A stretch of DNA of 64,000 nucleotides. It comes from Klebsormidium nitens (lineage: Eukaryota > Plantae > Klebsormidiophyceae). Position 1 is the first letter of the stretch. Each line of letters opens with the position of its first letter. The position numbers and the translations under genes were made by a program. This document shows positions 1 through 64,000 of this stretch, in pieces. The notes beneath the pieces are model-generated. The model saw only the letters and a list, made by a program, of their open reading frames with translations, was not told the DNA's origin and searched no databases. The DNA lies in assembly GCA_000708835.1 (NCBI GenBank), contig DF237000.1, positions 190,166 to 254,165 on the forward strand, read 5' to 3'.

Positions 1-2289
1 TTGGTTCAACTTGTAAATCCCTATTGACTGGCTGTCTTTTCTTTGGTCCCTCGCACCTCGAATTTTCCATCTTTGAGCAGAACCAGCGGATGTTTTCTAA
101 ATCTCCATATTTCAACGTCGTCACAGCGCTCGTACACTGAATTCTACACGTGGGGGATACGAGTCTGTCTCTGATACTGATGGCCGCGATGACCTGCTTG
201 AACATTGATGACGCCAGTAGATACGTGTTTGTTTTACTATTACTGTGAAGACTGGGACCACCTTCGTTTTTGCAGAACTGGTACAACCTGGCAGTAGCAT
301 GTATTTTCCTGCTGCCATTCCATGGCCACTTCGGTCTTCGGGCCCATTGAAAGTTTTCAAAGACCGTGCGACTGTTGGCAGATACACTCTTGGCGAATCT
401 TGGCTCGGATGTAACGGGCGTGCTGGCTTGTGCTGGTCAGTCCGTGTCCGCCGGAGAGGAAGTAACGCCAGTACTTTCAAATTTTGGTTCCATGCTCTGT
501 TTCGCTGGTATGTCTTCCGAAACTACCCAGAGGGTTGCTTTTGGGATCCCTGTGCGCGGCCCCAGTGCCGATACCTGCCATCATCACCGGTTGAAGTGGT
601 GTGTGTGTTCCCTGATGTTTTCTGGCAACAGAGCCGACAATGATAAGAACCTCTCTCGATGCCCGTGAACTCGATCGAAGTAGGAAGAAGAGGTCTGCTG
701 CGAGTGGGGTCGGTTAAGAGGGCTATCCGAGAAGCGTTGCATCGTAAGTTGTCGAGGCAGTGCTCTGTCTTTATTATCGTGCGGAGGCAAAGATGACCAT
801 TTCTGGCACCTTGTTGGGTTCATGTGCCCATCATAGTATGGAGGACAGTGCCTGATGCCACCTGCCTCACACGCGCTCGTTTGAGCCGCTCACCCCAAAA
901 ATGTGCAACACTTCCTTTGAGCACTTACCGGGTACTATCTTCACCGGCACTGACGTCACTTCCCTCTGCCGACCAGCATGGTCATTGGAATGAGGAATCT
1001 TTGATTGCCTTGAAGTTTGCTTTGGGATGGAATCTCTGATTGCCTTGAAGTTTGCTTTGGGCCAGCAGCTCACAAGCAAAGCCCTAGTCTGGTGCCCACT
1101 GGTCTTGTTGCAGATCAGAGAAAGAACTTTAAGCAGGTTCTAACTCACGGTCACTGTCCCAGCCAGTGTCTGGTTCTAGGTTAGCCGACGGGTTACCCAT
1201 CCCTGCCCTGTCCCCCATATATCCAATCTGTTTGCCCGAAATAATGTCCTTTTTGGTGAACCATGTCTTTTAGGGGGTCACCTGATTTTTGCTCCTTGGG
1301 CTTCCTGCTTTTACCGTTAGCCGCACTCTTTTTTCCTGCTTCTCCGTCCAAACATCCTTGAAGTACGACCATCGTAACGCGCGCTAAGGGCAGATCTCAA
1401 GCATAGAACGTTACAAGGTTGCGGGTAGATCTTTGATTTCCTGTTGAACGGGCTCTGCCTGCCAAAGCACTTGCACTAGATGGCTGCTTTTCTGCTACTT
1501 CGATCGGCTCTCCGTCTCTGCTCATGACCACATGCAGCCCACACGCGTCGCCAAATTGCGAGACCGTTGTTTGGCCGTGGCGCTGATGACATTTCCAGCT
1601 GCTTTTGTCAAAATCTTTTCTTTTTGGTTCTCAGTGCCGGAGGTCGATTTCATTCCCTGTCCCTTCTTTTTTTTGTGCTCGTTGCTGGTACTGGGATGGT
1701 AGCTGGGACGAGATTGGTCTCTGGGTGCCCGTAGCCCACTGCTCGATATGATCTGGACCGATGCTGCCAATTTTTAAACGCCTTGTTTCGTACACAGGTC
1801 AGAATCTGCGGATGTGTTGGCACTATGACGAGCTGACCTTGCTCGAAAGAATTGGGTCTCAATGAAATCTGTAAAATGCAAACAGTGCTCGAAAGACATG
1901 CTCAATTGCTCGTGGCTCCTTTCCGTAGGAGTTTGTTTGAACTAGTACGGTCAGTCCCCTTGGCCAAGTGGCTTAAGACGAGATAGGAAGAGCGTTCCTG
2001 ATCGTTTGGAGGAAGCAAAACCCCTCAAAAGAGACTAGAGAAGGAGATTAAGCTGGATAATATCTGTAGTTCCAGCCCATTACTTCGAGGTTTTGAGAGC
2101 TTTGAACCATCGGTTGCATAAGGAGTCCCTGATGACCGGTCAGGTCTGTGATTGAGAGCAGCCAGCTTGCTACTCATTCCTCAGATGCTATCGTGCATTC
2201 ACCTGAGGTCCGAGCTATCGTGCATTGACATGATGTCCTTCTGAAACTTCAAGAGAAGTTGAATTGATAATTTGGTACGGTGCAGGTAG

Positions 2290-5200
2290 CAAAGGAGTCG
2301 CTTCTCAGCGAGGCAGCAGTCCCTCCACCGGAAGAGACGGTAAGAGGCACTTTGCTGGAGGTAGTGCTCCTAGTGTAATAGCTCATTGGAAAAACAAGTG
2401 ACATCCGGACTCGTCCATTCAACGAATTGAGATTCCATCCAATCGAAATAGAAGCTCACGAAAACTGCTAATCGAGTCCCGAGGCGTGCATCCAAATTGT
2501 CGTGAAACATTTCGGTTGGAACACTGCTTACCGTTAATTAATTTCATTTGTGCGCATGCGGTAGTCACGCTTAGTCTACTTCGAAAGCGGGCCGCTTGTT
2601 GCAGCTACTCTGATTGCAGTGTGATGAAAATTGGCAAGCAGTATGTCACTAATTCTTGACAGAACTGCGAACAACTACAAACCAGGTTGCTAGACCGGTT
2701 CAGGAAGAGAGCGTGTTGCGTCGCTGATCGCTAGACGACGCTCTTTACCGCTTGGTAGCCACCAAATCGTGGATTGTGGGTAGCGGAGCCCGCTTTACGG
2801 ATCCTCACACTACTCAAAGATTAAGAGTGAAATGTTCCCTCATGTTCTTTCAGGCGACGGCGTCCCGGCCTGAGCCCGTGCGGCGCCCTTACACGACTCC
2901 TTAGAGCCTATCCCTCTCCGGTTGAACACGACGCCGTACCCTCGAGAAATACGGGAGCACTTTTACCGGGAGGCGTGCCTGGCGGCCAAGATTGCGGTCA
3001 ACGACGGGTTGCACCAACTAGAGGTGGGTAGAACAAACCTAGGAGGCACCGATTTACTTCCACTGCACCGCTGTCGTTTGAAAGAGTAGATTCAAAAAGA
3101 ACTGGTACTTTGAGAGGGGGAGACGGCGCAACGCTTGGGTGCGAAAAGCCCGGCCCGAGTGTCGGAAAAAGACAGAACACGAGCAATCTGATAACTGGCT
3201 CATCCGGGTTTGGATAGGACCGAACCATGAGCGCAGAATGGACCGGAAGAACGTGCGTCGCTCTCTCAAGTCAGTTGCGTCATCCGTTGGTTGGCTTGAC
3301 GTCACGTGCCGGTTCGGAGCCCCCAATAGATCATGCTCGTGTTGAACCCTTGTGCACTTTTTCTGCTTATAAGCGAGTGATTTGCTCAAAGGCATGTAGG
3401 AAGGACTAACGACGAGGCCCGGAGCACATTATACGTCGGCCGGGTTCGGCAATTCTTAGAAGGCTGCGCAAACGGATTGACCATCAGAAGCACTCACTTT
3501 GCTGACGTCACCCGCAGATCCGGTGCATCATCCCCGAGCTGAACCCCGAGATGGACGTGTACCGAATTGGCACCCTCCTGGAGCTCATGCGCGAGCTCGC
3601 CTTCACCTTCGCTGACGACGCAAAGCGCGTTAAGGTGAGCACGCTGACGTTTGCACGCCATCTGATCCTCGAATATTTCACTTGTTTTCTGGTCGCCGTG
3701 TGCAACTTTTCTGCCGGCTGTTCGACGACGTTGGGAGGGCTGGTTACCGGGAGGGCGAAAACACCCCCATACCTCTGAAGTAAAAAGTTGTTTAAAGCCC
3801 ATTCCAACAGACAACCGCCGGTCCTTTCTCTGTGTTCGTGGCTGCAGATGTGCGGGCAGGGGACCATGGGGACGGCATCTTTTCCGGCATGCCGCTTAGA
3901 GCCTCGCAAAGCACATAAACCCCAAGGAAAACCACAACTTTTGCGAGGCTTATCACTGCCATTGATTGCCGTTCCTTTTCCCGTTTCCGTTGCTTCGGGT
4001 GTGCGTGCAAGGCAGCATGGAGAACGGCATTGTCTCAGCATGCCGCTCGCAGATCCACAGACCAAGGAACCGAAAACTCTGAATCTGCAAAGCCTGGGAG
4101 CTGTTAAATGGCCCCTAACGGCCGGTTTTGCCTTCGTTCCGTGCTGCAGGTGTGCGTCCAGGGCAGCATGGGGGACGGCATCTTTTCCGGCATGCCCCTC
4201 GCGCTGGCCGGCACGCGGCGCATCATTGAAAGCATGGACTGGGGGGATGAGGAGGACAAGGCCAACTTCATCCGCTTTGGAGCCGTCGGTAAGAGCGCTC
4301 CATAAAGTCAGAAGTTCGTCCAAAAAAGTTTTGTGTTTCGTGTTACCCGTCTTTGAGGGGCGTGTTTCCTTCGATGATTCAGGCGTGTTGAAGAGACGGA
4401 AAATTATTGGCCAGAGTCATACGCTGGGGATCCGTCGGTTTAGGTGACCTTGAATCTGGAGTCTTCTGCACGCATCACGTCTAAACTGTTCCAGAAAGTT
4501 CAGGTTGCGGCCCTTGTGTGAATCGCACCGTTTGTTGTTTGTTGTGGCCCGTGACTGGAAGCGCCTTCCGCAGAGACGTAAGAAAAGAGATATGACTGGG
4601 ACAGCTCAGCTTTGCCAGGTGCTTCGTCTCCTTGTTTCCATGATCCCGTAGCATCGCTTGCAAATACGTGCGACAAGAGCGAGCTGCTTCTGTGTTGGGG
4701 CCATGCTCAACGATGGATAGAGAAGTAGGCAACGCCTTCCTGATTACGCTTGTGTGCAATCGAAGTATGTTCTCAGCTTCTCTGCCTCTTATTTCCAGGA
4801 GCAAAGGAAGTAACCGATGAGGACGACCTCTTCATCGTCATGGCGCCCCAAAACGCGGTAGCGAACTGCATTATTCCGGTGAGGCCGCCGTTCCGTTGCA
4901 ATCCGTTGTCCGAGCGGTGTGCGTTACGAGTGGAGTACTGTCCAGATCCGTATGACACTGTGGGTCGTCTGCTGACAAAATTCGTAGATTCACCGGACAG
5001 CTTAAAGCATGCTCCCCTCGTGACGGGCCAGAAGTACGATAGCAAGAAACAGTTTCTGCTTTTAGATACATAAGAAAGAACAACTGTATAAATGGCACTA
5101 GAGAACATCTTGTGGTAACTGTGCTCTTCAAGCTCGAAATCAAGCTCATAGAAGCATTTATAGCTTACAAAGCGCCCCAAGCGCCCCTTAGCGAACGGCG

Positions 5201-7480
5201 CGGAGTTAGACAGTGCTTGACGAGCAAACGGTGGTTGATCAGACGAACGGTAGTGTCGCATCGGACTCTTGAGAGAGTGCGTACTTGACTACTGGTTAAT
5301 GCAGGATTTGGAAGCGATGCTGGAGGCTGCGGGAACACGGCCGCTGATAATCGTGAATCCGCGACTGAAGGTCAGTGCTTCTCTTCGACAATTTTGGGCT
5401 TGAGTGGAATTGGTGCCATTTTTTTCCCAACTCGGACGATTAACATGATGCGTACGTAGTTGCGGACGCTCCTGGTAGGATTCTGTACGCTTCTCACTGA
5501 CTTTTAAGCGCTTCCGGGCTTTTGAAGTTGTTCAAAACGCTCATCCGAGATATTGAATCGCCTCTTTTTCACTTTTAAGGATGCCTCTCAGACCGTTCAG
5601 TGGCGCGAGCATATGTGTGCCCGCTTTTCTTTGCGAAACGTGCCTAGCTCGGCGGGCGTGTTGCAGATCTGCGGGTGCGGGAAGCGCTTTTCTTACTAGC
5701 TTCGGCGCTCCTCGAATCATTCGAACGCATTGATAAGACGCTCGCGCGCACTTGTTTGCAGGACGTCCCGAACTCGGCAAGCGTATCCAGATCCGCACGA
5801 GAGAGGAGCGCTCTTCGTACGCGTTCGGACGCTGCTTATGTCGTTTTGGGCGCAATCGAAATACATTCGTGCGCCTTTTCCTGCAGGAGGTCCCTAATCA
5901 GGCGCACGTCATGCGCAAGAAGAGCGCACTTTGTACTGACTCGGACGCTGCTCAGGTCTTTCGGACGCTTAAATGCTTGCGCACAGTTTCATGCAGGACG
6001 TGCCTAGCTCGGCGGGCGTGATGCAGATTCGCGGGCGAGACAAGCGCTTGGGCCTCGTACGGGGTCGGACGCTGCTCAAAGTTTCCGGACGCTTCTCAAA
6101 TTCTTCGGACGCATAAGCCCTCCCGCGTTCTCCCTGCAGGACGTGCCCAGCTCGGCGGGCGTGATGCAGATCCGCGGGCGCGAGGAGCGCGAGCGCTTCA
6201 CCGCGTCGTTCTTCCGGTGCTACAACTTCCGGCTGCTCTACAAGGCCGCCACCAACTTCTACCCCATCATGGGCGCGCTCACGTAACCGACCTTGGCTGA
6301 ACAGCCCTCCGGCCTTAGCAGCATTTTACTCAGTTTCTGCGACTCTAGCAACTTCACCTTAAATGCTCCCGATCTCAATAACCGTAAACCAAACCCTCCG
6401 TTCCGAAAAACTTGCTATGTATCCTCCTTTCCTCGCAGATCTGTCTAGATTCTCCCTCCCAGCAACTCTTGAACAGACGTCAAGTCTTTACCCTTTTCTA
6501 GCAACTGTGACCCAACCAATCGTATGCAGCAACCAGACTCCCCGATTCTAGATCCTCATTTCGCCGGAATCTTCTTTTTGTAATGATTGTGCCGAAAGTC
6601 GTGCGGTTCCGATCCGTCGCTTTGTTGGAGAGCTTGGACGGTCTGACCTTAGAGGTCTATGCTTCAGCGTGGTTAGGCCTCCTCCGATGGCATTGAGACG
6701 TCAAGCATCCTTGAAGCACGCGCAACTTGCATCAAAGCGGTCCGGACTGCCAGCATACTTGCAATCACTGAACTCATGCCTCTACGGTCAGGCCTGCGCT
6801 TCAATAGTTCCCGCCCGCAATCGGCTACCGTCCCTTTGAGTTATCGGTCTTGCTATTAGAATCAGGACGTCAAGCCAGAAATCTTGCATGCTTATGTGCC
6901 CCGCAGGTATGTGTACCCTGGCAAATACGAAGTCTACCGGCGGAAGGACATGGGCTTTGGCGAGGAGCGTTACGATCTGTTGGGCGAATTTGACGAGGAG
7001 CCCATGAAGCAGGACCTGGGAGACGTCTTGTACGGGCGGCGAAAGGTCGGGGAACAGAAGCTCAAAACCAGGTAGGGGCCGCTTCTTTCTCACATTCTGG
7101 TATGTTCACTTCAAGCTCCTTCAGTGTTTTGCGTAGCGGTTGAGCTATTTGTGTCTCCTTTTGATTTGGCGCCGCAAATATGATGACGGTATTCGGTATT
7201 TGGTGTTGAAGGCGACGACACGAGTTCGCGTTCACGGAACGCAGGAAGACTGTGCTGAAGGTGTATCGAGCCTCGAGCCGTGAGTTCGTTAGCCGTCAAA
7301 CCTCTGCGCATTCGAAGATACCATGTCTCATAGCAATTCTCCACCCCGCCAGCTGTTAATGGAAACGGCAGTCGTTGGGGTCTGGTGGAGAGCAAGTCGC
7401 GAAGTCACAAGCTATTGCATTCGGCAAAGACGATATCTGACCTTATGCTTCGTGTATTCTACAGGGGTTTGTTTGGATAG
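2290..7480 (+). CDS. DUF1995 domain protein, copy A (similar to C-terminal domain of plant chloroplast adenylate kinase 5); 5' exon frameshifted, possibly a pseudogene
   Basis: Hand-built GT-AG exons: ~2290-2339, 2854-3023, 3518-3634, 4150-4288, 4799-4878, 5305-5370, 6140-6282, 6908-7072, 7465-7480. Spliced peptide: ...IRCIIPELNPEMDVYRIGTLLELMRELAFTFADDAKRVKVCVQGSMGDGIFSGMPLALAGTRRIIESMDWGD...PQNAVANCIIPDLEAMLEAAGTRPLIIVNPRLKDVPSSAG...YPIMGAL...RGLFG*. These motifs match the DUF1995 region of Arabidopsis At5g35170 from recall. Start codon not resolved; exon 2854-3023 is 14 nt shorter than in copy B. Confidence 0.8.
3840..4060 (+). repeat. Two degenerate upstream copies of the acceptor and 5' end of the VCVQGSMG exon (copy A)
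   Basis: ctgcag|atgtgcgggcaggggaccatggggacggcatctttccggcatgcc (~3845) and gtgtgcgtgcaaggcagcatggagaacggcattg (~4000) vs true exon ctgcag|gtgtgcgtccagggcagcatgggggacggcatc at 4150; period ~150 bp. Confidence 0.85.
5600..6190 (+). repeat. Tandem array (4 decoys plus true exon) of acceptor and 5' end of the DVPSSAG exon (copy A)
   Basis: Variants of gcag|GACGTGCCCAGCTCGGCGGGCGTGATGCAGATCCGCGGG..GAGCGC at ~5637, ~5760, ~5885, ~5997 and the true exon at 6140; period ~120-140 bp. Confidence 0.9.
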
Positions 7481-10400
7481 AGCGAGGGTTGGTGGCTTTG
7501 CACGTGTTGGAACTAGCTGTCCTATATTGGATTGGGGAACAAGGCTCCAGGCCCTTGAAGAGTGCATGCGGCACTCAGTGCAACACCCATTTTGAACCTG
7601 TACATTGGTCGACTCGCCGCTTGCGTTCAAATATGTTCTGCAGCAGCTTTTTCCTTATCTTTTGATGAGAGTCCTGCCGATAATCATGCACCCCTCTTTG
7701 CCACCATGCACTGCTGGAGTGGACTGTTACTGTGCACTGGAGCCACCCTTACGAAGCCGAAAGAAGCTTCGAAAATAATCTAGAACTCTGCTGCCCACCA
7801 AGTGGTTGCCATCGTTGATTGCCATTGATTGAAACTTGGGATTCAACGCCTTTAGATTACATCCACTGCCTTAGAAGCGCGTGCGCATAGTGCAGATTAG
7901 TGTTACTTTATCATCAGCAATCATCTGTCCTAATCGATCTGAGAACTCGATGCTTTGTTTCTGTAAGCTCAATATTCTGGTCGGAACCGGGAGAGGAAGG
8001 GCTCGGCCTGTGAGCGAGCTGGACTTCCATAGACGTTTTCCTTTCGCTTAAATTGTAACGCGAGAGAAGGCCAAAGCATTATACAAAAGGTTGCATGCTC
8101 TGGCATACAACCGTTGGCTAGAGAGGATTGTCATTCTTTCGGGTGTGCCTAATCACCCAGATGGTTGCGTGTCTCTTCGAGCCCTCGGATACAGTTAGTT
8201 TCGTTGCGCGCGCGAAATAGCCCTTGGATACCTGCCGCGCAACCACTACATCTGGGCTCTTCGCGGGGAGGGATGCCCCTCGGTCGACCGCTCTGGCTAA
8301 CCTTCCTCACCGCTGCTTGCAAAGTCTGCTGCTAAGATTCGTTGCTCACTTACAAGCTCACTTTGAGAAGTATACGAACCCCTTCGAATGCCTTGTTTTC
8401 GATCTTTGAGGTAGATTCTTCAGCCTTTTCAGCCCGTGTTGCGTCGTGGTTTGTGCCGCACTCTTCTCAATCTGCCAATGGTCTGGTGAGGATGGCTAGG
8501 AAGATTCTTGCCGCAGGGTATGGAGCGTTGCTCCAACCAGCTGTGAAACTTCGGACGCCTGGATAGGGAAAATGGTTGAAGCTGCCATGCTGAAGCCTGT
8601 CCAAACACGCCTTGCGGTACATGACGCGTGTGCTTGTGATCGCACCGGTCCGTTTTGTGTGGCCTCTAGTGAGGGGTCCAAAGGGTCATTTCAACGGGAC
8701 TTCTCCCAAAATCCTGTCGGGTACACTGCAAGTGTGCCAGCAGCTAGCTTTCGGTTTGTAAATCAGCACTCAATGCAGGTCGTAATGTTGAGGCCGTAAT
8801 TGCTTGTAAGATCGTCAAAAGCAATGGCAAGGAAGAATACATCGGCTGCCTGGGGCTTACTATCCCCAACAACCAGCTGAATTTTGCGGAATTTGACGCC
8901 ATTCTTCTAAAGACTTCCAACTCGGCCTTTGTTGTACCTCGATGTTGAGAGTACTTGTCAAAGGGTTGGAAGTTTGCCTGAGATTCAATCCCTTTAAGCT
9001 TGTCGCTTGAGCCCTTTTCCGAACGCTGGCAAGAGCCCGCTCACTTAGTCTGCCTCTCACTTGAGCAAACAAAGACAATGCGCACCCATTTTTTAGATTG
9101 CCTTGAAAGGGTATGTGGAGACGCTGCAAAAGGATCCTCAAGATTGTCCGATTGCACTGCCATGTGGTGGGTTGCTGTCCCGCAAGCTGCGTTCAAAGAA
9201 TCACAAGAGTACTGGCCTTCAAAACCGCCCGTCACGATTATTGACAGTAGAACGAACATGTTAAAGTGTCATCGGAAGAAGCATCCGTGGAGAAATCTCT
9301 TCAGACCTGTTCCTGTGGCTATGGCTTCGTGCCTAGAGAATCGTCTTCTTAGGTGTCGTCCTTTTGTTACTTCATCAGCGCGAATTCAGTGGCTGGGATG
9401 ACTGTCACCTGTCGGGTCCTTACCCACTGCAGCTTGTAGTCCGTAGCCTTTGTTGACGCCACCGGGTGCCGTGTCACTTCTTCGTACGCCTGGTTCTCGA
9501 AAACGCGAGCTGAATTTACGATTGCTTGAACCCAAGCGTGTCACAAAGGCCGGGCCGGACACATAAACAAAATTTCCGCTGACATTGCAAGTCTGGGATT
9601 GTTGGTATACCTGCGCTGCGGTACTTCTTGCCAAAAAGAAGACGACCACGTGCTTTTTGGGGCGCTCGGCTTGTCTCAGTAAACCTATAAATGTTGATGG
9701 TGGGATGTCGATAAAACGTGCCTCCTGCTGGGCCCATTAGGAGTGTCGTGAATCCGAAGCCACTGTGTACGAAGCTTTATCTTTTGCACGGACGATCGAC
9801 TCTTCATTTCGAGCTACCTTCTCATCCACGCTCCATCTGAAAGATGCCTGCTCGCAGCAGGTGCCAAATTAAGGTACTAGAGGACTGGCTGCTGAATTCG
9901 GTCGAGCAACTCTGGTGGCTGGAAATTAGTGACCTACGGGCTCATTTGGGTCATAGAAAGAAACCTGAGGCCGTACGTCACAATGATTAGGTGGCGGAAA
10001 TTGGTGTGAGTTGTTGCTTTGCTATTATTTCTTTCTTGCTTGTTGAAGTTGAAGGGGGTGGCTAGGACGAACTCTGCGCGCTGAGTTTTTGCTCGCTCAA
10101 AACACAGAAGGGTCCGGACGAAGCCATTGCATTTGAGGCCAGTTAAGCTATTGCACGCTTGTATGATACTGTAGCGCAGAAACAGTGTTTGCATGTCTTA
10201 GCAGCTTTCGCAACGATGCACCCTGTCAAACTTTGCAACGTACTTAATTAACGCCCGCCGGATATTGTGTTCGCTACGTGTACTTTGTTGTGAGTTGGGG
10301 CCGTAACATCTCCGAGCAATCTGCACCGAGCTCTACCATACCGTTGACCTTCAAAGTGGCACTTCGTGTCGCAATCTTATTACGGTGGCCGTAATGAGAG

Positions 10401-10699
10401 TCCCGTCTAGGTAATTTCCTCAGACTAGGCGTCGGACTATGCTGCCATGCTTAAGTACATCGGGACTCCACCACATAAGACGAAGAGTATCACAGTAGGC
10501 TGTTATCGGGGTTTGAGAGCAGCAGCAAAGAGTCGAGTAGCGGCACGAACTGCCAGACCGTATGCAAAAAACGGCAGCTGCGGCAGCCGTTCTGTTCTGA
10601 GTGTTTGGCTTGTGACTGGTCCCGAGCGTCCATACTGCTTTTCAAAAGCTTGTGCTGCTCACCAGACCTGCTTTTATTTCTTTGCAGAGATTGCACTTA

Positions 10700-13600
10700 T
10701 GCACGGCTGCCTCCTTGACTGTCTGCGGAAGCAGTACGTGGCTAAGATTCAAAGCTGCCCGCTAACGCATATGCGATAGGCTTCTCCTCCGTACTGACGC
10801 CATTGTTCTCCTACACGAGATGTCGCCCGTCAATGTCGCATCATTGTTTCCCGGGAAAACAGAACTCTGTTGGACGGCCCAAGCGCGTTCTTCCATGATC
10901 ACGTCTCTGCCCCTGTAAAATGTGCATTTCTCCTCGTGCGCTTGTTTTCTCGCGGTCCTCAGCCCCTTGATCGACATTGCTCTCTCGAGTGAGGATTTTG
11001 ACGGGGGTGTGATCCCGGATCGTTGGCAGGCTTCGGATGTGAATCAAACCTTGGGATACAGAGACTGCAAAATTGCAAGACCGCCTCCTGTCTTGTGTTC
11101 GGAGCAGTGGCTGGGATGCAAGCTGCCCCCTTAACGTTGCAATGAGTACTTGGACACAAGGTCTTGACGCCCTCCGCTATTCTCGACGGATAAATGCTCG
11201 TCAATATGCAAACTTTCTGGTCTTTCGGAGTGCCGAGAGCCTGTTGGGCGGCTCATTCATGTTATCTTTGACTTGGCCGGCTTTCTATCCTCGTGGAAGG
11301 CTTTCCCTCTCGTGCACTAGTAGCTGTGGTCTTCAATGGCTGGGACGAGGTTGCTCTATTGAGCAGCGAACCTCAAGTGCAAAGGAGCATCCGATGCAAC
11401 TGATTGCGAGATGCTTCAGACTGCGCAATCAACATCTGTCGGAGCTTGATTTGCTGGCGGCACCGGTCTGGGATATCAATCTAATCAAGATATTGTCCAT
11501 GCCTCCGCCGGTCAACGCTTACGGTCTTGAAGAGACGTTTCTTACTGGGGTGGGGTGCAAAATTGGCCGGTTGGCAGAAACGTCCGGTTGATATAAGAGA
11601 TCCGCATGTTGAGCATCAGTCCTGGCCCTTTGTTGCTGCCTCTTAACGCTTCGGGTACGATTTTGATCCACCCCTCGTCCGTCCGAGGATATTGGGTGAA
11701 AAAAATCCTGTCCTCAAAAAAAGGCCAAATATTATCCAGCTTGGGACCGCATTAGGCTTGAGATGGTCGCTTCCACTTCATTAGTTAAGGCACTGCTGCG
11801 AAGTTCTTTTGTGAGCGTTGGCTAAGATGCGAATCACTCGCTGGTTTTACTCCTTACCATGGGATTTGGGGATTCCCTGATGCCATTAGTTTGGAGCGCT
11901 CCTTTCTCTACCGGAGGTCTTATCCCGGTTGCGTGACAGCGGAAGCGCGATGACGTGCACCTCCGTTTCCGCGAGGGACTAGCCTGAAGCACTGAGCATG
12001 TCACGGTAGTTTCGACAGCCCATTGCCTCCTTCGAAGTGTTTGGCTCTTTGCCTTCGAGACTGGTCTCAGACTGCTTCTTGTGGGTAAGTATATCAAGCA
12101 TGGCCGGGAGGAGCTGCCCCGCTGAGTGAAGTTGCTCAGGCAGAAAAGGTGAATTGGGCTTCTTGAAGCCGCCGAAGCTATGCTTGTCGCAGTTCTAGGG
12201 CCTTGCGTTCGTTCGTCTTGGCTTGATGCGTGACCAGTGTGAAGGAAACACATTGAAGCAGCTGTTGGGTCGCTTTTGCTACCCAGTCTCTTCTCTGCTC
12301 CCTTGCAAGTGGCGCGCTTGAACGGGCTTCCTTCAGATCTCGAAAGCGACCCGGGCTGAGATGGTCACTTGCATGTTGGGTCACCCTCTCGTCCCCACAA
12401 CTATTGTCCTGGCTCCATTTGTATTGTCGGGGTGCTCCATACGCCTTCTTTCGCCTTCATCGTCAGATCTTGGAAGTGTATGCATAGCCAGTGGAGGCAG
12501 GCGACCGACGCATTGGCTGAGATGCAAAGCTGCCCGCTGTTACTCACGCGAAAAGCGGTTGACTGCTGGGCCCTCATGCTACTGTTCCGTTTACACGAAT
12601 GTCAATCCGACGAGGTTCAAGCGGCTTTTATTTCTGAAGGGGAGTCGAACGGCCCAATCAAATACGTTTGCCTTGAACAATATCGGCCCCCGTGATATAT
12701 AGGGTTTTCTTCTATCTTGCGCAAGCGTTGCGGCCCTCGCTGGCTGTGACGACTTTGCTTACTTGAGTTTAAAACCTCAGGAGGGGGATTCTGGATGCCA
12801 CTGGCTACATGATGCTCCACTATTAAATGAAGCATCTTTCCTGATCAGGGCTTGCTCTGATAGACGCGCGAGTCTGAAAATCAGTTGACAAGGTGTTTTT
12901 GAATCGTTCGTGGTCTCTTCCAACTCCGTCGACGCCTTCACGTTGGCACGGATCCCGAAGAAATCGCACCAGTGCCGGTTGGGTCTGCATGGTGAGCTTT
13001 GGTTCTTTTGACTGTGTCGTTGCCGCTTAAGTGGTCGGGTACCACTTCTATTCGCCGCTGTCGTTTGAGTTTATTGGGTGAAGGACCGGCTCAGTGAAAA
13101 TCAAGTCCCAGCTCGAAGCACAGTAGAGTAAAGATTCGACTGGTCAGGGGAGTGTTTGTACCGCAGGGTGAAGTCGACCATCTTTACTGTCCTCAGGCTG
13201 TTTGCATATTGTTGTTTTGCAAGCGCTGGTAGGGATGCAGACTACTTGCTGGGTCTTTTCCCATTCGGTGGCAAGTAGTTCGCCGACGCCGTTGTTTTGG
13301 ACCGTTCCTTTCCGGACAAGAAGTCTCTGTTTTCACAACAGGAAAGCAGAGAAGCGATACGGCGCACCTTCACTTCTTGAAGAGACTGGTAGGACATGGT
13401 AATCACGGCAGCTGCCATCATCTACAATCACATGCTTGAATTTGCTGCCCTCGTGATCGCTCCTAAATGTACCATATACTGCTTTTGGTTGATAGGTATT
13501 CCACGCATGGCCGTGAAGAGATGCCCTGCTGAGTGACTTTGCTCAACCAAGTGTCGCCAGCTCTCAGAGCCACTTGGCCGGTGTGTAACACTTTCTGCGG

Positions 13601-15900
13601 TCCCGACGCCTTCGTTTGATTTTCTCTTGGCCAATGTGCTGCCCGAAAGGGAAAAAGCGCTTCATTGGATGACATGGCGCCTAAAGTCTTGAAAGCTCCT
13701 TTTTTCGGTGCAAACGTAACGCTCTAAAGACGTGCTTTGGAGTTGTTTGACGATCGGAAAACGACTGGGGCTGAGACGTCACTTGGACAATTGGGCACTT
13801 CCCTAAAAGTACGCTGGTGTCTGATGCCCCAATTGTTCTTGTCCGAATCGTCATTGGGGTAATTGCGGTTCTTGCACAAGAATCAGAACGTGGGAACCTT
13901 TGCACGGCAACCAAAGGCAGGCGACTGACACCCAGGAAATTGCATACTATGCACATTGTGAGTGCTCCGTCAGTTCCTGGTTTAGGTTGCTCATGCCCGC
14001 ACGAAGGGCAGGAAACCATTGATGTCCCGTTTATCTGCAAGCGGTTACTCCCGGCGGTCTGCTGCAGTGGCCGATCATTCTGGTTACCTAGTTGAGCTTC
14101 CATGTCAATCTGTGAACTTGTTTCACGTGAAAGCGGTTGGTGTCAGGTCATCTCTTGTCTTGTCCTTAGAGCATTTGATCTGCCATGGATACCGTATTGC
14201 GCGCGGTCAGTGAAAGTGCCACCAGACTCGGTCTAGTAGACTGACTGATGCCAAAGGTTGGAACCTACAGTGTGTGTAACCGCAACCGCACATAATGCTT
14301 GCTTTGCATGGGGCTGGTACAATCTTATCAGTCTGCTCGGAAGCCGCCATGAACGGCTGAGATGTTGCTACGTGGCAATAGTTCCGTGAGGTCTGCAGTC
14401 AGTATTCTTGTCTATTGTAGGTGTGCGAGTTGGATTTGTCTTTTCCCTTGTGATCGAGGCTGTGAAGACATTCGACAGCTGCAAACTTCTCCTCATTGCA
14501 CTTCTCAGCTTCTGTTAGTCCGACGCCAAGACACAAGAAATGCGTGCATCATGATCTTGAACACGCGAGCGACTATCAGTACTTGCATATTTCCGCGGCA
14601 GAGGCAAGCGCATGCCTGCAACGGGACTGTCTATCGTGATAGAGTGCTCTGGTGGGCTGAGGCCGCCTCCAGCAAGAACGCTCGGTGGGCTTCTCTGAAT
14701 TCGAGGCCGGGTCCCCACCTGACAGAAGCCTGGCATGCGTCTCAAGTCTGGGTAACTAAGGTTTTGGCTGCTATACAATCTGGATTGGCAGAGATTGCCC
14801 TTTTGCACGACCGATTCATTGTTCTGTGTTCGGAGCAGAAGCTGGGATGCAAGCTGCCCACTAAACAATGCGAACAGTACTTGGACATGAAGTCTTGACG
14901 CTTCTGCTTATGCTCGACGAGTACATCCTCGTCGATATGCAAATCGGTTTGTCTTAGAGAGGTTTCGTAAGCCTGTCGGGCGCCTCGTTCAAGCCCCATT
15001 TCTTCTAAGCAGTGCGATTCCCCTAGTGAACTTAAAATCATCTTTCTTGGCCATTGCTGGTGGTCCTCAACGGCTGTGACGAGATTGCCTGCTTGAGTGT
15101 AACACTCAGATCCGGGCTCCGTGCCGACGGCAATAGTGGAAAACACTTTATATGGTGCACAATGTTCAAGGTTGGTCTGCAAAAGGGCAGATTAGGCACG
15201 TCTAGGAAGGGCAGATCGTAATCCAGCTTGGCAGCACACTGCCGTAGATGCCCTTCTTGACTCACCCAAGTTTGGGCAGTCCAGGCTAAAGCTGGCTACT
15301 TCAGATGGTCTTGAAGCTCTTTCAAGGTTCTTTTGTCGTGAACGCTGGCTAGGAGACAAACGACCTCAAGTTGCCAGGCCTACCTCCCAATTGCGACGAT
15401 TGGGTCCCCTGAAGCCGTCACTTTTGAACGCTCCAGTCCGGACAGCGGCTTTTTTATGTCTTATGATGCGGACGATGAGGAGAGCCACCTGGACTGAGCT
15501 TCAATTCGACAACCAACTGCCAATCTAGGCATGTTACTGTACCGACCGTAGCCGCCAACAACTCTATTCCCAGTGTTTGAAGTTGATGCCCTCGTGATTG
15601 GTTCTAAATGTTATATTGTACTGCGTTCGATTGAAGCATGGCCGGGAAGAGAGTGCCGCTGAGTCTTTACGCTCACACATTTTTCATCTGTACTTTCGGA
15701 GCCACCCGATGTCGATATTTGCTTGCTGCTCTTCCGACGCCTCGCTTTGAGGATCCTCTGCAGGCTGGTCGCTCTGGTGGATGCGAGAACCTTTGCGTAC
15801 GTTTGCAAACGTGTTCCGGAACGGTGCCGACGAAAGTTGGCCGTTCTATGGCTGCTGAAGGATTTGTAACCCTTGGCTCAGAGCTTTTTCTTTGCCCTCA
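10700..15900 (+). pseudogene. Degenerate tandem array 1 of kb-scale units with an F-box-like start motif
   Basis: Anchor gtggctgggatgcaagctgccc (variants) at ~10740, ~11110, ~12515, ~14841. Second anchor gcatggccg.gaagag.tgcc..gctgagt at ~12099, ~13506, ~15637. Segment 11060-11210 aligns with 14790-14945. The repeat is seen directly; the F-box pseudogene reading is inference. Confidence 0.4.
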
Positions 15901-18900
15901 ATTTAGGAAGCTTGGCAGCGGTGCGCACGGGTTTGCATGATGCCACCATTACTCGATTCAAGTCCAGCAGGCTGATTGATGCTAGAAAGTACAAGGAAAC
16001 ATTTACAGCAATCTCTAACGCTTGCTCTTGAGAAGGTGGTTCAAACTCGTCGTGTTGCCTCTGGAAATGCCGTGGTCGGCCAGGACATTGCCACGTGGCA
16101 ACGTCTCCAAAGACCTTGAAGTCGGCACTCCACGGTCCTGTTCGTGTGCCGGTGTATCTGTGTCTTTCTCCTCGACGAAGGCTGGAAGTGTGTCGAGCGT
16201 AACCATATTCTGCTTCTGACGGTCACACTCAGGAAACGACGGGCCCGCAACTTCCCCTACTTTTAATCGCGTGCAAACTAGTGCGTACAACGCCTGCACT
16301 GTTGGTCCTAGAAAAGTCGCATTCTTTGAGCAAAATCGCCTTGACGGCTTCTCGGCACTCTTGAGGCCGAATTCAAACTTTGGTAAGCTCGGCTCAATTT
16401 ATACAGCAGGGGTGTCGTCGTTGTCCGTCGTTGTCGACCATGCGACTGTCAAATGGGTTGTAGCAACATATTTTCCGCTGTGGCTGAAGTCTCGCGACGG
16501 CATCTAAGCATGCGCCTCGCGCCTAAACAGTTCCCACCAGTACCCGGTGTAGTAAGGCTGACGTTGAAAACGGCCAGGATGAGTTTGCACGTCTGGGTTT
16601 CGACCCAGCTTCCTCGTGTTACTCGCGTCTGAAGCCGGCATCTGACTCGTTCTCGTCCGGGGTATGGTTGATATCTACTTTGTCGAAGAGGTTCTGCGTC
16701 CATCCAACGCGAGCGAAGAGCAACTGGAAAAGGATTTGTGTTTCTTATGCTTTCAATTTGCAACGAGCTCGCAAAACATCAAAGGAGATGCATGTCATGT
16801 GGTCCTTAAAGTTGTGCTTCTGGTGCAGTTGGCTTTGATCCGCGGAAAGGCCGAGCGGGGTTTGGACGCCGGCTCGGCTCGGTAATGAGTTGGGCTTTGA
16901 CAACTCCGCTTGGCCAGCGGTCTCTTGTCAGGTCCTACTCAACATGCAGTCTTTTGTATTTTCTGGAAGGAGGTCAACGGGTATTTCCTCTGACTTGATT
17001 TATCATAGATTGTCCTTCCAATTTTAGAATTGCCTCTGTCTTCCTGTATCCTGAGACTGATGGCTGTGATGATTTACTGGGCATAGTCCGTGCTCAGTCC
17101 GCCTCTCGACTCCGACTGAAGCCAGTAAAGTCGCCTTGTTTGACTCAGAATGTCAAGATCGGACACACCTTTTGTTCCTGGAAACCTGCCAGTCAACGTG
17201 CCGGTCGTTGCCTATTTTGCTTCTCTTCTGCTGCTTACTCCTTTCCGGCCGTCAATAAATGCGCTTCTTGGCCGTCGGATGTAGACAAAAAGCGGCTCGT
17301 GGTACGGATGGAACAAGCTTGTTGGCTTAGGAAGCCAATCGCCTCTTACTCGGATTTGATGCTAGTGCTTTTAGAGGCTTGTTGTGTCTTCGTCGGCGCT
17401 TCCAGTTCTCGCTTCGCTGCAGGGGTCGCCGTGAAGAGGGGCTTGCTGGCGGTGTCTTTTTCCTGTGAAACTCTTGTCAGTTACGCCAGAAAAGCGATGC
17501 TACTTTGTCTGCCACTTTGAATAAGGGGCCCACCTTCCGTACCATGGGATTGTTATATGTTTGTAGGCATGTGCCAGTTGTGGGGTCTCCCGTTCCTCCA
17601 TTTGCCTCTCGACGCTTTTGAGGCCGTCGATGATTCGAATATGCGACTCTTTGCCGTCAACCATCCTGCGTGCCAGTAACTGCCGTCCAGCTCAATGTTG
17701 AACGGATTCTTGATGGACCGCCTACAACAAAGAGCCGCTTGGATGTGCGTTGGAGCATTCCGCATTGAAGGTCGGAGTGCAGACTTGGAGCTTGGGTCAG
17801 GTGTATGAGGACGATGAGGACGCTGTAGACAATTGGGCTTTCGGTGCCTAGACTTGCCATAGAACTGTAATGGTCAGGGGCCAAGATGAGACGCATTCAT
17901 GTTGGGGTTCTAGCTCCAATTACTGTCGTTTTTCTGATGTCGTCCCGCCACGAAGCCGACAATTTTCAGAGCGTATGTCGATGCCTGTAAACTTGATCGA
18001 AGTGGTAAGAGCAGCTTGCTGCCATTTGCAACACTGGGGTCAGCTTGGGTCTGTACGAAGAGCGTTGCATCGTGATTTGTTGAGGAAGCCATTGTCTTCA
18101 TCTTATCTTCATGCGGAGGCAAAGATGACCAATACTGGCAGCCTGTTGGGTTCATATACCCAGCATAGCATGGAGGACAATGCCTGATGCCACCTGCCTC
18201 ACTCGCGCTCGTTTGAGCCGCTGACCTCAAAAGTGTGCAACACTTCCTTTTGAGCACTTATTGAGTCCTATCTTCACCTGCAACTGATGTGACTTCCCTC
18301 GGCCGCCCAGCGTGGCCATTGGAATGAGCTTTGAATCTCTGGTTGCCCTTGTAGTGAGCTTATGGAAGTGCAGCTTGAAAGCAAAGCTCTAGTCTGGAGC
18401 CCACTGGTCTAGTTGCAGATCAAAAAAGCAACCAGGTTCTAACGGGCGGTCATTGTCCCTGCCACTGTCTGGTTCTATAGGCCAGTCGGCGCCTTATTCC
18501 TTTTCATTGTCAATCTGCCGCCTCGTTGCAAAAATCACGTCTTCTTAGTGGTCTATCTTCTTAAGATGGCCACCTGACTTCTGCGTGTTGACGCTACTGC
18601 CGCTACCGCTGGCCGCACCCCTCTGAACTTCAAAGCACGAGAATCGTGGTGCGCGCAGGAGATCGCAACCACAGAGATTTAAAGGTTGCGGACAGATCTC
18701 CAAACTTCTGCTTAGCCGGTTCTAACTGCCAAAGATGTTGCAGTTGTACTGGACATGGCTGCCAGTCTGACAGCTTGGTTGACACTCCGTCGTTTTGAAA
18801 GAAGATGCAGCTCAGAGGCATCGCCCACTTGAGTATTCCAAGGTGCTTGGCCGTGGCGCCGTTGGATTTTTTAGACTGTTTTTGTCGCATTTCTTTCCTT

Positions 18901-19199
18901 TTGGTTCTCCGGTGTCCTAGGCTTGACCCCACTCTGTGCTCCTTCTTCTGTGGGGCGCCGTTTGCTTTTGAGACTGGAACGGTGGCTGGGACGAGACTAC
19001 TTTCTGAGTGGCTGTAGCCCACTGCAGCGTGTGGACTGATGCTGCCAGTTTTTCAAAGCAGTAGTTCGTGCACGGGACGTGAAAATGAGAGCGGCCAGCG
19101 TGCTACTCGTTTCGCAGATGCTGTCGTGCGATCACATTAGATTCGAGCTTTTGAAAGTTGCAGAGACGCTTGACTGATAATCGGTTGCGTTGCAGGTAG

Positions 19200-22100
19200 C
19201 ACGGGAGTCGCTTCTCAGCGAGGCAGCAATCCCTCCACCGGAAGAGACGGTAAGATGCACTTTGCTGGAGCCAGTGAAAGTCTACTCTAGGAGTGGAAGC
19301 TGATGGCAAATGGAGATGAATCTACATTCGTCCAACCAATTAACTAGGATTTACCCAACCGGATGAAAGATTACGAAGATTGTTAGGTGAAGTCCTGACG
19401 CCCGCATCCGACTTGTTGTGGGAGATGTGTGCATGCGGTAGCCACGCTTTGTTCTAGTTTCAAAGGAGAGCCGCTTGTTACAGCTACTTAAGAATGCTTT
19501 ATCTTGAATTGCTGTGTGAGTAGTATTGACATGCCGCATGTCTCTAGTTCTGGGCAGATTAACTGAACAGCTACAAGCCTTGCCAAACCAGTTCAAAGAG
19601 AGAGCGTGTTGCGTCGATGATCACTACACGACGCTCTTTGCCGCTTGTTCGCCACAAATTCTGGATCGTGGGTAGCGGAGCCGCTTCTTACAGGAAACCT
19701 CATGTTGTACGGAAACTAAAGGGTACTGTTTCCTTACTATTGTTCAGGCGACAGCGTCCCTGGTTGAGCTCGTGCGGCGCCCGTCAAAGAGCTTACAGAA
19801 TTTCTCAGAGCCACTTCCGTGCGGCCTAGAAAGAGATGCAAGGTCCAACCATTTTCACCTTCTGCAAAGACTTAACGGAAATTTTTTGTCTCTTTTGTTG
19901 GCGACAGCCTCCCGGCTTGAAACAATACGGTGGCCTTCAGAGAGCCTTCATGACTTCGTAGAGCCCATACTGCTGCGTTTTGCCAAGCGATGCAACTTTG
20001 AACATGTTCATCTTTTGCAAATTTCGAATGCAACTTGTTTGCCTTCTGTAGGCGACAGCGTCCCGGCCTGAGCCAGTGCGGCGCGCGCCCTTCAGAGAGC
20101 CTGCACGACTCTCTAGAGCCCATCCCGCTGCGGCTGAACACGACCCCCTACCCACGAGAGATCCGGGAGCACTTTTACCGGGAGGCGTGCCTTGCGACGA
20201 ACAACGCCGTCAACGACGGGTTGCACCAACTAGAGGTGCGTGTCGTGGGCGATCGAAGCTAGGAGCACCTCTGTTCGAGTTCTACTAGATCGCCTTTGTT
20301 TGGTACATCGGGTTCGAGGCTCACTGTTAGTTTGAGGGTGGACAACGTTCGGATTGCGGCAAGTTTTGAAAGCTGGCAGAGCGAGCATGCTAGTGTAAGC
20401 AATCTGGTAACCGGCTCTTGCGTATTCACCGAAGCAAGACTTAAACTTCAAGACGGACATGCATGACGTTTTTTGCTCATTCCTGTGACGTCATCCGACG
20501 GTGGCTTGACGTAAGATGCCGGTTTGAAGCCCCCGTCTGTCAAACCCGTATTGATTTCTCCCCATTTGTAAGAGCGTGACCTTCGCAAGCCATGCGACAG
20601 GGCTCCAAAGCGGATCGTACGACCCGGGTTCTGCAATAGATAGACGGCTGCGCTGTATGATTGGCATCACGGGAACCAACCACTAGGCTGACGTCACCTG
20701 CAGATCCGGTGCATCATCCCCGAGCTGAACCCCGAGATGGACGTGTACCGGATCGGCACCCTCCTGGAGCTCATGCGCGAGCTCGCCTTCACCTTCGCTG
20801 ACGACGGCAAGCGCGTCAAGGTGAGCCACGCTGAGTTCAGCACGTCATCTTCCTACAAAGATTTTCTAATTATTTTGTGGTCGCCGAGTGCGGATATTTT
20901 TGCCCGCCGTTCGACGACGTTGGGAGAGCTGGTTATTGGGGAGGGTAGAAAAGTCACCCCCGTACCTCTACAATCACAAGTTTTTTGAAGCTTAAGCCAC
21001 AAGCTACCGCCGGTTTTTCTTTCCATTTTCCTAGTTTCAAATGTGCGTGCAGGGGAACATGAGGATGGCATCTTATTCGGCATGCTGCTTGGAGCCTCGC
21101 ACGGGACTGAAAGCCCACGTGACTTCCACAAATTTCGCGAAGCTCATCACTGCCGCTGATTGCCGTTTCTTTTCCTTTTTCCGTTGCTTCGATTGTGCGT
21201 GTAGGGCAGCATGGAGGACGGCATGCCGCTTCAGAGAGGAACCGGAAGCCTTGGACCTGGAAAGCCTTGGAGCTGTTAATCGCCCCTGACTGCCGGTTCT
21301 GTCTTCGTTTTCTTCCTGCAGGCGTGCGTCCAGGGCAGCATGGGGGACGGCATCTTCTCCGGCATGCCCCTCGCGCTGGCCGGCACACGACGCATCATCG
21401 AGAGCATGGACTGGGGGGACGAGGAGGACAAAGCCAACTTCATCCGCTTCGGAGCAGTCGGTAAGAGCGCTCGAATATTCCTAGAAGATCACTTGCTCGA
21501 AACCGTTCCTGTGTGTATCGTGGTACTCTTTTTCAAGGAGTCTGTCTCCGCAATCGATTCCCTCGTGTTTCCCCATCTTTGATAAGCGTGTTTCCTTGGT
21601 TGAATTGGTTGATTCAGGCGTGTTGAAGAGACAGAAACGATCGGCTAGACTCCTATGCTGGGGAAGCCGTCGGTACAGGCAACCTTGTATCGGCAGTCTT
21701 TCGCCTCCAAGAGCTCTTGCTTATTCCGCAAAGTCCATGTTTGCGGTTTCGTGTGAATCACTTCGGTTTACTAGTGGCCCATCGTTGGAGGCGCCTTCTG
21801 CCGAGACGCAAGAAAGTTAGTACAACTGGGACAGCTCAGCTTCGCGAGGTACTTCTTCTGTTTCGCTTCCCCAATTCCAGAGATTGCTCGCAAACCAAGC
21901 CGTGGGCCAAGTGTGGGTTGCTTCTCTCCAGATCATGCTCAACGAAAAATGGAAGAGAACAACGAGGCAAACCTTCTCTGATGAACCTTGTGTGCAATAA
22001 AATTTTGTTCTTAGCCTCGCTGCCTCTATGTCCAGGAGCGAAGGAAGTAGCCGATGAGGACGAACTCTTTATCGTCAGGGCGCCCCAAAACGCGGTAGCG

Positions 22101-25100
22101 AATTGCATCATTCCGGTGAGTCGCCGTTCCTTTACAATCCGTTTTCAGAGCGGTGTTGCCTATATTCCGTTCGACGACGATTGGACAGTGATCTCAGGCC
22201 TTACGAAGGGAGTGCTGTCGAGATCCGTATGAAAAATGTGGGATCGTTTGCTGACGGATTCCTCGATTCCCCCGGAAAGCTAAGACAGGAGTCACCTCGT
22301 AGCGCATGGCGGGTCAAAATCAGGTCAAGAGCTCAATGACAGAAAGGTGTCTCGATCTGCAGAAATGGATATCGGGGGAACTCGTAACAATCGCACTTAA
22401 AAACTTCTCGTGGTGACCTTGCTCTGTAAACTCTGAATGAAGGTCATACTGGGAGCATATATGGCATACAAAGCGCCCCAGCGTCCCTTGAGAATGGCGC
22501 GGAGTCAGACAGTGCTTCACGAAGCCAACGGAAGCGGAATAAACGGACGGTACTGTTGCATCGGACACTTGAGGAAGTGCGTACCTGACTACAGCTTTTT
22601 GCAGGATTTGGAAGCGATGCTGGAGGCTGCGGGAACGCGGCCGCTGACAATCGTGAACCCGCGACTGAAGGTCAGTGGTTCTCTTTGCAACTCTCGGGAC
22701 TTAAAGGCAGTCGGTGCCAACTCTTTGCGAACTCGGATCATTACCCTTACGATGAGAATGTTTTTATGGACGCTCCTTGTAGGATTATGTACCCTTCCTA
22801 TCAATTTTGGGGCGCTTCGGCGAAAGTGTATGGTCATAAGACGTGCAACGAGATTACCAAGGAGTGGACGCTTCTTTCACTTTCACAAACCGTTTCACAA
22901 ACCGTTGAAATGGCCTGAGAGCACGCGTGCACGCTTTTATTTGCAGAACGTGCCTTACGGGCGTGATGCACATCCGCGGGCCCGATGAGCGCTCTTCGTA
23001 TTCATTTGGACGCTGCTAAAATCTTTCGGACGCATTCGAATACACTCGCCGCAGTTTCCTGCAGGACGTGCTTAGCTCGACGGGTATAATGTAGATTCGC
23101 GGGCGGAGGTGCGCTCCGCGTACGGATTCGGACGCTGCTTAAATCTTTCCGACGCATACATGCTCGCGCACCTCTTCCTCGTGGGACGTGCCCAGCTCGG
23201 CGGGCCGAGTGTGAATTCGTGAGCGAGAGGAGCGCTCCTCGTACTGATGCGGACGCTGCTCAGCTGTTTTGGACGCATGACTGCTCGCGCATTATGTCCT
23301 GCAGGACGTGCATAGCTCGGCGGACGTATTGCAGAATCACAGACGAGATAAGCGCTCCTCATACGGAATCGGACGCTGCCCTCAAGTTTCTGTACGGTGC
23401 TCATCTGTTTCGGACGCATGAATGCTCGCGTCTATCCCTGCAGGACGTGCCTAGTTCGGCAGGTGTGATACAGATCCGTGGCCAATACAAGCGCTCCTCA
23501 CACGGAGTCGGACGCTGCCAAATTGTTCGGACTCATAAGGGCTCAATTCTTTCGGACGCATGAATGTTCGCGCACTTTCTCTTGCAGGACGTGCCCAGCT
23601 CCGCCGGCTTGATGCAATTTGCAAGCGCGAGGAGCGCTTCTCGAAAAAACTCAAACGCTGCTGGAATCATTTGGACGTATAACGCTCGCGCACTTACGTT
23701 CCCACCTCCTGCAGGACGTCCGGCGCGCGTGATGCGGAGTCGCAGGCAAAAAGAGCGCTGCTCGTATCATTTCGGACGCTGCTCAATCCTTTTGCACAGA
23801 CACAAGATGCTCGCACGCTTCTCGTTGCAGGACGTGCCCAGCTCCGCCGGCGTGATGCAGATCCGCGGGCGCGAGGAGCGTGAGCGCTTCACTGCGTCGT
23901 TCTTCCAGTGCTACAACTTCCGGCTGCTCTACAAGGCCGCCACCAACTTCTACCCCATCATGGGCGCGCTCAGGTACGTCTGTCACTGAAAATCAGGTCT
24001 CCGGACTCTGCAACTTTAGTCCAATCCCTCCGATTGTTAGTTCTTCCACCCAGTTTCTCAGGTTGTAGCAGCTTTAGCCCTCCTGTCTGATCCTAGCACC
24101 TTGACTTGTTCTTCGGTCCTAGAAGCTTAGCCGAAAGCCTTAAGTAGTCGGAATCCGACGCTCGGACCAAGGAACAATGAAGCCGTGAAGACTGTTTCCT
24201 ATAATTCCTGGATTTCAAGAAGTCACGCGGTTTGAATTCGTTGCTCTAGCACTCTAGGTCCCCGCCCCAAACTGCCATTCGTGTATTTCAGGCCTCCTCG
24301 GGTAGACCTTTGATTGCAGAACATCTGATGAAGAACACTTGATGATACTCCAGACCACCTGAAAAGTCAAGCGTAGCCCATATGTTTAGCCCAGTCTGTT
24401 TGCCTGCGTGTTATGCCGTCGTGGCGCAGAGAAAACCGTATACGGCATATCCTAGTCCGGCGTGGCCTTTTTATTACGCTTCCTTAGCCTGCCGCCATCC
24501 CTCGAAGCTATCAAGCTCAAACTTCGCTGCTAGTCAAGTCAACAGATCCCGCTGAACAAAGCTCGCATGCTTTCACGGCCCCGCAGGTACGTCTATCCTG
24601 GCAAGTACGAGGTCTACCGGAGGAAGGATTTGGGCTTCGGTGAGGAGCGGTACGATTTGTTGGGCGAGTTCGACGAGGAGCCCATGAAGCAGGACCTGGG
24701 AGACGTGTTGTACGGGCGGCGAAAGGTCGGGGAACAGAAGCTCAAAGCCAGGTAGGGGACCGCTTCTGTTGCCAAACCTGAATCTGTTCCGTCCTAAGCT
24801 TTTCAGACTGTTGTTGAGCTGATTGAGCTCTCTCTTGTCTTCGTTGGATCTAACTTCGCAAAGACAGTGTTCGTTGATAAAGACCGCAACTGGAATGGAA
24901 CGCAAAAAAAATGCATGAATAAGTGTTGATTTTGAGATTGTCTCTGTTCAAAACACTGCGTTTTGGAAGGTACACGGATCACAAAGCGTGTGTTTGACTT
25001 CGCCAACCGGAACGAGAATTGTGGTTCTGGTTGGGAGAGCACGTTGCGAAGGGTGTGGGAATCGTGCAAGAACGACATCCTGACAGGTATTTACGTGTAC

Positions 25101-25123
25101 TGTGCAGGGGTCTGTTTGGATAG
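19200..25123 (+). CDS. DUF1995 domain protein, copy B (similar to C-terminal domain of chloroplast adenylate kinase 5)
   Basis: Exons ~19200-19249, 20052-20235, 20704-20820, 21322-21460, 22036-22115, 22605-22670, 23831-23973, 24587-24751, 25108-25123. Spliced peptide: ...LEPIPLRLNTTPYPREIREHFYREACLATNNAVNDGLHQLEIRCIIPELNPEMDVYRIGTLLELMRELAFTFADDGKRVKVCVQGSMG...YNFRLLYKAATNFYPIMGALRYVYPGKYEVYRRKD...KARGLFG*. Differences from copy A are mostly synonymous. Start codon not resolved. Confidence 0.85.
19740..20130 (+). repeat. Triplicated 5' end of the ATASR..PSESLHD exon (two decoys plus true exon)
   Basis: gcgacagcgtccc.. at ~19748, ~19900 and 20052; period ~152 bp. The middle copy has lost its AG (ttg|gcgacagcc). 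Confidence 0.85.
21030..21240 (+). repeat. Two degenerate upstream copies of the VCVQGSMG exon start (copy B)
   Basis: tgtgcgtgcaggggaacatgaggatggcatc (~21042) and tgtgcgtgtagggcagcatggaggacggcatg (~21195) vs true exon at 21322. Confidence 0.8.
22940..23885 (+). repeat. Tandem array (7 decoys plus true exon) of acceptor and 5' end of the DVPSSAG exon (copy B)
   Basis: Variants of gcag|gacgtgcc.agctc.gc at ~22947, ~23066, ~23185, ~23305, ~23443, 23588, ~23714 and the true exon at 23831, each followed by gagcgc..cgtac..tcggacgctgc. Confidence 0.92.
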
Positions 25124-27799
25124 AGCGACGAAGGGCCCTGCGCGTGTTGACTAGCTGTTCTATACTGGATCGGAGAATAATTCTTCCAGGCCCTTAAAGA
25201 GTGCATGCGGCACTCATGTGCAACATTCCATTCTGTAACTGTACATTGGTTGACTCCCCGCTTTAGCTAGAAAAGTTTTGCATCAGCTTCTACCATCTCC
25301 TGAAGCATGTCAACTGTCGGACGCGCGACACAAGCCGATATAACACACCGCTCTCTGCCACCAACCGCTGCCGGAGCGGACGGTGGATCAAATCCAATGC
25401 TTCGGGTCTGACGAAGCCTTTGTAAAACGTTGCAATTGAATGGTGATCCATCTCCTTTGCATTACATTCGCTTCTTGAGAGGCACGTACTTCGCGCAGAT
25501 TGAATGTTGCTTTCATCTCGCCCAATCCAACCTTTTGGCTTTGTTTTCAGTACGATAAGTGTAATGGCCGGAACTGGATAAGAAGGGCGCGGCTGGGCCT
25601 GTAAGTGAGTCGGTCCTCCTGCGCTCCAAGCTTGACGCGAGAGAAGGCCGAGGATCTTTACCGAGGACCTAGTCAGGAGTAGTCAGGGGTCAAACACGCG
25701 TTTTTGCTAGAATGATAAATGTTCTTCTGTCCACGAGATTGTGAGTATCTTGCCCAACGTTCTTCATTCAAGGGTAGTGGCAACGACGAGACTCTGTCGC
25801 TGGACAAGGCCCGCAGGTGCGAGCTGGAAGTTTTTGCGTCAAACGTCAAGCCACTGCTTCGACGATCACTTGTAGAAAGATAGGCAGGCAGATATGCAAA
25901 CCCCTTTCTGTGCTCACGACTGAAAGGAAGCGCCATTTCAGATAAGTATGTGCCGTCTTTTATGCTCTCCCGCTCGTGGTCAGGCAACAAGTGCCGTCTG
26001 GCTGGGATGGCCATCGCCTTCTTGTGTCTGCGTCAAATGATGGCTCGGAAGAGATCGAAGGCCCTTGGAACCTTGCGTGCCCAAGGGCTGAACCGTGACA
26101 GCCTGAAGCCCGTGTTCTGAAGCAGTTGCGCGTTTCCAAATAAGGAGTTTCAAGAACGCTTGACATGCGCGGGACAATTGCCCTTATGACCAAATGACCG
26201 TCTGTCGAGGGCCAACTTGTCTGGTTGGAGGCGGAGTTTCTCGATCCAGCTGCACGAGAATTGTTTAACCAAAGCTTTTGAAGACTCGTCTTTCATTTCC
26301 CAAATCGCACAGACGAAACATGGGATTTTTGATCCTGCCGCAAACGGGTGACTTTTAATCCCGGCCCAGTCATCAGGTCGTTTAACCGCGATATGAAGAA
26401 AGTGGATTCTTGTTCCTTTGACCTGCTGCAGTGCTTTGTCCATCGTGCGAAACCTCAATAGTAAGACTGGCTTGCTTCCTTGTGAAAACCCGAAGAATGT
26501 TTGGGTCGAAGGTCATCTCACTGGGTGCCTCGAATCTTCGAAAAGAAAGCTGCAAAGCTGACGCCATGATGCTTCCTCAGAAATGTGAAGACTCTCTCAG
26601 CCTGCATCTCAAGCTGCCCGCCTTGAAATGATAATAGGCGCCATTCTTAAAACAACCCGAATGCCGGAAGCGAGTCACTTTTGTTGATCTGTCTCTGCTC
26701 GTTTTGCCAAGTCTTAGCTACATTTGTGAACCAGCAAAGTAATTTCCAAGGTTACTCCGCCAATGGTAAGTGTAGGACGCTTGAGCTGGCCTTTTGTCCC
26801 AGAAAGGCCCGCTCAAGCGTCGTCCGTGTAAGGGTTTGAAGCAAGTGGCCTGCGTAGATTCATTCCACATGAAAAAAACGGAAGTGGTGGCTCTGATTAC
26901 GAGTGTTTATTTGGCGGGCGGCCCGGTACGCCAACAAACGCTTTTGCTGCATTCTTGACGCCGCCTTCCTTCCCCTTGAGCAGGCGTCTTTTGTTTCTGA
27001 CACGGTGGTCCTATTAAGGTGGATTGGGGATAAATGAGTTGATTGATATGGGGACTCATAGAAAGAGCGAGAGGGAAAATGACGAAACGTTACGTCAATA
27101 TTGAGGGGGTTCGACTGCAAGGTGCTTAGCAGACGTCAGAACGCAGATTGGAAGCTTTGACATCATTTGTGTCGAACGGCGTGTTTCGAGCATGCAGGCA
27201 CTACGTCAATCCATATCTTCATCGCTGTTTTTCTTAGTCGTGGCCATCTGCGTCTAAAGGTCTCCCGGAGCGGCGTTGCGCGGGCCTGAACCTTCGTTTT
27301 GACGACGAATCAAAGCGTGGCGCCGCCAAGAGCTCATAGAAGCCTTACCCAACAGGCAACGGTAGCCGGAAGCAAGACGGTCGCGCCACTTATTTTTACA
27401 TTTATGGGCTCGATTGGCCTTTCAATTGTTGTTGTGGGCGACGGTGGGGACGATTTGCTGCCTGGGTTCTCGACCCAGAAGAAGGTGTGAATTCCGACGA
27501 CCGTTGACAGAAGCTCTGTAACGTTGTGCATGGACGACCTGCTCGTGTTTCGCGGTTTTTGGGGACCCAACTGACGTGGGTCTGTGTGGTGACGTGGGTC
27601 TGTGTGGCGACAGCTCCCAGTTATGTTGACCTGCTTCACAGCAGCAAGCGGTGCGTGCTGGTAGAACGTGCTAAAAGTTTAGTTTGGTATGCAGTATGAT
27701 TTGCCTGCAGGGCTCTAACTCGTAATTCGTCCTAGCTGGACGAGTCCTGACAGTACCATATTTGATTACCTTTGTATCGCGCGGAGTATGTTCCGTGCG

Positions 27800-30700
27800 C
27801 CGGAAAAGCTACAAGAAATGGTTCGTGCTGCCAGAAACGGTGGCTTGGATGAGTCTTGGCTAATGAGTTTTCATCTTCACGCGTAATTTATGCTGTTGCC
27901 TGACGCCACCGCTTCCGGAGACCCACTGTGATCTGCATCCTTCTTGCCCCGCTCTTGAGCTTCGATATTCGAGCTCAGTACAGCGTGAGCTTAGGGCCTT
28001 CCTTAAGGAACAAGGAATACTTCGATCGTTAGGAAAGTCGTGCGGAACGCTCTGGAGCGTTGCATTTGCAGCACGTGTTTCCCCCTGCCGTACTGAATCC
28101 TCAACTTAGTGTCTCAATCACCTTGCTAGTTCATGGCAGCTCCGCTCTTCTGCCAAAGATAGTCGATGAGTACGGCTGTCCAAATGTTCATGGGCATCCT
28201 TCTTTGCGGGTTCACTTGTGACAGCCAATCTTCAAAGTTTCCAATGTACGTGTTGGAAGTTCCTTGTCAGTATCTTCGACACTTCGTGGAAAAAGAAGTG
28301 GACGCTTGAATGGGACTTTTTTGCCCTGTTGCGGCCATCTGGCCTTGCATCAGGCTGCTCTGCATGAAAGCTCCGCTTTTGTACGCAGCGGGAGCGGTGG
28401 CTGTGATGTGGAGTGTTTGATGGAGGCCAGCCCTTTTCGCCCACCACTCGCCGACACTCTTTTGACGCTACCTGATTTCCCCTTAAGCAGGCCAAATGTT
28501 GAAGTCAGTAAACGTGGGTCGATACTTTGACGATATCTATATTTTTGCCACTGGGCCTACCTGAAGATGTGGAAAGGAGCCTCTACAGTAGGGGTGCAAC
28601 TGTACGGTCGAGATTCCAAACTTGCAAATTAATGAACGAAGTGCTGAAAAGTCTTACGCAGAAAGTTTTACGCCAGATTCACCTCGCGTGATTCCCTTTG
28701 TGAATCTGCCCGTCTGCATCTCTCCAAGCTGTGATGCCTCCACCCGAGTTTATCTGCATAGGAACTCATGGCTGCCAAACAACCGATTGAATATCCGGAG
28801 CCTACGGTAGCTAGCTCTACGCATTTCGCTTGGGATGTCCCGAGCGCGCAGTTAAAAAGTACTGAGGCTTCAGACTCTCCAAAACCCGTTCACAGCGATG
28901 CAGGGACGAGTATTCTTGCTAGATCTCGAACCCAGAGAACGTGCATGACAATATCCGATGCCACCGTTGACAATTTTCCTGTGATGTAGACGACTGATTG
29001 AAATATGTTCTGCGGTGAGCCCTGATGATTGGTGCCAAGCTATTCAGGGTCTGCGTAGCGGCAGGGGCAAAACCGCTGCGTACCAACAAGCTGCGCGTGC
29101 CGTTCTTCAAATGTTCCGAATCTGAGGAGGTTGCTAGGTGTTAGCTAGTCGCCGCCCTGAGGCAGTTCTGCCCGCATGGTCTTGTTAGGGATTCGGCCTG
29201 ACACTACCTTCCATTCCATTGGCCTCTGACTGGGAATGGTGGCTTGGATGAGACTTGCCGACCGAGGTTGTTTGCCTCAGTGGTTCTCTGTGTGTGACTT
29301 GCTTGACGCCACCGCTTCCTTACAGACACTTTCTGCATCCTTCTCGCCCCGCTCTGAGTTGAGTTGCAGTGCTCAGCAATCTACGTACTGCTTTTAGGCC
29401 TGGCCTCATACAGAAACACGTAGTACGTTCAAAATGGTCAATAAAGTCTTGCACGCGACTGTCTTACGCAAAATAAAAGAACACTTCTTTCCAGTTGCCG
29501 TACTCGTTTCCTCTTTCAAAACTGCGATAATCCTGCAAGCTTGCGGGAAAATGGACTTTATCTGCCAAAGACGAACTCAAACCTAGCGGCTGTCGAGATA
29601 TTTCTTCTGCCAGTGCATGCACCCGGTTAGAGCAACACTTAGAACCCATCTGTGCAAGGCCGCTGCATTGGTATATCTGCTTCTTATACTGTTCCAGAAG
29701 AAGTGACGTGTTCGACGCACTTGCTAATGCCATCTAAAATGGTGATCAACAGCCTGAATTTGCACTGCACTGGCAATGCATACTAAATGATTGGGTTGAT
29801 CGGTAAGCCGTCGATCAAGAGCTAATCGTTTTGTATCTCAACGGATTCAAGCGACGGTAATTTGGAGGCCCGTCCAGACTCACGTGTTGCTTCGTCAGCT
29901 GCCTCCGAGCCTGAAGAAGCTTATGGTGATTCTGATCGTGCGCAAGCGTTTGCCATTTTGGTCTCGAACACAATACATCGAGGTTCCTGCCCGATTCCCA
30001 TAATGCAGCAATCATGAATATCAGTGCCCGAAGACGTGTTAACAGTACACCTGTATGGCGCGGTGACAAAACGATGGTGTTGATTTTGAACCGGGGGTCG
30101 GTGCTCATGATGAAGCTAGATCAGCTTGCTGGCTGGCCAGATTAAACAAGGAGTGGGACGCTTCAACGGGCCTTTTCTGCATTCGGTTGCGTTTCGTGCC
30201 ACGGTTGCGGCCACCTGGCCTTGCATCAACTGCTCTGCGTCAAAGTTCCACTTTGATAAGCAGCAGGAGCGGTGGCTCTGAGAAAAGTGTTTGGTGGGGC
30301 GAGCCTTCTATGCACACCACTTGCCGGCGGTCTTTCTTTTGACGCTACCTCCGCCGCCTTTAAGCAGGCCGAATGTTAAAGGTAAACTGACGTGGGTCGA
30401 TACGAAAGTTGAGACGTCATATACTTTCGCCAAAGGGTCCTACCTGTAAGTGTGGAAAGGAGTCTTTTGAAAAGGTATTCGTTTGTATGGATCAAAATTC
30501 CGATCATGGAATTGCGAACGGATAGGCAGTACTACGCCTCACGCAAAGAGTTGTACGTCGGATTCATCCCGTTTGAATTTTTTCTGGATCTGCCCGTAGG
30601 CATGAGGTTTCCGATCAACCGTGATTCCTCAATCTGGATGTATCTGCTCGAAACGATTGCTTGCCAAACAATAAACCGATGAAATCAAAGCGTAGCTCTT

Positions 30701-33700
30701 CGCAGTGGGCTTGGGAAGTAACGCGTCCACTCGAAAAGTATTGTCGAGGCTTCGAGCTTTCGGAAAACCGTTCTAAGCGATGGTAGGGACGATATTGCCT
30801 ATGGGGTCTCGGACAGCACCGACCTGCAAATAGCTCGAGGGTAAATCTGACGCCACCGTTGACAAGATTCCTGTGTTGTAGAGGACTGCCTCTTATTTCG
30901 TGGTGAGTTCTGGCTATTAGAGCCAGGCTGATATGGGTCTGCAAAGCGGCAGGTGCCAAACCGCTCTGCACCAACAAGCGTGCTGAAGAGGGGGGTGGCT
31001 GGGATATCGTTTTCTTGCGGGGCTCTCAGTCTTGCCCGCAGTGCCCTGCTTGGTAAGTCTTGACGCCAGCCTCGTTCGATTCGCTTCTGCCGCGTGTGAA
31101 CATTAGCTTTAAATAGGGAATCGTTCTCGGGTCCGTGCTGCAGGGTATGGTGGCTTGGATGCTTTTGTCAACCGAGGTTTCGCCTCCTCTTGACAATGCT
31201 TTCGGCTGACGCCACCGCTTCCGAATAGACAGTTTCTGCATCCTTCTCTCCCCACGCTTAAACTCAGCAGTGTATACATGGTTTGACGCCTGACCTAATG
31301 TAGGAACATGCAGTAAATCCTTTTAGTACGAAGTCTTGCACGGTCTTAGCTATGCCTTTAACGCCATCAAGAATGACCAAGATAGTCGCGTATTGGTCTT
31401 TCCGTGCTCTTTTCGCAAAGACACGCCCACCTTGTCGTTGTACTGTACATGTACCAGTAGGAAGGTCCCTGTGATTATTCTCGTCACCTAGTGACAAAAA
31501 AACTTGAACGGGCCTTTGGTGCCCTGATGCGCACACCAGCCCCTTTGTAAGCTGCTTGAAAGCGAGTCCAATATGATAAGCAGCGAGAGCGGTGGCTGTG
31601 ATAAGAATCCTTTGGTGGGTGCCGGCCCTCGACGCCCACGCAAACTTGTGACGTTCTTTTGATGCCACCTCCGTTGCCTTTACAGACAGGCCGGATGGCG
31701 AAAGTTTCTGACCGTGGGTCGATGTGGCGAAGATTGGCGTCAGCGAGATATGCCACCGGGACCTTCCAGTTAGTGGAAAGGGGTACCCTGGCAAAGTGTT
31801 CAAACAACTCTATGGTCAAGAATCCAAGATCGTGTATCAGCAAACGAAGGAGCAGGTCAATGCAAAAAGCTGTAGCCCAACGTACCACTTATCTCGCTTG
31901 AAACCTGTTGGAAATTGCGTGAGCCCGAACCGTGTTGCCTCTATCTGATGCTTCTGCACGGGTACAAACGGCTTTCAAACCAACTGATTGACTAAAAGCC
32001 CCATCATCAGCTTCGAAAACACCGAGCATGCAGTCGGTCAGTATTTTAGGCTTCAGGCTTCTTGAAGGCGTCCTTCAGCGATGACAACAAACCTACCTGC
32101 CCTGGGTCGTCAACCCCAGAAATATGGTAGCATGATACCACCGTTAACGTGCTCCTCAAATCACGCAAAGATGATAAGCGACGAGTCTTTTAGGAATGTT
32201 CCGGTGGGCTCTGATAATGGGGTCCAAGCTCATGTTGGTCGGCGTAGCGACAGGTGTCAAACCGCTCTGCACCAAAAAGCTGCGCATGCCCTTCTAGCGT
32301 GAGGCGGAAACCAGATTGATGGCCGGTGGCTGGGATGTTTTTTGCCTGAGGGAATTCTGCCCGCAGGGAGGAGAGAAATGAGATGACGCTACCTTATCCT
32401 GTTCCATTGTCTCGTGCGCGAAAGACTTTTGCTCAAACGTTCTCGGGTCCGGGTTGCCTCAAATGGTGGCTTGGATGCTCTTGCCAAATGAGGTATTACT
32501 CATCTCTTATGATGTTTACGTGACGCCACCGCTTCCAAACAGACAGTTCTGCATCCTTCGCGATCCGCTTTCGAGTTTTGGTACTCAGCAGTGTGCGTGA
32601 TTTAAGGCATGCCCTAGTTTAGCAACATGCAGTGAATGTATTTGTCAAGCCTCGATAATACTGCAAGCTTCAGTAAACATAGCTTTTTCTGCCAAAGATG
32701 AAATAAAAGCGGCTATCGAGATTTTGATGGACGTTCTTTTGCCAGTAAAACTTCAGTTTAAGCAACAATTGGGAGCGCAGTCTTGCAACCTTGGGCATGG
32801 CATGATGCAGAAACAAGCATGGCATCATTGTTTCTGCTTCGACACTGCTTAAACAAGCAGTGACATGGGAGTGACATGTACTAAGAGCTTGATAACGTTG
32901 CTCATACAGAACTTCAATCGACAGCATTCAATCTCGCATTACTTTCTAGGACGGTCACCGGCCCGTCGGTGAAGAGCAGTTTGGTTTGTATTTCCATTAC
33001 AAACTTTCTAGTTGTGTAACAGTGATGTGCGGGTTTTTGAAAGACTGATCCCGTATCATTGCACTCTTCAAAACTTTTTCCGAGCCTGGAAGCCGGTCGT
33101 ATGTTCTAATCATGCGGACCATTTGAACTTCTGGTCTCCACAAAGGTATCAAGGTTCCGGCACGAGTTCATGGAGCAGCAGTAAAGGCCCACAGAGCAGG
33201 ATGTGGCCGAAGACGTGTGATCGTGCATTCAAAGTCTCCAGGTAACCCATCTAGACAGTACGAATCCGCTGATTGTGAACTTGGGAACGGTGGTCAGGAT
33301 GAGGATCAGCTCGCTGGGCGCCGCGGTACCCCAGGCCTGAGTTGATCCAGCGTGATGCCACATCTCAAAGGTTTGATACTCTGGTCATTTTTAGAACTGC
33401 CTGCGTTGGCGACAGCTTTTTCGAGTTCCGTTACTGCTAGACAGATCTCTACGACGTCGTACAGAACAGAACGTAGACGCACCAGGGCCATACCCGCCGG
33501 CTGCACGCCTGCGTTCAATGCACGTCAGCCAAAATCTGCACTGTCAACGATGGCAGGCGTCGGCTGAGCAGATAACGCTCTTTTCAATCATGCTTTATTC
33601 TCACGTTGCTGCCCCTCAATCTACGTTCGCTTCCGCGTCTTGCAAGATGGCTGCCGGTTTCTCGCGGTGTACTGCCGTGATGTACGTGGCGGTACGCTGC

Positions 33701-35000
33701 GAACTTATATGGGCTCCCAAATCTTGTTGGCTGTAGTTTATAAACGCCATCGTACTTCGGATGATGACCAAGAAAGGCGCGTGTTTATCTGTCCGTACTG
33801 TCTTCGCAAAGACACGCTCACGTTATGGTCCTACTGTACGATTAGGAAGGTTCTGATCATCACTTTTCTACTTCGCTGGACACAAGATACTGGACGCTTG
33901 AACGGGCCTTCTGTGCCCTGTTGCGCCCCACTGGCCCTCTGTAAGCTGCTTGAAAGCGAGTCCAATCTGAATAGCAGCGGGAGCGGTAGCAGGCTCAGGC
34001 TGTGATAAGAATCGTATGGTGGGTGCCGGCCCTTCAAGTTGACGCCCACAACGCTTCCGCGACTTCGTTTGCATGACGCTGCCTCCGTGATTGGTCGGAT
34101 GTCGAAGGTCAAATTGGCCGTGGTTGATGCATCAGAGTAATTGACGTCATTTTCAACCGGTCCTACCAGTAAGCAGCTGATACTAGTGTAGAAAAGAGTC
34201 TCAGAAGAACTTAGTTCATTGTGCGGTCGACTGATCTAAGACTTCGGGATTGCGGGTCAGGAAACGAAAGGCATGACAAGTTTACGTACAAAGGTGGGGC
34301 CAGGTAATCCATCTCGCTCAATATTTTCTCTGATTTGCCCGTCTGCATCTGCCATCGAGCCATGAAAACCTTCATCTGAGTGCATTCGCACGGAAACAAC
34401 GGCTGTTTGAAAATTGATGAACCTGAAGCTCCTCTTTCTTAGCTTCCGGAACAACGAGCATGCAGAGGGTGACCATGTTAAGGCTGCAGGCTAATTCTTG
34501 GAGGGCAAAGAAAACGAAACTGCCCAGTGCTGGTCCTTCAACCCCAGAGATGAGCTAGAACACGATTCCGCCGTTGATATGCTTCTTTTTTTTCTCTTTT
34601 AGAAACGATTGAGTCTTTTTCTTTGTTGCGCGGTGTGGGCTGTGGTAATGCAGGGGGCCAGGTGGACATGGGTCTGGCGCCAAACTGCTTTGCACCAACA
34701 AGCTGCGCATGCCTTTTAATGCGTCGAGATTTGTGAGGGCCGGTGGCTGGTATGTTATTTGCCTGCTGGACTTCTCCCGCAGGTGCTGAGAGGGATCCTC
34801 TCAGCACCTGCGAGGATCGTTGAACCTGATTCAACTCCATTGTCTCGTGCGCGAAAGGCTTGTGCTCAGATGTTTCCGGGTCCCTGTTTTTTGAGTGGCT
34901 TGGATGCTCTGCCAACTGAGGTTCTGCCTCAGATAGTTATTGCACGTTACTCGCCTGACGCCACCGCTTCTCACAGCCACTTTTGTATGCGCGTACTGCA
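27800..35000 (+). pseudogene. Degenerate tandem array 2: five 1.3-2.4 kb units with an F-box-like start motif
   Basis: ggcttggatg...gag(g)t...tgacgccaccgcttc at ~27842, 29241, ~31152, ~32468, ~34897. Further anchors: acgcttgaacgggcc (~28300, ~30155, ~31500, ~33895) and ccgctctgcaccaacaagc (~29075, ~30960, ~32270, ~34685). The best-preserved copy reads GLDALPTEVLPQIVIARYSPDATAS. All copies carry stops or frameshifts. Confidence 0.5.
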
Positions 35001-36060
35001 CCTGACCGAAGACTTGTCATGCGGTCTTATGTCGGTGCGATATCATGTCGGTGAACAGACTGCCGCGCTCAGGCTAACGGCGAAAATGAAAAAGATACGA
35101 TCTTTCCAGGTCACTCATATGGCATGCACACATCATCCATGATCACTGAAGCATAGAAGCATCGTCCTGAGTAGCCGCCGCAGTGTCAGTATTAGTTTTC
35201 ATCTTATCGATGGAAACTCAAACGCCGGCCGCTTCACGGCAGTTAGGTAGTGCACGCGCAGTAACGGTTGAACGGTTTCTTTGGTTGCTAGGTCCGTAGT
35301 TGTCGAGAAGAAGTTGTCAGAACATGTCCTTGCGAACAGCACTAACAATGCCCTGTATCCGCACTCCGGCCCATGCCTTTGATTCGCACGGGCTATAAGC
35401 GAAGTATCCATGTGCTCTGCCCTCGTAAGGCAGGAAACATTATTTGATTGGAAGGTCCGGTGACATCCTCGGGCGCCTTTAACAGCTCTAGTTCCTGCAA
35501 CCATTCCCGAGAGTCTCTATCAAAAGGAACGCTCTCTCGAACAACTTTGGATAATTCTGCAAGACCTTTTCAGCGGATGTGAGTGTAAATTCGTTTCTCC
35601 CAAGAGATCCGGCCAGAGCGTATCTCGACTTACACGCAGGACGTTCCAATTAGGATTGGTTCCCTCGAAACTAGATTTTGAGTGAACGATCTGCTCATTT
35701 CTTTGGTGCAAAGATCAACCCGCTTCGGCCTCAATGCTGAACGAGATTTCAACACCACATTGTTGAGCTGCCGTGCATCCGAAGGGCACAGCGAAGAAGT
35801 TTTTCTCGCGCGTTTTCAGGCTGCACCTCCTGGCCAGCATCTCGATCACGAGCCCAAGCGTCAGCTTTTGCCACGTGGCAAAGCCTTGCGGCGCGGAAAA
35901 GCTTCTGACAATGTGATTGCCTATCTTCTCTCGCCTCGGCGCCCAGGATGAATTGAATCAATCGTTTTCTCGTCTTCTTGTTCGGTGACTCCCTTTCCTA
36001 AACCTCTTCTTCTTTCGACAGTACTTCTGTCACTCGTAGCCCTGCTTCCTCAAAGTCGTT

Positions 36061-36142
36061 TCTTTCTTGCAGTACTCCTGTTCATGTGCGACCTGGCCCA
36101 GCTCGCGATGAACTCTACGCCGCCGTTTTCAGAGGGCTCCAG
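36061..36142 (+). pseudogene. Dispersed inverted fragment of a CABIN1 exon with its acceptor
   Basis: ttgcag|tactcctgttcatgtgcgacctggcccagctcgcgatgaactctacgccgccgtt matches the minus-strand CABIN1 exon starting at 61281 (cag|tactccttcttcctgagcgacctggcccagctcgccatgggcctgtacgtcgccgtc), with indels. Confidence 0.75.
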
Positions 36143-36719
36143 GTCAGTCTACGGCCCACCATCCGAGATTGTCTTCTGATGCTATCCGGGCAAATGGAAT
36201 TACCACCGTTGCCACCCCCGCCGACCACGTTCTTCACATTATCGTCAAGCTCTGGAGGTGGCTTAACAAGTACCAAAGGTGGCTTGACGTCCGGGAGTGT
36301 TGTTTTAGAAGAGCACACCAAACGTTTCTAAACAGCTGGCGTCTTAGAACCTAGATGGCACGCAGACTCTGAGACTCGATGACACTTAAGAGCTCGCTGT
36401 AGCATGTAACATATTAGCTGACGCGATTCCTCTAACTAGTGAAGCTTCCAGATTGGACTGGCCTGCAATACCGGAGCAATCTTGTCGATTTATTGCGACT
36501 CAATAATGTTGCTTTACCTTCCATGTGCTGGAGCTTGTTCGTCCTGGTAAGTGTTGAGTGCGGTTGTATGCTTGACTCTTGTATCATTACCCGACCGTTG
36601 TACAGTGTCTGGCCGGGGGTATACCTCAGGCGGACCGTCATATACCGTTCGACTCAGGCTTAAACATATGCATGGCGCAAGCATGATAAGCGGACTCCGG
36701 CACAAACATGCTCAAAGTA

Positions 36720-37697
36720 CCGTACTACCAAGGTATGATTCCGAATAAATGAATAATTATTTGCATTACGGAAAGTTAGAAAACTACCAAATAAGNNNNN
36801 NNNNNNNNNNNNNNNNNNNNNNNNNNNNNNNNNNNNNNNNNNNNNNNNNNNNNNNNNNNNNNNNNNNNNNNNNNNNNNNNNNNNNNNNNNNNNNNNNNNN
36901 NNNNNNNNNNNNNNNNNNNNNNNNNNNNNNNNNNNNNNNNNNNNNNNNNNNNNNNNNNNNNNNNNNNNNNNNNNNNNNNNNNNNNNNNNNNNNNNNNNNN
37001 NNNNNNNNNNNNNNNNNNNNNNNNNNNNNNNNNNNNNNNNNNNNNNNNNNNNNNNNNNNNNNNNNNNNNNNNNNNNNNNNNNNNNNNNNNNNNNNNNNNN
37101 NNNNNNNNNNNNNNNNNNNNNNNNNNNNNNNNNNNNNNNNNNNNNNNNNNNNNNNNNNNNNNNNNNNNNNNNNNNNNNNNNNNNNNNNNNNNNNNNNNNN
37201 NNNNNNNNNNNNNNNNNNNNNNNNNNNNNNNNNNNNNNNNNNNNNNNNNNNNNNNNNNNNNNNNNNNNNNNNNNNNNNNNNNNNNNNNNNNNNNNNNNNN
37301 NNNNNNNNNNNNNNNNNNNNNNNNNNNNNNNNNNNNNNNNNNNNNNNNNNNNNNNNNNNNNNNNNNNNNNNNNNNNNNNNNNNNNNNNNNNNNNNNNNNN
37401 NNNNNNNNNNNNNNNNNNNNNNNNNNNNNNNNNNNNNNNNNNNNNNNNNNNNNNNNNNNNNNNNNNNNNNNNNNNNNNNNNNNNNNNNNNNNNNNNNNNN
37501 NNNNNNNNNNNNNNNNNNNNNNNNNNCCAAGGTACGTACCGGAAGCCTTGAAAAGCCTAAACAAAAGGGTACCTGGGTACCTTAAAAGCTCATTCGGATT
37601 TAGGGTCGGATTCAGAAAAATAATCCAAGATTTGGGCTCGCATTCCGTAAAATAATTGCATATTTTGAGCATTCGGAATCATACCTTGGTAGTACGG
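36720..37697. mobile_element. Class II TIR element or MITE, probably Tc1/mariner superfamily (interior is an assembly gap)
   Basis: Perfect 27-bp terminal inverted repeat CCGTACTACCAAGGTATGATTCCGAAT at 36720-36746 and 37671-37697, flanked by TA on both sides (36718-36719, 37698-37699). A TA target duplication is characteristic of Tc1/mariner. AT-rich subterminal sequence. Confidence 0.8.
36796..37526. other. Assembly gap (N run)
   Basis: Continuous Ns. Confidence 1.
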
Positions 37698-38910
37698 TAA
37701 GGGCCTTTGTCGCTGCCGGTCTGACCTAGCACAAGCCTGGACGGCTGCGCGACCATCAGTATAGCTGCAACCGCGCAATACTATGATACTACGTACAAAG
37801 CTAGCGGGGTGCTTATCGACATATAAAGTTTAGTGCGCCAGGCCCATCATGACATTCCAACTCGACCTTTTTGAATGCCTGAGTGATGTTAACCCCTTGA
37901 TTATTGCCGTCTTTGTGGATACGATCCGATTTGCTGTGCACTATTGAAGGCCCCGCCAGGCTGCCGCGCCGCAAGCCTTGAAGATATTCAGCGTCACACT
38001 GATATAGATCAATCATGTCAGTTTTTGATTGAATGAAAGGTTCACGTCTTGACATCATATTCAGTCCACACCGAATTCTAGGATTGCGTCCAGTCAGTTT
38101 CCACGTAAGGAGCCAGCCGACCAGGCTCTGGCACGGCGTGCCAGCACGTACAAACGCGAGCATGAAGAATTTTCAAGTTTCGAAGCGACAATTGAATCAT
38201 GCAACCACCTAGCTCGATCAGTGCCACGCATACGGTTGAAATCTAGTGGCATGCACACGATTGAAATCTGCTGGGTTGGCAGCCTAGCTGATCATATCTA
38301 GCTGCCCGGGCGTTAGGTTCAAAATCAATTCAAACATTGAATGTCATGAAAGCCAATGGCCCGTATGGCTACGGCGATTCGGAAAATCAATTTAACTTGC
38401 CGGAGTTGCTAGTTAAGTTAGCAACCGGCGTCTTAGTGATCTTCTGGTGAGTACGTCCGTGGCAGACACGCAATTAGACTAGAGCCTGGACTTGAGCTGG
38501 CGGCTCATGCGGCAACATAAACATTTACAACCCGTTAGGGGTTGCAACACGAGGGGCTTTGGCTTGCATATTATGTTGCACAATTTCGTGAGCATATATC
38601 TTGCGGTGGTGGCTCAGGAAGGCACAGCGCTATTTACACGTCATGCACTGGCACGGGCACGTCACAAAGACCGGGGACGTCTCGATCGACTTGACATCAT
38701 TCAACAAAGTGCTTGCACTCATGCTTGCAAGCTAATTAACGTCAGCACCATAGAAACTGCAACGACCCTCAAGACAGTCCGCTTACATGACACGCGACAG
38801 CTGCAATCCATCCCATGTACATCAGGACAGGGAGCTAGAATGAAGCAACCTGGCCTTGACTGTCCCATCCAAAGGTGGACACATGACAGACCAGCCATCA
38901 GGAGGTTTCG

Positions 38911-41900
38911 TTACACGGCTCCATCGGTCTCCTGGCTATCTTGCCGAGAAGAAGTTGCTAGAGTCACCCACTCCCGCTGGTACGTGTCGAAGTCAAGACC
39001 TGCGATAGATCGGCAAAGGCTTTATAACCAGTCTAGAATTCATGCGAGCACTGAGATACAGGTATCTGTCTCTTTCGTAGTATTCCTTGCTGGACATTTA
39101 TTTTCCGAACACGCCTATTCCCAGGCTAGGTGATCTTGCAAACTGCTCGGAAGACTTTCACAAATTTCCCCCTAGTCACAGGCATACCATCCTGCCAGCT
39201 TTCGCACAAGCAGGAACGGGCCACGGTTTCCGCACTTCCTGGTAATTCCTCCAAGGACGAGAGTCCTCTTTAGTCCTGTTTACAATCAGGCCTACACCGG
39301 ACATGCCAGAGCCGGCACGTCTGGTCATCTGACTGTGCTAGTGCTCAAATATGAGGAAGTAGAAATGAGTCAGCTCACCTGTAGTCCAGCTAAGTAAGTC
39401 ACAATCTTCAGAGTCCCCTTCGGCCGCAGAAACGTCATCGCCCGGGGGACCGGAATCATCCGTTCCGAAATCTGATGCTTCTCGTCCTGATTTATACCTG
39501 GACACGTAAAATCCAAACAATTTGTTGTTGCGAACCAGAATATCAGCTTTCCGCTTGTCCGCGGAAATTTGGCAGCTACCGTCATGCTATCAGATTGTTT
39601 TCAACCAATTGATCCGCCTTTGCCAAAGGTATTCCACCGTGATCAGGATCGAGCTTTGATCGACGAAAAACATTCGCGCACATACTCTTCTAATTTTGCT
39701 TCGACCAGCGGCCTCAAATCCGCTTGGTCAAATCTGTACCTTCCTGGTTTCTCTTACAGGCGACAGAGCTCTGGAACGTGTCAGTCTGCACACCCGTGAC
39801 CGACCCAACTCGTCATATCTGACAATGCGAAACGACTTCGTTAAGAGGAACTTACATCTGCTGGAACCATTCTAACTTTTTCCGTCGAGCGAGCTGCTCC
39901 AGGTCTTCCCGCCGCTTTAGTTTGGAGTAATGGAACGGTCGCCTGCAGGGAGTGATAGTCAGATAGTTCTGATACCGGTGGAAAGCAATCCTTAAATCTT
40001 CTTTTTTTCGGAACAACACGTACGTTACATAATTAGAGTACTGCTCAGAAACGCTGGGTTTTGTCTTACGTCTGGTCCATAAGTCGTCTCGTGCGTGAGG
40101 CATCGTTGCTTACAGAATGCGCACATACGGGTTCAGAAGACCAAATGACCATACGTTGCGACCCCTTCAACGAAGCCTGTGAAATCTGCTTCCCGCTGAC
40201 GACCTGAATATCGAAACAAGGAAAGCGACCAGAAACGACGAGAGACAATTGTGGATAAGGGTTGCCAGTCTTGACAGTAGCGCCGATCAGACGAACTTTG
40301 TTTCGATTCAGACTTCGGATCCGCAAGGCCAATCAATATCCGGCTCGCTCCCGACCACAGAAAAATCCCCAGAAGTCTTGCGGTACGTTGCTTTCCGTTC
40401 CACTTTGAGCCGCACGAAGCATCGCTTTCCTCAGCAATCAGTCTTCCCTTTGATTTCGCCGGTGCGTCGGCAAAAGCTGCAGGGACTATCCGATATGTGG
40501 ACCGATATCCGAAAACTAGACCGACTTTCGCTCTGGACCCGAAGTTGCGCTAGCGGTGAGCACAAAGCAAATAAATTTAGAAGCTCACCGTACGGCCGCG
40601 GTGCGCACGGTAACTGGGTCCACCGGTTGGAGCAACCGCTCGGCAACCGGGCGCCAGCCGTTGTTCTCCCACCTCAGGTACCAGTCTTCTTCCTCCCCCC
40701 CCGACTGCTTTCGCGTGCCCGGTTGGCGCTTGCCCCGCCTCTGGGACAGGGCGGCGTAGTCCCGGGGGCAGAAGGAGCAGACGTCGGTGACTGGCCGGTG
40801 CGTGTAGATCTTGTAGAAGACCTGCGCGGCGGGATTATTCGCTGTTCAACTATGAGAATAACAGACCGCTTTTGGACACACCAATTAGTGGTGCTCTTCT
40901 CCCCCAATTGGCTCAAAGCTTTGCGCCGCCCGACAGTTAACCTGAAGTGCTATATTGCCGATGCGGTAACACCGCAAACGAGGACCTTGCTGATCAAGCT
41001 GCACGGATCTGATTGGTGTATCGAGACAAGCCGGATATACAATCAAACGAAATGTCGAAAATCAGGCTTGAGACCGTGTGCACGAACTAGCAGTGAGAAA
41101 ACAGCTGACTTGATTTGGAACCGTGCCTGCTAACTTGTCGCACGCCTCTGCAAGGATCAAGGTTTCCGTAAATTGCTGAACTGAAGCGGGTGCAGTCCTT
41201 CCCCGAACACCGAGTTTTCTGCCCTCGACGCAAGCCAAGAGATCCGGAGACCAGACGCACACCAGACGTTGTAAGAGCGCAGGGTTTTCCTCTCGAGCTG
41301 AGCTTACGAGTGCCTATCTAAAAGCGGACCGGTGGGCATCAATGAATCGGCCTCTCGGCGATGAACGTGTGCATTGGGCACATGCGGAAAAGGAAGAAGA
41401 TGAAGACAGAAAACCAAGTAGAGAAGAACACGGAGGAACAGAAGAAAGAGAGAAGGAACGAAAATTACTCACCATAGGAGGGAAAGTATCTCCGCCCAGC
41501 CGGAATCGGACGTGGAGGCCAGCCGCAGCTTCCGCGTATCTGGCCTGCGAACCAAGGTTGAAGGGGTTTGTGGTAAACCCCAGAAAAGTCGTACGTGTTC
41601 TCTTCTCTCGCTTCAGTCAGATCCTCAAACTTTTGGGCTCCCCAAGGTCAAGTCAGGAGGTCAACGCGTTGAGTGAAAGGAAGATAGTGGAAGAAAAGAA
41701 GAACGGGGTCGTTCAGCAGCTCTGCTTACAAGGATGTTTTGCACCTAAGCAGCTATGGTTGAGGTTTTTTAACCAGCTGTAAAACGGCTTCTTTGATAGA
41801 AGGGCATCTAACCGAGGTCTAAGCAGGCTTAGTTAACAGCGGTATTTCCGAAGTGGTTCATATGCATCGAAACTCAAGAATTACTCTCGTGTGGAGCATG

Positions 41901-42990
41901 TAGATCCAACAATTCTTGACACTAGGCGGTTCAGACGCTGCTTTTCCCGTTGGCAACCCCTTCTCTGCGCGCTAGAACACTTAAAACCGTTTATCAAATG
42001 TGAAATACCGATGGAAGGTGGCGTCAGCGAAACACGCGGTAAGCGAACGCAATCGGCTTTGAACCAGACACGGAAAGACTGGCAACGCACACTGATATGA
42101 AAATCCGACCTTCTTGACTCCATCAGCCCGTAAGTACAAGGGGCGAGCTGATGTTACAAACCTTACCTCTGTGGGGTTGATCGAGCGCAGGAGCAGTGCT
42201 GGGTCACCCCTTTCTCGGAATCTGATAAGGTCCCGGAAGTATCGGTAGACTTTTCTGTTCTGCACAAAATCGAGAGCAATGGTAAAGCTGGCAGCTAAAG
42301 ATGGCATGCTGTAAGGACAACCATGCAGTCTGCAGTTCCTCTGGTCCCTCCACGTCAGCAGGCGCCGGGACTAACTTGGCAGAGCTCTCGGGCGGTTTCT
42401 CTGCTTTTTTATCGGCTTTTGAGGGCTTCGGTACACTTCTCGGCAAGGACAAAGAAGCGTGCCGTGCGGCGGAAATCAAAGGCTGTGGAGAAGGCTTTCC
42501 GCTGTGGCCACCTGATTCGAATCATTTCGGAGTAGTATCGGGAAAGAACGATTAAAGAGGGCGCATCATCGCAGTGGCCGTGAACGTCAGCACCGGTCAC
42601 CGCTTAGCAGTATGTCGAGCTTGGGGACACAAACCGGGACAATCTGTCATTCGGCGACAGGTGAGCAGAGCGACCCTGCTGACCAGTCGCTCTGTGAAGC
42701 CAATTCAAATGCGTGTCCATACCTTCTTTTCGAAGCGTCTGCATGCAATTTCCATCTTTGTGTGCGCGGTTCGACGTGTCCCTTCCTGAATAATGGACGT
42801 TCTCAAATGTGCCCCACTGACCTGGAGAATCATCGTACCATCAAAACAACACGTCTGGGGTTTCGAAGAAGAATCATCTAACGAGTGCCAGATGCATACT
42901 TACCCAGTAAGACTTCCAAGCTCGCTGCAGCTTCTTGACGGCTATGTCCCTGCCAGGCGACTCTGGCATGCTGAAGTCCTTCCGTGCCAT
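38911..42990 (-). CDS. MFI: MFI/C11orf65-like IQ-motif protein
   Basis: Phase-consistent exons 42990-42904, 42259-42167, 41544-41473, 40821-40589, 39942-39856, 39497-39379, 38999-38911. Peptide: ...IAVKKLQRAWKSYWNRKVYRYFRDLIRFRERGDPALLLRSINPTEARYAEAAAGLHVRFRLGGDTFPPMVFYKIYTHRPVTDVCSFCPRDY...WYLRWENNGWRPV...DLLSWTTGLDFDTYQREWVTLATSS...*. RFRLGG..FPP..YKI.THRP and ENNGWRP are motifs I recall from the C11orf65 family. The start could lie further upstream (acceptor-like site at ~43019). Confidence 0.85.
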
Positions 42991-43057
42991 GTTGCCGCTC
43001 GTCACATCAGGCAGAACGTCTGCAATCGAGAAGGGGCTCGTTATCACATGAATGTAG

Positions 43058-46000
43058 TTACGGGAGTGGATCTCCGTCCAACTCAAAAGAATCTGATTTG
43101 AGACGGAGGATCTTTTGCGGACTGTCAATCTGCTTTCGCTTTTGCGGTGTCTCAACATCTGAAAGGCAGGCTCTGAGGTTCGTATTTCAATGATCTTCTC
43201 CCGGAAGAGAGGCTGCTTTGAAATGGAGCATCTTTCGCGGACTGTCAAGCTGCTTTCGCTTATCAAGCTGTCTCAACATCTGAAAGCATGTACTGAGGTT
43301 CTTAGTTCCCTGTTCTCCTTCAGGATGAGAGCTGCCCTCTCCGAGGGTGTGCTGCCGACAAACTCTCGGAGGCACCCTTCTTCAGCCTTTGGTACCTCCG
43401 AACGGGTAGCAATTGAGTTGCTTGTCCTCCGTTCCTCAAAGATCTTTGCAGTGACAATCCAATCTACTGACCAACACGGTTACAGCCCCCAATCGAGCTT
43501 CGAAGATGGGCTGCTCCGTCAAGATTTGGCTGGTTGTAGACTAACCGGGGGCAAAGATTAGCCTTTCAAAGCTCAGATTGGAACTTCAAACAAAGTATTC
43601 TCGCGGCGCAACAGTTTAAGAAGATGGTACGTCACAAGAAGACTCGCCGAAGATGCCAGGGAAAAAGGCCACGGCCGAATGCTGTTGCGCTCAGAACACT
43701 TCCTGGTAAGGTGCAACTAGTAATCACATGTTTCTCACGCTATCGTCTTTGGGCTGTCGGGCCCACATTGAGGATTAGCTTTTCAGCATACCTTGCCGCG
43801 TGCTTAGAGGCCTGAGCCCACTCAAGGCGCATGCGTGTCGTCCTTCGCTGGAGGCGTCAGAAGTCTCCAGGCTCAGCTATGTCTCCGAATAAGCAGCAGG
43901 GACGTGGCGTGGGTGCGAGCGTCGCCGCAGGAAACCACCAGCGTGCGGAGGTGGCTACCAATTATTCGCGGCATTGCTACACAACGTCTGGAAAGAGAAA
44001 CAAATCAATCATACATGATCTCATTGAATCATTATATAGAATAACAAAATTAGTAACCGAGTTCCATCTCCCGAGATCCGACCAACTGCTTTCCTCTCTG
44101 CAAAGCTCACCATGTAAAGTTACATCATGGGCAACTTTCGGAGAGAACGTAGTATGCGTCAAGCTTTTGCATGATGGACTGCAGGAGCTCTGACTGACTA
44201 TCTGAACACTGGAGCAATGCTGCAAAGAGCGTGCCAGGTGTCAGCACGGGATGACCTGCTGTTAACCAAGCCTGGTTAGACCTCGTTTAGATGCCCTTCT
44301 ACTAAGGGCCTACTAGTCATCCTGGTTAGAAGCTGGTCAGAAACCTTTCCCTGTAGCTGGGTAGGAGGAGAATCTCCATGTGCAAAGCAAAGATAAGCCT
44401 GCTGCCGGCAGACAAAGCAGCTGGCCCAAGTAACCACTCGCTTACGTCACAGCTAGGTGCAGAAACCGGCCAAGAAGCAGCCCCGCCCTTTCCATGCTTT
44501 TCCAGTTTCCAAGCACGAGGACAGTTTTGACCAGAGGGAACACAAGCAGGAGGCAAACACTTGAATTTTGCTCTCTGCCTAAATTGAAGTCAATCTGTTC
44601 CCTTTTAAATCTACAGAGCCTTTTCAAACAACTTGAGCACTTGTAGAGCCGGGGTTCTCACCAGATGGTCAGTAAAAGGAGAACAACAGCGTACGTCAAA
44701 TCTCTCGGCCACGTGTGCTCGGAGTCAGATCCTTGAGACCTGCTGCCGCCAGTAGCCCCTGAAAAGAGAAAATATAGAGCACCTCAGACTCTGTCCCTGC
44801 AAGCAGACCAATGGCCACGAGCTTGTTACCAGCGATGAGGGGAGTTCTGCCCTACTAGCAAGACGAGACTCGTGTAGCTAAACCATTAGGCTAGACTGAA
44901 GGACCAGGAGCTTCCAATGTTGTCGACAGCGCGGCTGGCGTGCGCACTCAACTTGTTGACGCGAGAAAGAAAGCTGCCCCAAACTTTAACAAAGCCCCAC
45001 GCAAGTTGAAGAACTACAGCAGACTGAAAGGACAACAATCTCAGGATAGCAGAACAGGGCCTTACACCTTCATTGACAAGCGCGGAACGCATGCTCCAAA
45101 TGCCCTGCTTGCCAGTGCCTCTCAGGAAAGCTGCCCGAAACCAAAAGAACTGGGGCGGCCACAGGAAGGGCACGCCCCGTGAACAAGACCGTAGCAGCCA
45201 GAAGGCACGCTGCCAAACCCAAGAAGCAACCTAAGTAATGGAACCCAAATCAGAGGAACAACAGTCCCAGGATAGCAGAACAGGGCCTTACATCTTCATT
45301 TGACAAGCGCGGAACGCATGCTCCGAATGCCCTGCTTGCCAGTGCTTTTCGGAAAAGTTGCCCCAAACTAACAATAGGGAATTTCCTTAGGAGGGGCATG
45401 ACCCATGAACAAAAGTACAGCAACCTCAGGGCAAGCTCTCATCCAAGAAGCAACCTAAGTACTGGATTAGACCTGAACAGACCAGAGGAACAGCATTCCC
45501 AGGATAGCAGAACAGGGCCTTACACCTTCATTGACAAGCGCGGAACGCATGCTCCAAATGCCCTGCTTGCCAGTGCCTCTCGGGAAAGCTGCAACGAACT
45601 GAAAGAACTGGGGCGGCCACAGGAAGGGCACGCCCCATGCACAAGACCGCAGCAGCCGCAATGCAAGCTGTCAAACCGAAGAAGCAACTAACCATCATAA
45701 CGAGCTAGACCTGACCAAAGTATAGGAGCGACAGTCCCAGGATCGCAGAACAGGGCCTTACATCTTCGTCGACAAGCGCGGAACGCATGCTCCGAATGCC
45801 CTGCTTGCCAGTGCCTCTCGGGAGAGCTGCCCCAAACTAGAGAAGGGGGAATCCACAGATTGTGAACTCCGAAGAACAAAACCGCAGGAATTGCAAGGGA
45901 AGGTGCCAAATTTTAAAAGCAACCAACGTAACTAGCTGGATCTGACTAAAGCAGAGGTGACATCAGTCCCAGGATAGCAGAACAGGGCCTTATATCCTCA

Positions 46001-46874
46001 TCGACAAGCGCGGAACGCATGCTCTGAACGCCCTGCTAGCCAGTGCCTTTCGGGAAAGCTTCCCCCAACCAAGAGAACAGGGGCGGCCACAGGAAAAGCA
46101 CGCCCCATGAACAAAATCAAAACAGGCGCAAGGCAAACTGTAAATCCCAATAACTGGTTAAGTCAAGTAACAAGCTGAACCCAACCAAAGCAGAGGAACA
46201 ACAGTCCCAGGATAGCAGAACAGGGCCGTACATCCTCATCGACAAGCGCGGAACGCATGCTCTGAACGCCATGCTTGCCAGTGCCTCTCGGGAAAGCTGC
46301 CCCAAACCAAGAGAACAGGGGCACTTGCAAGAAAGGAACGGAACACCAGAGCAGCCTAACAAAAGCAGTCAAGTCAAGAATGAGCAGCTATCTAAGACGA
46401 GCTGGAATTGACTAAACGGGACAAGAACCTGAGGACTCTAGTTTCTGAACTTTACATTGACTTCGTTGCGAGATGCGTCAGATGTTCTATCTGCAAATAA
46501 CTTTCTAAAAAACTTCCCCGAACAAGACGAGGCGCAAGATTGAAAGTAGCCCAAACCTGACAAACCTGGGCCAGAGTCTGAGGTGCTCACCTCTGCAATG
46601 TCGCTGGTGCAGTTCAAAAATTTGCGCACTCTTGAACCGTCGTCGACTTCTAGCTAGAAGAGTGCGCGCCCTTAACTGTCTTCCAGTGCAAAGTAACTAG
46701 CATCTCCACCGAAAACTCTGCTCAACATGGGAGGCCTTCTGTTCCAACGGCGTGCGAGAGAGAGCTTTTCCACCGCCGTTCCTCCTGATCTAGCTGACGC
46801 ACCTGGGAATGCAAAGGAGGAGCTGGGAGGGCCGCAAACTTGAACCTCGGCAGCGCCGGCACACTCCGCGACAT
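43058..46874 (-). CDS. Uncharacterised multi-exon protein (5' exons clear, 3' structure tentative)
   Basis: Exons 46874-46803 (MSRSVPALPRFKFAALPAPPLHSQ|gtgcgt), 46653-46591 (LEVDDGSRVRKFLNCTSDIAE|gtgagc), one 65-nt cassette (LSREALAS.AF.ACVPRLS..), then a phase-compatible exon near 44860-44790 (AELPLIAGNKLVAIGLL..). Later exons are not resolved. No family recognised. Confidence 0.5.
43095..43305 (-). repeat. Two ~120-bp tandem copies of a putative acceptor and exon start
   Basis: Minus strand ctttcag|ATGTTGAGACA.C...AAGCGAAAGCAG.TTGACAGTCCGC at 43279 and 43158. The upstream copy has an early TGA in the frame that stays open (DVETPQKRKQIDSPQKILRLKSDSFELDGDPLP*) in the downstream copy. Confidence 0.75.
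44990..46345 (-). repeat. Six-copy ~233-bp tandem array, each unit containing a 65-nt exon-like cassette
   Basis: Plus-strand core caggatagcagaacagggcc..gacaagcgcggaacgcatgc..gccagtgcctctc at ~45042, ~45268, ~45500, ~45738, ~45970, ~46208 (periods 226-238). The whole unit is homologous, not only the core. Confidence 0.95.
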
Positions 46875-48149
46875 CCTACTAGCAGATACTGAGATATAGT
46901 CAAAAAGTAGAGTTGTGAAGCTGCAGGTCGCCCAGGGCCAGGGCAGCCAGGGCCAAGGCGATCTGGCTGGCGCCGTGGCGGCGGGCAACCGTCCACAGCA
47001 CATGGTCTGCGCGCGCACGACTGTGGCGCCTTCAGCTACGGTGTATATACTATAATACTACAAAATTCACCTCTATTAAAAGCGAATGGCTTTCCGGTAT
47101 TGTTCCATTCACACGCCTTGTAGTTTACATTATTATATCGTGATTAGTGACGTGGACCCAACGGATGCAGCGATTGAGTTAAAAATTGACCCGTTTGAAT
47201 AAATTCCAGCACAAACCTCGAAAGTCTGGCCGCTTATGTCAAACTTGAGAAGAATTTTCACCGCCAAGAACTGGCAAACTTGCTTGAAGTTGAAGACAGC
47301 GCTTCTTCCTCCCAATTTCAACTTCCAAGTTTCAAGTTCCACGGTTCCACCTCGAGGAAGAACGCAATGTGCCCCCGGTGAGCCTGCATGAGGCCAGTGA
47401 AGGGCTTTCTTGCTCGGGTCTCTTGCTCAGGTTTTGTCCTTGTTGTCTCAAAACGTTTTCATCATGCAGACCGCCGCAGCAAGAGTGCGCTGGCTAAAAT
47501 GGCAGCTAGGGGTCTTGGACATGGCCCCCAGAAAAGCTCATGGAGGAGGTTGTGCAGCTGCAGGTAAGAGATTCTTTCTAGCAGCATTGTTTTCCTGGTG
47601 GTTCACTTGCCTTTCACGGTGGATGCCGGGTGTGTCCGCTTGTCAGTGCCAAGCAAGACAGAGCCGATTGGATGCGAGACGAGGAGTTCTTTGTCGCTCT
47701 GTAGACTAGATGTGTACTCTCTGCATACATCAGAATGCCTAGCCGAAGAAAGGAAACTCTCTGTCGCACACTGCGGTGCCACCATCTAGAGACTCAGGAG
47801 GGTACCACACCAGCATCTAGAATATCGAGAGGGTGGCGCCAGCATTCCATTGCTATTCGTTGGTATCTTTGTCGGTGAACTCGTTCATTTGATTGCCCAG
47901 AAGTTGCTTGGAAGAAAGGGAAGACGGGAATCCAATTTCAAAAGGTTGAGCCACCGCATAACGAGTCTTTTTCTTGGAAAGAAGGCAGCAAGATCCATCG
48001 CATTGCGGGGTACTTCTGTGGAGTTTCCTTATTCACTCTGCAACTTCCAACCCCTCCAGTCCATTCCCCTTACACTATGCCGGCGCCATGCCCTACAAAA
48101 GGAGTACATCGTGTGCCCCTTAGTCTTTGACGTCACTATTGACGTACAG

Positions 48150-51100
48150 GCCACCGCACTTGCCGGTGCAAACGGCCAGTGTCAACCCAGGCTGCGGCGC
48201 CTAGCGATCCCAGCATTGACGCAACAGCACAATCGACCAGCCCTCTAACCCCTCCGCCACGGCGCCCTTCAAGGCTACCGAGAGCAGAAGTTCTGACGGT
48301 CCGTGAAGCACGGCCAGAAGAGTATTGGGAGATCGCTGATACTCATTGTGGGGCGTTCTTTCCGGAAGTAAACCCGGTCCTCGGAGCGATTCTGCGATTG
48401 GACAGGTAAGGCTCGGGTGTTCCTGGGGTTTACGGAGGGTGCAGTAATGCCTGCGACGTCCAATGCGTTTCTTTTGTTCTGTCTGTCCGGTCGACCCTAC
48501 TTTTGAGGGGCATTTGCATCAAGAATGGAACGAGAAGCCTTTTGAGACTGTTCGCACCTGCTCCTGAGGGTTTGGAATCACCAAGGATAAAGGCGGACTC
48601 TCATACGTGGATTCTGAACGCTCTTGTAGTAGTGTTTGTGATGCGGGTCTTGATTGCTGCATGTAAGAGGAGGCAAACGGTATCAAAAGGCACCATGCAT
48701 CTATGTCCTAGACTGCACCCACTTTACCAAAACAGCTGCTTTGATGGATGACACAAACGCGTTCCTTCATCTTTGATGTGCTGTCGTATGAGCACCTCAG
48801 GGTTCGAGTTTCAAAGCAAGGCACCAACAAAAGAAACCAACGTTCTGCTGGCAGGCAGCCTGCCATTGGCCAGGACAGCCTTTGGCAGTAGCCGGTTCAT
48901 AAGACAACTAAGTCTTTTGAGGTTGCTTTTCAACTTTCAAAGTAATATCAGGACTTAGACAAGATTGCCCAACCCTTTTACTGGCTGCAGTGAGACTTTT
49001 TCGGTGAATTCGATTTACCAGACACAAAGTCGCCAGCTTGGTCTGTCTCCTTTAGCCACTGAACGTACACACAACACCGTAAGAAAAAAGACATGAGAAG
49101 CTGCGCTTCTCGGCACAAAGACATCGTTGGGAAGACAGGACCTGTGTGACCATACCATCAAACCCTTCGGATGATATCTGACATCCAGTGCTCTTGCTTA
49201 GGATTCGCCTTAACCATTTGATTTTGTGCCTGCAGGGTCTTCAGCCTAGCAGGGTCCACCGGCGACCCCCGAGACTGTCGGAAGATGGCGCTGGTCGCCC
49301 TCGAATCGGGACCCCAGGTGCTGCGCGACGAGTCGTTTGCGTCAGAGTCCCTCTCGGACGTAGCCCCGCTGAGACCGTTTGTCGCAGGTGCGTGCATGAA
49401 GGATGTTGAAGCTTCGACAGAAGAACAACTCGACGGGCGTCAAGTGGAGCAGGGTTAATTGGACGGACAACAATCATTTTTCCGCTTATTCCTAACGCTG
49501 TCAAGGCCGGGTTGTCCTGTCTCAACCGCTGAACAGATGCAAATTTCTGTACTTGCACACGAATTCCGCGGTTCTAACTTCTGATCACCGGTCACCGCCT
49601 CTGAGCAACTGCGGTTTCTCGCATCTGGTTTGTCTTGCGGAATGTTTTGGACAGCTTCTGTCCGTGCAAATTGGGCAAACATGGTGCTTCCTACTCAATG
49701 CAACAGCTGGTTGACTGTTCACTGACTTCAACACATCTACGGGCAACCTACAGTTACGCCACACCTCGCTTTTTGTCTGCGCATCCTTGAGTGGAATTCC
49801 TTTTCTTCACCTCGTACGTCCATTCAAGGCAGGACAAGCTTCGAACCCGCACCCATAGGCCTTAGGCAACTTGAGAAGAAGGGAACCCTACAAATCGAGC
49901 GTTCCTTCCTTAAACGCCTTCCCTTCGCTCCTGCAGTCGCTTCTGCGGGGCTCCCTTTCCCTGGCGAGCTGTTTGGGGGGAGCCAAGTGGGCGAGCGTGG
50001 AGTCATTGGCACGTGCACGCTGGACCTCACGGGGGAGTTCCTGCCCCGTCGAAGACCCCGAGGTGCGTCACAAGGGGTTGGTTTTAACTTCTTATGGTGA
50101 GGGGTTTCAGGTCAGGACTTGTGCAGTCGTACCGCGTGCGATTACAGGGATTTAAGAGGGAATTGTCTGTGATGTGTACGCTGGACCTCACCGGAGTTTT
50201 TTGCCCCCACCAAAGACCACAAGGTGCGTCGCCGAAACCTTGGGGTGTGAAGTGTTATATTCTCGCGACGTCAGGGGTTCATTCGATGCGACGTACGAAA
50301 TGCGAAGCACCCTGTCCGTTGGGGGGGTTGTCTTGCTGCGTACAAAGAACGCTTAAGTACGTCTGGTATATGTTGTAACCTTCAGGACTCTCATGAAGTG
50401 CCTGAGGTATTCTTAGGCTTTCGGTGTTCTAGATCGCTCGACTTCACGAACATAAATTTGCCAGCACAAGATAATGACGTCTTTTCCACGCGGGACCGTT
50501 TGTAAAACCAGGTTCCGCTGCCCATTGTTCATTCCGCTGAACGGCCCCCGCGCCCGCCCTTCCGCTTCCGTCCGGTGTTATTACGTTCTTTTGTTTGCAA
50601 CTTGTGCTGCTTGTTGACGATGAGAAAAGAGAGGGGAGGCTCTTTATGCAGAAAAGTACGACTCCGCTTGCTTGCTGTTCTTCTGTCACTTCCAACTTCG
50701 TGGATTAGGAAAGAAGATTGAGGTTAAGGAGACCCGATGAGTGGTGTCAAGTTAGTGAAAGCTGGTTCTTGATAATGTCAAGAAGACCGGGCGCTTTTGC
50801 TTCTGCAGCATTTGCTTTGCCTGAGTATGCCTGTAGTTCGTACCATTGAAATTCCTCTGAAAAACGGCTGCTTCAGAAACTAAGGACGGGTTCTGATCTC
50901 CCAGGTAAACGGAGGGTCGGCATCGCATACATATCCAACATGGCAGTTAGGTTGCGGCGCCGGCGTCAGGGTGTGGCGCGCTTGTTAGTCCGAAGAGCGG
51001 AGGCGATCGCCAAAAATCTTGGTTGTCGATCGATGGCACTCCACGTGGAGGAAAAGAACGTGAGCGCGCGGGCTTTGTACGAGCGCGAAGGATTTAGATT

Positions 51101-51233
51101 GATCAAAGTCCCAACCGGCGCCGTATGGCCGCAACCGACGCCGCTTGAGGGGCACACGTTAGTCATGATGATGAAGTGGCTTGGGCATCCAAGTTCAGAA
51201 CCGCCGACTTCAGAGAGCGGTTCTGCTTCGTGA
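48150..51233 (+). CDS. GNAT-family N-acetyltransferase, plastid GNAT7 (At4g28030)-like
   Basis: Exons ~48150-48405, 49236-49387, 49937-50062, 50905-51233. Peptide: ...VREARPEEYWEIADTHCGAF...VIGTCTLDLTGEFLPRRRPRGKRRVGIAYISNMAVRLRRRRQGVARLLVRRAEAIAKNLGCRSMALHVEEKNVSARALYEREGF..IKVPTGAVWPQP. Contains the acetyl-CoA motif A (RRQGVA) and N..A..LY...GF. Start codon unresolved. Confidence 0.88.
50173..50232 (+). repeat. Downstream decayed copy of the GNAT exon 3' end and donor
   Basis: tgtacgctggacctcaccggagttttttgcccccaccaaagaccacaag|gtgcgtc vs true tgcacgctggacctcacgggggagttcctgccccgtcgaagaccccgag|gtgcgtc (donor at 50063); offset 161 bp. Confidence 0.85.
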
Positions 51234-52597
51234 GCATTGTATGCACTCTTGCAGCGACGCTTGAGCACAGCTAGCTGCCTCACAAATTCTTTGTAGAACA
51301 CATATTGAAGCGACACAGAGGCATCGATTGAAAGTAGGGTTACCAAGTAGATGCGAGGTAAAGATTTGCTGGCACGCGCCAGGACATGCATCCCGCTCAA
51401 GTTGGGGATTGTACTCGTTTGAACACGTCAAGTATACAATCATTCACATAAAATGTAACTATCGAAAAGTGACGGTCATCTGGCCGCGTGCAGCGATCTA
51501 TCAAGGGCCGGCAATGATGAGTCATTGCGCTTCGATCAGAATTGTTCGAACATTAATCTGCCTGGGGCGGGTCATGGCATGCCAATCGCGCCTTTGCTTG
51601 CATGAGCCATGCCACTGAGTCTCGTGCACTTCGCGAGCTGTCGATCTGAGTCCGTATTATTAGGCCATTGCATGAATGAAGCTCATGGCATGCGCAATTC
51701 TCAACCAGGCGGCATGCATGTGATGCATCCGATGATCCAGGCCAGGCTATACTTGAAAATGCCGACTGGAGATTTTCTGGAAGATTAATCTGTCACGATC
51801 GGCCATCGATATATATTGAACTTAGAACTTACAACGATCACGTATCGGTTCTTAGACTCGGAAAAAGTTAGAAAGTTATATGTACGTCCTCACAATACAA
51901 CCGATGTCGGATCAACTTTTGTGATCAATGCATCCCAATTGACTCGGAAGCTAGGTTAAAATACTATAATGCAGCTGAAACTTGATAGAGTTGCACTGAC
52001 CATGGTCCATATATATACTGATATTTCCTTGCTATCTTAGCATGCATGAGATCAGGCTCCGTTGGTGTTTTCCAATACGAAAGATCTCTGCACATATTCG
52101 ATCATACAAAGCGAATTCAATTCAAGATCGAATTTACGGCCCACTGTTGGAGATTTCGCGAACCATACAACTGCTTAAAGCAGTCTGGGGACCTGCTACT
52201 AACCCAACGTTTAAATTACGCAAACACCTTGAGGGAAACACCAATCGGTGGGCCTACATGCGGCACGAAAAGGTGCCATAGCGCGGACCGGCGCAGCGCA
52301 CGAGGGTGTCCCGCACAAGCGGCGGGGCGGTCAACAGTTTGCGAGCTGCCCCAACGCCCGACTCGTCGTCCTTGCCGACCTGTGCACGAGAAATTAGACG
52401 CATGGTTAGTAAGGCTTTGGGTCCACGTTAGCTTGATTTCGACTCTACACCTACTTTGTGCACGTGGGAGTCGCGACAGCAGGATGTTGCGCCACAACCG
52501 CCCGATTCGAAATCGCTTTCAGAAGACGGAATTGGTTGACCAGGCAAAGGGTCGGAGCTGTTCTAAACACACGAGCGTGCGTTCGACACAAAGCCAG

Positions 52598-52815
52598 CCT
52601 TCGTATTGCACATTCGGTTAAACCTGGCCGCCTGACCAAAGTTCTATTTGAACGGAACGCAGAACTTTGCCCTATGCGCAGAAATTGAACCCTACGATGA
52701 CCCGGATGCCTTTCATCCAACGGCCTCAGTTATGCGACTCTGGAAAAGTTCTGCGACTGGCTCGATACGGACCCTGGTCTGGCGGCCAGGTTTGCCCAAA
52801 CCTGCAATAAGCAGA
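52598..52815. repeat. Imperfect inverted repeat with ~70-nt arms and ~70-nt loop
   Basis: Plus 52598-52672 (..tattgcacattcggttaaacctggccgcctgacca..cgcagaacttt) aligns without gaps to the reverse complement of 52742-52815 (..tattgcaggtttgggcaaacctggccgccagacca..cgcagaacttt). Confidence 0.75.
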
Positions 52816-55800
52816 AACGCTGCAACCACCACGGGTCAACAACGAATGTTGCAGGTCGCAACGTACGTCCCGAGCGCCCACCTGACAACTGAAGAGGTCG
52901 AAGCTGCAGTCTGCGGACACCAGGTCGGACGCTTCGTACTCGTCGTCCGTGCCTTCCACGTACTCACGGTGGAGCAGCCCCTCCAAGGTGCCCATCGCCA
53001 GGCGTTCTTCCACGGCGCCTTCGCGGAACATCTGACCAACGAACTGCGAGAGACATCGTACGACCATCACAAAACGACCCCCTCCAACAAATCGACGCAT
53101 GAAGGATGGGCAACGAACATCAAATTAGTTTGACACCACAAAGGCACCAAATTTGCTTTAAACGACTGACTGACGCCCAACTGATCCGCGGCTTTTGGTC
53201 GTCGAATATGCTTCAGGTTCAATCTGGTGTTGAAATTGTGTCGGTTCGGAATCTGTTGAGCGGCTAACATTATAATTAACAATTTGGTACGGGTATGGTT
53301 GGTGCCTTTTAGGCATGCACCAATTGGTCGGGGTGGGGGAGGTTTCTGGTGTCGGATTACAGCCGACTTGAACGGGTCGTATTGAGGAAGGACCCCGTCA
53401 CAAAGTGCAGGGCACACTTTTCCGTGACGCAGTTCTAGTCGCGAAAGACGATCACTGGTCTAGCGCGGTTACAAGGCGGCGTCCTTTCTCAAGCTGTACA
53501 CCCTCTGATGCTCCCATCCATTACAGCAATTTTATCTACTAACCGTGGCTGGTTGTGGGCTGGTAAGAAAGTGGTTGATTGTCCATTAACCAGAATCAGG
53601 CGGTAACCAGCAAGGCTAAGGCCTTGTTATTCGTCCAATAACCGGAAAAACAGGTCTGGTAAAAGCCTGGTTAGCAACCAAACGTCCTGTGCTTTACTTC
53701 AGGGACTTCAGCAAGCTCGACCAGTGGATGTACAAGGCCCCGGCAAGAATACCAGTGTCAGGTCAGCACGGTTGCTTGAGAGAGTAGAGCCTCACCCCAT
53801 GGACGCTCGGGCCTTGAGTGAACGACTTGATTGCCAGGTTGAGGAACTGCACGGGGGGGTCGGTGAAGAGCTCCTCCTCAAAATCGCGGCTGATCTCCAC
53901 CTCGAGGAGGCCCTTAAGGGTGATAAGTAGACCGGCGTCTCTCTCTGAGGAAGGGACGACTTTTGCAATGCCGTCTGTGCTCGTCCAGCCCGCCTGGATA
54001 CGTGGCCAACAGGCGTGTCAGCTAAAACTTATAAGCCGTTAGCAATGATCTACATCAGTAAAGCAGCCTTTCAAAAAGCGAGATATCCGAATCAGCAAAA
54101 CATTAGGCCCCGGAACATGGATACATTGGGACCTCGTCCCGGACTAAGATTCAGAAGCGCGTGGCAAGGGCCCGTTTCGGTCGACAACTCGGCAGACAAA
54201 GCTATCTCACGCTGGGCATATGGAACGACGAGGACACCCCCTCGGGAAATCCGACAGGGGAGTTGAGAGCAGCACTTTTCTCAAAACTCTCGACAGCTTG
54301 CAGGCCAAGGGACTTCAGCGCAGCGAGCTTCGTGAAGTTTTCAGAGTGAAAAGGAAATCAGAACTCACTGCGTCCAAAGCGCCGAGCGCCTTCCCCTCGA
54401 AGTAGACTGAGAAGGGGAACTTCTCGTACGCAGTTGCACTGCGGTCCAGCCAGATTGCAAGTCGCTGCACCGCCCCTTCTGCGTTGCGGTACAAGAAGCC
54501 CATGCCGTCCATCCACGTGCCCTCATAAAAGGGCGTCACCTCGGACGTCCGCTGCTCAACGATCAGGGCGTCCGGAGGAAGACCAAACATGTGGGCATTG
54601 ACCTGAAGAAACAAGAGCTCCAGTCTGAATCATTCCACTTAGTATTGATACTGAGTGAAGCCAATGGGACAAGATAGTGTCCAGCTTGTCAGCTGACGAA
54701 CAGAATGGAGCTATCTAGAACAGCAAGCGTGTAGCTTTTCACGCAGTTGAAGTCTTGTCAAAGGCTGCTATTGACAAGCAAAGGTCCACGGAAAGCCAGC
54801 CAATAAGTCTGCTAATCCGGATACCATAGCGAGGAAAAGTTGTATGTCCGAGTGCCTCTTCACACTGAATTGAGAGCACCTCCAATCATGCACTTCAACC
54901 CCAGCAAGAGACGCTTGCTTCAGGATTGCCCAGGTCGGTAGAAAGCCTCTGCAAGCCAGTCTATAACTCACCGAGAGATGTGTGTCTGTAAACATACAGT
55001 AGGCCCTGTCGGGTAGTCCATGGAAGTCGAAGGAGAACTCGGTGTGCTCTGTTTGGTTTGGGGGCAGGAGGCCAGGCAGGTTTATATGGGGGTCCTTTTC
55101 AATGGTAGCTGCACAGAGAAGAGACGCGCGATCCCATTTGACTTACTTTTCCTGGAGCAAGACGGAAAAGCTAGCTTTAACATTCAAGCTCCTTATTGTT
55201 GCATTGCTTGACCACAACGAAAGATTGCACTAATGAAAGGCGATATCTCGATATCCAGCAAGACAAGAGAGGGCACAAGCAAGGCTCTTGATCCAATGTG
55301 CTTCAAGGAAAGCAACAAGTCACATCATATGCATATCAGAGCTGCAGGTCACCAGCATTTTTAAACGAGTGGCCCAAAAAGTTGTCTTCCTAGGAGCTCA
55401 CCTGCGACACATGTACCTTCAGTGCAGGTTTCAGTACTACCACAGCATTTGGCCCCGCAAATTTTGGAGGTTGCACAGCACCCCCCGCTGCCGTCGCAGA
55501 CGCCACTGGCACAGCAGTTCCTCCCACAAACATTTGCACTTGGACAGCACGCGGCCCCGTTGCTGTCACAGACGCCGCTTGAGACGCCAGTGTCGCAGCA
55601 ATTGGTCCCACAAGTAAGTGCACTTGGACAGCACGAAGCCCCGTAGCTGGTGCAAAGGCCGTTGGCACAGCAGTAGCTCCCACAGATGTTTGCACTTGCA
55701 CAACACCCGGGCCCGTTGCTGTTACAGACGGGGGAGGTGCCTGGCGCACGGGAGGGGGAGGGGCAGCAAGTCGTGCCGCCACAGCTCGACCCTGATGCGC

Positions 55801-56563
55801 AGCAGAGACTGGCGATGGGACTTGCACAACTCGTCCCTGCCGCGCAGCACGCAGTCCCACACAGTTGGCTGGTGGGGCAACAAGCCGACGGCAAGGTCTT
55901 CGAGTCGCAGATACCTGGGAAGTTGCAGCATGAGCTGCCGCACAAAGTTTGCCCTGGATCATTGCAACAGACTTTTGTGGTTGCTCCAAAGAGGGTACCG
56001 GTCATGCAGGACTGCCCGAGCGAGCAGCACGTCGCGCTGCTGCCAGTGCCACAGACCCGGGCGTTGGGGCAGCATGTAGCGCTGCTGCCGGTGCCGACGC
56101 ACGTGTTGCCCGCCGGACAGCATGTGGGTCCGCAGCACGTGTCTGCCGACGAGGAACAGCACGACCCTCCGCAGCACTTTCCAGACGTACAGCACGCTGC
56201 GCCTGCGTACACGCTCGTGCTGGTCATGATGCTGCAGCACACGCTTGCCGGAGTCGCATATTGTTGCGCTCCGGTGGGGCAACAGATCGGCAGGCTTGAG
56301 TAAGACATGGATTGGCAGGAGACCATGGTGGAACCAAAAGTCGAATACTGCGGGCAGCAGGTATAGGTAGAGAAGCCAGCACTGGGGTCGCTGGTAGAGC
56401 AAACAGTGCCCGACGAGCAGCATGTGTTGCCCCCGCAACATGTGGTGCCCGGTGCACACTGCTGTGCGGTACCGCACGGAAGGGATTGCCCGCGTGCGCC
56501 AGGGGCGCGGGCGCCGATGCCCAAGAGGATGAAAAGAACGATTGTGGGGGGCAAGGAAGTCAT
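52730..56563 (-). CDS. Secreted cysteine-rich (CC-repeat) protein with C-terminal Root_cap/VWD-like domain
   Basis: Phase-consistent exons 56563-55402, 55108-54972, 54602-54369, 53993-53796, 53043-52882, 52801-52730 (last exon tentative). Hydrophobic signal peptide MTSLPPTIVLFILLGIGARA, then ~360 aa of C-x(n)-CC repeats, then TIEKDPHI..FDFHGLPDRAYCMFTDTHLSVNAHMFG..TWMDGMGFLY..SVHGFVGQMFR..YVEGTDDEYEASDLVSADCSFDLF. This parallels the DP(H/R)F..FYFHG..VNA.F.G..TW / GVLGQTY motifs of plant root-cap/LEA-related proteins. Confidence 0.85.
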
Positions 56564-59362
56564 TTCGGACTCTGGTGCCGGCGTCCTGGTGGCTAAGTGA
56601 CTATCAGCCGCTTGATGCGCCTTTCTTGCCAAATTGGCTGGTTGGAGTTTCTGCTGCAGATTCACACCTCCAACAGTCGTTTCGCAGCGCTCAACTTAAG
56701 GTGCCAAAGGGGTGCCAACGGCACGGTCGGAGCTGCTGGGGACCAAAGATATTGCATCATTCACATTAGAATTTAGATAGTATTCAGTGAAAAGGAGGCC
56801 GGGTCCTCCTTAGATCACAGTGTGTCTCAGGCTCTGCCAATCACAGTCCTGGCTGACATCATTTAGCTAGTCTCGTCACCTTCATCACCTGCGGCCGGCC
56901 AGGTGTCGTAGGCCTAATAGCAGCGCCCGGGCGACAACCCCGAAAGTTGACCCGCGGACTGAAATTGACCGTAACCCGCCAATATTCAGTCGGCAGCTTG
57001 GGGCCGCCCATGTCGACCGAGGCCCTGGGGCCTGGCCCCTGGGCCGTATAACTGAGCGGCCCTAACTGCGGTGACGCGACTGCTCGTACCGGTGCTCGGA
57101 CTCCGAATCCTGGTGCAAACGACGCAATGACGCATATGTATTTAATGGCCATCATGATTAGTCGCTATAGTTACTGCAGTTCCGATGTCTGCGTTCCGCC
57201 TGAAAATGCATATTTAATGCAAGTACTGACACTTTAGGAATAGGAAGCTTTACGAATAGTATATCACCATTGACCATCCTGGGACGGATAGGGTTAGTTT
57301 GGGCCAGTCCGGGTAGGAATATCTGCGGAGCGGGTACTTTGTATAGGTTAGTATTTTAGAGCTTGGTTAAAGCCTACAGCTTACTACTCTTGAAGTGTCA
57401 ATGACATGCATCATGCACGACGACAGCGGCCCCGGCCCGTAAAGCTCGGACTCGAGTCGAAGCCGGCGATGCTGGGCGACATGACACATGCCAGCCTATC
57501 ACTGGGCCTCAAGGTTCACGCTGCATCACGCATATCTGCCAGCTCAATCGCCGTAGTCCGTACTACGTAGCGTCCGAAGGCATATCGCTAGGTCGCGGGT
57601 TAGAACTCGACTCCATGCCAGCACTCTTTCCTTTTTTGGATGTTTCCGGGAAAAACTCGCGTGCTTCACAAAAAGGTTCGTAATAACCAATGAATTGGGG
57701 TCGACACCAGATTTCTAAGAATTAAGACGCAAAGCTTTCCATGCTCACTAGAACTCGCGCGGCTAATCTACGACTTTGTACGCCTTTCGAGTACAACGAT
57801 TCTTTTTGACAAAAGCTGCATGCAAATGGGGAAACACAACAAGCCATCATAATTGTGTTCACAAGCAGCATTAGGAGCGAGAAGCCATTTGAGGTGTCCG
57901 ATCAAGACAGGCCGAGCCAAGTTACCGTGCAGAGGGGTTGCACTACAATTATGAGACAATCTGGCGCATGTCATAGTATTTTATATTGCCATTTTCGTAA
58001 CGGCCACCGCACATCAACTTTGAGCCTGGTGCTTGCACTCGGTTCAAACCGTCATGTCCTAGGAGTTGGCAAATTACTATAAGTCAGATTTCGGAACCAG
58101 TTGAGACTGGCCCCAGTCCGGATCCGTAATTGTATAAAACCTCGATCTGACTCAACTGGGGTGTACGTATATGCATTCAATCTTATCAACTAGTAGCAGC
58201 CATCGCACCAACGGCCATCATGGCATTTAGTAGGATACCAATGATGCAATTGAATGATGCTTCTTGGGCTGCCATTGATTTGCATCTGGCGTGAGGTTAG
58301 TTAACCTCATTGAACAAATCGACGAATATGTACAAGTGTTAGCTGCTTACAAATTAACCTGATTCGATCAGGTTTGAATGCTTCATAGTCCAGAACGATG
58401 TTTCAATGCATGGGACTGGGTGACGTCAAAGGACTTGACAGACTGCACATCATATATAGAAGTTCACCAGATGAGCATGTCATACCATCTTCCAGGCCAA
58501 CTTATTGATCGTGACGAGGCCCAATGAAAGCTCAAAGAAAGCTCAGGGTCAGCGACATGAAACAGAGGACAATCAGGCTTTATGTTGAGTGCGTATCAAG
58601 TTCAACTACTATACCCAGGAAAGATGCCCAACAGGCGCCTGAATCAACCTACAGTGGACGCACAATCAGCGAGATGCACACCCCAGTCAGACCCACTAAT
58701 CCCGTCGAATGGCGCCCGCTTTCTTTAGCCGCTTCTGCAAGACAATGACAAAGAACTTAGGATGCGGCAGCAAGAAGCTTCACACTGCACGTCAATGCCG
58801 TTTCACAGCGGGCACTCCTTCCAGTCAGTGGTCTTGGCTGAGCTGGAAACACTCTCTCCTACAGTCTCCCCTTCTGATGTACTGACACAAATCGGAGACC
58901 AGGGAAAGACGCATCTTATCGGATGCAGTACCTGATGAAGAGCTAATTCCATATGTAGAGTCAAGTATCGTCTGCTTTACTTCGCTCCTTAAGTGACTGT
59001 AAGATAACGGTTTTGGCCCTATCAAAAATCGGTAATCCTAAGATCAGCGGGAAAAGCGACTCGCCTACTACAAGCTGGGCCGACACTCTGCGAACTGGCT
59101 TTATCATCGAAAGTGCCGCGGCAAAAGCTAGACACCAAGATTCATTGAGCTGTACCTGGCCAGCAGGTCAAGCGCACTGAATTGATGAATCAGAAGCGTC
59201 GAACCTGAATGACCTCTCACTTGGAAAACAAAGCCAATCGCTTCCGCTGATGGAATGACCGCTCATTGACGTGGAAATGCAAGTATACTATGCGCGCAAC
59301 TCGGGACTGACCTTTCGAAAGGGAGACAAACCTGTTTTCTTTCCTACAAGATCAGACGGTCA

Positions 59363-62300
59363 TCACGATAGCCGTACCTTAGGGACCTCTTCATGCAGTC
59401 GCAGGACTTCGTCCACGCCCGCGGCCTCACGCGCATGCACCAGCGCGAAAGCCCGCAGCAGCATTGCCTCCGCTTGTCTTTTCTCTTCCGCTTTGTCTTT
59501 CTCCTGCTCCAAATCATGCTCAGCCTTTGCTTTCCCGTCACCGGACGCCACTGTCAACACGGGACCCAAAACCGAGACCAAGTCCCGATACATCGCGAGG
59601 GCTGACTTTAGGACAGACACTGCACGCGCTTTCCATTCCGGACCCTCGTCTGATTCAGTCAAATTTTTGACTCCTGCGGGTTGCTCCTTGTCGGGGGCTT
59701 CCGCTGACGCTCTCTGACTCTGGCTCCTTCCCCCCTCCCCGAGTTCGCCCTGCTTTCGGGAGTGGCTCCGTGCACCAAGCGCACGCAGCAAGGGGTGGGA
59801 TTTTCCGGGCGTTTCGACCCCCCCTTCGACGGAGCGCCGCGACCTACGGGTGGCTGCTGCCACAGGCGAATCCTCTCGACCGCCCCCGACGACAGGTGAC
59901 AGAATCTTCTGCGTGCTGCCGTCATGAGGTGCCGCCAAGCTGACACCTGGCGATGTGGGAGCAGAGCCTGCGCCTGTTTCCTTCCCTGGCCCCGCTGCAG
60001 CCGTCTGGATTTCCGTCACGTCCGTCCGTTCCGTTTCCGGCCCCTCGTTCCGTTCTTGTTCCGCTACTCTGCTCCGCTTGGCCGCTCTTGAATCTTCACC
60101 CCCCTCCACCGTTGCTGCTGGGTCCGATACTGAGCCCAGCGTTGGTACGGCAGTCGGCGAATCTCCCCGGTGTCTCTTCGGCCCTTCTAAGCTGGAAGTC
60201 GTAGCAGGCGATTTCCCCAGGGTGGCTTCCTCCAATTCCTCCGACGCCCGCTTGCGCTTCTCTCCCCTCTCCTCTGAGGCCCCTGACACGTGGCGCTCGT
60301 CTGCGGCGGCCCCAGACGCTTCATGACGTGCCTCTTTACTGCCTTCAGAGATTGGCTCCCTCGATGATTGAACCTCCGGCAAACCCTCCCTCACACGAGT
60401 CCCCTCCTCACCCTCGTTTGCCGCCTTCTCCGCGTTCCCTGTTTCTGCTGCGAGTACCTCGCCCGTTCTTCCACCATCCTCCAGCCCTTCCTTGTCCGAA
60501 GCCGTGGCTCTGCTGCGCTTCTCCGATTCCGCCAAACCCTCCAAATCCTCGAGGGTTTCTGCCAGCGCGGCCGCCCAGGCCGCGCTCGCCTTTCGGCAGA
60601 GCGCCAAAGTGCCGTTGTCGGCAGTGCAACGGTGGCTGCGCGAGCGCTTTCGGAGGCGCTCGTAGGCGGCGCCGAGTGCGGGGGCGTTGTGCGCGCGAGC
60701 GAGGCTGTCGATGTAAGACGACGAGTATCTGCAGAACGGAGGGGCTCACTAATCAGGTGACGATGCGAGCACAGTTTGGATCAGAATTGAAGTTTTCTTT
60801 TCTCCAAAGTGACTAGTCGATGCTCTTCAATATTGCACTCTTTGGAGATGACTCTGCTTGGCCGCGGGGCAGGAGTCAGTACGCCGGGAAAGCATTCGCT
60901 GTTTTTTTGTCGTCCGCGGCACATTCTGCACCCGACGCTCCTGACGGAATTTCGGCTGTCCGAATCAGATTGACGTAACGACACCCATTTGTAAGTAGCA
61001 GAGTGCAGATGAGTGGCGACTGATCACCTGAAAAAGTCCTCTTCCTGGACGCCCGCAATCGGCTCTCGCAGCTCCCGTCCGAGTTTCACCTCTTCTAGCG
61101 CTTTCAGGACCGTGGCTTTCCAGTTGCCCGCGTTCTCCAGCCATACGCCGAACGCTTGCTCCAGGAGAGGTTTGAGGGTTTCGGCGCCGGGGCGCAGCTG
61201 GGCGCGCCGAATGGCGGCCGCGAGGACGGCGACGTACAGGCCCATGGCGAGCTGGGCCAGGTCGCTCAGGAAGAAGGAGTACTGTGGGGAGAAACAGGCC
61301 GGTTAAGGAGCCAGGGTCATCAAACCGGATTAAGGATGGCAAGTCTGTTCAAGTTGAAAGCTTGAATAGGAAGCTTGAGTGGCTTCATGTCGAACCACAG
61401 TTCATCCTATCGTACCTCTCTGTCAATCCCGCGTCCCTTTCTGCATTTCCGTCCATCACTCAGTTGCTTTTGTTGGTTGCGCAGATATTGTCGTGCGTGC
61501 TCAAGCCCTGTCAGCCCGCACAGTCGCGGGTACAGCGGTGGCATATCAACACCTCTCCCTTCCGTTTTTGTTTGGAAGGTATACTACCTCCCCTACTACT
61601 TTCTCAACTTCTGATCTGTGCGCAAAAGTGCGCTTTGCGCTTGAGCTATCTGAACGTGACCTCAGCACGTATAGCCGCAGACACGGAAAGAGCATGCATG
61701 TGTTCCCTTTCGTCCCTTTGACCATTCGACTTTAGTTTCCGTGTTTCCCCGTTCTCACCTTCTTGTAGGTGCGCGCAAAACGTGCCCCGTCCGCTCGACC
61801 GCCCCCCCAGTCTGACGTCAGCCGCACAGCCTTAGATGCATCATCATCATACAACCTATGTTTCTCTTTCCCTCTCAATTTTGCAATCCTCGCTTTTGAT
61901 TCTCACCTTCTTGTCGGTGCGCAAGAAGTGCGCCGCGCGCTCGAGCGCCTCCCAGTCTGACGTCAGCTCGCACAGCCGCAGGTACAGCATCAGGTACTTG
62001 CGCACGCACGTGGCGAACTTGCGCGCGCTCTCCGCCAGGCTCTGCTCCACGTGGACCCTGCGGCCACACGGCAGCGTCGCCGCCTTCCTGCACGCGTTTG
62101 GGGAGGTTTTGGGGTTTGGACAGGGGAATTCATGCAAAATAGTTGACAATTAGGAGATTAAAAACAAGGTCTCAAGACCTGTGAACGGTTTTGGGCTGAG
62201 GTTCGGGTGAGGAGCGGAGACTCACAGTCGAGACAAAATTGAAAGAACTTGGGGAAGGCCTAGAGGGAAGCACGGGTTTTTAGAAACAATTCTTGCGTAA

Positions 62301-63741
62301 GGGTCCTGGGAAAGGTTCAGGGCTCAGAGCTCCTAATCTCTAGCACCGGCTTCGAACTGGGGTTGAGAAGCGAGGGGAGTTCGAGCAACGTATTTTTTAT
62401 TGCGACTGAAGCCTGCGTATGAACCAGTTAGAACATTGCTGACTTGCCAATCCATGAAGATGGCTCCAGGTTTGTCAACAGCGTAACGGCTCCTCGGCCA
62501 TTTGAAATATTAATGCTTGAGAAGCTAAAGATTGTGCTTCGCCATAGGTAGACGAACTCCATTATCCAAAGGCAAAAAAAGCGCCGCAATCAACCGCTCA
62601 CTTCTTCTTCTGCGCGTCCAGCTCCCACACGTTCACGCAGAAGGCCCCCTTGGCCGTCCGGAAGAAAAACTCCAGCTCGGTCTTCGCCGCGTCCACCGCC
62701 GCCCGCTCTAGTTCCCCCCCTGCCCCCACCAGCAAAGCATGCGCCACGCGAAAGCGCGCCTTGTGAAAGTGCTTCAGCTCGTTGAAGATGCAGAACCGCA
62801 GCCCGGCGACCGCGTCCTCGTGCAAAACCCTCCAAACCTCGGCCAGGGGCGCGCTCGCGGCCGGCTTCGCGTCTTCGTGCGAAAGTCTCGAAATCTCGGC
62901 CGGCGGGGCGGCCGCGGCCGGCTTCGCGTCGCCCGATCGCCTTCCCTCGTTTTCGACATCCGTGTCTGTGACTTCCGGACCAGTTGCGCGGATCTCCGGG
63001 CGCTTCTCGTCGACGTCCGTACCAGCCTCTCCGGTCCCCACTTGTATATCGGCTCCCCCTTCGACTTCCATCAGTCCAGCGCGTTTCTCTAACAAGTCCG
63101 CTTCACCAATCATGTCAGGAGTCTCCATAGACTCCATACGAATCTCCATTCTCTCGTCTGCGCCCTGAGTATTTACCTGAACACCTGCCGGCGAACTCTT
63201 CTCAACATTCGTTTCCTCGTCTTGAGCTTCCTTCTCCAAACTCTTTCCGCCGCTTTTCTGCACAGTCTCCTCAAGCGCTTTCCCCTCTCCCGCTTTCTCC
63301 TCGTCGCTCTGTTCTCCAACATAAGGGCCCCGCACTTCCGCCTTCATCGCTAACCCCCGCAGCTTGCGCGCCGTCGCCGGCAAGAAACAGTGCCTCGCAA
63401 CCGCCTTCAAACCCTCCCACACGTCCGACTCTCCGCCCGCTCCCTTTCCTGCATCTGCCGACGGCATTTCCTTTGACGTCAGCGCCCCTTCTGACGTCAG
63501 CTGCTCTCCTGACGTCAACCCACCGTCCAAAACCCGTAGATCCTGGATCGCTGACCACGTCACCGGACGCGAGCGGAGCTCGCAGAGCAGTTTTGCGCGG
63601 GAGGCGTGTAGGCGGTAGACCGGGAGGACAACTAGACCGGCGGAATCGGACGCCCGGCCGTACAGGTCCAGCGCTTCGGACGTGGGGCGTCCGAGCTTTT
63701 GGGAGAGGCGGCCAAGGGGGATCAGCAGCTCCCAGTCGTTG
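59363..63741 (-). CDS. CABIN1: Calcineurin-binding protein 1 / HIRA complex subunit CABIN1, 3' portion (5' exons beyond the window)
   Basis: Exons 63741-62602, 62087-61907, 61281-61028, 60728-~59378 (terminal exon uncertain). Motifs DWELLIPLGRLSQKLG..LPVYRLHASRAKLL, FHKARFRVAH..AKTELEFFFRTAKGAFCVNVWE, ESARKFATCVRKYLMLYLRL and ERLRKR..CRKASAAW match the C-terminus of plant CABIN1 (Arabidopsis At4g32820) from recall. Confidence 0.85.
61600..61850 (-). repeat. Two downstream decayed copies of a CABIN1 exon 3' end and donor
   Basis: True end ..ctgacgtcagactgggaggcgctcgagcgc..cgcaccgacaagaag|gtgaga at 61907. The copy ending 61760 keeps gtgaga; the copy ending ~61607 has ttgaga and is more diverged. 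Period ~150 bp. Confidence 0.85.
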
Positions 63742-64000
63742 CTGCGCGAGGCACATAAAGAGCTCTGAATATCAGTTCCAGTGGTCTTTTGGAGTGATTC
63801 AAGCTGCTGCTGTTAAGGAAGACTGCCGCTGTAGCTCCAACTTGTTTGAGGCTGCTGTTAGTGAAGACCGTAGCTCGTGGCGTCTGGAACGGACTATCGA
63901 GAAGCGACATTGGCCTCGTCATACCATTTCGCGGACTGAACGGGACATATAGCCATCTGGAAAGCTGGAAAAGACGAGTCGCTGTTACACATGGAGCAAC

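What the first reader, a model, noticed from the sequence alone, without database searches (positions are those of the whole stretch)
44990..46345. Candidate mutually exclusive exon cluster: six tandem 233-bp units, each holding a complete 65-nt exon
Seen: on the minus strand each unit reads cag|CTTTCCCGAGAGGCACTGGCAAGC..GCATGCGTTCCGCGCTTGTC..GAT|gta. Three copies keep AG, GT and an open phase-0 frame: 46296-46232 LSREALASMAFRACVPRLSMR, 45826-45762 LSREALASRAFGACVPRLSTK and 45588-45524 LSREALASRAFGACVPRLSMK. The other three are broken, one each by a lost donor (~45990), a lost acceptor plus a 1-nt insertion (~45290), and an in-frame TGA (~45060). Several differences are synonymous in this frame (CTT/CTC, GCA/GCT, GCA/GCG, TTT/TTC, TCA/TCG). 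The upstream exon ends in phase 0 and the next exon starts in phase 2, which fits exactly one 65-nt cassette; including two would frameshift. Inference: a small Dscam-style mutually exclusive cassette, or a birth-and-death series of exon copies, in an uncharacterised algal gene.
Basis: partly seen in the sequence, partly recalled or inferred. Interest (0 to 1): 0.8.

Follow-up and report, generated by a model that had tools for sequence, protein, structure and literature searches.

The report
Conserved tandem exon-copy array in intron
A green alga carries six well-kept and two decayed head-to-tail copies of a 65-base exon-like piece with its splice signals, closed off by a 21-base RNA clasp; the copies are preserved as nucleotide sequence, not as protein code, so they look like spare or decoy exons, not a Dscam-like protein-diversity switch.

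Summary
The array is real. There are six units of 227-238 nt on the minus strand (46400-44994), plus one decayed unit at each end.

New here:
- Conservation covers a ~120-nt core that runs about 40 nt past the proposed donor (85-98% identity). The rest of each unit is 36-64% identical.
- A related alga (Logan contig L001) has the same core at the same place at 94% identity. Third codon positions of the neighbouring GNAT gene differ by 31%.
- Variable sites show no codon-position bias (4:5:6).
- No docking or selector pairing was found.
- A 21-nt stem (20/21, -39.5 kcal/mol) brackets the array, from 2 nt after the upstream donor to 16 nt before a distal acceptor. Its 5' arm is 100% conserved in L001.
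- Two 1-nt indels in L001 cancel out across the upstream-exon/first-copy junction, which hints that this junction is spliced and read.

Verdict: a whole-exon tandem array inside one intron-like interval, constrained at nucleotide level. The first copy is probably a real optional exon. The others are decoy or poison-like copies, or relics. Protein-diversifying mutually exclusive splicing is not supported. No RNA data were obtainable. The scan has already noted similar junction-copy arrays elsewhere in this genome.

The parts
46982..47022 (-). 41-nt block conserved in the related alga (95%), about 25-30 nt downstream of a TATA-like run. Possible 5' end or promoter element of the minus-strand transcript.
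46591..46653 (-). Putative upstream exon (E2). Only its last ~30 nt are conserved, with 5 substitutions and a 1-nt deletion in L001. It ends at a GT donor (46590-46589).
46568..46588 (-). 5' arm of the bracketing stem, starting at intron position +3. Identical in L001 together with the donor (23 nt).
46390..46567 (-). U0, a decayed copy of the unit. L001 also has a decayed copy here.
46163..46400 (-). Unit U1. Exon-like 65 nt at 46296-46232, CAG acceptor, GTACGG donor, frame open. It matches the L001 copy best (94%).
45931..46162 (-). Unit U2. Exon-like 46058-45994, donor lost (AT at 45993-45992). The core groups with U1/L001, while the upstream spacer groups with U4/U6 (mosaic).
45693..45930 (-). 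Unit U3. Exon-like 45826-45762, AG and GT kept, frame open.
45462..45692 (-). Unit U4. Exon-like 45588-45524, AG and GT kept, frame open. 98% identical to U6 in the 65 nt.
45235..45461 (-). Unit U5. Exon-like 45357-45292 (66 nt, 1-nt insertion), acceptor lost (CAA).
44994..45234 (-). Unit U6.
44888..44985 (-). U7, a decayed last copy. It keeps the acceptor-side 16 nt exactly and the rest is diverged.
44777..44797 (-). 3' arm of the bracketing stem (20 of 21 complementary to the 5' arm). It lies 16 nt upstream of a pyrimidine-run AG at 44760-44759.
44662..44758 (-). Putative downstream exon (E3), 97 nt, bounded by AG and a GTGAGA donor. Open in one frame only.
   Evidence: direct reading

Best explanation
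This is a whole-exon tandem array. A 65-nt exon, its two splice sites and about 170 nt of intron were duplicated repeatedly. The result is eight head-to-tail copies: six well kept and one decayed at each end. They fill a single 1.83-kb intron-like interval (46590 to 44759, minus strand) of an unannotated, fast-evolving transcription unit that runs divergently from a GNAT acetyltransferase gene. A ~120-nt core of each unit is held by selection on the nucleotide sequence (RNA or DNA level), not on an encoded peptide. The core comprises the acceptor, the 65 nt, the donor and about 40 nt of downstream intron. The first copy (U1) is most likely the authentic, optionally included cassette. The other copies are exon look-alikes that at most act as splicing decoys or frame-shifting poison exons. 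A 21-bp stem pairs the first bases of the interval with the bases just before the distal acceptor. In the pre-mRNA it would loop the whole array out, so that the upstream exon can be joined directly to the downstream one. Shown: the array, its conservation profile, orthologous conservation, the lack of codon-level selection, the lack of docking/selector pairing, and the stem with conservation of its 5' arm. Inferred: transcription on the minus strand, use of the splice sites, the looping-out role, and any decoy or poison function.
For: Array and units. Conservation profile: spacer 0.53-0.62 mean pairwise identity, core 0.83-0.97, peak just after the donor. By region: exon-like part 85-98%, 42 nt downstream 78-98%, upstream spacer 36-64% except among U2/U4/U6. 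Ortholog: the Logan contig L001 is syntenic through five GNAT exons and starts inside a repeat unit. Its core is 94% identical to U1, whereas introns are unalignable and GNAT exons are 83-91% identical. GNAT third codon positions differ by 31% (7:6:30 by codon position). So 5 substitutions plus 1 indel in 104 nt means strong constraint. L001 has the same order: arm, decayed U0, good unit. The array therefore predates the species split, and the decay of U0 beside the conserved U1 argues for selection over a low mutation rate. U1/U2 cores are closer to L001 than to U3-U6, so there has been no array-wide homogenisation since the split. Compensating 1-nt indels in L001 lie 3 nt before the donor of E2 and 7-10 nt into the first copy. 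Stem: 21 nt, 20/21 complementary; the 17-nt arm core has no other match in the window with 3 mismatches allowed; -39.5 kcal/mol; 0 of 200 shuffles reach 21 nt; 5' arm plus donor identical in L001. Strand: canonical CAG|...|GTAAGG on the minus strand, like the GNAT introns, and T>A skew on the minus strand. This genome is rich in junction-copy arrays.
Against: No transcript evidence of any kind could be obtained. No start codon or conserved reading frame defines the host gene, and no Pfam domain lies within 9 kb on either strand. The unit may therefore be non-coding, in which case 'exon' is only a resemblance. The stem covers intron positions +3 to +23 and probably the branch-point region, so it could inhibit the E2-E3 splice instead of helping it. 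The 3' arm could not be checked in the relative because L001 ends in the array. The conservation of U2-U6 could come from core-restricted gene conversion with U1 and not from selection on each copy; U2 is a mosaic and one variant is shared discordantly (and alignment). Local RNA folding of the core is not better than shuffles (z from -1.9 to +1.7).
Confidence: 0.4

Rival explanations
1. One reading: a functional mutually exclusive exon cluster. Exactly one of the intact 65-nt copies (U1, U3, U4) enters each mRNA and yields slightly different protein isoforms. The bracketing stem tunes the choice, as the R2-R5 structure does in ATE1.
For: Three copies keep AG, GT and an open frame. The 65-nt length makes double inclusion frame-shifting, and the second copy would hit TGA (direct reading). 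The cores of several copies look constrained. Flanking intron conservation and reduced synonymous change are typical of regulated alternative exons. Compensating indels support translation across E2-U1. A bracketing long-range stem is known from an MXE gene (PMC7797038). Other agents of this scan report RNA-supported exclusive exon pairs in this genome (not checked by me).
Against: No codon-position bias among 15 variable sites (4:5:6). Three of six copies are disabled. The peptides differ by only 1-3 residues, so there is little diversity to select for. No docking/selector pairing: the best helices are 9-14 bp with 2-6 G.U. The frame cannot be continued into the clear downstream exon with one cassette. 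No protein holding the peptide was found among 1.84 billion representatives.
Confidence: 0.12
2. An inert relic array, i.e. a whole-exon version of the 'mirage' minisatellites. Only one copy (U1), or none, is functional. The others are unused by-products of local duplication. Their similarity reflects recent duplication and gene conversion from the selected copy.
For: Junction-spanning tandem arrays are common in this genome and were mostly judged dead relics by earlier follow-ups. End copies are decayed, as in amphioxus mirages where cluster edges escape homogenisation (PMC3087553). U4/U6 are recent twins (98%). U2 is a mosaic, which shows recombination or conversion. Three copies carry disabling changes.
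Against: The core/spacer contrast holds for old pairs (for example U1-U3: 91% against 36%). U1/U2 are closer to the other species' copy than to U3-U6, so conversion has not homogenised the array since the split. U2 has about 7 private changes in 125 nt, where about 27 would be expected if it had been neutral since the split (my count, with the rate).
Confidence: 0.2
3. Not an exon at all. The cores are repeated cis-regulatory DNA modules (binding-site clusters), or modules of a long non-coding RNA, lying upstream of and divergent from the GNAT gene. The AG/GT resemblance is a leftover of origin or a coincidence.
For: Constraint acts on all three codon positions and runs across the 'splice sites'. 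The array lies 1.1-2.4 kb upstream of the GNAT start, together with two other short conserved non-coding blocks. No coding gene is recognisable around it. The invariant 20-mer holds CATGC and CGCG motifs of the kind bound by plant B3 and CAMTA factors (from memory, not tested).
Against: The conserved block at 46620-46568 looks like an exon end plus a canonical GTGAGC donor. The compensating indels across the E2/U1 junction are unexpected for DNA elements (rough post-hoc estimate p about 0.003-0.01). The strand skew fits minus-strand transcription. Rfam has no match.
Confidence: 0.18
4. A non-autonomous DNA transposon or introner-like element. The 21-nt arms are its terminal inverted repeats and the array is its internal tandem repeat.
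For: A nearly perfect inverted repeat brackets the whole array. Many such elements carry internal tandem repeats (general knowledge).
Against: No target-site duplication next to the arms (direct reading). No other copy of the arm in 64 kb. The 5' arm is identical in a species whose neutral DNA is unalignable, which argues for selection and against a decaying insertion.
Confidence: 0.04

Closest known systems
[quoted passage not shown]
   Same: Head-to-tail units of 150-240 nt that copy exon sequence with its splice signal into the intron. Many units keep AG/GT. Edge units are more diverged than inner ones. Arrays of this kind are frequent in this algal genome according to earlier notes of this scan.
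   Different: Here the unit holds a complete small exon with both splice sites, not one boundary. The ~120-nt core is conserved far above the spacer and above neutral divergence in a second species. The array is closed by a conserved stem.
Mutually exclusive exon clusters controlled by competing RNA structures (Dscam, 14-3-3 zeta, srp; model of Ivanov and Pervouchine, PMC6071210)
   Same: Tandem homologous exons of equal length that arose by duplication of an exon plus adjacent intron. The length is not a multiple of three, so two in a row shift the frame. A conserved intronic element lies next to each exon.
   Different: No docking site complementary to the repeated intronic element was found. 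There is no protein-level selection or useful diversity among copies. Half of the copies are disabled. There is no transcript evidence.
Ultra-long-range bracketing RNA structure R2-R5 of human ATE1, and exon looping-out stems in general (PMC7797038)
   Same: Complementary intronic segments on either side of a duplicated-exon cluster that could bring distant splice sites together.
   Different: The span is 1.8 kb, not 30 kb. The arms sit almost on the 5' splice site and on the likely branch-point region. There is no experimental or covariation support here.
Ultraconserved poison or decoy cassette exons of splicing-factor genes (from general knowledge; not looked up here)
   Same: Nucleotide-level conservation that covers synonymous positions and flanking intron. 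The length shifts the frame.
   Different: The host gene is unknown and shows no RNA-binding domain. Six tandem copies are not a known feature of poison exons.

Membership tests
Mutually exclusive exon cluster (Dscam/ATE1 type) | Tandem homologous exons of equal length, each with its own acceptor and donor | tested here: inconclusive
   Six 65/66-nt homologous segments. Only U1, U3, U4 and U6 keep both AG and GT; U2 lacks GT and U5 lacks AG.
Mutually exclusive exon cluster (Dscam/ATE1 type) | Each variant is kept as working code (purifying selection on the peptide, open frame through the flanking exons) | tested here: not met
Variable sites fall 4:5:6 by codon position. There is a stop in U6 and a frameshift in U5. 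With one cassette, the frame stops within 10-20 codons of the clear downstream exon.
Mutually exclusive exon cluster (Dscam/ATE1 type) | A docking site complementary to a selector next to every variant (competing structures) | tested here: not met
   The best ungapped helices between the core consensus and both flanks are 9-14 bp with 2-6 G.U pairs. Duplex energies are only about 2-2.7 sd below those of 40 mononucleotide shuffles.
Mutually exclusive exon cluster (Dscam/ATE1 type) | Mature RNAs carry exactly one variant | not testable with these tools
   No RNA data. The window's own proteins and ORFs are not in the collections.
Mirage / junction-spanning intronic minisatellite | Head-to-tail repeats whose unit contains exon sequence plus its splice signal | tested here: met
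Mirage / junction-spanning intronic minisatellite | The array abuts the authentic exon whose border was copied | tested here: inconclusive
   The authentic exon is not known. U1 is the best candidate, from orthologous conservation and the compensating indels.
Mirage / junction-spanning intronic minisatellite | Copies decay as unused sequence | tested here: not met
   Cores are 85-98% identical while spacers are 36-64%. Only the two end copies are decayed.
Looping-out / bracketing long-range RNA stem | Complementary segments in the introns on both sides of the cluster, beyond chance | tested here: met
   21 nt, 20/21 complementary, -39.5 kcal/mol, 0 of 200 shuffles reach this length.
Looping-out / bracketing long-range RNA stem | Both arms conserved, or co-varying, across species | tested here: inconclusive
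   The 5' arm is identical in L001. The 3' arm is not available because the contig ends in the array.
TIR DNA transposon / introner | Terminal inverted repeats with a target-site duplication and other copies in the genome | tested here: not met
   No duplication of the flanking bases. No other arm copy in the window. The rest of the genome is not searchable here.
Known structured RNA families (Rfam 15) | A match to a covariance model | tested here: not met
   No hit at gathering score in the window. The only hit at E up to 10 in 44600-47100 is an irrelevant one at E=2 outside the array.

The most novel reading that the evidence does not exclude
Several of the copies are truly functional. The cluster would be a three-or-more-way alternative-exon cluster, or an array of selected poison/decoy exons. 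Its use would be gated by a conserved stem that pairs the 5' splice-site region with the distal branch-point region. That would be an RNA-structure-controlled multi-exon splicing switch in a streptophyte alga, a group where only exclusive exon pairs are known to me.
Probability: 0.12. Interest if true: 0.8.

Novelty: new variant of a known kind. Interest (0 to 1): 0.45.

Why it matters
Tandem copies of exon borders are common in this alga and are usually dead weight. This array differs in three ways: the copied piece is a whole exon, its core is conserved more strongly than the neighbouring coding exons in a second species, and a conserved stem closes the array off. If RNA data show that several copies engage the spliceosome, this would be a natural example of how exon duplication plus a pre-existing stem gives rise to regulated alternative splicing, whether decoys, poison exons or exclusive exons, outside animals. 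If only one copy is used, it still shows how a cell may tolerate a row of near-perfect false exons.

Tried and rejected
- Metagenome scan for the invariant 19-mer: 11 loci, all chance matches of 19-24 nt in GC-rich, unrelated contigs.
- phmmer of the 57-aa ORF that holds the U3 cassette against 1.84 billion representatives: 4 weak hits, all on the non-cassette part.
- The search for homologous proteins: the GNAT exon gave the one useful relative. A Cys-rich ORF and an array ORF gave nothing.
- Exact look-ups of window ORFs: not on record. So neither the genome's own annotation nor any RNA-derived contig could be reached.
- Rfam at gathering and at E up to 10: nothing. No tRNA.
- Folding of single cores on both strands: not better than shuffles. 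The RNAalifold consensus hairpin (-40.6 kcal/mol) pairs the acceptor side with the conserved downstream intron, but has one covarying pair and several breaks. I do not rely on it.
- Codon-usage log-odds trained on three window ORFs: the GNAT control exons did not score, so the method was dropped.
- Pfam on the 20 longest open segments of both strands between 37.6 and 48.2 kb: nothing.
- A pairwise aligner with cheap gaps gave 73% identity even for shuffled spacers, so those numbers were discarded.
- An alternative coding frame ('frame B') reads slightly better across E2 in both species, but shows no better synonymous bias (4 of 15). It is kept only as a note.
- The joined spliced model (E2 + cassette + E3) was not built or searched as one sequence. 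Exons were read and searched apart, by reference.
Full report
THE OBSERVATION. On the minus strand, between 46400 and 44994, there are six head-to-tail units of 238, 232, 238, 231, 227 and about 241 nt. TRF reports the array with period 238 (5.5 copies, 76% matches) and period 470 (2.8 copies, 80%). The second period arises because the spacers before U2, U4 and U6 resemble each other. A 20-nt string is identical in all six units and occurs nowhere else in the 64 kb, even with three mismatches allowed. That TGA is at 45124-45122, not near 45060.

Two more copies had been missed. One is a decayed copy between the array and the upstream donor (46567-46390; local alignment about 3.5 sd above shuffles). 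The other is a decayed copy after U6 (44985-44888; about 5 sd), which still keeps 16 nt of the acceptor side exactly. Together the eight copies fill nearly the whole interval described below.

WHERE THE CONSERVATION LIES. Mean pairwise identity among the six units is 0.53-0.62 over the first ~100 columns and 0.83-0.97 over a core of about 120 nt, then drops again. The core starts about 12 nt before the proposed acceptor. It contains the 65 nt and continues about 40 nt beyond the proposed donor. The best-kept 20 columns (0.97) lie in that 'intron' part. By region, the 65 nt are 85-98% identical and the 42 nt after the donor 78-98%. The upstream spacer is 36-64% identical, except 76-88% among U2, U4 and U6. 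So the conserved object is not the exon as such.

CODING TEST. I counted 15 variable sites in the 65 nt across the six copies and the ortholog (alignments). That is 6 synonymous changes and 9 non-synonymous changes including a stop, a non-significant excess (binomial p about 0.15 against 25% expected). In the second open frame only 4 of the 15 are synonymous. The third frame has a TGA in every copy. With 7-10% change per copy, about half of the copies should lose AG, GT or the frame by chance, and three of six have. A phmmer search of an ORF holding the U3 cassette against 1.84 billion representative proteins matched nothing on the cassette part.

A RELATED SPECIES. A search with the last exon of the neighbouring plus-strand GNAT acetyltransferase gene found one ORF (89% identity) on a 5768-bp Logan contig, L001.

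- L001 is genomic and syntenic. Five GNAT exons align at 79-91% with the same spacing, and the introns do not align.
- In the last GNAT exon, the 43 differences fall 7:6:30 on the three codon positions, so third positions differ by 31%.
- Outside GNAT only three blocks align: a 41-nt block at 47022-46982 (95%), the end of the proposed upstream exon with its donor and the next 21 nt (46620-46568), and the repeat core.
- L001 begins inside a repeat unit. Its first 104 nt are 94% identical to U1, with 5 substitutions and one 1-nt insertion. This is more conserved than the coding exons next door.
- L001 has the same order as the window: arm, decayed copy, good copy. So at least two copies existed before the species split. 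One has decayed in both species and the other has been held in both. That argues for selection and against a locally low mutation rate.
- That the contig breaks at the best-conserved stretch suggests the relative also has several copies (inference).
- U1 and U2 are closer to the L001 copy (94-95% in the 65 nt) than to U3-U6 (86-91%). The array has therefore not been homogenised as a whole since the split.
- U2 pairs with U1/L001 by its core but with U4/U6 by its spacer, so recombination or gene conversion has occurred.

A HINT OF SPLICING AND TRANSLATION. Relative to the window, L001 lacks one base 3 nt before the upstream donor (GCAGAG|GT against GCAAG|GT). It also has one extra base 7-10 nt into the first copy (CCC against CCCC). 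In a spliced RNA these two changes lie about 10 nt apart and cancel. As a rough post-hoc estimate, such a pair would arise by chance in a few cases per thousand. This is the only evidence that the upstream exon is joined to the first copy and read as code, and it does not say in which frame. Neither has a start codon in the upstream exon. The region further upstream is not conserved as code.

THE BRACKETING STEM. The 21 nt at 46588-46568 start two bases after the upstream donor. They are complementary (20 of 21) to 44797-44777, which end 16 nt before a pyrimidine run and an AG at 44760-44759.

- The 17-nt perfect part occurs only at these two places in the window with up to three mismatches allowed.
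- The duplex energy is -39.5 kcal/mol, and none of 200 dinucleotide shuffles of the 4-kb region gives an inverted repeat this long.
- The donor and the 5' arm are identical in L001 over 23 nt.
- The stem encloses all eight copies.
- After the distal AG comes a 97-nt exon-like piece (44758-44662) that ends at a GTGAGA donor. It is open only for phase-1 entry. With a phase-0 or phase-2 entry it stops after about 20 or 10 codons (reading).
- In one of the two open frames, a direct join of the upstream exon to this piece stays open, while adding one copy leads to a stop. I regard all such frame arguments as unsafe without RNA data.

TESTS FOR A DSCAM-LIKE MECHANISM. The repeated intronic element after each copy could be a selector, so I looked for a docking site. 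The best ungapped helices between the core consensus and 700 nt on either side are 9-14 bp with 2-6 G.U pairs. Duplex energies are only about 2-2.7 sd below those of 40 mononucleotide shuffles. The consensus fold instead pairs the element with the acceptor side of its own unit, and that fold has almost no covariation. Single units do not fold better than shuffles.

THE SETTING. No Pfam domain is found in the longest open segments of either strand from 37.6 to 48.2 kb. Rfam and tRNA scans are empty. The minus strand is T-rich over A here, as the plus strand is over the GNAT gene. The splice-like motifs resemble the GNAT splice sites. Earlier notes of this scan name the organism as Klebsormidium nitens. 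They describe many intronic arrays of copied exon borders, compared with the 'mirages' of amphioxus, and several RNA-supported exclusive exon pairs on other DNA of this genome. I did not check those claims, apart from reading the mirage description (PMC3087553).

INTERPRETATION. The data fit a whole-exon version of the local duplication process that is common in this genome, acting on a small optional exon that already sat inside a stem-closed interval. The first copy is selected and probably used. The other copies are either kept by nucleotide-level constraint (as decoys or frame-shifting poison exons, for which a stop codon is no defect) or kept similar by conversion from the first. The stem most plausibly loops the array out, as in known looping-out and bracketing structures (PMC7797038; PMC6071210). 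Because it overlaps the 5' splice-site region and the likely branch-point region, it could equally act as a brake. A protein-diversifying exclusive cluster is the least supported of the splicing models. A purely DNA-level or non-coding-RNA role cannot be excluded.

LIMITS. No RNA evidence and only one partial ortholog were obtainable. The joined spliced model was not built or searched, as required by the operators. Exons were handled apart, by reference.

Noticed in passing
window 47447-51233 (+): A five-exon GNAT-type acetyltransferase gene (Pfam Acetyltransf_1/7 on the ortholog's last exon), transcribed divergently from the array. It is conserved exon by exon in the Logan contig L001.
   Followed up: partly
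window 46982-47022: A 41-nt block that is 95% identical in the related alga. It sits between the two divergent units, about 25-30 nt downstream of a TATA-like run on the minus strand, and contains an ATG that is not followed by conserved code.
   Followed up: partly
window 43093-43335 and 22987-23519: Two further tandem repeats with periods of 120-139 nt (2-3.3 copies, 72-80% matches). They may be junction-copy arrays of the kind noted elsewhere in this genome.
   Followed up: no
window 55361-56563 (-): A 400-aa cysteine-rich open frame with a signal-peptide-like start and many CC/CxxC repeats. No database protein scored E <= 1e-30.
   Followed up: partly
window 3506-4444 and 20692-21480: The same open-frame peptides recur about 17 kb apart, which suggests a dispersed repeat or segmental duplication in the gene-poor first 36 kb.
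   Followed up: no
window 36796-37526: An assembly gap of 731 N.
   Followed up: no
L001 1-104: The related alga's contig ends exactly in the best-conserved part of the repeat core, as expected if that species also has several near-identical copies.
   Followed up: partly
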